Positions 1 through 64,000 of a stretch of DNA of 64,000 nucleotides are shown here, in pieces. The DNA lies in NCBI GenBank assembly GCA_039621445.1, contig CP154954.1:45301847-45365846 (forward strand), read 5' to 3'. The translations under genes and the position numbers were made by a program. The stretch comes from Euglena gracilis (lineage: Eukaryota). Position 1 is the first letter of the stretch, and each line of letters opens with the position of its first letter. Below the pieces are notes generated by a model. That model saw nothing but the letters and a program-made list of their open reading frames with translations. It was not told the origin of the DNA and made no database searches.

Positions 1-3000
1 GACTACGCGGCGGGCCTGGTGGACGCGGACCACATCGACACCATGGCCCGCATCCGCCAGGAGGCGTACGGCGCGGCGGGGCAGGCCCTGGCGGAGGCCT
101 CACGGGGCGTCAAGGCAGACGCCGCCACGTTCCAGCCGTTGCCCACGGCGGCCCATACCCCCTCCAAATTTAAGACCTCCAAATTTAAGACCCCCCCCGG
201 GTTGACTGAGCAAAAAATTCAAAATAAAGACCCCCCAAATTTATCATCAAATTTGGCGCGAAGCCCTGAGCCCGATGAAAAATTCCTGGAATATTACGGA
301 GAACGCTGATTTTGGTGCAAGAATGATTAAAATTCTGCAAACTTTTGACGACTTTGAAACACAAAAAACATGGCGAGTTTTGATTTATACCAATTAACAC
401 ATGGCACGGAGCTCCGAAGGAAAATTTTGAGGCGCTTTAGAAACCCAAAAAAATGAGGATTTTTTGGGGCCCGGGTCGGTCAAGAAAATCCAAAATGACC
501 CCCAAAAAATAAGATCAGGTCTTATTTTGGGGGGTGCTACCAACAGGCTCGCCATAGACCCTCTGTCAAAATGGGAATGTCTTGGGGCCTGCTTCCATCG
601 CCGCTTTCCTGAGGTCCAACGAGTAACTGTGTTCAATGGTGTTGGGACCCATCACGGGGGTAGATCGCAGGATAGATGCATTTTTGATTTATGAGTTGTT
701 ACATGAACAACATATAGCCATTTCTAGATTTCACCTGAAGTTAGTTCACTCCAAATTGCAAAGCTAAGCAAAGAATATATTCTATCTTTTTTGAATGACC
801 AATATAAGTGATTTGAAAATACATTTCAAATATCGGCGCGCAGCGCCGAATAATTTTTTTGGGCGTTCACTAGAGGAAATTGGATGAACAAAATTTCGTT
901 CAGATTTTTTCCCACACCATTTTTTCCCGTTCAGTTCCCCCCCTGCTGCGGAGAGCTCAGGCTCGCCCGTCCCCAAACTCAAAGAGGGCATTTTCTCTTC
1001 AAACATATGGGGGTTGGTCTGTTCAGTCTTTCTTTCTCCATCAAATAGGAGACCCACATTTTCCCTTTTCTCCCCCAACCATGCCCCAAGGATGGGTGCT
1101 ACGCTCCTCATCCCATCCATCCCCCAGGCAGCGACAGGCAGCGACAGGCAGGCACGGGTACCTGGTGCTACCCCCCCCCCAGAAACTGTATCGTCTTTGG
1201 TCCCTGGCCAGCTGTCCTCCGGGGGGCTGGTGCATAGGCACGGGGGGGGGGGGGCTGTTCGGGCTGACTGGGCCGCCGGCTGCCGTGCCAGCGGTGGCGA
1301 AGGCGCAGCAGCTCCAGGCCCAGCTCCAGCAAATGAAGCGGCGGCTGCAGGCGCAGGTGGCGCTGCACCTCGCTCGCCCCCCTCCCGGGCACAATATCCC
1401 TGGAGTGCAATGTCTGCAGGTGGGCATTTGTTGGCTGGTTCAGGCTGGGCACCTTGGACCCTTTGTTTCCAACGCCACATTGTGCTTGAGGTGCCTGTCT
1501 GTATGGTAGTCGTTTGTGTGGAGCCAGACATTGAACGAACCCCTTTGGCGCTTGCCAAGCTTCCAGGGTGGCGATGTGCAGTGTTTTTTCTCTGTTTGTC
1601 CACACCCCCGGACTGCCGGCCGCGGGTGGCCGATGTGGCTGCACCGGAAGAGATCGCCGGCGAGCACCGGGGCGGGGTTTTGTGCGGGACGCAGGGGGAG
1701 GGGGGCGCCCGCTGAGTTGATGGAGAGGACCCAGGACGTGCTCAGCCACGTGGACCCGAAGGCCAACAAGGCGCTGAGGACCTACGCTCAGGGAGACCCC
1801 CAAAGTGCGGGGAACGGCCTCTTTCCTGGGCTGTGTCCCTGGGGATGCCCACCCTGCGGTGCCACGCAGTGCCGGCGTGGCACTGTGGGGTGGCCAGATG
1901 TATGGGAAGCCCTCTGGTTTTGAGTTGGGTGGTGGTGGGGGGGGGTCCTGACCCCCCCCCCGGGGCGTAAGGTGGGGGGTCCGGACTTGGGATTTTTTAA
2001 CGGTTGGACCCCGGGTGGGGGAGGGGGAGGGGTTGGGCCGAGCCGGTACCCCCTGAAGGAGTGTACCCAAAATCGACTCCCCAAGAGTTGGCCCCCCTGA
2101 CCCCCCTTCCCCGGGGGAGGGGGTACCCAGGCCTGGGTGGGTGGGGGGGGGCACCCCCCTCCCCCGGTCTTTAAGAAATACACGGTTCTGAACCCCCCAG
2201 GAGGGGACAGTGCTTGGCAGGTTCCAAAAAAGGTGAAAAATTCTCTTTCGGCATTGCACTCCAGAAAAAGTACCTTTCCCTTTTATGCATACTGCACACA
2301 TGTTTGGATATTTTGGTGTTTCCACAATGGGAAAAGATGTCAAAAAAAAATTCGAAACAACAAGTATTTTGGGGGGTTTATTTTCAAACAGAAAGTCAGG
2401 GATCTTTAAACAATTTTTGGGCTGGTATTCAGCCTTCTGGACCCACAGAGCCAAAAATTTCCCTCCTCGTCACTGTTTCGAGGTTGGGGGGGTCGAACCT
2501 CTCCCCCCCCCTCCGTGTCGGGAGGGTGTCCGACCCCCCTCCTCAGGACTTCCCATACATCCCTGGGGTCAGCATCCCTCTTGTCTTAAGTCAGCCTGTT
2601 GTGGCTGACTTAACGCGCCTTTGTGTGCTCTCTACGACAGCCGGGCACCTCAGCCCATCTCACACGGTTGAGAAATCCTGCGCTGCAGTTCGGAAACGGG
2701 AACGGAACGCTGCTGGTACACACGCCAAGGGGACGTCGGGTTTTCCGATACACTTCGCCGCCGCGGCGAGGCTCCCTGCCCCCATCAACCAGCGGATCAA
2801 GAAACGCAAGGCGTCCTCCCGCGAGAACCTGCTGGAAATGCAGGGCTTCCAGCGCAAGGTGCGGGGCAAGTGGCTGCTGGGGGCCGGCCACTCCGCTGTG
2901 AAATGCGGTAGCTTCTGAAACCCCAGCGGTGACACAATGTGACCAGTTGAAGCCCGAGAGGGGTGCAGGGGGAGATGTGAACCTTTTCAGCCTTCTGCAT

Positions 3001-6000
3001 TCTTGCAGAGCAGTGAAAGGAGTACAGCAACAACCACTCTTGCCTTTTCTTCCCTCCCCAAAAAATGAGACCGGTGCCTTGCCTTGCCCTAACACAAGGC
3101 ATTGTGTGCATTTGGGTTTCTGAAAATAGACCCATGGGGATCATATTTGTGATTGTCTTATTTAGGGTTTGCAGCTTTTATGGGCACTGATTCTTTCCCC
3201 CTGCTTGACATGAGGTTTCTGTTTGTCAGATGTTTTGGCATTTTTTAAAGGGTATTTACCTCGAATTTGGTGTTTATTTCGTGTGTTTCTATTTGCTCTT
3301 AATTTAAATCCTGATCTTGTTGCCAGGGGAGCTTACATCAGGGTCCAAACATCTCCAAAAGATGATGCATCACACTGAGGACTGTCTGAATTGGGGGGGG
3401 GCATATTTGGTGCATGCTCCATCCACCCCCCCAAACCAGCCAGAACCACATTAACACCAATAACAATATGATTTTAGTTCTACCCGACTGATGGGGGCTC
3501 GCCTGACCTGACCTGGTCAAAAAGAAAACGGGCCAGGCCCAGTGACATGAACTCACCCACTCTTCAAAATCCACCAAAAAGAATGCCTCTGGGCTGGTTC
3601 AAACTCAAGGTCCGTGGAGTTGCAAGCACCAAAACCAGCCACACTTTTTTTTGCAGTAAAATCCCAGTAAACTCAACCCGATTAACGGCGTTGAACCCCC
3701 CCCCCAAATATTAAGCTCCCCCGGCTTCATATTTGGGCGGGATTTCAAGACCTCCAGGGGGCTTTACATTTGGGGGGGCTTTATATTGGGGGGGGAATCA
3801 AACTTTTTCGGGTGGCCCCTGTGACCTTCGGTGGCCTTCAATTGTGGCCAAATACCAATTTTATGCCAAATTTTCGTTGGTACCTCCCATTTTTTGCAAA
3901 CAAAATGTGCAATTCTTATCCAAAATGGAGCATTTCTGGTGAAAATTTTTTTGTTTCCACCCAAAGATTTTCCTTAGTGGCCCCAGCGTCTGGCTCCACG
4001 TCAGGGGGGGGGGACTTTATATTTGGGCAGCAAAAATAAACCCCAGGGGGGGCTTTATATTGGGGGGAGGGGTTACTACCCCCTGGGGGGGTCCCAGTAA
4101 CAAGACCCGAACCCAGGGGCCTGATTTCAGCCCACCTTTCTAACTTCGATCTAACCCTTTTCTGGTCTCTTTTCTGAACGCCGATTGTATTCCTAACCCT
4201 ATCTCTAAAAGGAATTACAAACCGTATGTGTCTGGTAAATTGGCTGTGTTAACAGAGATATGCACCGGCGGCTTAACTTTTGGGCCCCTATCGGATCCCA
4301 GTGGACTAATATGGGGGTCCACTTTTTTGAGTGCATTTCGATGTGGGTGTCATCAACGTTTTTGGTGAATTCTGGGGACGGTACAGTAATTTACCATCCC
4401 CGGAATTCACCAAAAACGTTGCCTGCCAAACTCATTGCCGCAGTTATCGCAAGTGGAACCAAAGAAGTTTCTTTGGCTCTTTTTCAGGGAAGGTCCTTGA
4501 ATACCCATCCTCCTCCTTCCAAGAGGTCGAAGGTACGATGTCGTGGGGACTCACGCCTTGTGACCTGATTTTTCTTCTGGAAATAAAACGAACCACCAAC
4601 CTCGCCTAACTCGCCGAAGCCTATCCCATTACATCAGACCATCCTCCTTTCCGGTTTGGCAGACATACACAGTCTCGACAAAAATTCACAGTGAATAAAA
4701 ATCCAAAACAGGAAACAAATTATTGCAGGGAATTTTTTTTGCAGAATATTGAATTTGAGGGACCTTTTTTTTCTTCGAAATATCGGTCTTGGGTTTTTTC
4801 CCCCTGATTCAGGCTCCATTTGAAAGTGGATGCCTCTGCAATCCCCAAGACATGAGCTTGCGGAAAAGGATTGGCCTCCGAGCAGTTGGAATGACAACTG
4901 CAAGAAGGTCAGGGATTTTTTCAGGATTTCAGGAAGTTTGGACCGGGGGCGGGGGGAGGGAGGGTGGGTCTGCCAGACCCCCTCCCCCGGTGGGTGCCTG
5001 GGGCCAAAAAAAAATGTGGTGCCATCACTTTAGGAACACTTTTTTTTGCATTCCCCCATTTTTTTTGATTTCTGCCTTTTCCATCATTTTTATGTCAGTT
5101 TTCTCACCCACTCTTCCTCCTCTCTGCACCCCACGCTCCGCTCACTGTGCGAGTGCCCCCACCACCCGCGAGCTGCGCTTCGTGGCGTTGCTGTCGGCCG
5201 GGGCGTTCGCCGTGTACGCAGCGGGGAAGGTGGGGGCCCAGCGCCTGGGCCAACTCAAACTCCGCAGCCTGCCCGTGAACGTCGCCGTGGGGATGTGCTG
5301 CTGCTCCAGCTGGGCGCCCCCTGCACTGCAGCATCCGAAGACCTCCCTGGCATGTCAGGGGAATTCAGTGCCCCAAGGAAGTTGTCACCTGTGATTCCAC
5401 TTGGGAGGTTGGCACGAATTTGGGCCGTGGTGGCCAAAAGAAATGTTCAATGCTTTTTTTGATGTGGAAATCAATTTTAAAATGGCCAGCAGCTCAAATT
5501 GCGGGTCCCTAAAAATCTTCTTTTTAAAACTCTTCCCAAAACGGGACCCTAACCCAGACCCAGACAGGACCCAGACGGGCCTGTCTGGGTCCTCAAAAGA
5601 CCAATTTTTCAGCGTGCCGATCCGAACCCCAGCCTTATTCCCAGAATTAAGTGCCAAATCTCCCCAGATCCAACCGATTTGCCCGGATCCGTCGCGGATC
5701 CAGGCCGCCGCGGGACCGAAACGGGGGGGGGGGAGTCGGACGCGGAGGCTGCTGCCCCCCCCCATGGAGATTTTACTCGGGGGCAAGTAAAACCTTGCTG
5801 CCATATGTGTGTGTTGATTTATATTTCTTTTTATGTTTGTAGATTTTATGTTTATATTTGTATGTTTAAACTTTGTTCGCCCCCCCCTGGGGGGCCAAGT
5901 AAAATTTTGCTGCCATTCACCATACATTGCTGATTTTTGTTTTTTCTGTGCTTTTTCCTACCGTGTTTGACCCAGCTCTGGCCAGCCCTCTCACAAGGGG

Positions 6001-7603
6001 ACCACGGGGGGACCTAGTGAACACCTTTTTTCCCCCCAGCCAATGAACCCCTGGGTTTTTTGGGGGGATTTGATGTGTGAAAGTTTCCGCAATTTTCTCC
6101 AATTTCCGCAATTTTGTTCAATTTCTGCATTAGGCAATGGAGGTTAGGCACGGCGGGGGGGGGGGGGCTGAGGGCGGCTGCGGGGGGGGGGGGCTCCGAG
6201 GGCGGCCGCGCGGGCGGCTCGCGGCCCAAAATCGATAATTTTCGGGTCCAAAAAGTGGTCATTTTTGGCCATTTTTGGCCACAGTTGGCGTTTTTTTTTA
6301 AAAAAAAACCAAAACAACGTGCTTTTTTTCTATTAAAAAAAAAACGCCCCAAAAACATCAAAGTTTTGTTGAAAAAAACTCGTTATGAAACACCCAAACC
6401 ATACTTCGAATACTACTAAGTTCAAAAACTGCCAAAAAAAAATGGTCAAAAACATCCAAAACTGCAAAAAAAATGCAAATTTATGACTTTTTCATATTTT
6501 GTGGAAAGATTTTTTTGGCAGAAATGCCCCAGTTGCCAAAAATGATTGAGATGTATTCAAAAATTTTATGTGCAAAACCGAGTGGGTGTTTTTTCCCTTT
6601 TCTTAGAAAAACCCTTGTTAAAATTGAAATTGAAATTGAAATTGAAATTGAAAAAAAACGCGTCCAAAAAAAGCCGAGCAGGGGCCACGCGGGGCCCCCC
6701 GCGAGCGGCGCACCTAGCCCCCAATTTTGATTAGCAAATGCCAATTTGGTGGGCCAATTCCAAATTTTCGGAGGCAAATGCCTAATTTGAGGTGCAAACT
6801 ACAAAATGCCTAATTTTGGATGCAAACTCTTAAATTTTGGGACAAATGCCACATTTGGGATGCAAACCTAATGCGGTTTGCTAATTCCTAATTTTGGGTG
6901 GCAAATGCCTAATTTCCCATTGTCAGTTCCAAAGTTTGATGGGAAAATCCATATTTTGGTGTGCTAAGTCTGGGCATTGAGTGCACGAATTCCCAAATTG
7001 GGGACAAATGACAGTTTTGTGGCCAGTTCTTGGTTTTGAGTTGCAAGTCTCCTGTTTGAGCGGCACATGCCAATTTGGCGTGCAGAACCATAATTTTTGT
7101 ACAGCACTTCTTGTCCACAATGATTCTTGTCCGTATGTCCAATCTTCCTCCCTGGCGACCATTGACACCTCCAGTTCTTCAACCTACGGCCGCTTCTCAC
7201 GGAGAGAGGGTGTCGAGATGGTAAATTGTAATGTAGATATTTTTTGAAGCCAGTTTTAAGGGCAATCCAATGCACGATGGGTATTGTATTGGCTACAATA
7301 TGGGGCATGTCCGGGACCTCAACACAGCACACAGCCGAAGTTTTGGCTGCCGCAAAAACTGCAAAAAAAATTTACACCATGCGAAAAAACCTTAAAACGG
7401 TGCCATGCGAAAAACCGAACGCACACCCAAACTTGCTTGTGGGTCGCACGAGCCCAGGGATACATGGCCGCAAGGCACGTCCGGGGCTGTCGCCTATTAT
7501 GCCATCGTCGCAACCGCCGTGCCATATCTGACCAAGCGACACTTGCTGCTCCAGGTGGCGGCTCTAATGGCCCTCGGTGCTGGCCTGGCGGTTGGCCTGG
7601 ACC
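1..7603 (+). CDS. Partial multi-exon host gene, unknown product with coiled-coil-like N-part and hydrophobic (probable TM) C-part; approximate exons 1-129, 1288-~1356, ~1620-1655(?), ~1720-1785, 2784-2873, 5167-5304, 7495-~7603
   Basis: Short GC3-rich coding-like islands (DYAAGLVDADHIDTMARIRQEAY..., PAVAKAQQLQAQLQQMKRRLQAQ, MERTQDVLSHVDPKANKALRTY, INQRIKKRKASSRENLLEMQGFQRK, RELRFVALLSAGAFAVYAAG, YYAIVATAVPYLTKRHLLLQVAALMALGAGLAVGL). They join in frame across hairpin-ended introns 130-1287 and 1786-2783; other junctions are uncertain by one or more nt. Start lies upstream of the window and the 3' end is unresolved. Confidence 0.6.
130..1287 (+). other. Non-canonical hairpin-ended intron
   Basis: CAG 133-135 and CTG 1280-1282; 5' CAGCCG..CGGCGGCCCA pairs with 3' TGGGCCGCCGGCTG; removal gives in-frame DAAT|PAVAK (boundary can slide 1 nt). 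Confidence 0.65.
1786..2783 (+). other. Non-canonical hairpin-ended intron
   Basis: CAGGGAG at +4 (1789) pairs with CTCCCTG (CTG 2776-2778, -8); C|G...C|A borders; in-frame join ALRTY|INQRIKK. Confidence 0.7.
3690..4075. mobile_element. Small foldback/MITE-like element with CCCCCAAATAT / ATATTGGGGG subterminal motifs
   Basis: Inverted C-run/G-run ends and repeated GGGGGCTTTATATTGGGGG motifs; related motifs at ~157-535, ~23180-23520 and ~24143-24355. Confidence 0.45.
6621..6652. repeat. (AATTGA)5 microsatellite
   Basis: Directly visible. Confidence 0.9.
6730..7085. repeat. Degenerate GGCAAATGCCTAATTT motif cluster (related cluster ~8200-8890)
   Basis: Multiple imperfect GCAAATGCC(T)AATTT copies in both regions; probably subterminal repeats of a non-autonomous element. 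Confidence 0.55.
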
Positions 7604-7970
7604 ACGCAGAAGGGCTGCTCCTGGGGCCCCTGCGGAAACCGCGCCCACGGAAGCTACCTTGAGATGTGGCACATTGTTGGGATCTGTGCAATTGCCGAGT
7701 TCTGAGAGCAATGTGCTGTTCTGGTGCGTCCGTTGGTTTTTGGTCAGAAGGCTTGGTGAAAGTGTAATTGAGAAAAGTAAAATTTTTCCAGAAATTTCGC
7801 CCACACGCGTTTGAAAAAAAATTGCTGTTGCCTGGCACTGCTCTCAAACGAACACTTTACACGTCCTTCAAAATCTTTCCCACACCATGTTCTCAATTGC
7901 GGAAGTCAAAGTGCGGGTGAACTCCATTATTTTTAGGAATAGGGTTAGGGTCAGGATTAGGGTCGGGGTT

Positions 7971-8055
7971 CAACACAACACAACGCAACACAACGCAACG
8001 CAACACAACACAACACAACACAACACAACACAACACAACACAACACAACACAACG
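7971..8055. repeat. (CAACA)n pentanucleotide microsatellite
   Basis: Directly visible, with CAACG variants. Confidence 0.9.
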
Positions 8056-9258
8056 CCACAACGTAACCCCCCCCATTCAAACCGACCCGTCGGTTTAGGA
8101 CTTTTGGGTTGGCGGAACTCCTTCAAGGGGTCGGTTTGGACGGGGGGTTGGTTTCAGGGGGAGCACACAGCTGGCCGACGGCATGCAGACGCAGGTTGAC
8201 GTTAGCAAGGCAATTTCAATTGGCAAATGCCTAATTTGGTTGGCCAACTCCTAAATTTGGCAAATTATCATCCCCCCCTGAGCTATTCCCGTCCCCGGGA
8301 CACTTTACGGCCCAATGGGAACAGCTCGGGGGGGAGACCTAGGTCCCCCCCCCCCCCACCCCCTACCCACCCCCCCCCCCCCCCCGCATCAACCCCCCCC
8401 CCCCCCCCCGAGCTATTCCCATACCCGAACCTCGGGCAGCCAAAAAGAGGTCATTTTTGGCAGCTTTTTGGATGCCCGCAAAAAAATTGCAATTTAAGCA
8501 CATTTGCAAGAAATCAATTTTTTGAAACGTCCCAACAACGTGGATTTCTCAGCACTTTTTTCTCTCGGAAGTTCTTTGTAAAAAAAAGTGCTATGACAGT
8601 GAGTTATTCCCATCCCCCAATGGGAATAGCTCGGGGGGGGAGCTCGGGGGGGCATGTCAATTTGAGATGCAAACTCTTAATTTTCCGGAGCAAATGCCGA
8701 ATTTTGGGTGTAACGTCCAATTTTTGGTGGCAAACTGCCTAATTTTTTGTGCAAACTTCAAATTTTATGTGGCAAATACCTGATTTTGTAATTTTTTGGG
8801 TGCCAACTCCAAATTTTCGGAGGAAAATGCCCAAAAACGCCAAAATTTGGAAGAAAATGCCTAATTTTTGGTGCAAAATCCTGATTTTTGGTCATCAATA
8901 ATAACCAGTCGATGAGCCTGGACGCTCTTTCTGTTGGCGGCTTCCATTATGTTGTGCATGTTTGTCAACTTGCCAACTTTCCGACCATTCGGGCTCCGCA
9001 CTGCGAGATGGTGAGGTCCTGCTTTCCTTGCCGGCTGTTCTGTTCTGGTGTGTTTGTGTGTGCGCGGGGGGTGCTTCTTACTGCTTTTTGTTGCCGGAAT
9101 TGGCTGATTCTTAATTCTGCCCTTCGACCTCAAGGAGAAAGATTTTCTACTCAACGACTTCAACAACGTTCGCCACATCGACCAATCAATACAGCGGAGG
9201 AAGAGCAATTCAGAACATATAGAGAAGCGGAGGAAGAAAATTTTGACTTCCATGAAAG

Positions 9259-10389
9259 ATGCAACGTACCTGGTGTCCAGCGGCCCAGCGAAGCACGAAA
9301 GAACCCCGGCGAAGGCTGCAGAAGCTGGAAAAGATGGAGTCCCAGCAGGCGCCAGAGCAACCAACATGGAACAAGCGGGAGTGCAAGGAATTTCAAGGAA
9401 AGAATCTGAGATGGAGAAGAGGAGAGGAGCCGCAGGCGCTGGAGACGATGACGGAGCAGCAGCAGAACACCAGTCCGTGGCCATCGCAACCCCCCCACCC
9501 CCCACCACATCAGAGATTTCAAAAGCCCCCACTCAACATGAGGATGGCCATGGACCATGTACAACTGTGGTCAGAAAGACAAGAAGACAGAAAGGAAATA
9601 CCATCACAGGTCCAACAAACTCCCCCCTTTTTCTATGTCCCCCCCCCTTTCAGGGGACAAGGCAAGGGCCATAGCCTTTCAACAAATATCAGAAATTCAA
9701 GGGACATAAGTCAACATCAAGGCTATGGCAGCCATCATCCAAAAGGACCTGGGGTCCAGAATCAAGGCTATGGCAGCCATCATCCAAAAGGGCCTGGGGT
9801 CCAGAATCAAGGCTATGGCAGCCATCATTCAAGGGTACAGTGGGCCCAGGGGCAAGGCTTTGGCAGCCAGTATCCCAGCCTGGACAGATTCCATTGGGGG
9901 AAAGGTATGTCCAACTTTCCCCCAAGCATTTTCAGACACAAACCCCCCAGGAGCAAGCCAATGCCAAAAACAGGCCATGGTGGCCTATATGTGGAAGCAA
10001 GAGGGCCAGAGAAGAGACCAGAGAAGTCCTGGAGAGAAGGCCAATGGAGGCCAAATGGCCCTGAAGACAACTGGTGGCCAACACAACCAAGACCATCCAC
10101 ACCACATCAGCCCTTGGGGGGGAGGCCCAAGATTGGCTCAAACAGGCCCCCCCCAGAAGATAATCAGCCCAGCTTTATATGTACCTCCCACTGCAGACAC
10201 AGACCTTCCCCCATCATTCAAAAACAGGGGGAAAGCCTGTCTTTGGAAAGCCCTATGGAAGGGCTGCAGCTGGCCCGAGTGATGGGGCAGCCAGGGGTGA
10301 CCCAAGTGATGGGGCAACCAGGGGGAAGGACCCCAGTGATGGGGCCTGTGGAATCCCCAGACACATTACACCCATTGGTACCCCCTTAA
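9259..10389 (+). CDS. DIRS gag-like low-complexity ORF
   Basis: 376-aa Q/G/P-rich ORF upstream of RT (PPPFRGQGKG), with 45-bp tandem repeats (QNQGYGSHHPKGPGV, ~9712-9836) and VMGQPG repeats (~10278-10345). Confidence 0.55.
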   Translation: MQRTWCPAAQRSTKEPRRRLQKLEKMESQQAPEQPTWNKRECKEFQGKNLRWRRGEEPQALETMTEQQQNTSPWPSQPPHPPPHQRFQKPPLNMRMAMDHVQLWSERQEDRKEIPSQVQQTPPFFYVPPPFRGQGKGHSLSTNIRNSRDISQHQGYGSHHPKGPGVQNQGYGSHHPKGPGVQNQGYGSHHSRVQWAQGQGFGSQYPSLDRFHWGKGMSNFPPSIFRHKPPRSKPMPKTGHGGLYVEARGPEKRPEKSWREGQWRPNGPEDNWWPTQPRPSTPHQPLGGRPKIGSNRPPPEDNQPSFICTSHCRHRPSPIIQKQGESLSLESPMEGLQLARVMGQPGVTQVMGQPGGRTPVMGPVESPDTLHPLVPP

Positions 10390-11430
10390 AAAGCCCTGCA
10401 GGCCAGCATTCCCCATTGGGTCAAGGCAGGAGCCAGCAGAGAGGTATTAAACCTGATAAGGGGAGGGGTTATGGCAGATCTTCCCCTCCCCCCTCAAATG
10501 TCCTTAAAATTTCCCTTCAAAACCCACCAAGAAATAATGACTGCCCAGAAAATTCTGAGAGAATACGAATGTGCAGGGGCAACCAGGCAAATCCCCCCAG
10601 AGGATTTGTCTCTTACTTCATCATTTCCAAAAAAGAAGGGGAAAAGACAAAGGAGAGACTTATTTCGGATTGTCGACAGTTAAATCTCCACTTCACCCCC
10701 CAGAAGTTCAGACTGGAGCACATGGGAAGCATCTTCCCATATTTAAGAAAAGATTGGTTTTGTGACAAAATCGATCTGAAAGATGCTTATTTCCATCTGC
10801 AGCTGCACAGCAGCTTAGAAAAATATGTTTGCGTGCAGGTGGGGGGAGAAACCTGGCAGTTTCAAGCTGCATGCTTCGGCATCAGCGGCCTGCCAGAAAA
10901 ATTTATGACTCTCATGAGAGTCTGGGAACGGAAATGGAGAAAGGAGGGAAAGGTAGTTTTCATCTACCTAGACGACATTTTGCTGTTAGCCCCCAGCAAA
11001 AAGACAGCAGCCCAGCATTTGGAAGAAATAAAACAGGACCTTTTACTGGAAGGTTTGAGATTAAACCTCCCCAAATCCTGTCTGGAACCCACACAGGAGA
11101 TAAAGCATTTGGGCCACTGGAAACTCCACAGGAAAAACTAAAATCCTTAAGAAAGGAGCTAGGCAAAGTGCTCAGAGCACAAAAAATGAGCTGCAGAAAA
11201 CTCAGTTCTATTGTGGGGCAGGTCAGAAGCTATTTAGTCTCAATGCCATTTCTCAGAATTCTGACAGATCAACTTTGCAAAATGGTGGATTTGCACACAA
11301 AGTGGGGTTGGGACCACACCCTAACCATTCCCCTGCGGGTCAAGGATCAAATTGTGGAGTTAAAAGCGTTTTTGCAGCCAGGTGTGGGCAGAGCTTTTCA
11401 ATCCCAGGCCTCTCAGGAACTGTTCTCAGA
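10390..11430 (+). pseudogene. DIRS reverse transcriptase (frameshifted)
   Basis: RLISDCRQLN, KIDLKDAYFH, FQAACFG, YLDD (10965-10976) and HLG motifs; N-terminal part (PHW...VLNLIREG) and thumb lie in other frames. Confidence 0.92.
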
Positions 11431-12189
11431 CGGGGGCTGGACAAAAACTCAGGCCAAAAAGTGCAGGATTTTTGGAGGGACCTGCACATCCTTCACATCA
11501 ACCAAAAAGAGTTGATGTCAGCAGTGGAGACAGTAAAAAGTCTGGCCAAACCAAAACAAACAATAATGCTTCATGTGGACAGCCAGGTGGCGGTAAGTTA
11601 TTTAACAAAATGGGGAGGCAGAAAGCCCTACCTAAATTCCATCTTAAAACCCCTGCTGTATCATTTTCAGGAAAAGCAAATCAATTTGCAGGTGGTTTGG
11701 GTCCCCACAAAAGAGCAATTGGCAGACTCCCTGACCAGGGAGCAAAAGGACCCAGGGGATTATACCGTAAACCTAAACATCTTTCACCAAATTCTTCATT
11801 TTTTCAGAAAAGACATCACCCCAGAGGTGGACATGTTTTGCACACCCAGCAACAAAAAATTCCCCAAGTTTGTTTGTCGATACCCCCACCAAGGGGCTTT
11901 GCTGGTGGATGCCTTGAAGGCAGATTTGAGGGGTCTCCCCCCAGTTTATGCCAACCCTCCCTGGAGCATCATTCCCCAGTGGGTTCAGAGATTAATGTTA
12001 AACCCAGATCTGACTTGTCTGTTGATCGTGCCCCACTGGGCTTCGACATCATGGTGGCGCCAATTAATGTCAATCAGGCAGCCAGGCAGCAAAGTTTTGT
12101 TGGTACCCCCCCCCCCCAATGGGGTCTGTTCACCAACTGCTGGGGGGAAGAGATGCCCCCCCCCCCAAAGTGGAATTTGGCCTGCTTGA
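11430..12189 (+). pseudogene. DIRS RNase H followed by Dam-like N6-adenine methyltransferase domain
   Basis: HINQKELMSA..VDSQVAVSYL..LADSLTR (DIRS RNase H); EVDMFCT..N.K, DAL, YANPPW (NPPW 11953-11964), LIVPHW..WW (DIRS MT domain). Confidence 0.88.
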
Positions 12190-13100
12190 TTGTGTCAGGC
12201 AAATATTACAATCCCAGGAAGTTTCGATGTCCAGTATCGACACTTACATAAAAAATCTGGGAAATGTCAAGAGATATGACTCGGCATTCAGGACATTGGT
12301 GGGCCAATTGTTGCACAAAGGGGTGCCCCTGCAGGACTGCACAGTCCACAAGATGGCCGAGGCCATCCTTGATCTCGCTGCCCACAGCCTCAACACTGCA
12401 CGAAGTGCATATGCAGCAGTTTTATTACTCCCAGGGTTTGGGTCATTGAGGTTTTCCCCTCTTTTGTCTCCATTGAAAAGGAAATGGAATTCCAATGTCT
12501 GCAAGTATGCCCATTTTTGGGACCCCACTGATTTCTTAGAAAACATCATCAGGAAATCCAAACCCCTCTCAGACCTATCTGTGAAAGAGCTCAGAAACAG
12601 ACTCATCATCTGTCGGAGGCTGTTGGCCCTCCACCGGGGGGTTGATTTAGCCAGGCCACAGCGGAAAATCAGTTTCGTGGGAGAAAAAAATTTCATTTTA
12701 TTGCAAAGGAAAGGGTGGCAATTCTCCAGATGGGAGGAAGTTTTGATTTTGCCACCCCCCCCCCTCATAAGCCCCTGGCATTTATTGAAAGAGTATGTGG
12801 AAAGGACAGCCCACATGATTGGGCACAAAAAAAATTGTTATGGTCTTTGGATGGAAAAAGACCTTTGACAGCAGAACGAGTGAATTCCCTTACCAGAGAA
12901 ATTCTGCAAGAGGGGGGGGGTTGACACCACCCACTGGAAACCCACAGCACCAGAGGAGCTGGGGTTTTATGGTGGAAAAATGCTGGTTTGCAAGTGGAAG
13001 AAGTCCAGCAATTGGGTCAGTGGGAAAATTTTGGGGCCTTCCAAGCTCATTATTTACGACTCGGTGTCGTTTCAAAAATTCAAAATATTATGGCCCAAAG
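12190..13100 (+). pseudogene. DIRS tyrosine recombinase (frameshifted at homopolymers)
   Basis: Catalytic residues visible: R in ALHRGVDLA, HSTR (12943-12954), W in LGQW, Y in AHYLR. Confidence 0.88.
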
Positions 13101-13989
13101 GGGGGTGCACAGTACCTCACCATCTCGCAGTGCGGAGCCCGAATGGTCTCGGACTCCCACGACAGAGGAAGGGGGAGGAAGGGACCAAGAGGGCGAAGCA
13201 CAAGAAGATGGTGAGCCCAACCCCCCCACCCAAAAAATCAGCAGAAAAAGAAAAACATCCCAACCAGAAGGGGGACCCCCAACCAAGCAACCCAAACCAC
13301 CCACCCAGAAACACAGAGAGAGACAACCATCTCCATCGAGGGGGGGGGGGGCACCAAGCAAACATGGGAGAGGGGGGGGGGCGGGGCCACGACGGTTCAG
13401 CTTCGCCAAGGTGTCGGAGGTGGCCTCATCATCGCCAACTCCGGCAACAAAGGCGCAGTAAGAAGCACCCCCCGCGCACACACAAACACACCAGAACAGA
13501 ACAGCCGGCAAGGAAAGCAGGACCTGACCATCTTCTTGTGCTTCGCCCGCTTGGTCCCTTCCTCCCCCTTCCTCTGTCTTGGGAGTACGAAACTTGCCAA
13601 GGGTCGGTTTATTTCTTTTTTTTGGTTGAAATGGGTCGGTTTGGAAGGGTAGGTCGGTTTAGAAGGGGGGAAGAAGGGAAGGAAGGGAAGGGGGAAAAAA
13701 GGGAGGGAGAAGTAGAATAGAATAAAACAAAACAAAAATAAATAGAATAAATAAAATAGAGGAACAAAGGTAAAAAAAAATACAGTAAACTATGGGCAAC
13801 CACTCCACCCCCTCAGGGGGGCGGACCCCCCACCTCCTCGTCACCAATCTTTTCAAAAAAGAATCTCCGACGCAAAACAAAAAAAGCTCACACATGCATG
13901 CACACATTCGCACACAAATTTGAAATCCCTCAAGTAAGGAATGTGAACGCACAAACTTCAGGCTGACAGAAAATTGGCCACATTAGATT

Positions 13990-14300
13990 GGAGAGCTGCC
14001 TGGGAACGAGTGTGAGGATGCTTTGGCGGTGCGCGGAGTGGGGCTGAGAAGGCGAGCAGGGCCTTGGGCCAACTTTGGGGCTTGGTCCAAGGAGGGCTCA
14101 TCTGCATCGACATGGGGCGGCAGGTCTGGCACTCCTTTCTCCGGGATCGGTGAGGCTAGCAGAACGGATGGCCGCAGGCACGCCGTATACCCCCCCCAAG
14201 GCTTGCATAAGAAGAGTTGAGTGCCGCATTTAGAATAACAAAATTGTAGGGCTTGCACTTTTCTCCTCCTGGAGGTGTTGTTCTTGAAAAGTAAGGTTGG
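13990..14300 (+). pseudogene. Degenerate DIRS gag fragment
   Basis: RALGQLWGLVQGGLICIDM resembles DLDRIWTQVQSGDLRLDV of the array gag; broken by stops and frameshifts. Confidence 0.4.
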
Positions 14301-14519
14301 GTGGGCTGGATCTTCAAAAGAAAATCGCGAAGAGGGAGCCCGAGGATTCCAGTTGGTCAAGGCTGTTGCTTTTGCGGCGATTTGTGCCATAATTTTCGCA
14401 GATCCAATTTCGCCCTGCCCAGCGCGTGGGGTGGCTTTTGTGCTTCGTGTCCCGTCTCCCTCTGCCGGGTGGTCTTTCACGGAAGGTGAGGTTGTGGTCG
14501 TTGGTTGGGTCACGGCCGG

Positions 14520-14638
14520 TCGGCCCAACCACGTCCGACTTTGAAGTCATTAAATTCTGCCTTGCTGGGACGCAGCCGGCCGGGGCCACGCAGCCGCAAC
14601 AGATCCAGCGACTGAAGACGCACTTCATCGCAGAATAG
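14520..14638 (+). CDS. Possible terminal exon (GPTTSDFEVIKFCLAGTQPAGATQPQQIQRLKTHFIAE*), perhaps of the left-edge gene
   Basis: Coding-like composition ending in TAG; no junction to the upstream exons could be established. Confidence 0.25.
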
Positions 14639-14909
14639 CGAAATACATTGGCCCCCCGGGGCCCCGACTACAGTTGACTTCAACAGGGGGGGGGTTCGCG
14701 CGGGTCCCGCCGTATTTTTTACCCCAGTTTGGCGGCTCTTTGGGGTCTCTTGGAGCCCTTTAAAGGCCAATGTGGCGCGGTTGAGCGGGAAAGGTTCAAC
14801 TGATTTGAACGAGAATCTTGACCCAAGCCAAGCCTCCTCGAATAACCTCATAGAATCTTTTTTTGCGATCGTTTGGCCGCAGCGGGCCCCGGCCTCCGCC
14901 AAAATAATT

Positions 14910-17900
14910 CTGACCCTCGGGCTCCGAACTTCCCCCAAGTGAGCTCATGCCTTGTTTTGCCGGCTTTTTGAAGGTAAATTTTTTTGGAAGGTTAGGCTTT
15001 GCACCTTTAGTGCTGCAATTTTGCCGGAGTTGGCTGTTCTTAATTGACCTGTGGCGGAAGTTCTGGTGCAGTTTATCACGTTGGCTGACGTGGCAGAGAT
15101 ACAATCCATCTGTGATGGTACATTTTTGTCGTGGGAAGCTTCCTGTGTCCTTTTGGGGGCTTCAAAAGACATTGTCACACGTTCTGAATGATATTGTGAG
15201 TGATCACGACCGTCTGATTTCCTCACGTGTTTAAACAACATTGTGACTTTAGACCCAAAGTCAATGGCAGCCGAGGCAGCCGTTAAATACGTTGTAAATA
15301 TGCTCCGCCTTTCACTGACTAACTCGCACATGGGTTTGGACACCTCGGGCTCCGCACTTCCCCCAAGTGAGGTGCCGACCTCACTTGGTGTTTGTGTTTC
15401 GCCCACGGTGTCCCTTCCTCCCCTCTCGGTCTGCCTCGGGGGAGTGCGAGTGGACGGAGATTCCACACCATGTTAGCACCATACAAGAGGCTTGGGAACC
15501 AAAACTTAATATGGTGCATTTTGAGATCCCCAACCAATCCTCCTGGGGCTGGCCAAAGCCCCCTTTCACACTGATATTTGCACATTGTGGACACAGCTCA
15601 TTTTTTGCTCAATAATCCTCTGCTTATAAAGAAGTTCAGATTTGGAGAGAATCAAACGTACAACTGGTGTGTGGGGCAAGGCGCCCCACATCAAAATCAG
15701 GCGTAAAGACCAAAAATTGCACAAATAACAGAGAGTTGTGTCCATAACTCTATATCCAAAGGTCAGCCCCTTTCACTTGATGATGCCATATGTTTCAGCA
15801 ACACGGTCACTCCTCAGACCTGGGGGAGCCCTTCTAATTTCACTTAAGCATTCCTTTAAGCCCATAAGTGCAGATACAGTTTTCTTCGACAAAAACATTT
15901 TTTCCCCCAAAAATGAGGTGCCCCCCAGGTGTATTTGAGGGGTTCACTCCACCAGAGGGGCAGGAGTCGGTTTACTCCTTTACTCTAATCGGTTTACTCT
16001 AGTTTTTTTTTGGAATTAGTCACCGGAGGGGCTCGTACTCCCTCGAGGCAAGCCGAAAAGGGAGCAGGTCACCTAGGGCTTGGGCCCTTGGAAAAAGAAT
16101 TTTTTTCTGGGGGGATGTGCATGCACTCTCTCCCTTTCTGCTCACCTCTCTGGAGGATCTTGTTGTTGGAAGACATACCATAGGGCTTAATGCCCCTGTT
16201 TGGCCTATCTGGCCTTCTGCATGTTGATGTGGTTGGTTGACATACCATAGGGGGGCCTCTGTGGGTCCCCCCCTTGATTGAATAATTGGGAATTGAGAAA
16301 TATTTGTTGGAGGGGTTCCTGCCCCTCCCTCCAAAAGGGCCACTGTGGGTCCCTTTTCATCCTGGGGCTGGGTCATTGAAAGGGCCACTGTGGGTGCCTT
16401 TTCCCCCCATTTTTGGCAGAGGGCCTTTGTGGGTCCCTCGGGGGATTTTACCAGCAGCTTCTTTAGCTTCTTGGTGGCCACTGTGGGTCCACCCTGCTGG
16501 TCTCCAAGGTCTCCATGTATAAATTTTTTTCCATAATCCGTCTGTTGGTCTTCTGGGCCTTGTGTTCTTCTTGGCCTTCAGCCCCATTGGAAATCTGGGG
16601 GGGCTGCTGTGGCCCCCCCTTGTCCCCTGTAGAGGGGCTGTTGTGCAAGATGAATTGGGGGGGTTGTACAGACCTTTTCTGCCCCTTCTTGAGGGGATTT
16701 GCTTGAAAAACCGGCCCCCATGGCCCCTGTGGTGTTGACCTCCTTGGCCTTGATTCCATCTCCCCCTCTTCTGGCCAATTTGTGCACAGGCGACTGTGCG
16801 CCTTTGGGGGAGATGCCACTGATGTGTGGGCTTTGATTGTACAAACGTGTAGTAATTTGGGCCCCCATGGCCCATCCTTTGCCCACTCCAACTCCCTCGA
16901 GGAAAACCGACAAGGGAGGAAGGGACACCGAGGGCGGAGCACAAAGACATTGTGACTGAATATTGATATTGTATTATCTTGATCTCTTCCAACTCTGTTC
17001 TTTGAAAGTTTGTGTCTTCTTCCGTGTCGAAGGGCAAGATTAGGAATCAGCAAACTCCGGCGAAAAAAGGCACTAAGGGGAGACGCCTAACCCAGCACAA
17101 CGAACAATCACACAACACCGCCGGCGAGCAAGGCATGGCCTCACAATGGCAAAGTGCGGAGCCGAGGTGTCCAAGGGCTGGGGCTGACTTCTGTCTTCTG
17201 GGCCTTCTGGCCACAATGGTCCAAGGACCGTGGCGGTCACTGGGGTGGGGTTTGGGCTGGGAAAGTTTTGGGTGGGGGTCTGGGGGGGGAAACGGCCACG
17301 GTTTGCCACCGCATCTCCAAGTTCTCCTTCTTCTGCGGCCACTGCTCCAGGACGTCCGTGGCCATGCAATTCCAATTTCTTCCCCACTGCAATGCTCATT
17401 GAAGTCAAAATTGAAAATGGAAAATTGAGTTCTCAATTGATATTCGTCTGGTTCGTGTCCTTCTGGATATTGAATTGATATTGACTTCTTTTCTCGGTTC
17501 TTCTTCGTCCGTGAACTCTGCCCTTTCTTCTGGCTGTCGAAGGGCGAGTTAGGAATCAGCCAACTCCGGCGAAAAAGGCACGGAGCGGGGCCTCCTAACC
17601 CAGCGCAGCGAGCAATCACACAGCAAACCGCCGGCGAGCAAGGCATGGCCTCAAAATGACAAATTGCGGAGACCGAGGTGTCGTGGAGCCTTGGTGCCCT
17701 GGCCCCTGCTAATGTTTTTTTTGCAAAAAAAGGCCTGACAAGGGCAAAGTACGAGCCCGCGGTGTCTCGTACTCACCTAAACGCAGGCCCCGCACTTTTT
17801 CCATTTGGAGGTAATAAGCGAGGCCCGACAATGTCTTTGTGCTCCGCCCTCGGTGTCCCTTCCTCCCTTGTCGGCTTGCCTCGAGGGAGTACGGGAAACC

Positions 17901-18170
17901 GACGAGGGAGGAAGGGACACCGCGGGCGAAGCGCAATGACGGAATGCTCCCCAGTGACGACCACAGCCCTTGGCAGGCAGTGCCCAAGAAGTCCAGAGAA
18001 GGGAAAGCACCGTTGGCCCCAGCCCCCCCCAATCGCCCACGAAGGCGGGTATTCCTATCACCTCTGCCCCCCACACCGTCTGGGCACAAAAAAAATTGGA
18101 TCGTCCAGAAGACCAGGTGGGGACTTTGACAAGCACAAACAAGAGGTTTAGGTAGGGTAAGGCCCTTCCG
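14910..18170. mobile_element. Cluster of DIRS terminal remnants and fragments in both orientations
   Basis: Left-tip motif GGCTCCG(C/A)AC(T) at ~14918 and ~15347, and inverted at ~17150 and ~17660. Right-tip motif GGTGTCCCTTCCTCCC...GGGAGT at ~15405, ~17850, inverted at ~16033, ~16890 and ~17890. Conserved GCCGGAGTTGGCTG(A/T)TTC(C/T)TAAT leader at ~15023, ~17040 and ~17550. Direct repeat ~17025-17172 / ~17535-17682. Confidence 0.8.
15470..15890 (+). pseudogene. Degenerate tyrosine recombinase fragment
   Basis: LCL*RSSDLERIKR...RRKDQKLHK*QRVVSITLYPKVSPFHLMMPYVSAT...LLISL..FKPISADTV aligns by eye with the 12.6-12.9 kb YR; contains stops. Confidence 0.7.
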
Positions 18171-19039
18171 GGGCAATCAATTCCGGCCAGGGTTCTCCTT
18201 CTCTGGTTCCTACCTCATTAATATACAGAAACCGCAACGTTGTAGTGCGTGGCCCTGAGGACAATCTCCTTTCTGCACATGATGGCAATATCCCATCCAA
18301 GCTTTGTTGATGAACACTTCTGCTTTAAATTCACATAACTGAAAGATTATCTCCTGTTTGCCTGAATTAGTTCCAAAACATTCTGCTGCTCTGTTTCTTT
18401 CGGTGCAGATGCTGGACCCTCGCCAGGATTTGAATGATGAGTCCACACATGGCACGAATCAGGGTGAGGGTGGGGGGCAGGGTGGGGTCTTGTTTCTCAA
18501 CTTTCTGAGGGCCCCCAAAACAAATAACAAAACCCCTTGTGCTACCGATGCGTTTTGGGGCCAATCCCTGGGGAAGGGGGCCAAAAAAAAACATGAAATG
18601 ATGAAATGACAACCAGAAAAAACCATTTGCGAGGGGTAAGATTCTCCTGCAAATAATTGAACCCGTCCTGCTCATCGTTGTCAGATTTGCCTCAACAGGG
18701 TGCTCAGCGAACCCAAATAATCGCCCAGATAGCGTAAATAATAATAAGGTTGATAATACACATGGGGGGACCCTCTCTTGGCGCCTCGCTTGGCGCCAAG
18801 AGAGCCCCATGTGTCCCCATGTGCGTTGGCCCCCATGTGTGTTGTTAAACCCCAGCTGGGCGACTCTTTTGGGGCACCTGGTACCCTGTGCCCTGTAGGG
18901 ACCAATTTATCACGTGAGGTGCTGCAACAATTTTGGAAATTGGGTTCATTGGGTGGGAGGGGGGTAGGGGGGCCGGGAGGGGTAGGGGGAGGGGCAGGGA
19001 TCCAGGGTTCGTGCCATGTCTTAGTCCTGCCCTGGCAAA

Positions 19040-19520
19040 CGGGGATTTTGGCCGAGAGTCTTTTTTGAACCCAAATGCATGATTTTTTTTTGATGAAAAA
19101 CCACATTTTTTTCACAAAAAAAGCACTCAAAAATTTCAGGTTTAAAAATTGGTAGCTTTTAGGGGGGGGGGTGGAAAAATGCAGGTCGAAAACATTGGAC
19201 CAAATTTGGCACAATCAAATTTTACTGACATTTTTTTTTCATGGAAAAATTATTTGGATTTTCAATGGCATTTTCCCCTTCAAAAACCTCTCAAAATCAA
19301 AAATTTGAGAAAATGTTAAAATGAAGGTGTGAAAAAATGGGGGTTTGGGGGGACCCAAAATATGGGCCCCAAAATGGGTCCAAAATGCACCTGGCGCCGG
19401 GAAAAAATTTTGGGGTCCAAAAACTGGTGCCACCAGAACAACGGGAAGAGGTGGGGGGGGGGTGGTCGACCCCCCCACCACCCTGGCTGTTTGGCCGATT
19501 CCCGTTCTGCCCTGCCGGGG
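19040..19520. repeat. Dispersed repeat; diverged inverted copy at ~49150-49650
   Basis: Reverse-complement similarity over ~480 bp (e.g. TTGGCACAATCAAATTTTAC / GTAAAATTTGATTGTGCCAA). Confidence 0.75.
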
Positions 19521-20746
19521 GAGGGGACCAAAAATCGGGCCGTCTGAGGGTATTTCCCAAAAAACTTTCGGCACAAAGCGGAATCCATGCCAAGCACCTC
19601 CAGTCCGGGACCCCGGGGGGGGGGGGGGGGGGCGGCCCTGGACCACATGTGCATGAATTTTCCTCCATCAAACGCCATCAAAAAAATTCGGTAAGATAAA
19701 ATAACCTGACCTCATCTGAACCCTAATCTGACCCTGGGGTTTGGGTTAGATTAGGGTCAAGATTGGTCTGACCTTCACTCAGGCTTCTTTTCAAGTCAGA
19801 AGACCCCGCCCGGAAATGGAGAGTCCACCCCCTGGGGGGGGGGGTGGACTCTCCATTTTCCACCCAAAAATGTCCCACAATGAAAGGGAAAAACCTCCGC
19901 AGAAAAGCCACGCTTGCAAAGAAGAGAGTGGCTGGCATATCATACACTTCCTCCAGTTGTGCAGCTGTGGAAACATCATCATGGGTCATTTGCAGCAAAC
20001 TTTAAAGCAGGGTGTTCTAATGACCCATGTTCAACTGCTGAGGCAATTGGTTGGAGTGTCTGCTTGTGTCCAGAAAGCATTTTGCCCGGGAAGCAGGAAG
20101 GGGAATCCAAAAATAATGGCAACCCCATCACCCATCTGTACAAATTACACGGTTCTGTCAGGAAAAACATTGGACGAATCCTTAAAATGCCAAGGTAAAT
20201 TCTGGATGACCGCTTAAAATGGCTGGGATATTTCTCAGCAAAAAAACCTCCTGAACCCATTTCAGAAAAATCCATCAGAACTCACATCAAAATACCGAAA
20301 TTTTCCCAAATCCAACACTCAAAATTTAGTGAAATACTGAACTCGAAATTGAAAAATAAAACAACGAGCGCATTCTTTCATTTGGACCATTAATGAATCC
20401 AAAAGTCATTTGGGGGGGTTGGATTTTCACCAAATTCCTGCAATTATGACCCCCCCATTTTAGTCAATGTTTGGTCGGTCGGCCCGGGACCCCCCCAAAT
20501 TGGCATTTTTTCAGCAAATTTGCTCAAAAATGGCATTTCTGATGATGGTTGGTCTCAAAAAAAAAGAGCCAAAGAATCAGTTTTTGGGTGGTTTGTGGCA
20601 GAAAAAAATCAAACCCAGCGGTTTTCATTTTTCTTCCCCAGGGCGGCAGGGCGGGGGGGGGACTGACCAACCAAACCAGATCCCATAAGCCACGGAGGGT
20701 TTATGAATGGGGGGGGGGCTCGGAAAAATGCTGGACAGGTCCTTAA

Positions 20747-22044
20747 AACCTATTTTCTGGGCCCGACGCCTGTCTTGAAATTCTACTGACATTAACGGAT
20801 TTCAGGCTGAAATTGTTTATGTCGGTCGATTTCCATTCAGGCGCCCGTTTATATCGGTCGATTTCCATTCAGGCGCCCGTTTATGTCAGTCGGTTTCCAT
20901 TCAGGCGCCTATTTATGTCGGTCGATTTCCATTCAGGCGCCCGTTTATGTCGGTCGATTTCCATTCCATTGAAATCTGTTGCTGGTCAGATTGGGAATTT
21001 TTAGTGGCTTTTTGGACATTTTGGATTTCCCTTTTTTTCGACATTTTTGGTCCTATGGGGTTGTGGAGGCGTTATGGATCAGACAAAAAACAAATTTTAT
21101 GGTCAGGTGATCACCAGTGGCTGAACTTTGGATGGAACAGACGTAAGGACGGTACTTAAGATTATCATTTTCTGGAACTTCAGAAAAAGCATTCGGCAAG
21201 TTTGTCCTGAACATCTGGTCATCTGAAAGAACAGCTTTCGGGTGAGGAGTGATTTGGCAATGTTAAACCTATTTTCTGGGCTCGACGCCTGTATTGCAAT
21301 TCTATTGACATCAGCGGATTTCGGGCCAAGGCTGTGTTCAAGCAACATGGCTTTGGTCAAAATCTGTGTTTCTAAAAAAAAAACAGACTGTGACCTGAGT
21401 CTGTGTTTCGAAACGCTGAGTCTGTTATTCGGCCTGAGTCTGCGTTTCGAAACACAGACTCATGTCAGAGTCTGTGTTTAAGACGCAGTTCTTGATATAG
21501 AGATTGTTTCTTTTAAAATGGAAAAAAAAGGCATTCCGAAAAAAAAAGAGACAAAAGGTTGGTCGACATTAACGGGTTTCAGGCTGAAACTGACAATGTC
21601 CCAAAAACGAACAAAAAGGCATTCAAAAAAGGAAACAAAAGGTTGGTCCATTTCCAAGACATCGGAAACCGTTTATGTCAGTCGATTTCCATTCAGGCGC
21701 CCGTTTATGTCAGTCGATTTCCATTCAGGCGCCCGTTTATGTCGGTCGATTTCCATTCAGGCGCCTGTTTATGTCGGTCGATTTCCATTCAGGCGCCGTT
21801 TATGTCAGTCGATTTCCATTCAGGCGCCCGTTAATGGGCCAAAAACCACTTTTTAGACCATATTTCGGTCCAGGCGGTTCGGTCGAATGAATATCAAGAC
21901 AGGCGTCGGGCCCAGACAAAATAGGGTTTAGAAAAATCGACCGACACTAACAGATTCAGCAGGGGCGCCGGGCGGCTCGCTTCGCTCGCTCGCGCCCGGC
22001 GCCCCTGCTGAATCTGTTAGTGTCGGTCGATTTTTGTATAGAAA
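20747..22044 (+). mobile_element. TIR element with outer TTAA, 32-bp tandem repeats and terminal 43-bp hairpin (copy 1)
   Basis: TTAA|AACCTATTTTCTGGGCCCGACGCCTGTCTTGA, with its inverse at ~21894-21930. GTTTATGTCGGTCGATTTCCATTCAGGCGCCC arrays at ~20815-20966 and ~21670-21832. Hairpin 21932-22035. Confidence 0.8.
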
Positions 22045-22484
22045 TTGTTTAGGTCAGTTGATTTCCAAGACAGTGCCCGTTTAGTTTTAGGGTCAGGTCG
22101 ATTTCAAAGACATTGAAATTTGTTGCTTGTGAAATTGGGATATCTTTGTGAAATTTTGGACATTTCGGATTCTGATTTTTTCGAAATTTTGGGTCCTATG
22201 GGATTCGGAAGCATTTTGGACTGACAGAGACAAAACTTGCCGTCAGATGGATGATCTGGCTATTCCGGGCTGACAACTGGCTGAAAATAAGATATGCCAT
22301 TTCATTTTCTGAAACTTCAAGTTTCCAGAATAAGAATTCTGTACAATGTGGCCAGATTTAGTTGCCATTGCTGGTTGTCAGATAAAAGAACCTTTCGATT
22401 GAGGGGCGATTTGGCAGCTGTTCAAACAGACAGATACAATCCCAATTGTCTTGTTTCAGGAATTTCAGTTTCATGAATCAACAA

Positions 22485-24418
22485 CAGACCGCCATTTAGT
22501 GCGTATCACAACGTATCTGTGATACATTAATTTTATTTTGGTGATACATATGTGATACATTAAAAATTTTTTGGTGATACACATGTGATACATTAAAAAA
22601 AATTTGGTGATACATATGTGCTACACAAATTTTCCTTGGTGAAACATATAATAAAAGTTGTGAAGCACAAATTTACAAGATGAAAAATTTTCAGACAAAC
22701 ATAAGATGGCGTTCACCCAGCTCCCAGCTTGAGGAACTCAGGTTCCCATGGTGCTCCAGCCCCACTTCCGTGGCGCTGACCTGTCTGCCAAGGCAGGTCC
22801 CTGCCATCTTTTTTTGGGCATGCACGGGTTTTTTCTTTGGGCGGGTCCCCGGCTGCCATATGTTTTTTCTCTTTTTTTGTCAGCAACTTCTCAGCCGTTA
22901 TTTTTAAATTTATTGGACAGGATAAGAGAAGAATGGAACGAAATCTTACATTGTGCTGGATGACGCTGCCAACTGATCCTTCACAGACGCCTGACCCCCG
23001 GTGGAAATGCCATGGGTGCCATGTCCTTAATTGTGATGAATCCAAAAGTTTTCTTGCTGTCAAATGCCTCCTTCCAAAGGGAACCTTCAAAACGCGGAAG
23101 ACAGGATTCCGCAACAACAATTCCTCAAACCATTGACAAGATATTACGGGACTTCGAAAATTTCGAATTTTTTTTGGAAATAATACCCCCTCAAATAATA
23201 CCCCTCCCTCGGGCCGGGACTTAAAGCGAAAAAATAAACCCCGGAGGGTATTATTTGGGGGGGGGTTAGGCCCAAAATAGCACCCAAAACACCCCTTTGG
23301 GGTCATTTTTTGTACTTTCTCATAAAATTTAGCATTTTTGGAAGCCAGATAATCAAGAAAAATCGAATCTTTTCGTAATTTGTTGTCAGATATTTTTATT
23401 TTTACCCAACTTTTCAGGTCAAAATCCGGGTCGTCGGCCCGAGATTTGGGTGGGGGGGGGTATTAATTTGGTGGAGGAAATCGGACCTCGAGGGGGGGGG
23501 GTATTATTTGGGGGGAGGGTTTACCTCACCCCTCCCGGGCGCTTGGCCTGGGCCATGATTGAAGGTAAGGCCAGGGGGCCAACCTTAGGGGGCCAAATTT
23601 GCGTGTTAAGAATTTTGGCGGCCATGTGCAAAGGGCCAACTTTAGGGGGGCCAAGTTTGCATGTAAGGAGGAGCGGAGCCAAGCCCCCGGGCTCTCCCCC
23701 CCAAGCTATTCCCACAGGGGGGACGGCAATGGCTCACTGTCATTGCACTTTTCATAAAGGACGTCCCAAAAATTAAATGTGCTCAAAATGAATGTTTTTG
23801 GGACATTTTCAAAATTGATTTTTGGCAAACGTGCTTAGAATTGAACATGCGAACGGGGAGGTAATCACTATAACCCCGACTACAGATTGGAAAAACTTTT
23901 GCTGGGAGAATAGGCGAGTTGTAACCGAAACACATTGCCGAAAGCATTATCACAAGAAAAATGTACCATTTGTCTGCAGAGAGGCAAAGAAACAAGGATG
24001 AAAAGCGGAACAGAAAGGGAAAAAATATTACATTTTGATGTAAAAATGGAAATTTTTATGAAAAATTTGGTGATACATATGTGATACATTAAAATTTTAT
24101 TGGTACAGTAAAAAAATTCTGGTGATACACATGTGATACATTAAACCCCCCCCCCCAAATAACACCCCCCCGGTGTGTTATTTGGGCACCCGAACTGGGG
24201 CCCCAGGGGGGGGGGTGTTATTTGGGGGGGGTGTTATTTTTACATGGAAAACCAAAGGAAAACAGGGGGGTGTGTTATTTTGGCGCTTGAAATCGGCCCC
24301 CGAGGGGGGGGGTGTTATTTGGGGGGGGGGAGTTATTTGGGGGGGGGGTTAATTTTTAGGCTGTGATACATGTGATACTCAAAAATTTTTTTGGTGATAC
24401 ATACTAAATGGAGGTCTG
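22485..24418. mobile_element. hAT/P-like non-autonomous element, CAG...CTG termini, 8-bp TSD ATCAACAA
   Basis: TIR CAGACCGCCATTTAGTGCGTATCAC / GTGATACATACTAAATGGAGGTCTG; ATCAACAA at 22477-22484 and 24419-24426; many subterminal GTGATACA motifs; nested insertions inside. Confidence 0.9.
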
Positions 24419-27120
24419 ATCAACAATTTAAAGAAATCTAAACATCGCCAAAAATGCCCAAAATGGAACAAAAGGTCACTCAGAAAAATGAAAACGAAAA
24501 AGGTCAATCGATTTCCAAGACGGCTGTTGTCTTGAAGTTCATTCGACGGACCCTGGACAGAAATACTGCTAGTAAAAATGGCGTCCAGAATTCTTCCACA
24601 ACAATTTTCCCATTCTCGTTCTTCTCCCCCGGAACCTGCCTTCCCCACTATTTTGAGGATTATTCGATTTTTTTTGATTTGAGCCTGAAGTGGCCCGATT
24701 GCAGCTCAGAAAACAAGGCCAATGTGCAGTGTTTGGAGTTGGATTCCTTAAAATAGCTCACCCCCCAAAATAAAAATAATAATCACAATAATAAAATTGC
24801 CGTAGCTAAACTCCCCATATTGGCTTGATGAAAAACAAATCACTGGGGACTTAATATCAGGCCACTGGGACTCTCCACGGGTGGAGCTTTCAGGAAAATC
24901 AAAATGCTATAAGGTAGGGCATTCCAAGGGCTTCATTCTTGGGCACTGGATACTTCCTTCGATTTTGCTGTGTTTTCGACATTTTGAAAAATGGACTTCC
25001 CCACAGAAAACATCCCAAAACCGCCGGGTTGGGCCACAAAACAAGGCGGAACACAGGCCCAACTCCCCCAGTTTCAATTTTGCCATTTCACCGAGGTGAG
25101 ATTCACAATCAAAAATAAATTTTCAATAATATCTTGAGAAAACATTCATTGTTTCCAAAAGACCAACTGCACTCCCCCCGGCGCGGGGGATCACATGGGT
25201 GAAATGAATCTATGGTCTGACCTCCGACCCCCCTGGTGGGGTTTGGGCCAAAAACAATCAGTCACCGAGGGTTGCCAATGACAAAATGGCCGAATGGACC
25301 AGGCTTTCCATGATGGGGTTGTCTTTGGGGGATCGAACAAACAAGCAAAGCAATCCTTGAAAGGTAGCGGAAATACAAAATGCAAAGATGCGAAAAGGAA
25401 AAAAATGCTTCCTTTGTGGCCCATCACTAGCATCAAAGCTGAGAATATGTGGCACATTCACAACCACTTCCTTTTTTGAAACGGGTCAACAAAAGTCACC
25501 TCCAAAGGTGCTCCATGCTTGTTCATGAATCGGCACGAGCCTATCTGCTTTATGACAAAACAGAAATATGGATATGAGATGAACGCACACGTCAAATAAG
25601 CAGCCAAAAACTTTCATCAGACAAATATTCTGCTAAGACCCACAAAAGGATCTTAAAAAAAAGAAGCCGGGTTGTGCTCTTACACACCATGCAGTACCCA
25701 AATGGAGTTTTTCTTTTGGAAAATTCTTTCCTCCATCATGGCCTGCCCCCCCTCCTGCTGTCCGACATTTCTGGCAAACTGTCAGTTCTGTGCATTCGTT
25801 AGGCCTGCCCAGTCAGGGCTGCACAGGAAAGCTTGTGCATTTCCCTAATCAGCAAGTGCCTGAACAAGCTTGCATGGGATCCGTCTGTCACCAATCCACA
25901 ACTTTCTGCTGTGTGAGGCTTCAAGACTTGAGAAAATCGGACAAGCGGCAATGGAGGGGGCAGAAATGGAGACCTTTGGCAGGCAAAAAAACCACACCCT
26001 GAAGATTCGAGCTGTGGTCAGCTTGTGAGGTGTATGCATACTGTGCACAAAATGCATGCATTGGGCAGCAGGACCAGGGCAAGAAAACCCGGAAAATGCC
26101 AGGTCACTTTGGTGGTTTCCCCCCGGGGGGGGGGGGGTCCAGGGCAAAAACCAGTCAGCCACTCTGAAAAAAATGACATGACAAACAACGCTGCACCGCG
26201 TATTCAAGCCATCCTTGCAACACATTTCCTTCACCCCATCCTCCCGCGGGGCGGATCAAAATTGCCTTGGACCCAGCACAAAAGAAAATTCCGGTTTGGT
26301 GCTCTTTTGGCCAGACCTTGCCCATCCCTGGGGGGGGGGGGGGTCGGCCAGTTACAAAATGATTGTATGGTACAGTCCCCTCCGGCTTGAGAAATTTGGT
26401 GACACAAATTTTGTACAAACCAACGGACATTGACAAATTCAAGAGGGGCACGCGGGATGTGCATGCGGGTGGCTCAGCGTGTGTAATGCACTGTGCACCC
26501 AAATAATTGCACCCTGTCATTAATTCAGCTTTTATTGAAAAAGATGATCTGTGACCAAATGCAACCCATTTCCGAAATGGGGCTTTGTGCATCATTGGCA
26601 GAGGGAAAAAATCTCCAAACAAACAATGGGGTGAGGCAACTTGCAACTTATGGTGAGGTATGAGGGGAAGCACAGAGGATCTAGAGATGTCCCATGAAAT
26701 CCTCAGGCATTTCCAATCAGGAGTATCAAGCTGTGAGACGGCAAAAAAATCCTCAAGAAAAAAAACTCCGAAATCTTCAATAAGAATGAATCAGGACTCA
26801 AAAATACTTGCAAAATTCCTTCTGATCAATTTGTTCATGAATTCCACATCTCCAGCAAATTTCCGCTTCGGGGGCCCCAGCCACTGGCCAGTTGACTAAT
26901 AATAGAGGCAAATACAGCAACGATGAGGAAAATTTCAACCATTGGAGATGATAACTTAACCCTGACCAGACTTTCATTTAATGCGCCGTGGCGAAGTCAG
27001 CCGCGGCGCAAAAAAATTTTCCGCGGCGCACAATCGAATTTTTGCCGCGGCAAACCCGTGGCGCACCTGAAATGCTGCCGCGGTGCACGGGTCTACTGCA
27101 AAAGTGGAATCCTAACTTTT

Positions 27121-27330
27121 TGGTTACCTTCGAGGAGGCTCCTCGGAGCCTCAAGGTAACCAGGCTCCGCGGAGGCTCAAGGTAACCAGGCTCCGGGGAG
27201 CCTCCGCGGAGGCTCCTCGGAGCCTAAGGTAACCAGGCTCCGCGGAGGCTCCTCGGAGCCTAAGGTAACCGGGCTCCGCGGAGGCTCAAGGTAACCAGGC
27301 TCCGAGGAGCCTCCTCAGAGGCTAAGGTAA
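27121..27330. repeat. Palindromic tandem array (GGTAACC / GGCTCCGCGGAGGCTC / CCTCGGAGCC)
   Basis: Directly visible. Confidence 0.85.
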
Positions 27331-27639
27331 GTTTTGCCAGGGCATGTTGTGAACATGGTAATAACCCTAATTTTGTTTTTTGAAATTTGACATTTTGGGA
27401 CCACTGGGGTGGATATCCAATTTTGGTGAAAATGGGCCCTGTTTTGGATTAAGAGTAATCATGGAAAAATCTGATGACCACCGCTGGCCGTCTGTTGAAA
27501 AGGGCTTTCGATCGAGGGGTAACTTGGTTCCCATATGTTGCACGCAGCCTGAGATACGCTCACGATCGTCGGATCGGCCAGAATCTGAGTTGAAATTTGC
27601 GGCGATTTTTGGTCCTGATTGGCTTACCCCCCCCCCCCC

Positions 27640-27875
27640 AGTCGTATGACCGGGTTCCTGCAACCTGTGACCGGGGGGGGGGGGGTGGTCATAACACTCC
27701 CATAACCTGCAACCTGTGACCGGGGGGTGGTCGTAAATGAGGTGGCGGTCATAAGTAAGGTGGTGTTAAATTTTTCGCAACCTGCAACCTGTGACCGGGG
27801 GGGGGTCATAACACCCCCATGACCTGCAACCTGTGACCGGGGGGTGGTCGTAAATGAGGGGTGGTCGTACGACTA
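27640..27875. repeat. Tandem CCTGCAACCTGTGACCGGGGGG repeat (4 copies)
   Basis: Directly visible. Confidence 0.8.
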
Positions 27876-28580
27876 GGGGGGGGGGGAAGATGCATGATGA
27901 ACCATACAGAAACGTTTTTTTCTGTTCGAATCGACGACCTGAGGGGTCCAGGGGGATACAAGAATTGTGAAATTAGGATTTCCCAATGACATGAAATGAG
28001 AGTACCTACCAGGCGGTGGGGCTGAATTTGGAGGTGATGACTAATCGTCTGATGAAAAGAGCTTTTGATTGAGGGGTGGGTTTGTACCTGGACTTATTCC
28101 GAGGTTTCCGGCGGTCCCAGATCTGTACAGCAGATCCTAATTCAGCTTCGCCTTGCCCAAAAAATCTGTCGTCAGATCGAGGTTGAGAAACACAGACTTT
28201 GACCAAAGCCATGTTGCTTTATAAACACAGCCTTAAATAACTGCGTCTTAAACGCAGACTCGGGTCAGAGTCTGCGTTTAAGACGCAGTTCTTGATATAA
28301 AGGACCCCGGGGGGGGGGGGGTACTGGCTAGCCAATCGGGTGGACACTGGAAAAAATGGACTAGCTAGACCCCCCCGGGGGGGGGGGGGGCCCGGGGGTC
28401 CCCCCAAACTGGAAAAATGAGGTTTTTAATAGGTTTTTGGCTGATTTTGTTCCAAAAATTCCCAAAAAATGGCCAAAAAAAACGGGCATTTTTGGCCATT
28501 TTTGGGGGTCCCAAAATTTTTTCTCACTAGCTAGCCCTGCTAGCAGACCCCCCCCAGGGGGGGTCTGCTAGAAATTCCAC

Positions 28581-28930
28581 CCCCCCCCCCGGGAGACTGT
28601 CATGCCTGAGAACCTGTCAGGGTCCCGCCCGGGAAACTGTCAGGGTCCCCGGTACCGGCCAACCTGTCAGTATAGGAAGTTGTCAGGGTCCCCGGTACCG
28701 GCCAACCTGTCAGGGTCATTTTTCATTGGCTTTCCATTGACATGCCCTACCGGGGAAACTGTCAGGGTCCCGCCCGGCAAACTGTCAGGGTCCCGCCCGG
28801 GAAACTGTCAGGGTCCCGCCCGGGAAACTGTCAGGGTCCCTGGTACCGGCCAACCTGTCATGATAGGAAGTTGTCAGGGTCCCTGATACTGGCCAACCTG
28901 TCAGGTGACAGTTTCCGGGGGGGGGGGGGG
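28581..28930. mobile_element. MITE-like element with 23-bp GAAACTGTCAGGGTCCCGCCCGG repeats
   Basis: Inverted ends CCCCGGGAGACTGTCA / TGACAGTTTCCGGGG and internal tandem repeats. Confidence 0.7.
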
Positions 28931-29179
28931 TAGCCAAATTTGGACTAGCTGCAGTCCAGCCCCCCCGGGTACTGCAATCCCTTAAGCAAATGCCTGGTTG
29001 TGGAACTGGCGTCCCAAAAACGCTGGCTTAAGAAAAGGGGTGGCGGACGCTGGTTCTGTCGTGATGAGAAAAATCATCCATCGGTGGTTTCAAACGTTGT
29101 CATTACAACTGTGTGACAAAAATGGCCTATTTCTTGGAGCAAACTTAGACTGTGCCTGTGAATCCATCCCTGAATAATC

Positions 29180-30380
29180 TGATACGAAAACTGTGTCCAG
29201 AACGCCGGTTCGGGCGTGAAGCCGTGTTCCAGAACGCCGGTTTGGGCGGCAGCCCGAACCGGCGTTCTGGAACACGGCTTCACGCCCGAACCGGCGTTCT
29301 GGACACAGTTGTTGAAACCGTGGATTAGGGGCTCTGGCTTCACGCCCGAACCGGCGTTCAAGGAATAAAGGCCAATTTCGCCCTAAATACCCAGTTTCTG
29401 AACATTTTGGGGCATTTTTGGGATCCTTTGGGCTCATGGCCATGTCGATCGGCCGATTGAAGTTTTCATCCGTCTGATGCCAGGTTACCCATCAATCGAA
29501 AGGTTTTTTTTCAGAATTACGATTTGGAAAATTTTTTTGGTTGGACCACCCCTAGGTTTTTTCAGAATCACGGTTGGGAAATTTTGGCTGGACCCCCCCC
29601 AGATTTTTTCAGATTTGCAATGCCGAATTTTCGGTTGGACCCCGCTGGTTTTTTTTTCCAGAATTATGGTTGGGATTTGATCCCCCCTTTTTTCAGAATT
29701 CCGGTTCAGAAATTTTGGCTGGGTTTCTTCACAAACACGGTTGAAAAAAAAATTGGCTGGAGCCCCCCCTAGGGTTTTTTCAGAAGTACGGTTGGGAAAT
29801 TTTGGCTGGACCCCACCCGGGAATTTTTCAAAATTGTTGGGAAATGTTAATTACAGTTGGGAAATTTTGGCTCCCCTGGGTGTTTTCAAAATTGGTTGGA
29901 CCCTCCTCCCCTGGGTTTTTCAGAATTATGGTTAGGAAATTTTAGCTGGACCCCTTGGGTTTTTTCAGAATTACGATTTTTGGACCCTTTTCGCAAATTC
30001 CAAAATCCACTGTTCACCTGCCATGTTGCCCCTTGATCGATAACCCTTCTCAAGGGTTTTAGATGGCCTTAGATTTCAGCCCTGCTGCATGGTATTCTAT
30101 TTCAGAAAATCCCCAGATTTGGCCAAATGGAAATTGTTGCACAAAATACCCCAATTTCTGGCCAGATACCCCCCAAAAAGTGCTCAGATATGATTGCCTC
30201 ATGTCTACAAACCATTTTGGACACTTTTTGGCACTTTTCATTTTCGGTCCCCAGGACGCCGTTTTCCCGCCTGAACCGGCGTTCTGGGCACCGGTTCGGC
30301 GCAGAAATTTCTGCGCCGAACCGGCGTCCAGAACGCCGGTTCGGGCGTGAAGCCAGAGCCCCAATACACGGTTTCAACAA
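29180..30380. mobile_element. Repeat element with AACGCCGGTTCGGGCGTGAAGC motifs, containing a degenerate ~40-bp satellite (~29500-29990); inverted copy at ~39850-40565
   Basis: Reverse-complement match of ~30040-30380 to ~39850-40140 and of ~29180-29500 to ~40270-40565. Confidence 0.8.
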
Positions 30381-31228
30381 AAATTGGGTGGTAGGGTGCA
30401 AAAATTATGCTCAGGGCAGAGATGTTATTTTTTTGTTTTACTCGACGGAAAACATGATCACCCAAAAATATAAAGAAAAAAACGTGTTCAAAAAACGGTG
30501 TTTTGGTCGAAACCCCTGTGTTTCTTTGCAAAAAAATCACGTCGAAAACCTGGTTGTTTCAAAACAGCTTGTCATCCTTGCTTCAGGGGGGGTATATTTC
30601 TTTTCTTTCAGAGGTGGTTTTTTCGGCTCCGTGCAGATGATTGGCTATGACGATCCGGGAGGTCGTACCGACCTAGGTCGGGCCGAACGTTGGCTATGGC
30701 TTATCGACCATTGGAGGTCGGGCCGACCTGGTCGGCCCGACCTCCAATCAGCCACATTACCCCCCCTTTTTTGGAAATTTAAGCCCCCCCTCAAAAATTG
30801 ATTCGGCAAATTTGACTCAAAAAGGATGGAAACACATTGGAATCACCTTGAAACTGTCAAAAAGCATCCCATATGGAAAAAAAATGAAAAAACGCGACCT
30901 TAGTCGGCCCGCCCCCCCCGCCTAAAAAAACAAAATCCCCTTGTGTGTGCAAGGCAAGGATGGACAAAACGCGCCCCCCAACAAACTCCCTTTGTGCTAA
31001 CTTAGTCGGCCTACGGCCTCCTCCGGGGGGGGGGGGCTGCCGCCCCCCGGACCCCCCCCGCCTAAAATAACAATATCCCCTTGTGTGTGTGCAAGGCAAG
31101 GATGGCCAAAACGCGCCCCCCCAACAAACTCCTTTTGTGTGCACCCAGGTAGGTAAATAGCCATCTGTATGTTCCACAGGGTTTGGCCAAGGGTTTTTAT
31201 GCTTCTGAAATGGAAAACCATGGAAGTC

Positions 31229-32405
31229 GTTTCTATACAAAAATCGACCGACACTAACAGATTCAGCAGGGGCGCCGGGCGCGAGCGAGCGAAGCGAGCC
31301 GCCCGGCGCCCCTGCTGAATCTGTTAGTGTCGGTCGATTTTTCTAAAACCTATTTTGTCTGGGCCCGACGCCTGTCTTGATATTCATTCGACCGAACCGC
31401 CTGGACGGAAATATGGTCAAAAAAGTGGTTTTTGGCCCATTAACGGGCGCCTGAATGGAAATCGACCGACATAAACGGGCGCCTGAATGGAAATCGACTG
31501 ACATAAACGGGCGCCTGAATGGAAATCGACTGACATAAACGGTTTCCGATGTCTTGGAAATCGACCAACCTTTTGTTTCCTTTTTTGAATGCCTTTTTTG
31601 TTCTGGTTTGGGACATTGTCAGTTTCAGCCTGAAACCCGTTAATGTCGACCAATCTTTTGCCTTTTTTTTCGGATTGCTTTTTTCTTCCATTTTGAAAGA
31701 AACAATCTCTATATCAAAAACTGCGTCTTGAACGCAGACTCTGACCTGAGTCTGCGTTTCGAAACACAGACTCAGGCCGAATAACAGACTGAGCGTTTAG
31801 AAACACAGATTTTGACCAAAGCCATGTTGCTATGAACACAGCCTTGGCCCGAAATCCGATGATGTCAATATAAATGCAATACAGGCGTCGAGCCCAGAAA
31901 ATAGGTTTGACATTGCCAAATCACTCCTCACCCGAAACCTTTTCTTTCAGATGACCAGTGATGACAACTGGTTCAGGACAAATTTGCCGAATGCTTTTTC
32001 TGAAGATCCAGAAAATAATAAACTTAAATACCGTCCTTCCGTCTGTTCCATCCAAAATTCAGCCAGCTGTGATCACCTGGCCACAAAATTTGGTTTTTTG
32101 TCTGATCCATAACTCCTCCACAACCCCATAGGACCAAAAATGTCCAAAAAAAGGGAAATACAAAATGTCCAAAAAGTCACTAAAAATTCCCAATCTGACC
32201 AGCAACAGATTTCAATGGAATGGAAATCGACCGACATAAACGGGCGCCTGAATGGAAATCGACCGACATAAACGGGCGCCTGAATGGAAATCGACTGACA
32301 TAAACGGGCGCCTGAATGGAAATCGACCGACATAAACAATTTCAGCCTGAAATCCGTTAATGTCAGTAGAATTTCAAGACAGGCGTCGGGCCCAGAAAAT
32401 AGGTT
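31229..32405 (-). mobile_element. Inverted copy 2 of the 20747-22044 element
   Basis: Reverse complement including identical hairpin 31239-31342; ends CCCAGAAAATAGGTT|TTAA. Confidence 0.85.
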
Positions 32406-32747
32406 TTAACCGACCATATGGTTGGCCCGACCTCCAAATGGTCGGGCCGACCATAATGGTCAGTAACAAACAGGTCGGGCCGACCATGGTCGGCCCGACC
32501 TATACCGAGCTATAGTCAAAATTCCTTTGAAAAATTTAAAAACGTGTTCAGCCCGCCAAATGCCTGCCCTGAAATTCGTGGTCATGAACACGTTTTCCAT
32601 TAGGGCATTTGTGGCAACGACACGTTTTCCATTAGGGCATCTGTGGTCAGGCACGTTTTCCATTAAGGCATCTGTGGCAACCCCGAGCAAGAAGCAAAAA
32701 TCGCTATCATGAAAAATCGGCGAGAGGTTGAGAGGCCGAGGTGGTCC

Positions 32748-33853
32748 TCAACGAGTGAGGCGGGTCGGGGGCACTCTACAACACAACAGAAGGCTAGACG
32801 TTGCCTTGGAGCACTCCGACACGGAGTGGCAGACATCACGGAACGCTTTACACAAAAAAGAGCCATACTTTGGTGGCCGCCGCAAATCTTGGCAATGAAA
32901 ATGATATGCCAAACCGCAGGCGTCACACACCACTTTCCTCAGCTCCACACGATTTGGATTTTTGGGAATGGCAACACCACAAACAACACCACCGTTGACA
33001 CTGCCTTCCGCGCGCGTTCGCGCCATGCTTGTGCTTACCGACCGGGGGGGGGAGGGGGGGGGTGGGTGCTATAGGGTGCCTGCCCCTAGCAGGCACACCC
33101 CCCCCGGGGGGGGATAGGGGTCCGGGCCGGACCCAGAAAATTTTCATTGAAAATGGCCTTTTCCGGGCCCCCGGCGACTTCGGCGCCGGGGTCGTAGGGG
33201 GGTGCCTGCTAGGGGCAGGCACCCCCCAAAACCCTACCCCCCCCCCCCGGGTCGGATCGGGTGCTATGGGGTGCCTGCCCCTAGCACCCCCCCCCGTGGG
33301 GTAGGCACCCGACTAAGCGCAAGCCTGGTTCGCGCTCCAGGGAACGCGAAAACAGCTCGTTGAAATGGGGGAATTGGCGCTCTGAGGAAGGCAACACTAC
33401 TCCCTCGGTCGTTGTTTTGCGGAATGCCCGAGCGACGGCATTCGCGTATGTATGAAAAGAGGTTGCCGAACGATTCCCTGAAACGAACAAAGTTCCCGAC
33501 TGCTGCGCACGTTGAGCCACACATTGTTCAATGACGCTTGCCTCATCGAACAACAGGCTGGGTTCCAGCTCCCATCCCGTCCAGGCAACAAAGCATCCAG
33601 CTCAGGATAAGAAGCTTGCCGATGTTGACACAGTTTGGCGAACTCCAAAAAGTTTGGCAACAACAGCAAGCTGTGCACCTACGGAGCCAGACTTTTTCTT
33701 CGTGTTGCCCTGTGCCAGCAAGGTGCCATGAAGGGGGTCAACCTTCGGCTTCTTGGCATCTTGCTGGTATACCGCGAGAGCAGCCAGGAACAATTCCGTC
33801 CTAGGAGGAGGTGGCAAAAGACCATTCACAAAGTTTGCCGTGCGTTTAGCCAT
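32748..33853 (-). pseudogene. Decayed ORF with C-terminal PHD finger
   Basis: VVCGV...VVCDACGLAYHFHCQDLRRPPKYGSFLCKAF is a PHD pattern with the outer Cys residues lost. Upstream frame MAKRTANF...SLERE has one in-frame stop. Interrupted by 33024-33327. Confidence 0.65.
33024..33327. mobile_element. CA...TG element with perfect 8-bp TSD GTTCGCGC
   Basis: TIR CATGCTTGTGCTTA / TAAGCGCAAGCCTG; GTTCGCGC at 33016-33023 and 33328-33335. Confidence 0.85.
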
Positions 33854-35350
33854 AGTGGGAGGGCTGCGGAAAAAAGGGGGGGGGCGACAGGTTTTCCATT
33901 AGGGCATCTGTGGCAACGACACGTTTTCCATTAGGGCATCTGTGGTTAGGCACGTTTTCAATGAGGGCATCTGTGGCAATGACACGTTTTCCATTAGGGC
34001 GCTGTTTTTTTGGTCCGAATTTCACATTTTCGTGTTCTTGACCCCTTGCGTGAATCATGACCACGAATTTCAGGGCAGGCATTTGGCGGGCTCTGAACAC
34101 GTTTTTAAACAAATTGTGGCTGAGCCCAGATTTTAGCCTTAAAACGTGTTCAGCAGGTGGGCCCCCGAAGGGGGCCCCCTGATAATTGTGTGTAGAAAAG
34201 GGGGGGGGGGGGTAATGCGGTTCATTGGCTAGTCGACCCGACCTCCAGTGGTCGGGCCGACCTAGGTCGGTACGACCTCCAGGATCGCCATAGCCAATTA
34301 TCCGCCCGGGGCCGTTTTTTCCCTGTCTTCGGCACCAGACTTGGGAGGGGCTTTCCCTCAAACACTCCGAAAAACATCTTGTGGTTGTCAAATCGGCTAG
34401 GATATGGGGGTGGGGGAGACACCAGGCAGGGTCTGGAGTGGGGAAAGACTGCTGACTGCGGCTTAGCCTGAGGGGGGGTCCTGTTGAGTCGGGGGTCCTG
34501 TTGATAAAAAGTCAACCGACTTGTCGGTCGACCAATTGTTGAGTCGACCGACTAGTCCAATGTAGTTTTGAAGGGTGTGTTTGCAACAGCAAAGGGTGGT
34601 CTTGAGGCATGTCGAGAGATGAAAAATACGGATTTGTGTGAACACCACCAAATAATCCTCGATTCCCTTGTGCTACCGATACGTTTTGGGGGGCCAATCC
34701 CTTTTGTTTCTCACCGAGGGCCCCAAAATAACAAAACCCCTTGTGCCACCGGGTCGTTTGGGGTCCAATCCCTTTTGTTTCCTAAGCTTCTCGACACAGT
34801 GAGTGGAACATATGCAGTATGGGACATTTTGCTGTCCTGCATGATCAAGAACTCAATTTTGACCCAAGGCCCCCCCTGTGCACATTAGACTGTTGAGACT
34901 GGTCAACTGACTCAAATGTTGAGTCGACTGACTTCTAGTCGGTCGACTCAACAGGACCAGGGTGTGACGTAGAGCTGAGCTCTTTGGGAGACCACCCCGG
35001 CCCGGCCCGGCAGCCCGGCCGGCGCTCGTTTTCAGTTCAAAAACACTTTTTCCAGGTCCGGGAGGTCCAAAAACATCGTTTTGGGCAAAAAAAATTTCGA
35101 TTTTTTCGACTTTTTTTTACCCGAAAATGACCCAAAATCCATTGGTTTCGGGCCTAAAACGGGGGTCCGGGGAGCAAAAAACGGTCATTTTCGGCCGAAA
35201 AATACATTTTTCGGGTCCGGGAGGTCAAAAAACATAGTTTTTGGCAAAAAAAATTTGAATTTTTCGACTTTTTGACCCAAAAATGGCTAAGTCCACCGGC
35301 CGGGCCCCCCACGGCGGGGGGGGGGGGGTAGTGGGTAGTCGGGGCCCCGA

Positions 35351-37249
35351 GCGAGAAATTGGTGATGGACTTTTTGGTGGTCGGTACCGACTAGTCGGTA
35401 CCGACCATGGTCGCTACCGACCATTTTCTAGCGACTAGTCGGTACCGACCATTGGTGATAGGGTCGCTAGCGACCACCAATTTTAAGTCCACCCCCCCCT
35501 CTAAAAAAGTTTTTAAGCCCCCCCCCTCCAAAAAAAATTCATTCAAATATGAAGGAAAATGACTCGAAACCCACCCAAATGCCTTCAGAAACCCCCATTC
35601 GGGGGTCCATCTGCAAAAAATTTTGGGTAATATCTTCTTTTTGCGCCAGTTCTGTGAAAGTTGTCTTTGTCCAGGAGATAAGGAGCACGATTCGGCCTTC
35701 CTTGCCTTGCACACACAAGGGGATTTTGTTATTGGAGGGCGGGGGGGGGGGTGGGGGGGGGGGCGGCAGCCCCCCCCGCTAGACGACCAAGGGCGCCGAA
35801 GGCGCCTTAGGACTGTTTTGTTTACGGTGCGCGTGGCATTACATGCGCGCCTGGCCCTGGGTCGGTTACCCCCCGGAAGGGATTTTGTTATTGGAGGGCG
35901 GGGGGGGGTGCGGGGGGGGGGGCGGCAGCCCCCCCCCGCTAGACGACCAAGGGCGCCGAAGGCGCCTTAGGACGGGTGTGTGTACGGGGCGCGCGGCATT
36001 ACATGCGCGCCTGGCCCTGGGTCGGTTCGCCCCCGGGGGGGGTTTTGTTTTTGGTGGGCGGGGGGGGGTGCGGGGGGGGCGCCCCCCCCCCCCCCGCTAG
36101 ACGACCAAGGGCGCCGAAGGCGCCTTAGGACGGTTTTGTTTACGGTGCGCGTGGCATTACATGCGCGCCTGGCCCTGGGTCGGTTACCCCCCGGAGGGGA
36201 TTTTGTTATTGGAGGGCGGGGGGGGGGTGCGGGGGGGGGGCGGCAGCCCCCCCCCCCCCCGCTAGACGACCAAGGGCGCCGAAGGCGCCTTAGGACTGTT
36301 TTGTTTACGGTGCGCGTGGCATTACATGCGCGCCTGGCCCTGGGTCGGTTACCCCCCGGAGGGGATTTTGTTATTGGAGGGCGGGGGGGGGGGTGCGGGG
36401 GGGGGGGGGGGGCGTGCCGCACCCCCCCCCGCTAGACGACCAAGGGCGCCGAAGGCGCCTTAGGACTGTTTTGTTTACGGTGCGCGTGGCATTACATGCG
36501 CGCCTGGCCCTGGGTCGGTTACCCCCCGGGAGGGATTTTGGTTTTGGGGGGCGGGGGGGGGGGGGGGGGGGGGGGGGCGGCAGCCCCCCCCCGCTAGACG
36601 ACCAAGGGCGCCGAAGGCGCCTTAGGACTGTTTTGTTTACGGTGCGCGTGGCATTACATGCGCGCCTGGCCCTGGGTCGGTTACCCCCCGGAGGGGATTT
36701 TGTTATTGGAGGGCGGGGGGGGGGGGTGCGGGGGGGGGGGGGCGGCAGCCCCCCCCCCGCTAGACGACCAAGGGCGCCGAAGGCGCCTTAGGACTGTTTT
36801 GTTTACGGTGTGCGTAGTTCGCATATCGGGGTTCCTTCGGGAGCACGATTTGGCCCTCCTACTACGGCCTCCTCCGGGGGGGGGGTTCGCCCCCCCCCCC
36901 GGACCCCCACCCGTCCAACTGGACTCCTGGACAAAGACAAGTTTCACAGAACTGGCGCAAAAAGAACATATTACCCAATTTTTTTGGCAAATGGACCCCC
37001 GAATGGGGGTTTCTGAAGGCATTTGGGTGGGTTTCGAGTCATTTTCCTTCATATTTCAATGAATTTTTTTTGGAGGGGGGGGGCTTAAAAACTTTTTTGG
37101 AGGGGGGGGGTGGACTTAAAATTGGTGGTCGGGCCGACTAGTCGGCCCGACCACCAATGGTCGGTAGGCCATCACCAACAGTCGGTACCGACTAGTCGCT
37201 ACCGACTAGTCGGTACCGACCACCAAAAAGTCCATCACCAATTTCCCGC
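35351..37249. mobile_element. Foldback element with ~320-bp TIRs enclosing a tandem array
   Basis: ~35355-35675 is inverted at ~36925-37245. Confidence 0.85.
35710..36812 (+). repeat. Seven tandem ~160-bp GC-rich units with G-runs and C-runs
   Basis: GCTAGACGACCAAGGGCGCCGAAGGCGCCTTAGGAC at ~35778, 35938, 36096, 36261, 36431, 36593 and 36758. Confidence 0.92.
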
Positions 37250-37334
37250 AATGAGCCGGTAGTCGGCCGACTAGTCGGCCGACTACCCAATTGGTCCGCC
37301 GACTAGGCCTAGTCGGTAGCTAGTCGGCGAGACA

Positions 37335-38638
37335 GGGGGGGGGGGGTAGTGGGTAGTCGGCCAACTAGTCGGCCGACTACCCACTCTAATGTACTAACGG
37401 GTCAAAACCGCCGACTTTTAAGCCCCCCCCCATGAACAAAATCCAATGCAAACTAGTCGGTGGCTAGTCGGCGGTCATAAAAATGGTCTGTGGCGGGCCC
37501 AAATCACCCGGAAATGGTCCGGATGGGTCCAAATAAGTGTCTTACGCCTAAATAAACACCCCCAGATGGAAATCTTTGGTCAGTGGGGGGTCGGTGGGCC
37601 CTTGATGGAGGTCCGGAGGGGTAAAAAAACAATGATGAAACAGGGATTACATGAAAATCCTTTAGAAATGCAAGCATTCTGCATCACGAGAGGCAGAAAA
37701 CTCCCCCCTCCACCCCAATCCGAGCCTCAAATAACAAAATCCCTTCTGTGTTGGCAACATACTCGGGGGCTAAGTCGTTTTTGTGGCTCACTTTGGCATA
37801 GGGGGGGGGGGGGGGGCTCCGCCCCCCGCACCCCCCCCTCAAATAGCAAAATCCCTTCTATGTTGGCAATAGACTTGGAGGGATAAGACCTTTTTTGTGC
37901 AAATTTTGACATATATTGAAAATTCAATGTTCCGGATGTGTCCAAATAAGTGTCTTACGCGTAAATAAACACCCCCAGATGGAAACCTTTAGTCAGTGGG
38001 GTGTCGGTGGGCCCTTGATGGGGGTCCGGAGGTAAAAAACCACTGATGAAACAGGGATTACATGAAAATCCTTTAGAAATGCAAGCATTCTGCATCACGA
38101 GAGGCAGAAAACTCCCCCCTCCACCCCAATCCGAGCCTCAAATAACAAAATCCCTTCTGTGTTGGCAACATACTCGGGGGCTAAGTCGTTTTTGTGGCTC
38201 ACTTTGGCATAGGCGGGGGGGGGGCTCCCCCCCCCCCCCCCCCCCCCCCCTCAAATAACAAAATCCCTTCTATGTTGGCAATAGACTTGGAGGGATAAGA
38301 CCTTTTTTTGTGCAAATTTTGACTTATGTTGAAAATTCAATGGGGAGAGGTGTACTTTTGTCAAAAGTGGCCCAAAACGGACATTTTCCCCAAATTTTTT
38401 TGCATATTCACCCCCGATTGGGGGGTTCTGGAGCCATTTGGGTGGGTTTTGACTGGTGTTGAGGTGATTTAGACAAAAAAAATTTCCCAGGGGGGGGCTT
38501 AAAAGTCGGCGGTTTTGACCCGTTAGTACATTAGAGTGGGTAGTCGGCCGACTACCCAATTGGTCCGCCGACTAGTCGGCCGACCAATTGGGTAGTCGGC
38601 CGACTAGTCGGCCGACTACCCACTACCCCCCCCCCCCA
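37335..38638. mobile_element. TIR element with TAGTCGGCCGACTA palindromes and internal ~410-bp direct duplication
   Basis: ~37335-37430 is inverted at ~38490-38638; ~37528-37928 is repeated at ~37941-38341. Confidence 0.8.
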
Positions 38639-41176
38639 GTCTACCGTTTGGCACTGCCCCCCACCCAGGGGGGGCATGGGGGTGTGTCTGGGTCGGAATT
38701 TTTTTTTCGCCCAAAAACACTTTTTTTGATGTTCTAAAGTGAAAAAAAGTGTTTTTTGAGCAAAAAAAATTTTCTGTGTCAAGGACTGTGTTTGGGCAGA
38801 GGACTGGTTTGGTCAAGGACTGTGTTTGGGGAGCCCAGGGGCGGGGACCGCGGCGCCGCGGTCGCCCCTGGGCCCCCCTAAAACCTTGGCCCAAAACACT
38901 GTTCTTGTTTGAAACCGTGTTTTGGGCGAAGATTTAAGACTTTTAAAGTCTCGAAATCGGCCCAAACACAGTTTCAATATTTTTGGTCCCGACTTGCCTC
39001 CCGACCCGACCCCCCCCCTCGCCCAGCCGCCCTCACACCGCCCGCAGAGGTCCCCGAATACCCAAAAATGGCCCAAAATGGCACAACCAGACCCCGGGAA
39101 CCCCAAAAAACGGTCAACCCCCCCCCCTAAACCTAATGATTGACCCCCTGGTTTGGGTCCCAACTCCTCATCTGGCCCGAGATACGGCCAAATTACGGTT
39201 TCGGGCCCCGAACGGGCCCGAAACCGCCAAAACTGGCCAAACTGGCCCAAACCCCCAAAACGGCCGTATCTCGGGCTTAGGCGAGGAGTTGGCCCAAACC
39301 GCGCATACCGATCAATCGGGCGTCCCAAAGTTGTGGAATGGCGTCCTCTTTAATCTTTCTCAACTCCGCGGCGTTTTCGAGATACTTTGAATTTTTCGTT
39401 TTTTTGACCCCAAAATCACCCTGCAATTTCCCCGGAAAAAAAAACGGTAGACAACTTTTTTGCTCGGGCCATATCTCCGGACTGGCGGGGAGTTACGGGT
39501 AACCTGAGGGCTCTGGGGAAACTAGGGATCGTCCCCTAACCTATAGGCCATTCATTTTGGAAACCCGGAAATCAGGTCACAACGTAATAATCCTCAGGCC
39601 ACCCTGCCTACCCAGGGAGGGGGGGGGGCGGGCGGGGGGGGGGGGCGGGGGGTAAGCTTCGCTCTTACTCTAAAGAGATAAGAGCTCAGCGACCCCCCAT
39701 CTTAGGCCGCTGTTTGGGGTCAGGATGGAGTTCACTGGCTCAGCAACGCCCTGGTCCTTGCCCAAGTGCGACTTTTCGACCACTTTTTGGTCAAAATCTG
39801 AAAATTTTGAAATGTTCGAAAGTCCCCCCAAAATTTCAACCTTCAACCCATTTCTGAAACCGTGTATTGGGGCTCTGGCTTCACACCCGAACCGGCGTCC
39901 AGAACGCCGGTTCGGGCGGGAAGACGGCGTCCAGGGGACCAAAATAAAAAGTGCCAAAAAGTGTCCAAAATGGTGTTTAGACATGTGGCAATCATATCTG
40001 AGCAGTTTTTGGGGGGTATTTGGTCAGAAATTGGGGTATTTTGTGCAACAATTTCCATTTGGCCAAATTTGGCGATTTTGTGAAATAGATTACCATGCAG
40101 CACGGCTGAAATCTAAGGCCATCTGCTGAAAGCCCTTAGCTTTCGATTGATATGCTGTATGGCACCTGAGGTGTGGGATTTCACAAATTAGGATGTCAAA
40201 TTTTGAAACACACGATCGCTGAAAACAAGCGCTGTGTGCATTATTGCTGAATCCTGTGGCCATCTGTCAAAAGCCCTTGAGAAGAGCTTTCGATTGATGG
40301 GTAACATGGCATCACATTCGTGAAAACTTCAATCGGCCGATCGACATGGCCCTTCGCCCAAAGGAGGTCAAAAATGCTCAAAAAGGTTCAAAAAATGAGT
40401 ATTTAGGCCGAAATTGGCCGTGATTCCTTGAACGCCGGTTCGGGCGTGAAGCAGAGCCTCTAATCCACGGGTTCAACAACTGTGTTCAGAACGCCGGTTC
40501 GGGTGTGAAGCCGTGTTCCAGAACGCCGGTTCGGGCTGCGTTCTGAACACAGTTTTCGTATCAGAGACTTTTATGCACAAAAATCAGCGAAAAAAAGTGC
40601 CATCACGTCACTCGGGCAAAGCAGAGGATTTTGGCCAGGTGTCAGGTCGTTGGGTGAAGGGGATAATTCAGTGCCTGCCAGCACCACAAAATTTGTCGAA
40701 GAAGAATTCCTTGCGCCCTTCTTCTGCACAATTGGTCCCTTCCCAACAAGGATGGGAAAATGTGTTGAGATGGGGAAAAAGATGGGAAGAAATTTTTTGT
40801 CCAACGTTCATCAAATTTTTCTTTTTCTGAAAAATTCAGTTTCCTTTGTTGTTCAATGCATCAACTCTTTTTTCACTCAAATTTTCTTGAATTCATTCAT
40901 TTGTGGAGGCAACTTTTCCTGTGGCTCTTGGCACTTTTCGGAGGTGCTGGAAAAATGCTGGAAATTCCGGCACAGTGTATTCATGTCAAAGGGCCAAATT
41001 CTTTAATTAACAACATCGAATTGAGTGACCGATGGATGTTGCACAAAGAAAAGAAGAAACACCACTTGGAAAAAATCCCAATTCTTAAGTTTCCGTGTCA
41101 CAGAGTTGCAAACCTGTGGAGTCCTTCTCAGCGCCCTGAAAGATAAATTCATAAGGATGGTGACGTAACTACAGTG

Positions 41177-41626
41177 TCATACCGCCTTTGCCTCCCCCTT
41201 CTCCGCTGGGTCCTTGTCCAACTCATCGAACTTTGGTCCCTTCGTAACAACAACCATCAAGCGTGCTTGACCACGCTCAGAGAGCGAAGTTTCAACCTTT
41301 GTAACCTGCAGGCAAGAGGAATTTTGACGTGGTAAATATTCCTTTCCGAAGCAAACCGTGACTAACCCTTCTTGTCTCTTGAGAATCTCACAGGCACCAA
41401 CAACGGTTGTGGTGGCATCACCTAAACCTGTAAGCTTGACTTCCAGTTCACCACCTACAAAAACAAAACAAATTGTCTGCAGTCCTTTAAAAAAAGAAGG
41501 AGAACCATGAAGGAATCGCTTCGTAAGGTTAGCATAGAACACAGGAGATCGCTGCAAGCTAACACTGATGGTGTTCGCAGTTCCCTCTTTATGTTCTGCG
41601 GGCGCTGGAGTTTGCTCCTCAGCCAT
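41177..41626 (-). CDS. ALBA: Alba-domain nucleic-acid-binding protein, 115 aa after splicing; exons 41626-41506, 41454-41357, 41305-41177
   Basis: NTISVSLQRSPVFYANLTKRFL..EVKLTGLGDATTTVVGACEILK..KVETS..ARLMVVVTKGPKFDEL fits the small eukaryotic Alba pattern (family-level call). Two GT-AG introns, 41505-41455 and 41356-41306, account for the two inserted peptides. Confidence 0.88.
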   Translation of the reverse strand: MAEEQTPAPAEHKEGTANTISVSLQRSPVFYANLTKRFLHGSPSFFKGLQTICFVFVGGELEVKLTGLGDATTTVVGACEILKRQEGLVTVCFGKEYLPRQNSSCLQVTKVETSLSERGQARLMVVVTKGPKFDELDKDPAEKGEAKAV

Positions 41627-41729
41627 CTTTGGTCTCGAACAGAAAAGTTCTTTTGTGTGTGGGAATTAGGAATTACTACAACCCTTTTTCAATGATTTTT
41701 CTTCTTCCTTGAAGGCGAAAGGTCGCTGA
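41627..41729. promoter_or_regulatory. Compact divergent intergenic region with candidate trans-splice acceptors on both strands
   Basis: Plus: TTTTTCTTCTTCCTTGAAG (AG 41713-41714) before ATG 41730. Minus: CTTTTCTGTTCGAG just upstream of the Alba ATG. Function is inferred. Confidence 0.45.
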
Positions 41730-44700
41730 ATGTTCCTGAATGACGTTCCTGGCGGTGTGAGAAGACCACCTACTGCAGAGGCTGGCGATAGATTTGGGCA
41801 ATCCGGATTGATGAGTAGTCCAAGCCGGGTACTCTACTTCCGCCACCTACCAGACTATGCAACTGACTCCGAGATTAATGCTGCATGTGCACCTTTTGGT
41901 GTTGTCACAAATATCCTGAAGCTGTTGAACAAGAAGGAGGCTTTCGTCGAGTTTGCTTCCCTACAGTCAGCCCAAAAATTCATGCACAACACCGGAGGCA
42001 ACACCATTGTACGTGGGAAGCACGTGAAGGTTGTGTACTCGGACAGGCAAAATCTGACACTGCACACTGATTTGCATGAAACGCCTCCAAACAACATTCT
42101 ATTTGTCCTGGTCACTCTGCTCCTTCATCCCGTGGATGTTGACACTTTGTACCAAGTGTTTTCCATGGCTGGACGAGTGCGGAAAGTTGCAATATCACCC
42201 AAGAATGGACAAATTCAAGGCTTTGTGGAGATGGAGAGTGTTCAAGAAGCTGCCACCGCAAAAGAGCAGTTCAATGGAAAACACATTTTTACTGGATCTT
42301 GCCACATGCAGATTCAATTCTCCCGGTCAAACGCCAACTCACAGCCTTTTGATTTCTGAATACATTTTAATTTTGCAAATCAAACAGTGCAAGTTGGCGT
42401 CTGCTGAAGACTAACTTCCATTGATGCAAAGTTGTGTGCAAAGGACTACACAGTTGAGAACCAGGGACAACCGTCCTTGCTCTCAACTCCGCCAGGTGCC
42501 CTGGGACCTCCAGCTTATCCCATGGCTTCCACTGGAATTCCCCCAGCAGCTCCTCCTCCACCAATGCAACCCGCCTACGGAACATCCAGCACCATGACCT
42601 ATCAGCCACCACCACCACAACAACCGCAAGATGATGGCAGCCAAATGTGGCAACAGCAGGCACAGTTGTATCCTGCTCCTCCAGCGACTTCTTATCAACG
42701 TGTTTTGTGGGTTAAAAATGTGGATGAAAGGGCAACGCCACAGATACTGTTCAACTTATTTGGCACAGCAGGAGATGTCATGAAGGTGAAAAAGCTGTTC
42801 AGGAAGCGTGACATGGCACTGCTGGAGTTCCGGGACTCCAGCCAAGCCTGGTCAGCACTCACCAACTTGAACAGATGCCCTCTCATCGGAAAGATTCTCC
42901 AAGTCAGCTGGTCACGCACAGGCTGGTCTCAATTCTGGGTTTCCGGATTTTTTTCTGGCAACAATTGTGGAGTTCACGAAGACTAACCCAGGTTCCACTC
43001 CTCGAAAGTCAGGGACTTGACTTGGAACAGAAATTGATCCAAAATGCTGACCAATCTCTGACAAAATTCGAAAACTTGGGGTGAATGAGGGAGTGGGATT
43101 TTACGCTTCAAATTTTGGTAAAACTCCAAGCCTGACTGCAGGCTAAAAGTTATGCTGAATGCCCAAGACCGATTCCCCACCACAATTCTCAATAAAATTT
43201 GGTGGGGGTCGCAGAGCGACGGAAGGGTTGGCAGCTGATTCTGATAAAAACCGTCAGGACAACGCTCATCACTGATCCTGCCACCCCAGTGGTTAACCCC
43301 CCCAACCAAAAAATGGTGTTAGTTTTCTCTAAAGGAATTTCCGGTCATGTTTGCTACTCGAGCACCACCAAACCGAAAACCTAACCCTAACCCTATTCCT
43401 TCAAGAACCAAAATTTCCGAATTTCCTTTCCTTGCATTCTGGTGGCGGAACGATGCAATCACTTGATTGGCTTTTGATACAAACCCCCGGGGTGTCACCA
43501 CAAAAAATGTGAAAACTGGAGGGGAGTCCACCCCACCTTTTTTTTCAACCCAACAGGCCCAGCCAGACTTGGATTTGGACTGTTTTTGCCTGCTTTTGGG
43601 TGGGGTACCCACTGAGTGCCGCTGCCAGCCCCCCGGGGTGTCCAGCCAGCACCTTTTTCCAGCTGGCCCCCCCTCTCCCCCCAGGAGATTCCGCAAGAAA
43701 ATTCCTGACTCGGGCAGGCCGGTTGGATAGAAAGAACACCAAAATATCAGTCTGGTTGCATCACCCCTATTTGATGTCAACAGGAGCAGAGGACGATGGT
43801 CTTACCCAAGATTTCAGCAACTCTGACATGCATCGTTTCCGGAAGCCAGAGAGCAGGAACTTCGATCACATCCGCCCACCGTGCGACACGCTGCACATAT
43901 CTTGCAACATTCCTTTGGATCCTGAGGCTTTGGCTTCCCTGTTTTGGCAGTATGGTGCTGTTCAAAGTTGCGAACTGTTCAAGACAGACAACACCAGGGC
44001 CACAAGCAGGCAAGTGCTCAGAAGCAGCACACACCGAGCCCAAATCAAGTGATCTGCGTGTTGAGCAGCAATTTGGCTGCTCCCGCAACTTTCGCTCCCG
44101 CAGCGAAAGTTTGTGGGATTTTTTGGAAAGAGACTTCAAAATAACTTGTTGCCATTTTGGTACTTGTCTGTTATCGTACGACATACCCCCCCCCCTTTTG
44201 GTTATGGTACGACACCCATTTTTTGGGTTATTTAGGGTTAATTAAAGGTATAGGGTTAGGTGCGCACATGCCATGTTGCGCTACATGGCCACGTTGCGCT
44301 ACATGGCCATGTTGCGCTACATGGCCATGTAGCGCAACATGGCTGTGTAGCGCAACATGGCCATTAGCGCACCTAACCCTACTCCTTCAATAGCCCCATA
44401 ATAGCGCTACATGGCCTTGTAGCGCAACCTGGCTGTGTAGCGCAACGTGGCCGTGTAGCGCAACATGGCCATGTAGCGCAACGTGGCCATTAGCGCCTAA
44501 CCCTATTCCTTTAAATAACCCTAAAACAACTCAAAAAACAGGTGTCGTACCATAACCAAAAGGGGGGGGGTTATGTCGTACGATAACAGACAAGTACCGC
44601 CATTTTTTTGCCGTTTTTTGGGGGGGGTTTCCACTCAAGAATCAGGCTGGAAACCAGGCTGGTTGGATTTGGGCTTTTTTTTGCCTTGCTTCGGGTGCCA

Positions 44701-47563
44701 GCCGGGTCAACCCACAGCTGCACAAGGATCCCCGCAAACCTGTGGGTGGTGGGGGAGTCCAACCCACCCCCAGGCCTTATTTTCGGGGGCGCCGAATTTT
44801 GGGTCAAAGTTTTCCTTCGGCACCAAGGGAATTTTCTTTGAGTGGGTGTCATGGCGGGGGGGTCAGTGTTGTATGGGAAGCTCCGCAGACATGAGGTACG
44901 TGGTACCCCCTGGTTTTGGAATGGGGTCCCCCCACCCCCCTCCTCCGACATTCCCAAGCCTGGGTCGACCCCCCCACCTCCCATCTGACTCCCATAATGG
45001 CGCGCATGCGGGGGGGGGTCAAAATATTTCTTCCCACGCTTTCCACGAAAAACCAAGAAAAACTCCAAACCCTGTCTCTAGTGAGAACCCCGGGGTCCAC
45101 AAAGCCCTTTGGGCACCCTCCCTGGTGTTCCAAGCCTTTTTAGAAAAAATCGTGTTCCACCAATTTTTTGGTCGGATCCTTCAGCACCTAATTGTCCGAC
45201 CACATTCGCTGGGCACACACATGGAATAAGTGGGGCCCCCATTCTTGGGAGGTGTGGGGGTTTATTCCCCCCCCCCCCTGGGGACTTTTAATTGATTAAC
45301 TGATTAATTATTAACTGGAGTTTAATAGGTTGCGCGATTTTGCCCAAAAAAGCAAGTCGGTGGACACTGACGAGGTTCATTTTCTCCGGGGGGGGAGAGC
45401 TCCGAAGAAAGGGCCAGAAGGGCAGAATGCATTGCTCAAACCAGACAGAAGTCAAAGTGCATCTAAGGGGGGCAGGAGCCCCCCCCCCCTTCGGGCACTC
45501 AAACAGTTTAATGGGTCCCCCGATGTGCCAACAAAATGATGATTCGGAAAAAGTATCAGCCAGATGCATGTGGTGGGGTATGGTGGCCCACTTTGTGCCA
45601 TGACTCTCACTTGGACTTGAAACTTCTTTTTTTTTTGTGGTTTCCTCCCCCTTCCCCTCCCCCTTGGGACCTTCCCCTGGTCAGCCAGGGTGGGTGGGGG
45701 GGGCACCAGTGGTCTTTCTCTTGAAGGAACCTTGGTGCGGATGACAACAATCAAAATTATACAGAAACCTTTGGTTCTCGAAATGGGTGGGTTGCCTTTC
45801 TCCTGGTTGTATGAGGAATCAACTGCAAGCACCTGTCTGCAAAAGATCAAGATGGATTCTGTTGAAAGTGCAGTTCATGCTTTGGTCGCTTTGCATGGAT
45901 ATGTGATGGATCCAACCAGGCTCCTGTAAATGCCTTTTGACCTTTTGCAGAAGGCTTCACCATTTTGATAGAAACTTCTAAAAAAAATTCAAGAAGAAAA
46001 TTCTTCCAAACAAAGAGCAAGAATGTGGTGGCTTCCAAGGTTTATTTGTGATTGACAGTGACAATTCAATCGCTTCCCCAACAAATGGCGACATTTTACT
46101 TTTTTTCCACCAAAAGCTTCTTTGGCCAAACCGGATGGTTCAGGTTGCTGGTTGCGCAGTCCATCTTCACCCCCATATTTTCTGTTCGTAGAATGATTTC
46201 CTCATCTCAGAAGCCTGGATCCTACAGCTCAAGGTCATGAAAAATATTCTGGGAAGGGCATCTGGATTGCTTTTGCCGCTTGCAAGCCGCGTCCTGCAAG
46301 GGGAAGACCAAGGCTTGAAGGTGCCCCACCGCAAGTTGAGGATCCCTCATCATATTACAGTTCCCAGGGCATGTGCGAAACTTCTTTTGCAAATTCTTTT
46401 CTTTCTTGCCTGTTTGGCTGTTTCGCAATGTCCTGTGTCTGGCTACCCTACCGAGCCGGAGTCTTTTGGCACCATGCTCCCGCCACCCCCACCCAGACGT
46501 TCATTTATTGCATCAGCAAAAAAATTTGTGTATCACTGTGCATCACATATATCACAAAAATTTTTAGTGCATTAAATGTGTATCACGAAAAAAGCAGGTG
46601 ACAAAAATGCGACACGTTTTGTTCCCTGCAATTTCTTGAGTTTCTCTGAAATGATTTGATCTGGGCCATACCATTGCTCAACACCTGTCCTACCCCACCC
46701 CGGGGGGGTGACTGACTGGTTTTTTCAGAGTGACTGACTGGTTTTTTCAGAGTGACTGACTGGTTTTTGGCCAAGAGCCCCCCCCCCCCCGGGGGGGTGG
46801 GGTAGGCCCGAAAATGAAAAAGTGACGCCAAAGGCGCCGGAAATTTTTTGGATTTTTTGAGACTTTTTGGCAATATTTCATTGCCTCCTGAAGAGTGGCT
46901 GATCCCCCCAGGGGGGGGGGTAAAGTGACTGACTGGTTTTTTTCAGAGTGGAAAGTGACCGCCCCCGGGGGGGGTCGCCAAGCAATGGTATGATCTGGGC
47001 CCAATTGTTCCTGATACCAAACTTTTTGTCCTTTTTTTATTGTCTTTTTGATTTTTGGGGGGGGCCAGTGCATATCAAAAATTTCGACATTTTTTTCACT
47101 CGGAAGACCACCTCCACACACACAGACAAGAAGGGCCAAAGGCAATACCACAAAGAAATTTGTGTATCACTTGCACATCACAGCGACATTATGATATACA
47201 CCAAGTGAATGTCTGCCCACACCCCCACCGCCCGCTGAGAACTACGACGGCTTTCAACCTTCATATGGGCCCAGTGGCATGAATCGGTACGGACACCAAT
47301 ACCCAGAATCCTGTTGGAACCCTCCCCCACCAAAAGAAAAAGATTGGATGCACCATGGTCCAGCATTGTCTGTCCACTTGGCCGGAAGACTTTTTTTGCA
47401 AGGGTTTTGGGTGGGTGGGTTGATTGAAAACAAGAAGGCATTCGATTCCATTGTCCTCTGCGTTTCCCCAGAGGTCTGCATGAATGGAAACATCACATTT
47501 TTCTGAAAGAAAGAATCTTGTTAACATTTTTTTTCTGGAAAATCCAGCGGATTCTGTTCCCAA
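41730..47563 (+). CDS. PTB: PTB/hnRNP-L family protein, 4 RRMs, predicted 561 aa; exons 41730-42324, 42409-42915, 43760-44003, 45845-45913, 46223-46361, 46441-46490, 47221-47300, 47562-47563
   Basis: PSRVLYFRHLP; HPVDVDTLYQVFS..NGKHIFTGSCHMQIQFSR|LTSI..KDYT; TPQILFNLFG..GDVMKVK; DGLTQDFSNSDMHRFRKPESRNFDHIRPPCDTLH; RAT|IKMDSVESAVHALVALHG; GIWIAF. Exon lengths sum to 1686 nt with no internal stop. Alternative start at 41811. Family-level call; last two exons less certain. Confidence 0.88.
42325..42408 (+). other. PTB intron 1 (84 nt), readable as non-canonical or as GT-AG (42326-42409)
   Basis: ACGCCAACT / AGTTGGCGT stem; both registers give FSR|LTS. Confidence 0.8.
42916..43759 (+). other. 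PTB intron 2 (844 nt), non-canonical
   Basis: CAGGCTGGT / ATCAGTCTG stem; C|G...C|A; joins SWSH-HPYL. Confidence 0.82.
44004..45844 (+). other. PTB intron 3 (1841 nt), non-canonical
   Basis: CAGGCAAGTGCT / AGCACCTGTCTG stem; joins RAT-IKM, restoring RRM4. Confidence 0.85.
44159..44598. mobile_element. Foldback MITE with GG...CC termini and 8-bp TSD GCCATTTT (Merlin-like by termini/TSD)
   Basis: TIR GGTACTTGTCTGTTATCGTACGACATA; TSD at 44151-44158 and 44599-44606; internal 18-bp GTTGCGCTACATGGCCAT repeats in both orientations. Confidence 0.9.
45914..46222 (+). other. PTB intron 4 (309 nt), non-canonical
   Basis: CAGGCTCCTG / CAGAAGCCTG stem; flanks GATCCAAC / GATCCTAC. Confidence 0.85.
46362..46440 (+). 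other. PTB intron 5 (79 nt), non-canonical
   Basis: CAGGGCATGTGCGAAAC / GTTTCGCAATGTCCTG stem; phase-0 join YYS|GYP. Confidence 0.78.
46491..47220 (+). other. PTB intron 6 (730 nt), non-canonical, MITE-derived
   Basis: CAGACGTTCA / TGAATGTCTG stem; flanks CCCCCACC / CCCACACC; TGTATCAC subterminal motifs. Confidence 0.82.
46667..46992. mobile_element. CA...TG MITE with 8-bp TSD ATCTGGGC, nested in intron 6
   Basis: TIR CATACCATTGCT / AGCAATGGTATG; TSD at 46659-46666 and 46993-47000; GTGACTGACTGGTTTTTTCAGA repeats. Relatives at ~26140, ~48270, ~51250 and ~52070. Confidence 0.9.
47301..47561 (+). other. PTB intron 7 (261 nt), non-canonical; splicing creates the TAA stop
   Basis: CAGAATCC / GGATTCTG stem; T|AA join. 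Confidence 0.65.
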
Positions 47564-50500
47564 TTCACGGATTCGCGCGACCGATACCTGACCAGCTTGA
47601 CCCTTTTGAACCGGTTGACTTCGACGAACCAAAGTCAATGTAATCCGTGACCCTTGACTCCACTGGCCATAGAGATGTGACTCCACGCCCCGATTCTGTT
47701 TGGCAGAACTGCTTCTGGAGAAAAAACTTTCTCACCATAACTTGTTTGGAAATAATGAGCCGAAACTTTTCGGTGTTTAGCATGGAAAGTTTAGATATGA
47801 TTGTCAAAATGGTGGTTTGCCAATCAATTTTGGTTTTGAGGGTTTGGGGTTCACCCCAAAATTTTGATGTAAAACGTAACTGAGCTGGGCTTCTTTGGTG
47901 GGCTTTGGGTATTTTTGGTCAAGCCTGCCAGCCAACCTTTTCTCTTCATCTAACCTTTTTTCTTCAGCTTACAGCTTGGATCTTTCAATGCCCATGCAAG
48001 CCAAAAGGATCACAGGTTCTCTGTGTCCTCAAACAGAATCTTGCTGCTTTCACCACTGACTCACCTCTGGGGTCGCACAAAACCTCAAGTCCAGCTTCCG
48101 GACATTTCTAATATCAGCAACATCCTTGTGTCTGCAATCATCCCCCCCCACCAGGTGTCTTTAAGTCAGAACACCCCCCCCCCCCCGCGAGATGGTTGGG
48201 TTTGGGGCTGGACCCCCTGGGCAGGGATAGATGGGAAGCCCTTCGGTTTTGAGGCAGTGAGGGGGGGGGGGGGGTCACTGACTGGTTTTTTGAAAGTGGA
48301 AAGTGACCCCTCCCGGTTGGTTGGTAAGCAATGGTACGGTCCGGACCCCCAGGGGTGTTGGGAGGGGAGGTCCGGACCACCCCACCCCCCCCATAGTTCC
48401 AAAAATAGCGGATTTTCCTTCCGACGTGGTGTCCAGGTCTTCCACAAAACCGAAAATTTCCCCCCCCTTCAGTTTCGAGGTGGGAGCAGGGGCTTTTTTT
48501 AGTCGTGGACCCCCGGGGGGGGGGGAGTGGGTCCGGCCAAGCCCCCCAGGGGGGAGTGGGATATACTTTTTCGGCGCCGAAATTTTTTTGAAGAGGTGCA
48601 ATTGGAATTTTTCGCAATTTTTGAGTGGGTCCCCCGGGACCCCCCCCCCCCAGGGAGGGGGGTCCCCCCGGACCCCCCCCCCCCGGGGCGGGGGACCCCC
48701 CGGCCGCCCCCCCAGGGAGGGGTGGGTGGGGGGACCCCCCCCCCCGATCTTAAAAAAACCCCTGGGTGGGAGGGGGGGAAGTCTCGACTGGTCTGGAGCC
48801 GTCCGGGGGGTCCCAGGCCAGAGGCGGGTTCGCCGAAAATTTTTTGGAAAATGGCTGGGGTTCCTGAAAAGTAGCTGGCCCATCCCCCCCCCCCCCGCCC
48901 CTGCCCCCTCAAAAAATCCAAGCACGTCTAAAGATAGCAAAGTTTTTCTTTCGCACTGCGCCCCGGAAAATATATAAAAAGGCCTTTTTCCATTTTTAAG
49001 CATGTTGTACATTTGTTGATGTTTTGGTGTTTTTGGAAAATGTTCAAAATTTGAAACACACAAAGCCCTTGTGGGTTTTTATGATCCCCTGGCAGGGTTT
49101 TGGCTATTTTCCAGCGCAAAGCGCCAGATATTTTTGACCACACCCCCTCCCCCACAGGCAGGGCAGAACGGGAATCGGCCAAACAGCCAGGGTGGTGGGT
49201 GGGGGGGGGGGTCGACCCCCCCCCCCCCCTCCCACCACCTCTCCCATGTTTCCGGGAGCACCAATTTTTGGACCCGAAAAAAATTTCCGGCCTTTGGCGC
49301 CGGATGTTTTTTTTGCCCCATTTTGGGAGGCCCCCCAAAAAAACCCCTGAAAACCCCATTTTTTCACAACTTCCAAAAATTCAACATTTTCTCAATTTTT
49401 TGATTTTGAGAGGTTTTGAAGCAAAGAAAATGCCATTTAAAGTCCAAAAAAATCTAAGAAAAAAAATGTCTGTAAAATTTGATTGTGCCAAAAATTGGTC
49501 CACTTTTTTTGACCTGCATTTTTTCCACCCCCTTCCTAAAAACTACCAATTTTTTACCCTGAAATGTTTGAGATTTTTTTGTGAAAAAATGTGGTTTTCC
49601 GTCAAAAAATCATGTGTTTTGGGTGCATTTTTCCGGCCAAAATCCCCGTTTTCCCGAAATCGGTGAAAATTCTGTGGTGGGTGGGGGGGTCTACCAACCC
49701 CCCCCCCCCTCCCAGGTGTTCCCGTTCTGCCCTGCCCACAGGGGTGGGGGACCCCTCACTCCCTGTCCAACCCCTGGGGGGGGTGCCTGCTATGGGCACC
49801 TCAGCACAAGGAACCCTGAAAAGAAGCCTGGGGTCTACACCTCACCAGGCCTTCCTGCACAGCCCCCCCCCCCCCCGCAGGGCTATTTCGGACTTCAACT
49901 TTGTCACCATTTCATTAGTGGGATTTGCCGAATAATTTTGTCCAATGAACCCCATTGGACCAAATTATCAATTTTTCTTCACTGTGCAGCAACAGTTGCA
50001 GAGAATTGATTTAATTGTGGGCCCTAAACCAACCTCCTCCACATCCCTGGGTTCAACCCATTGACTTGCCCCCTTTCTCTCTTCCCATTTCGAGTCGCCC
50101 CAGAGCTTTCAACGATGGCCAGCTGGTTTTGTTTTCACCAAAAAAAACCATACAACCTGCCCCGATCAGGTCAATGGTCGACGGGCCGCCCATCCCCCCC
50201 TTGGGGGTCCAACCAGCCAGCCCCCCCTCCAATGATGAGTTTCAGACACCCAAGGGACGGCTGGACGGTGATTGTGCACAAAGTGGGTCAGAAAGCTGGT
50301 CAGGGCATAATTTGGGGTGGAAAAAGATTGGCAGTTTGAAAAAATTTTGCAGTTTCGATTTTTCTTGGTTCCTGGTTCAATCCCCAGTTGGCCAATTCTC
50401 ACTTCCTGGGGGGATCAGCCAGCCCAAATTTTCGTGTGGAACACCTTGGGGGTCGCTCAGCGACACGCTGGCTCCGATTCTCCAGGGTTTTGCAAGAAAA

Positions 50501-52387
50501 AACCTTCATCTCGGTGTGAATATTTTTTCCCAGTTCTGAGGAAGAAACCCACCTGCATTCCAGCCTGGAAGCTCTGGTTCTGATTTGACCTCTGCTCATT
50601 TCCATCTGGCCAACAGGGTCTTCTTCACCTCTTCTTTGTCAGCTGGTGTGGGGGTTTCTTTGGCAACAGAAACAGATGTGTGTGCGTATCAGGGTTTTTT
50701 TTTTAGTCTTGGACCCGGGGGGGGGGGGTCCAGCCGACCCCCCCCCCTACCAGGGGGGATGTGTGGTTGAAAGCAGCACAATTTGTGTTTAAAAACAAAA
50801 AAAGGAAATGCATCTACCCTCCACATGCTCTTTGGTAGCACCACACCCAGAGCCAAACCTGCCAGGGCCTGGGGGTAGGGCCACCCGTTCCCAAAAATAC
50901 GCTCCCACCTTTCCCGCAGCCGACAACAGCCGAAATGGACCATTTTTGGCCCCAGGGGGTTCGGAATAGTGAATGACTGTCCGGTCCGGGGGTGGGGTAG
51001 GCATGAAAATGAAAAAGTGGCTGGCTTGGCGCCAAAGGCGCCGGAAATTTTTTGGAATTTTTTGGCAAGTGATTCATGATAAAGGAATAGGCAAACTCCA
51101 GGACATTTGTGTGACCATTCTTCTGATTAAACTCTGCCTCCTTTTCCTCAAATTGGGTGAGGCCACATATGAGAACATACCTCCAATCTCATTGCGTCAC
51201 CATGGTGCCTTGCCAACATAAGCGAATTCAAGAGTGGTCGATCCCCGGGAGTAAAGTGACTGACTGGTTTTTTTCAGAGCGGAAAGTGACCCCCCCCCCT
51301 CAGGGGTCGCCCAGCAAGGGTTTGGTCCGTCCAAGCCCCCCCCTGGGGTGGGATATATTTTTTGGCGCTGAAAATTTTTGAAAAGGTGCTATTTTTAGCT
51401 TTTTTGTGATTTTTCGGCCATTTTCGGGGGAAAGTGAGTGGGTGGTTGGGTGGGGGTCCCGGTCGTTAAACCCCATGGTCGACAAGAAACGGTTTGGGGC
51501 TTTTTCGTGCAGCCCTTCCAGTGAATTCTTTGTTGTTTCTGACCAGATGCTTTTTTTTGGTTTGGGAGATGTTTCAACACCAAGAGATCCCAACACCATC
51601 ATCGCTTTTGTGACAATCTCACCACTGTCCAGAAGTGTCCAACCAGTCGGGAGGGAGGTTCTTGACAATCACATAAACTTCTGCCCCTGCCACTGTTTCT
51701 GCCCACGTCATCTGTCACATGAGAAGCAGGATAGTTACTTTGCAGAAAGGTTAAAAAGACAGTATTTGTTTTTTGAGAGAAATTTGTTTTTTGAAAGAAA
51801 TTCATTTTCTGCAAGCAAAACCTTCATCATCACAATTTCAGGCATTGCCCAAACTCTCGGTCTTTGGCACAATTAGGCAGAGAGAAAAACGTTTGAAATG
51901 GTTTGGACGGAATTAGTTCACTAACATATGAACCCCATTTCCAGGGAAAAGAGGCCTGCGACTCCTGGTATATTCGGGGGGCAGTGGGCCAAATAATTGA
52001 ACTTCATCTTTTGCGTAAGCCTCTGCGTAAGTCCACTGCTCCACACCTGTCTCCCCCCCTGGGCCAATGGCCAAAAAGTGACCGGTTTTCCTGAGTGGCC
52101 GACCCCCCCCGCCCCGGAGGGAATAAAGTGACTGACAAGTTTGGCCGAGAAAAGTGGCTGGCTGGTTTTTTCGGAGTGGAAATCGGACTCCGGTGAAGAA
52201 TGATCCAGGAGGAAGGGACAGCGAAGGCGGAGCACAAGACAACAGTGAGGTCCTGCTCTTCTTTCCGGCTGTTGTTTGCGTTTTTAGGTGTTGGTTGCGG
52301 TGTTTCTTACTGCTTTTCTTTGCCGGAGTAGGCGGATCATAACGTCCTTTTTGGCACGGAGCTACAACCAAAGTATTCAAGCTGATT

Positions 52388-54670
52388 ATGCATTTTACAC
52401 ACCTGCAAGACGGAGGCCTTCGAAGCGGCGTGGAGCAACATTTTCTCTCAAGAATCGCTGACAACAGCCTTCTTGCGAGATGCCGACGCTACCGCCGTGA
52501 TGGCCACGATTGGTTCAGGTCAGAAGTGGACTGGAGCAGGGTGGGATACAACCCGCTGTGCCCTTGCTGTACGGAAGCTCACTGGAGTGGCTATGGTGGA
52601 GTCTACCCTACAACCATATCTGGCGGCTTACCTCTACAGCTTGGCACTCACGAAGAACGTCTCGATACCGTCATTGGAGCTAAGCGACAAGGCGTCGGAC
52701 GTGGCCTTCAAGCTGTACGAGAAGTGGACGACGGCGACGACGACGACGACGGCGGAGATGGATCGCGACGAGGAGGCAGCGCGCGCGGCGGAGGAAGCCC
52801 AGGACTTCCCCTGGCAGACGGCCGAGGAGGCACTGCCGGGGGACCTGGACAGGATATGGACACAGGTACAGTCTGGGGACTTACGATTGGACGTACGAAG
52901 TTTGCTGGAACAGATACCCACCTGGAAGACCCTGAAGCCCAAAGCGGAGGAAAACAACCACCGTCAAGACGGTAAGAGTGGGTATGACCGCACCCTGCGT
53001 GCAGTCCAGCAGAAGTTCTTGAACATACTGCGTATCTTGGCAGCGCTGCACTGCACCTTACAAGGAGCCCCTGAAGACGTATTGGGTTTGAGCCAACAAT
53101 TGTTCGCATACGTGGCTGCCTGTGAAGGAGACATTGTCAAGGAGAGGAAGCGGAGAAGCATCCCTCAGACCATACAACCAGGAAACGGCCTGTTCACCCC
53201 TGAAGACATTAAAATGGCCAAAGCCCAAGCTGGCATCAACAAAGAGGGTATCAAATCCCCCTTCCAGGGTGAGTTCCCCATGTGGCATTTTCCCACCCCC
53301 ACAGGTGGAAAAGGGTGGAATGGCCAACAAATTGGCAACCGAGACCATGGCGGTCTGGCCCCAAAGGGAAAGGCAAGTCCAAAGGAGGAAAATGGTTTGC
53401 CCAACATCTTGCCAGGAAGTATTGCTCCTTCCTTTTCAGATCAGAACTCATCAAGTCCCAAGAGGACATTGTGTCCTCCAGAGCTGGGCATTGCGCCACA
53501 AAGTCCACCAGCCCAGAGGGGCAGAAACCAAGACATCTGCAGGCTGTGGGAAGCTGCATGCTTGAGATCTGTGGAACAGATCACCGAGGTGCTGCTGCTG
53601 ACAGAGGAACACTTTCTGGGAGTGCCTCTGTTTCAGAGGCTTCAGGAACAGCTTCCATGGTGGCAAAGGTTGCCCCCCCCAGGGTGTTGCAACTCATCAC
53701 ACAGGGGGTAACCCCCCCTTGGGAGTCACCCCCCTCCCTCAGCACATGCTCCATACCAAAGTCAAAGGTGGAAATACAAAAGGCAGAAAGCATTTTACAG
53801 GACTATTTTCAGGCAGGAGGCATAAAACCAGTCCCCTGGGAGGGTACCCAACACACCATCCCTTGGTTTGTAATCTACAAAAAAGAGCCTCAGGGGGAAA
53901 AACATCGTTTAATCAGCGACTGTCGCCAACTGAACCAGCATTTTTCCCCACACCCCTTCAAACTGGACAACATCCAGGTCATCTTCAGGCACCTGAAAAG
54001 AGGACAATGGGGTGCGAAAGTAGACTTAAAGGACGCCTACTTTCATTTAATGTTGAACCCAGCACTAAGACCCTGCATGAGGATGACTCTGGAAGACACA
54101 TGCTGGGAGTTCCAGGCAGCTTGTTTTGGTTTAAATGTGCTGCCAGAAAAATTCATGAGTCTAATGAAATGCCTGGAAAAACGTTGGAGGGCCAAAGGCC
54201 TTTTATGTTTTGTGTACCTGGACGACATCATCCTGATAGGAGACAGTCAGAAGCAAGTCAGCAACCACCTGGCCATCATGCTAGCAGATTTACTGCAGGG
54301 GGGTTTCAAAATCAACCTCAAGAAATCAATCCTTCAACCCACCCAAAATCTCCCCCATTTGGGATTTCACCTCAATCTGGCACAGGGAAAATTACAGTTG
54401 GGGACAGAAAAGCTGAAAATGGTTCGGAGGGAACTGGGGAAATTAGTCACACACCAGTCCCTCAGTTGCAGGAAAATGGCCTCAATTTTGGGATGCATAA
54501 GAAGCTTCTTGGTGGGGCAGCCCTTCCTCAGGGCATTCACAGACACTTTGGTAGGTTTTGTCAACCTACAAGAAAAATTTGGCTGGGATCATCAGGTTCC
54601 AATCCTGCGATTTTTCGGCCATTTTCGGGGGAAAGTGAGTGGGTGGTTGGGTGGGGGTCCCGGTCGTTAA
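52388..54670 (+). pseudogene. DIRS gag-RT, array copy 1
   Basis: 11-nt deletion near 52412 and 1-nt deletion near 53665; DLKDAY and YLDD intact. Confidence 0.88.
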
Positions 54671-55590
54671 ACCCCCCCATGGTCGGCAAGCAACGGTTTG
54701 GGGCTTTTTCGTGCAGCCCTTCCAGTGAATTCTTTGTTGTTTCTGACCAGATGCTTTTTTTTGGTTTGGGAGATGTTTCAACACCAAGAGATCCCAACAC
54801 CATCATCGCTTTTGTGACAATCTCACCACTGTCCAGAAGTGTCCAACCAGTCGGGAGGGAGGTTCTTGACAATCACATAAACTTCTGCCCCTGCCACTGT
54901 TTCTGCCCACGTCATCTGTCACATGAGAAGCAGGATAGTTACTTTGCAGAAAGGTTAAAAAGACAGTATTTGTTTTTTGAGAGAAATTTGTTTTTTGAAA
55001 GAAATTCATTTTCTGCAAGCAAAACCTTCATCATCACAATTTCAGGCATTGCCCAAACTCTCGGTCTTTGGCACAATTAGGCAGAGAGAAAAACGTTTGA
55101 AATGGTTTGGACGGAATTAGTTCACTAACATATGAACCCCATTTCCAGGGAAAAGAGGCCTGCGACTCCTGGTATATTCGGGGGGCAGTGGGCCAAATAA
55201 TTGAACTTCATCTTGTGCGGAAGCGTCCGCGGCAGACCACTGCTCAACACCTGTCCCACCCCCGGGGCCAATGGCCAAAAAGTGACCGGTTTTCCTGAGT
55301 GGCCGACCCCCCCCGCCCCGGAGGGAATAAAGTGACTGACAAGTTTGGCCGAGAAAAGTGGCTGGCTGGTTTTTTCGGAGTGGAAATCGGACTCCGGTGA
55401 AGAATGATCCAGGAGGAAGGGACAGCGAAGGCGGAGCACAAGACAACAGTGAGGTCCTGCTCTTCTTTCCGGCTGTTGTTTGTGTTTTTTGGTGTTGGTT
55501 GTGGTGTTTCTTACTGCTTTTCTTTGCCGGAGTAGGCGGATCATAACGTCCTTTTGGCATGGAGCTGCAACCAAAGTATTTAAGCTGATC

Positions 55591-57888
55591 ATGCAAATTT
55601 CGCACCTGCAAGACGAGACCGACAAAGAGGCCTTCGAAGCGGCGTGGAGCAACATTTTCTTACAAGAATCGCTGACAACAGCCTTCTTGCGAGATGCCGA
55701 CGCTACCGCCGTGATGGCCACGATTGGTTCAGGTCAGAAGTAGACTGGAGCAGGGTGGGATACAACCCGCTGTGCCCTTGCTGTACGGAAGCTCACTGGA
55801 GTGGCTATGGTGGAGTCTACCCTACAACCATATCTGGCGGCTTACCTCTACAGCTTGGCACTCACGAAGAACGTCTCGATACCGTCATTGGAGCTAAGCG
55901 ACAAGGCGTCGGACGTGGCCTTCAAGCTGTACGAGAAGTGGACGACGGCGACGACGACGACGACGGCGGAGATGGATCGCGACGAGGAGGCAGCGCGCGC
56001 GCGCGGCGGAGGAAGCCCAGGACTTCCCCTGGCAGACGGCCGAGGAGGCACTGCCGGGGGACCTGGACAGGATATGGACACAGGTACAGTCTGGGGACTT
56101 ACGATTGGACGTACGAAGTTTGCTGGAACAGATACCCACCTGGAAGACCCTGAAGCCCAAAGCGGAGGAAAACAACCACCGTCAAGACGGTAAGAGTGGG
56201 TATGACCGCACCCTGCGTGCAGTCCAGCAGAAGTTCTTGAACATACTGCGTATCTTGGCAGCGCTGCACTGCACCTTACAAGGAGCCCCTGAAGACGTAT
56301 TGGGTTTGAGCCAACAATTGTTCGCATACGTGGCTGCCTGTGAAGGAGACATTGTCAAGGAGAGGAAGCGGAGAAGCATCCCTCAGACCATACAACCAGG
56401 AAACGGCCTGTTCACCCCTGAAGACATTAAAATGGCCAAAGCCCAAGCTGGCATCAACAAAGAGGGTATCAAATCCCCCTTCCAGGGTGAGTTCCCCATG
56501 TGGCATTTTCCCACCCCCACAGGTGGAAAAGGGTGGAATGGCCAACAAATTGGCAACCGAGACCATGGCGGTCTGGCCCCAAAGGGAAAGGCAAGTCCAA
56601 AGGAGGAAAATGGTTTGCCCAACATCTTGCCAGGAAGTATTGCTCCTTCCTTTTCAGATCAGAACTCATCAAGTCCCAAGAGGACATTGTGTCCTCCAGA
56701 GCTGGGCATTGCGCCACAAAGTCCACCAGCCCTGAGGGGCAGAAACCAAGACATCTGCAGGCTGTGGGAAGCTGCATGCTTGAGATCTGTGGAACAGATC
56801 ACCGAGGTGCTGCTGCTGACAGAGGAACACTTTCTGGGATTGCCTCTGTTTCAGAGGCTTCAGGAACAGCTGCCATGGTGGCAAAAGGTTGCCCCCCCCA
56901 GGGTGTTGCAACTCATCACACAGGGGGTAACCCCCCCTTGGGAGTCACCCCCCTCCCTCAGCACATGCTCCATACCAAAGTCAAAGGTGGAAATACAAAA
57001 GGCAAAAAGCATTTTACAGGACTATTTTCAGGCAGGAGCCATAAAACCAGTCCCCTGGGAGGGTACCCAACACACCATCCCTTGGTTTGTAATCTCCAAA
57101 AAAGAGCCTCAGGGGGAAAAACATCGTTTAATCAGCGACTGTCGCCAACTGAACCAGCATTTTCCCCACACCCCTTCAAACTGGACAACATCCAGGTCAT
57201 CTTCAGGCACCTGAAAAGAGGACAATGGGGTGCGAAAGTAGACTTAAAGCACGCCTACTTTCATTTAATGTTGAACCCAGCACTAAGACCCTGCATGAGG
57301 ATGACTCTGGAAGACACATGCTGGGAGTTCCAGGCAGCTTGTTTTGGTTTAAATGTGCTGCCAGAAAAATTCATGAGTCTAATGAAATGCCTGGAAAAAC
57401 GTTGGAGGGCCAAAGGCCTTTTATGTTTTGTGTACCTGGACGACATCATCCTGATAGGAGACAGTCAGAAGCAAGTCAGCAACCACCTGGCCATCATGCT
57501 AGCAGATTTACTGCAGGGGGGTTTCAAAATCAACAGCAAGAAATCAATCCTTCAACCCACCCAAAATCTCCCCCATTTGGGATTTCACCTCAATCTGGCA
57601 CAGGGAAAATTACAGTTGGGGACAGAAAAGCTGAAAATGGTTCGGAGGGAACTGGGGAAATTAGTCACACACCAGTCCCTCAGTTGCAGGAAAATGGCCT
57701 CAATTTTGGGATGCATAAGAAGCTTCTTGGTGGGGCAGCCCTTCCTCAGGGCATTCACAGACACTTTGGTAGGTTTTGTCAACCTACAAGAAAAATTTGG
57801 CTGGGATCATCAGGTTCCAATCCTGCGATTTTTCGGCCATTTTCGGGGGAAAGTGAGTGGGTGGTTGGGTGGGGGTCCCGGTCGTTAA
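55591..57888 (+). pseudogene. DIRS gag-RT, array copy 2
   Basis: TAG at 55741, +4 nt near 55995, -1 nt near 57160, DLKHAY. Confidence 0.88.
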
Positions 57889-58808
57889 ACCCCCCCATGG
57901 TCGGCAAGCAACGGTTTGGGGCTTTTTCGTGCAGCCCTTCCAGTGAATTCTTTGTTGTTTCTGACCAGATGCTTTTTTTTGGTTTGGGAGATGTTTCAAC
58001 ACCAAGAGATCCCAACACCATCATCGCTTTTGTGACAATCTCACCACTGTCCAGAAGTGTCCAACCAGTCGGGAGGGAGGTTCTTGACAATCACATAACC
58101 TTCTGCCCCTGCCACTGTTTCTGCCCACGTCATCTGTCACATGAGAAGCAGGATAGTTACTTTGCAGAAAGGTTAAAAAGACAGTATTTGTTTTTTGAGA
58201 GAAATTTGTTTTTTGAAAGAAATTCATTTTCTGCAAGCAAAACCTTCATCATCACAATTTCAGGCATTGCCCAAACTCTCGGTCTTTGGCACAATTAGGT
58301 AGAGAGAAAAACGTTTGAAATGGTTTGGACGGAATTAGTTCACTAACATATGAACCCCATTTCCAGTGAAAAGAGGCCTGCGACTCCTGGTATATTCGGG
58401 GGGCAGTGGGCCAAATAATTGAACTTCATCTTGTGCGGAAGCGTCCGCGGCAGACCACTGCTCAACACCTGTCCCACCACCGGGGCCAATGGCCAAAAAG
58501 TGACCGGTTTTCCTGAGTGGCCGACCCCCCCCGCCCCGGAGGGAATAAAGTGACTGACAAGTTTGGCCGAGAAAAGTGGCTGGCTGGTTTTTTCGGAGTG
58601 GAAATCGGACTCCGGTGAAGAATGATCCAGGAGGAAGGGACAGCGAAGGCGGAGCACAAGACAACAGTGAGGTCCTGCTCTTCTTTCCGGCTGTTGTTTG
58701 TGTTTTTTGGTGTTGGTTGTGGTGTTTCTTACTGCTTTTCTTTGCCGGAGTAGGCGGATCATAACGTCCTTTTGGCACGGAGCTGCAACCAAAGTATTTA
58801 AGCTGATC

Positions 58809-61103
58809 ATGCAAATTTCGCACCTGCAAGACGAGACCGACAAAGAGGCCTTCGAAGCGGCGTGGAGCAACATTTTCTTACAAGAATCGCTGACAACAGC
58901 CTTCTTGCGAGATGCCGACGCTACCGCCGTGATGGCCACGATTGGTTCAGGTCAGAAGTGGACTGGAGCAGGGTGGGATACAACCCGCTGTGCCCTTGCT
59001 GTACGGAAGCTCACTGGAGTGGCTATGGTGGAGTCTACCCTACAACCATATCTGGCGGCTTACCTCTACAGCTTGGCACTCACGAAGAACGTCTCGATAC
59101 CGTCATTGGAGCTAAGCGACAAGGCGTCGGACGTGGCCTTCAAGCTGTACGAGAAGTGGACGACGGCGACGACGACGACGACGGCGGAGATGGATCGCGA
59201 CGAGGAGGCAGCGCGCGCGGCGGAGGAAGCCCAGGACTTCCCCTGGCAGACGGCCGAGGAGGCACTGCCGGGGGACCTGGACAGGATATGGACACAGGTA
59301 CAGTCTGGGGACTTACGATTGGACGTACGAAGTTTGCTGGAACAGATACCCACCTGGAAGACCCTGAAGCCCAAAGCGGAGGAAAACAACCACCGTCAAG
59401 ACGGTAAGAGTGGGTATGACCGCACCCTGCGTGCAGTCCAGCAGAAGTTCTTGAACATACTGCGTATCTTGGCAGCGCTGCACTGCACCTTACAAGGAGC
59501 CCCTGAAGACGTATTGGATTTGAGCCAACAATTGTTCGCATACGTGGCTGCCTGTGAAGGAGACATTGTCAAGGAGAGGAAGCGGAGAAGCATCCCTCAG
59601 ACCATACAACCAGGAAACGGCCTGTTCACCCCTGAAGACATTAAAATGGCCAAAGCCCAAGCTGGCATCAACAAAGAGGGTATCAAATCCCCCTTCCAGG
59701 GTGAGTTCCCCATGTGGCATTTTCCCACCCCCACAGGTGGAAAAGGGTGGAATGGCCAACAAATTGGCAACCGAGACCATGGCGGTCTGGCCCCAAAGGG
59801 AAAGGCAAGTCCAAAGGAGGAAAATGGTTTGCCCAACATCTTGCCAGGAAGTATTGCTCCTTCCTTTTCAGATCAGAACTCATCAAGTCCCAAGAGGACA
59901 TTGTGTCCTCCAGAGCTGGGCATTGCGCCACAAAGTCCACCAGCCCTGAGGGGCAGAAACCAAGACATCTGCAGGCTGTGGGAAGCTGCATGCTTGAGAT
60001 CTGTGGAACAGATCACCGAGGTGCTGCTGCTGACAGAGGAACACTTTCTGGGAGTGCCTCTGTTTCAGAGGCTTCAGGAACAGCTGCCATGGTGGCAAAA
60101 GGTTGCCCCCCCCAGGGTGTTGCAACTCATCACACAGGGGGTAACCCCCCCTTGGGAGTCACCCCCCTCCCTCAGCACATGCTCCATACCAAAGTCAAAG
60201 GTGGAAATACAAAAGGCAAAAAGCATTTTACAGGACTATTTTCAGGCAGGAGCCATAAAACCAGTCCCCTGGGAGGGTACCCAACACACCATCCCTTGGT
60301 TTGTAATCTCCAAAAAAGAGCCTCAGGGGGAAAAACATCGTTTAATCAGCGACTGTCGCCAACTGAACCAGCATTTTTCCCCACACCCCTTCAAACTGGA
60401 CAACATCCAGGTCATCTTCAGGCACCTGAAAAGAGGACAATGGGGTGCGAAAGTAGACTTAAAGGACGCCAACTTTCATTTAATGTTGAACCCAGCACTA
60501 AGACCCTGCATGAGGATGACTCTGGAAGACACATGCTGGGAGTTCCAGGCAGCTTGTTTTGGTTTAAATGTGCTGCCAGAAAAATTCATGAGTCTAATGA
60601 AATGCCTGGAAAAACGTTGGAGGGCCAAAGGCCTTTTATGTTTTGTGTACCTGGACGACATCCTCCTGATAGGAGACAGTCAGAAGCAAGTCAGCAACCA
60701 CCTGGCCATCATTCTAGCAGATTTACTGCAGGGGGGTTTCAAAATCAACCTCAAGAAATCAATCCTTCAACCCACCCAAAATCTCCCCCATTTGGGATTT
60801 CACCTCAATCTGGCACAGGGAAAATTACAGTTGGGGACAGAAAAGCTGAAAATGGTTCGGAGGGAACTGAGGAAATTAGTCACACACCAGTCCCTCAGTT
60901 GCAGGAAAATGGCCTCAATTTTGGGATGCATAAGAAGCTTCTTGGTGGGGCAGCCCTTCCTCAGGGCATTCACAGACACTTTGGTAGGTTTTGTCAACCT
61001 ACAAGAAAAATTTGGCTGGGATCATCAGGTTCCAATCCTGCGATTTTTCGGCCATTTTCGGGGGAAAGTGAGTGGGTGGTTGGGTGGGGGTCCCGGTCGT
61101 TAA
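58809..61103 (+). CDS. Uninterrupted DIRS gag-RT fusion ORF (764 aa from ATG), lacking RNase H/MT/YR; array copy 3
   Basis: Single frame; RLISDCRQLN, VDLKDANFH, FQAACFGL, YLDD (60648-60659), HLGF; last ~19 aa come from spacer DNA. Confidence 0.85.
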   Translation: MQISHLQDETDKEAFEAAWSNIFLQESLTTAFLRDADATAVMATIGSGQKWTGAGWDTTRCALAVRKLTGVAMVESTLQPYLAAYLYSLALTKNVSIPSLELSDKASDVAFKLYEKWTTATTTTTAEMDRDEEAARAAEEAQDFPWQTAEEALPGDLDRIWTQVQSGDLRLDVRSLLEQIPTWKTLKPKAEENNHRQDGKSGYDRTLRAVQQKFLNILRILAALHCTLQGAPEDVLDLSQQLFAYVAACEGDIVKERKRRSIPQTIQPGNGLFTPEDIKMAKAQAGINKEGIKSPFQGEFPMWHFPTPTGGKGWNGQQIGNRDHGGLAPKGKASPKEENGLPNILPGSIAPSFSDQNSSSPKRTLCPPELGIAPQSPPALRGRNQDICRLWEAACLRSVEQITEVLLLTEEHFLGVPLFQRLQEQLPWWQKVAPPRVLQLITQGVTPPWESPPSLSTCSIPKSKVEIQKAKSILQDYFQAGAIKPVPWEGTQHTIPWFVISKKEPQGEKHRLISDCRQLNQHFSPHPFKLDNIQVIFRHLKRGQWGAKVDLKDANFHLMLNPALRPCMRMTLEDTCWEFQAACFGLNVLPEKFMSLMKCLEKRWRAKGLLCFVYLDDILLIGDSQKQVSNHLAIILADLLQGGFKINLKKSILQPTQNLPHLGFHLNLAQGKLQLGTEKLKMVRRELRKLVTHQSLSCRKMASILGCIRSFLVGQPFLRAFTDTLVGFVNLQEKFGWDHQVPILRFFGHFRGKVSGWLGGGPGR

Positions 61104-62023
61104 ACCCCCCCATGGTCGGCAAGCAACGGTTTGGGGCTTTTTCGTGCAGCCCTTCCAGTGAATTCTTTGTTGTTTCTGACCAGATGCTTTTTTTTGGTTT
61201 GGGAGATGTTTCAACACCAAGAGATCCCAACACCATCATCGCTTTTGTGACAATCTCACCACTGTCCAGAAGTGTCCAACCAGTCGGGAGGGAGGTTCTT
61301 GACAATCACATAAACTTCTGCCCCTGCCACTGTTTCTGCCCACGTCATCTGTCACATGAGAAGCAGGATAGTTACTTTGCAGAAAGGTTAAAAAGACAGT
61401 ATTTGTTTTTTGAGAGAAATTTGTTTTTTGAAAGAAATTCATTTTCTGCAAGCAAAACCTTCATCATCACAATTTCAGGCATTGCCCAAACTCTCGGTCT
61501 TTGGCACAATTAGGCAGAGAGAAAAACGTTTGAAATGGTTTGGACGGAATTAGTTCACTAACATATGAACCCCATTTCCAGGGAAAAGAGGCCTGCGACT
61601 CCTGGTATATTCGGGGGGCAGTGGGCCAAATAATTGAACTTCATCTTGTGCGGAAGCGTCCGCGGCAGACCACTGCTCAACACCTGTCCCACCCCCGGGG
61701 CCAATGGCCAAAAAGTGACCGGTTTTCCTGAGTGGCCGACCCCCCCCGCCCCGGAGGGAATAAAGTGACTGACAAGTTTGGCCGAGAAAAGTGGCTGGCT
61801 GGTTTTTTCGGAGTGGAAATCGGACTCCGGTGAAGAATGATCCAGGAGGAAGGGACAGCGAAGGCGGAGCACAAGACAACAGTGAGGTCCTGCTCTTCTT
61901 TCCGGCTGTTGTTTGTGTTTTTTGGTGTTGGTTGTGGTGTTTCTTACTGCTTTTCTTTGCCGGAGTAGGCGGATCATAACGTCCTTTTGGCACGGAGCTG
62001 CAACCAAAGTATTTAAGCTGATC

Positions 62024-63770
62024 ATGCAAATTTCGCACCTGCAAGACGAGACCGACAAAGAGGCCTTCGAAGCGGCGTGGAGCAACATTTTCTTACAAGA
62101 ATCGCTGACAACAGCCTTCTTGCGAGATGCCGACGCTACCGCCGTGATGGCCACGATTGGTTCAGGTCAGAAGTGGACTGGAGCAGGGTGGGATACAACC
62201 CGCTGTGCCCTTGCTGTACGGAAGCTCACTGGAGTGGCTATGGTGGAGTCTACCCTACAACCATATCTGGCGGCTTACCTCTACAGCTTGGCACTCACGA
62301 AGAACGTCTCGATACCGTCATTGGAGCTAAGCGACAAGGCGTCGGACGTGGCCTTCAAGCTGTACGAGAAGTGGACGACGGCGACGACGACGACGACGGC
62401 GGAGATGGATCGCGACGAGGAGGCAGCGCGCGCGGCGGAGGAAGCCCAGGACTTCCCCTGGCAGACGGCCGAGGAGGCACTGCCGGGGGACCTGGACACG
62501 ATATGGACACAGGTACAGTCTGGGGACTTACGATTGGATGTACGAAGTTTGCTGGAACAGATACCCACCTGGAAGACCCTGAAGCCCAAAGCGGAGGAAA
62601 ACAACCACCGTCAAGACGGTAAGAGTGGGTATGACCGCACCCTGCGTGCAGTCCAGCAGAAGTTCTTGAACATACTGCGTATCTTGGCAGCGCTGCACTG
62701 CACCTTACAAGGAGCCCCTGAAGACGTATTGGGTTTGAGCCAACAATTGTTCGCATACGTGGCTGCCTGTGAAGGAGACATTGTCAAGGAGAGGAAGCGG
62801 AGAAGCATCCCTCAGACCATACAACCAGGAAACGGCCTGTTCACCCCTGAAGACATTAAAATGGCCAAAGCCCAAGCTGGCATCAACAAAGAGGGTATCA
62901 AATCCCCCTTCCAGGGTGAGTTCCCCATGTGGCATTTTCCCACCCCCACAGGTGGAAAAGGGTGGAATGGCCAACAAATTGGCAACCGAGACCATGGCGG
63001 TCTGGCCCCAAAGGGAAAGGCAAGTCCAAAGGAGGAAAATGGTTTGCCCAACATCTTGCCAGGAAGTATTGCTCCTTCCTTTTCAGATCAGAACTCATCA
63101 AGTCCCAAGAGGACATTGTGTCCTCCAGAGCTGGGCATTGCGCCGCAAAGTCCACCAGCCCTGAGGGGCAGAAACCAAGACATCTGCAGGCTGTGGGAAG
63201 CTGCATGCTTGAGATCTGTGGAACAGATCACCGAGGTGCTGCTGCTGACAGAGGAACACTTTCTGGGAGTGCCTCTGTTTCAGAGGCTTCAGGACCAGCT
63301 GCCATGGTGGCAAAAGGTTGCCCCCCCCAGGGTGTTGCAACTCATCACACAGGACAAAGGGGGTAACACCCCCTTGGGAGTCACCCCCCTCCCTCAGCAC
63401 ATGCTCCATACCAAAGTCAAAGGTGGAAATACAAAAGGCAAAAAGCATTTTACAGGACTATTTTCAGGCAGGAGCCATAAAACCAGTCCCCTGGGAGGGT
63501 ACCCAACACACCATCCCTTGGTTTGTAATCTCCAAAAAAGAGCCTCAGGGGGAAAAACATCGTTTAATCAGCGACTGTCGCCAACTGAACCAGCTTTTTT
63601 CCCCACACCCCTTCAAACTGGACAACATCCAGGACATCTTCAGGCACCTGAAAAGAGGACAATGGGGTGCGAAAGTAGACTTAAAGGACGCCAACTTTCA
63701 TTTCATGTTGAACCCAGCACTAAGACCCTACATGAGGATGACTCTGGAAGACACATGCTGGGAGTTCCAG
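62024..63770 (+). pseudogene. DIRS gag-RT, array copy 4 (frameshifted, truncated)
   Basis: Insertion near 63352; homology ends after WEFQ at 63770. Confidence 0.88.
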
Positions 63771-64000
63771 AGTTTTCTGAGATGTCTCTTTTCTGGGAAT
63801 TCACTTGGATTTTCTGGCTTCAGCGCTTCAAATACCACTTTTTTGTAATCCTTCCGCTGGAACTTCCACCAGTAAAACCCAATGCAAGGCATCAAAAAAA
63901 AGTATTCCAAGACGTTTTGAACAAGGTATTCAGCTTATTGCCACCTACAAAGTGAAATGGCAATTTTTTCTGTGAATTAGGCTTTGCTCTTCCTAATTTT

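Follow-up and report, generated by a model that had tools for sequence, protein, structure and literature searches.

Nonconventional introns of a euglenid PTB-like gene and the 8-bp duplications of CAG-ended elements in the same window

The origin of the nonconventional introns of euglenids has been an open question since the 1990s, with a MITE hypothesis dating from 2013, and the PTB-like gene described here raises it in an almost arithmetical form. Its introns are cut 3 nt before a CAG and 5 nt after a CTG, and the sum of these offsets is also the length of the 8-bp target-site duplications (TSDs) that flank CAG-ended elements in the same window (the whole stretch of 64,000 nucleotides that was analysed). 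The 3 + 5 spacing itself is already published: an N3-CDG..CH'G-N5-6|R splicing signature was proved by knock-in, and splicing depends on N3 as well as on N5-6 (Nomura et al. 2025, PMC12501133, excerpt). Likewise, 'TSD-like' repeats and a MITE origin were proposed earlier (PMC11282704, PMC3935182, excerpts). An explicit link between 3 + 5, 8 and a TSD was not found in the literature searched, nor is a transposon family, TSD length or superfamily named for these introns in the literature examined. What is new here is that N3 plus N5 is read as the 8-bp duplication which CAG-ended transposons of the window carry at their flanks, and the 8-bp TSD reading gains support. It is likely, in our view, that some of these introns, at least, began as CAG-ended elements with 8-bp TSDs that inserted into exons, and that 3 + 5 excision returns the pre-insertion mRNA. 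The evidence consists of junctions and a sum of 8 taken from RNA, of 8-bp duplications, and of the family homology of one intron, intron 6.

Seven nonconventional introns, all verified by RNA, divide the region, which covers the 3' two-thirds of a PTB-like gene of a euglenid (Table 1). A spliced-leader acceptor lies at about 41714, where a loose end '...ATTTTTTTTC' precedes 41714 in RNA contigs (X17), and removal of the seven introns yields a single open frame from 41730 to '...MNRYGHQ*'. The exons match Pfam RRM_1 (4e-16), RRM_5 and RRM_8 (31.6 bits, cut-off 26.2), and PTBP1/2 chains among the solved structures match them with E values of about 4e-15 to 1e-14; exon 4, at 22 amino acids too short, has no significant match among solved structures. 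The frame is kept across introns 1–6 after their removal. At intron 7 the junction t|aa itself creates the TAA stop codon, so that frame restoration cannot be claimed there; of the statement in the sequence-only reading that 3 + 5 cuts restore the frame at all seven introns, the junctions are thus upheld by RNA in 7/7 and the frame at introns 1–6, but not at intron 7. It is also worth considering that introns 1 and 2, which lie in different RRMs, share both their phase and their position in the RRM_5 profile (99 of 125), an observation that counts against random insertion, which predicts no such thing.

Joints in raw RNA reads (X21 and X24) and RNA contigs (X17) are present for all seven PTB introns, that of intron 1 being covered by 170 X21 reads and 29 X24 reads. 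Whatever the slide of a joint, the skipped length minus the span from CAG (CAA in intron 1) to CTG is 8 in every case, and the 3 + 5 placement lies within each slide range. Because intron 3 has no slide, its split is fixed at 3 + 5; the splits permitted at introns 1, 2, 5 and 7 intersect only at that value, so that the slide ranges jointly allow 3 + 5 alone. Under this placement CAG at +4 to +6 pairs with CTG at -8 to -6 (again with CAA in intron 1), and the first downstream exon base is a purine in six of the seven introns; intron 4 has a T, but slides by 7 nt. The borders are non-GT/AG (CG..TG, AA..AA, TG..CC, TT..TC, CA..CA and AC..CC), the exception being that intron 1, and only intron 1, is also readable as GT..AG within its 1-nt slide. 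All seven introns obey the splicing code of euglenid nonconventional introns and show no difference from them as introns; the +4 to +6/-8 to -6 pairing in that group was reportedly described by Milanowski and colleagues in 2014. No back-joined intron reads, the signature of a circle, occur among the joints listed. Excised introns of this type have been reported as circles, leaving by a non-spliceosomal route (cited in PMC11282704 and PMC12621601, excerpts). Overall, the earlier account of the CAG/CTG boundaries holds, with corrections for the stop at intron 7, the GT..AG option at intron 1 and the low complexity around intron 6.

Introns downstream of the stop show how far the register extends. 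That the offsets of RNA-defined junctions sum to 8 is true of all seven PTB introns, but among the 11 RNA-defined plus-strand introns here eight fit the 3 + 5 register, two have offsets that sum to 9, and in one a clear terminal stem is lacking. Introns 8 and 9 are based on a joint, 47686>50030, that carries 15 intervening letters identical to 48049–48063. Intron 8 has a 12-bp helix that leaves 5 and 8 bases unpaired, its register being wider by one base at the 3' side, intron 9 contains two CAG..CTG elements, the skipped length of intron 10 minus its CAG..CTG span is 9, not 8, and intron 11 attains the 3 + 5 register within its 2-nt slide.

Table 1. Coordinates of the exon, introns and elements discussed in the text (positions of the window; leftmost placements are those of the RNA joints).
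Feature	Coordinates	Strand	Description	Leftmost placement	Evidence
PTB-like gene, first exon in view	41714..42324	+	RRM1-RRM2		open frame from 41730; Pfam RRM_1, RRM_5, RRM_8
Intron 1	42325..42408	+	84 nt, CAA..CTG, 9-bp inner helix, flanks 3/8	42325-42408	joint 42324>42409, slide 1
Intron 2	42916..43759	+	844 nt, CAG..CTG, flanks 3/8	42915-43758	joint 42914>43759, slide 1
Intron 3	44004..45844	+	1841 nt, CAG..CTG, flanks 2/8	44004-45844	joint 44003>45845, slide 0 (only slide-free junction)
Intron 4	45914..46222	+	309 nt, CAGGCT..AGCCTG, flanks 7/8	45907-46215	joint 45906>46216, slide 7
Intron 5	46362..46440	+	79 nt, CAG..CTG, flanks 2/8	46361-46439	joint 46360>46440, slide 1
Intron 6	46491..47220	+	730 nt, CAGACG..GTCTG, flanks 7/8	46490-47219	joint 46489>47220, slide 5
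Intron 7	47301..47561	+	261 nt, CAGAATCC..GGATTCTG, flanks 1/8	47301-47561	joint 47300>47562, slide 1
Intron 8	47687..48048	+	362 nt, CCG..TTG replacing CAG..CTG, past the stop		RNA joint
Intron 9	48064..50029	+	1966 nt, without CAG/CTG, without clear terminal stem		RNA joint
Intron 10	50097..50581	+	485 nt, CAGAGCTT..AAGCTCTG		joint 50096>50582, slide 1
Intron 11	50639..51601	+	963 nt, TGG..CCA replacing CAG..CTG		joint 50638>51602, slide 2
T8	8461..8883		weak candidate CAG..CTG pair, poor inverted ends		8/8 flanks ATTTTTGG
T22	22485..24418		1934 bp, ~26-bp inverted ends CAGACC.CCATTTAGT..GTATCAC		exact 8-bp duplication ATCAACAA
GGTAC element, nested in intron 3	44159..44598		27-bp perfect inverted ends		exact 8-bp duplication GCCATTTT
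Element nested in intron 6	46667..46992		ends CATACCATTGC..GCAATGGTATG		exact 8-bp duplication ATCTGGGC
T48	48487..48764		CAG..CTG element, 278 bp		exact 8-bp duplication GGTGGGAG
T49	49159..49734		CAG..CTG element, 576 bp, 16-bp perfect inverted ends CAGGGCAGAACGGGAA		exact 8-bp duplication CCCACAGG

The 8-nt flanks of the PTB introns fall into two classes, with no gradient between them. Recomputed, the identities are the same as those given from the sequence at the outset (7/8 at introns 4 and 6, 3/8 at introns 1 and 2, and 2/8 or less at introns 3, 5 and 7), but the age gradient that had been suggested for them is rejected, because 1–3/8 is indistinguishable from the chance level of cross-paired flanks, of which 0/90 reach 7/8 (maximum 6, mean 2.5). 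At five of the seven introns, therefore, identity is at chance level and the claim of a transposon origin does not reach them. At intron 4, flanks 45909–45916 (GATCCAAC) and 46218–46225 (GATCCTAC) agree in 7/8 at length 8 and shift 0 only, with 0–4 for every other length or register tested. Intron 6 (46486–46493, CCCCCACC, against 47216–47223, CCCACACC) has 3–5 at all other shifts, and its 7/8 is weak alone because the flanks are low-complexity, C-rich proline codons. A match confined to length 8 is seen, within the PTB introns, at intron 4, but intron 6 also gives 5–8 at other lengths. It could be argued that such repeats are a by-product of a pyrimidine|purine preference at both ends, combined with local composition, rather than scars of insertion. 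Indeed, Y/R at both junctions has been reported (PMC6221363, excerpt), five of the seven PTB introns slide by 0–1 nt with each 1-nt match sitting at the cut itself, and intron 6 lies within proline codons. A preference of this kind cannot, however, yield repeats of 7–8 nt that are limited to an 8-nt register, as they are at intron 4 and at the elements T22, T48 and T49, and we consider the explanation very improbable.

Elements with duplications of this length reside in the window itself. Strong CAG..CTG pairs, defined as those with at least 7/8 further complementary positions, number 57 in a window-wide scan, and in three of them the flanks are identical (8/8) when read in the register that abuts the pair, compared with 0/57 in each of seven shifted registers; in a looser set (at least 6/8 complementary, n=434), five reach at least 7/8 flank identity, against 0–1 in control registers. 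The duplication of T22, ATCAACAA, lies at 22477–22484 and 24419–24426, and that of T49, CCCACAGG, at 49151–49158 and 49735–49742; T22 also contains many subterminal GTGATAC/GTATCAC repeats. Confidence in T48 is moderate because its flanks are G-rich. The repeats of T22, T48, T49 and the GGTAC element are exactly 8 nt long, since the ninth bases differ, and at the CAT-ended element nested in intron 6 the match continues into the terminal bases of the element. DNA depth in X12 is about 9,500 in the bin of the GGTAC element versus about 8–11 in exon bins, about 23,600 in the bin of the CAT-ended element, and about 5,000–10,000 over T49. The bins of intron 4 have a depth of about 8, consistent with a single copy, and no family was detected for this intron. 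No transposase was seen in the seven window ORFs scanned, whose matches comprise only RVT_1, Alba and a sub-threshold Dam. The DNA contigs of organism B (X12) contain no empty site that we could see; they span introns 4 and 5 fully and, at intron 1, extend over most of its length with 6 nt deleted. The elements with perfect TSDs are known here from DNA, and the evidence of splicing comes from the introns; joining the flanks of these elements as putative exons gave no convincing spanning frames.

Sequence comparison makes intron 6 a relative of T22 (22485–24418), diverged and in inverted orientation, with homology at both ends. The 5' end of the intron scores 50 against the reverse complement of the T22 3' end (shuffles 14.5 ± 2.5, maximum 27, n=500), and the other pair of ends scores 23 (shuffles 14.5 ± 2.2, maximum 24). 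Furthermore, T22 (14 copies) and the 5' region of intron 6 (2 copies) are the only places where a 250-nt bin holds two or more GTATCAC/GTGATAC motifs. This is the only related pair of intron and element found within the window.

This homology bears on a more sceptical account, in which two eights merely coincide: 3 + 5 would be nuclease geometry only, the repeats at introns 4 and 6 would be due to chance or to staggered double-strand-break repair, and the transposons would be unrelated residents. Such repair was proposed by Milanowski et al. 2016 for the eight-nucleotide direct repeats at the junctions of a recently gained, strain-specific gapC intron of Euglena agilis, and the 8-nt repeat of gapC intron 4 has been interpreted in print as a product of break repair (PMC4770533, excerpt). 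The five PTB introns without a repeat above chance, the lack of a detectable family for intron 4 and the low-complexity flanks of intron 6 all agree with it. Yet the ends of intron 6 are homologous to a transposon with a perfect 8-bp duplication, and the 7/8 duplications of introns 4 and 6 directly adjoin exactly the CAG and CTG that the splicing code uses; also, the repeats at T22, T48 and T49 are exactly 8 nt, whereas break repair leaves repeats of variable length. We therefore hold coincidence to be improbable. The equation of 3 + 5 with one 8-bp TSD has introns 4 and 6 and the resident CAG..CTG elements with 8-bp TSDs in its favour, but not the flanks of the other five introns.

By their termini and the length of their TSDs, the elements appear hAT-like. 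The termini of hAT elements begin with (C/T)A(G/A), their target consensus is nTnnnnAn, the transposase that mobilises them has a hAT dimerisation domain, and CAG/TAG ends together with an 8-bp TSD and short subterminal repeats make up the classic hAT layout. The ends CAGAC, CAGGG and CAGGC fit the terminal consensus, and the 8-bp TSD is exact at T22, T49 and T48, with introns 4 and 6 at 7/8. Likeness to hAT-type MITEs and to maize Ds includes the 8-bp duplication, short CAG-initial inverted ends, subterminal repeats (in T22) and non-autonomous genic copies; it differs in that no transposase is known for the elements of the window. It is conceivable, though rather less probable than not, that the transposon link is right and the elements belong to some other superfamily with 8-bp duplications, such as P, Merlin or one that is undescribed. 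Six TSDs here deviate from the hAT target consensus, in numbers too small to judge: in the four perfect CAG-ended TSDs plus intron 4, a small sample, the T at position 2 is present in 2/5 and the A at position 7 in 3/5. Merlin families have been described in E. gracilis, with terminal 5'-GG and duplications of 8–9 bp (PMC8101967), and have in common with the present elements an 8-bp duplication and the group of organisms. The GG rule is followed by the GGTAC element nested in intron 3 (44159–44598), whose Merlin-like ends are of GG type rather than CAG. It is, however, the only one with GG: the intron-like elements begin with CAG and have CAG..CTG, not GG..CC.

Taking CAG-ended insertion as the preferred reading, the following sequence of events may be envisaged. 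A CAG-ended element would insert into an exon, duplicating an 8-bp target, and a structure-measuring excision by the host would be guided by the CAG/CTG stem that the termini of the element form. The cuts would then fall 3 nt upstream of the CAG and 5 nt downstream of the CTG, together 8 nt beyond the inverted-repeat core, so that the element and one copy of the duplication are removed and the pre-insertion mRNA is back. Since the excision is wider than the stem by just the length of the duplication, a fresh insertion could leave the message traceless. Insertions may accordingly be spliceable at birth, and perhaps most nonconventional introns arose from them. The 3/5 split would amount to a 2-nt 3' overhang in stem register, which fits an RNase III-plus-ligase route (PMC12621601) without proving it, and the identity of such an enzyme is putative; given a 2-nt stagger and a sum of 8, 3 + 5 is the sole solution. 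A bolder version sees the splicing machinery as an eraser of transposons, tuned to hAT-like CAG/CTG termini, with the 3/5 ruler equal to the 8-bp duplication and with ligation after a cut of RNase III type, to which the 2-nt stagger would point, and to this we would give slightly less than an even chance. If it were true, any new exon insertion would be silent at birth, and it would explain why nonconventional introns are the majority in Euglena agilis and why their junctions are mostly 'slidable'.

It is informative to compare this scheme with transposons that are removed from RNA elsewhere. Ds insertions are said to have been found spliced from maize transcripts by Giroux and colleagues in 1994; the spliceosome removes Ds through cryptic sites, usually imprecisely. 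Introners, known from Micromonas and other algae and typically present as many near-identical introns in different genes, are closer in that splicing of the RNA takes out a short inverted-repeat DNA transposon that has landed in an exon, with the TSD as part of the geometry that restores the message, but they are spliceosomal, with one splice site of their own and the other co-opted from a 3-nt duplication (PMC11282704, excerpt). In contrast, the PTB introns are removed by a measure taken on an RNA stem, lack GT/AG, are associated with an 8-nt duplication and are of a type whose excised intron is reportedly circular; their borders and CAG/CTG landmark do not show the spliceosomal use of element or TSD splice sites that defines an introner. 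If 3 + 5 is one 8-bp TSD, then the N3 and N5 spacers, the abundant junction repeats and the 8-nt repeat of a newly gained intron would come under one mechanism, and the introner principle, in which an element is spliced out together with one TSD, would extend to a non-spliceosomal, structure-measured excision.

A few further traces of the element families were seen. At 26967 lies an end resembling that of T22, for which no partner with a matching flank was found. A partial second copy of T49 lies on the minus strand at about 19086–19514, where no clear second end was found. A metagenome scan with a 22-nt T49 end gave 0 matches, and 25 metagenome loci sharing an 18-nt word of a high-copy MITE were set aside as chance matches, since they share nothing else with the window. 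In the weak candidate T8, the motif TTTTTGG is repeated internally, close to each end.

In all seven introns of the PTB-like gene, the length skipped in RNA exceeds the CAG..CTG core (CAA..CTG in intron 1), counted from its first C to its last G, by 8 nt. This sum does not depend on the slide, the number of nucleotides by which an RNA junction can shift with equal fit, and it is a stronger statement than the finding that the placement proposed from sequence alone, 3 nt before CAG and 5 nt after CTG, falls inside the slide range in 7/7 cases. These results come from placing two RNA-seq read sets from different studies (X21 and X24), RNA contigs (X17) and DNA contigs from a differently labelled organism B (X12) on positions 38700-51900 of the window; X21, X24 and X17 recovered the joints of all seven introns, and besides the X21 reads (see table) each joint has 10-29 X24 reads and one X17 contig. 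Introns 1 and 7 permit a 3+5 or 4+4 split and introns 2 and 5 permit 2+6 or 3+5, but the split is fixed at 3+5 because intron 3 has no slide, and 3+5 is the only split common to all. Overall, the original observation is real and RNA-supported. The sequence-only reading also held that all seven introns restore the reading frame; introns 1-6 do keep it, whereas the intron 7 junction (t/aa) creates a stop, and the claim therefore fails there. Intron 1 can also be read as GT..AG with a 1-nt slide and could therefore count as an "intermediate" intron; X12 contigs lack 6 nt at 42352, inside this intron, and keep the rest to 42379, where the contig ends.

Window 41714-47700 (plus strand) is a euglenid PTB-like gene. 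Its exon frames match RRM_1 (4e-16), RRM_5 and the PTB-type RRM_8 profile (31.6 bits, cut-off 26.2), exon 3 matches human PTBP1/2 chains in their RRM3-RRM4 linker and RRM4 (E ~4e-15 to 1e-14), and the stranded X24 reads assign the transcript to the plus strand. An RNA contig carries a loose end, "...ATTTTTTTTC", immediately 5' of 41714, which is taken as a spliced-leader junction, ATTTTTTTTC presumably being the tail of the Euglena spliced leader. With the seven introns removed there is a single open frame that ends "...MNRYGHQ" at the stop. The transcript runs >4 kb past this stop (47562-51900), through four further introns and a micro-exon; joining the exons beyond the stop yields 139 consecutive codons that are open in the PTB frame, and this downstream part could be read as a 3' UTR or as a second cistron. 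An RNA joint that goes back 20 at 50030-50049 (50049>50030; 97 X21 reads) points to an expressed allele in which 20 nt are duplicated in tandem compared with the window. At exon positions 41792, 42026, 42446, 42599 and 43971, a second letter in ~40-75% of RNA reads, absent from older contig runs, resembles variation between alleles or strains more than editing.

Introns of the PTB-like transcript and mobile-element candidates in the window
Feature	Position	Strand	Skip (nt)	Slide (nt)	X21 reads	Remarks
Intron 1			84	1	170	
Intron 2			844	1	190	
Intron 3			1841	0	86	
Intron 4			309	7	93	
Intron 5			79	1	102	
Intron 6			730	5	22	
Intron 7			261	1	104	
Intron 8	47687-48048	+				RNA; downstream of stop
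Micro-exon, 15 nt	48049-48063	+				between introns 8 and 9
Intron 9	48064-50029	+				RNA
Intron 10	50097-50581	+				RNA
Intron 11	50639-51601	+				RNA
T22	22485-24418					TSD ATCAACAA; inverted ends ~26 bp
T48	48487-48764					TSD GGTGGGAG; G-rich
T49	49159-49734					TSD CCCACAGG; perfect 16-bp ends CAGGGCAGAACGGGAA
Weak CAG..CTG case	8461-8883					perfect flanks
Nested element, GGTAC ends	44159-44598					inside intron 3; exact 8-bp duplication
Nested element, CATACC ends	46667-46992					inside intron 6; exact 8-bp duplication

Own-pair identities of the 8-nt flanks, for the 10 RNA-defined introns whose stem end could be defined, are 3, 3, 2, 7, 2, 7, 1, 1, 2 and 3, the first seven reproducing the earlier values for introns 1-7, while cross-paired flanks (n=90) average 2.5 and peak at 6, with 0/90 reaching 7. 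The proposed age gradient is thus not borne out: values of 1-3/8 are at chance level, and the introns instead form two classes. The repeat at intron 4 (GATCCAAC versus GATCCTAC) is clean and register-specific, with 7 matches at length 8 and shift 0 only; the other lengths (4, 6, 10 and 12) and shifts (from -4 to +4) give 0-4. Intron 6 always gives 3-5 once shifted and reaches 5-8 when the length is varied, and its 7/8 is weak by itself because its flanks are C-rich proline codons. Intron 7 has CCAAT on both sides (47296-47300 and 47560-47564), 3 nt off the 8-nt register (6/8 at shift +3), which may be chance or an old scar shifted by an indel.

The same register recurs when every CAG..CTG pair in the window, 30-3000 nt apart, is scored with its flanks in the abutting and in seven shifted registers. 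Among pairs with at least 7/8 further complementary positions (n=57), three have 8/8 flanks when abutting, versus 0/57 in each shifted register; at a threshold of at least 6/8 (n=434), five reach at least 7/8 (the three 8/8 cases and introns 4 and 6) versus 0-1, and at one of at least 5/8 (n=2220), eight versus 1-4. The repeats of the perfect cases, namely T22, T48, T49 and the weak one at 8461-8883, are exactly 8 nt, since their ninth bases differ. Matches in the G/C-homopolymer-rich tandem repeats (~165 bp) at 35400-37100, where spurious inverted repeats and "TSDs" are many, were left out as low complexity. Two further elements lie nested within introns; X12 contig depth, which is not copy number, is ~5,000-23,600 in their bins versus ~8-14 in exon and intron 4 bins, suggesting that they come from high-copy families.

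The window holds transposons of the right kind and one intron-transposon homology. Local alignment of the first ~57 nt of intron 6 to the reverse-complemented 3' end of the CAG..CTG element T22 scores 50 (500 shuffles: 14.5 +/- 2.5, maximum 27), and alignment of the intron's 3' end to the 5' end of T22 scores 23 (shuffles: 14.5 +/- 2.2, maximum 24); T22 against the ends of eight other introns or elements scores 10-24. Only T22, with 14 copies, and the 5' part of intron 6 have 250-nt bins in which subterminal GTATCAC/GTGATAC occurs at least twice. Judged by these similarities, intron 6, a nonconventional intron confirmed by RNA, belongs as a diverged member to the CAG-ended, 8-bp-duplicating family of T22, inverted relative to it, a kinship that adds weight to its own 7/8 flank.

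The most likely way for such an element to become an intron is the following. A CAG-ended element would insert in an exon, duplicating 8 bp, and its inverted ends would pair in the pre-mRNA; the excision machinery would then read the CAG/CTG stem base and cut 3 nt upstream and 5 nt downstream, removing the element plus 8 nt, or one duplication copy, so that five left-copy bases and three right-copy bases rebuild the original sequence. The arithmetic, by which 3+5 equals one copy, is certain, and the landmark and spacers of nonconventional splicing are experimentally established in print (PMC12501133). Such insertions would be spliceable at birth and may be the main source of nonconventional introns. 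In stem register, the 3/5 split would correspond to a 2-nt 3' overhang, the feature that typifies RNase III-type cleavage; two cuts that are offset by 2 nt and have to total 8 can fall only at 3+5.

The 3+5 rule itself is already known. Milanowski et al. give the +4..6/-8..-6 pairing and the idea of a MITE origin (PMC3935182), which Nomura et al. also suggest (PMC12501133). Nomura et al. showed with knock-ins a requirement for 3 nt ahead of CAG and 5-6 nt behind CTG, and they describe 84.4% of the introns of E. agilis as "slidable" via direct repeats (PMC12501133). Also in print are a 2024 review that mentions "TSD-like" junction repeats with no length stated (PMC11282704), direct repeats of eight nucleotides at a newly gained, strain-specific intron of gapC, interpreted as break repair (Milanowski et al. 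2016, PMC4770533), Merlin families of E. gracilis that have GG ends and duplicate 8 bp (PMC8101967), and proposed RNase III-plus-ligase or tRNA-splicing-like routes (PMC12621601). An explicit equation of 3+5 with one 8-bp TSD of CAG-ended (hAT-like) elements was found neither in the passages cited here nor by a full-text literature search whose reach stopped short of supplements and some subscription papers; the link appears not to be in print, and for part of the introns it has good support.

Several observations stand against generality. Five of the seven PTB introns have no scar, no family was detected for intron 4, and we found neither a transposase among the seven window ORFs scanned nor an empty site. 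Introns 1 and 2 (42324/42409 and 42915/43760) are both in phase 1 and both at RRM_5 profile position 99/125, in RRM2 and RRM3; such homologous spots are unexpected from independent random insertion. Offsets that do not sum to 8, which the sequence-only reading had itself named as a refutation, occur in a minority of the 11 RNA-defined plus-strand introns: two give 9 and in one the motif is missing, while by terminal-helix register 8/11 (introns 1-7 and intron 11, which has TGG..CCA instead of CAG..CTG) fit 3+5. Intron 10 has a good stem (CAGAGCTT/AAGCTCTG), yet its skip minus span is 9; the 3' side of the intron 8 helix is wider by one base; and the helix-register check of these introns gave no clear terminal stem for intron 9. 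The sums of 9 match the acceptor-side N5-6 tolerance described in PMC12501133.

Beyond the transcript, window 52000-64000 is a tandem array of ~3.2-kb repeats with long open frames, a retroelement array because an 810-aa frame (58671-61100) carries a reverse-transcriptase domain (RVT_1, 5e-13). Divergent from the PTB-like gene lies a highly expressed Alba-domain gene (41114-41665, minus strand), with a spliced-leader-like loose end at 41634; its three introns, 47-51 nt long, are conventional GT..AG ones, and both intron types therefore occur within 1 kb.
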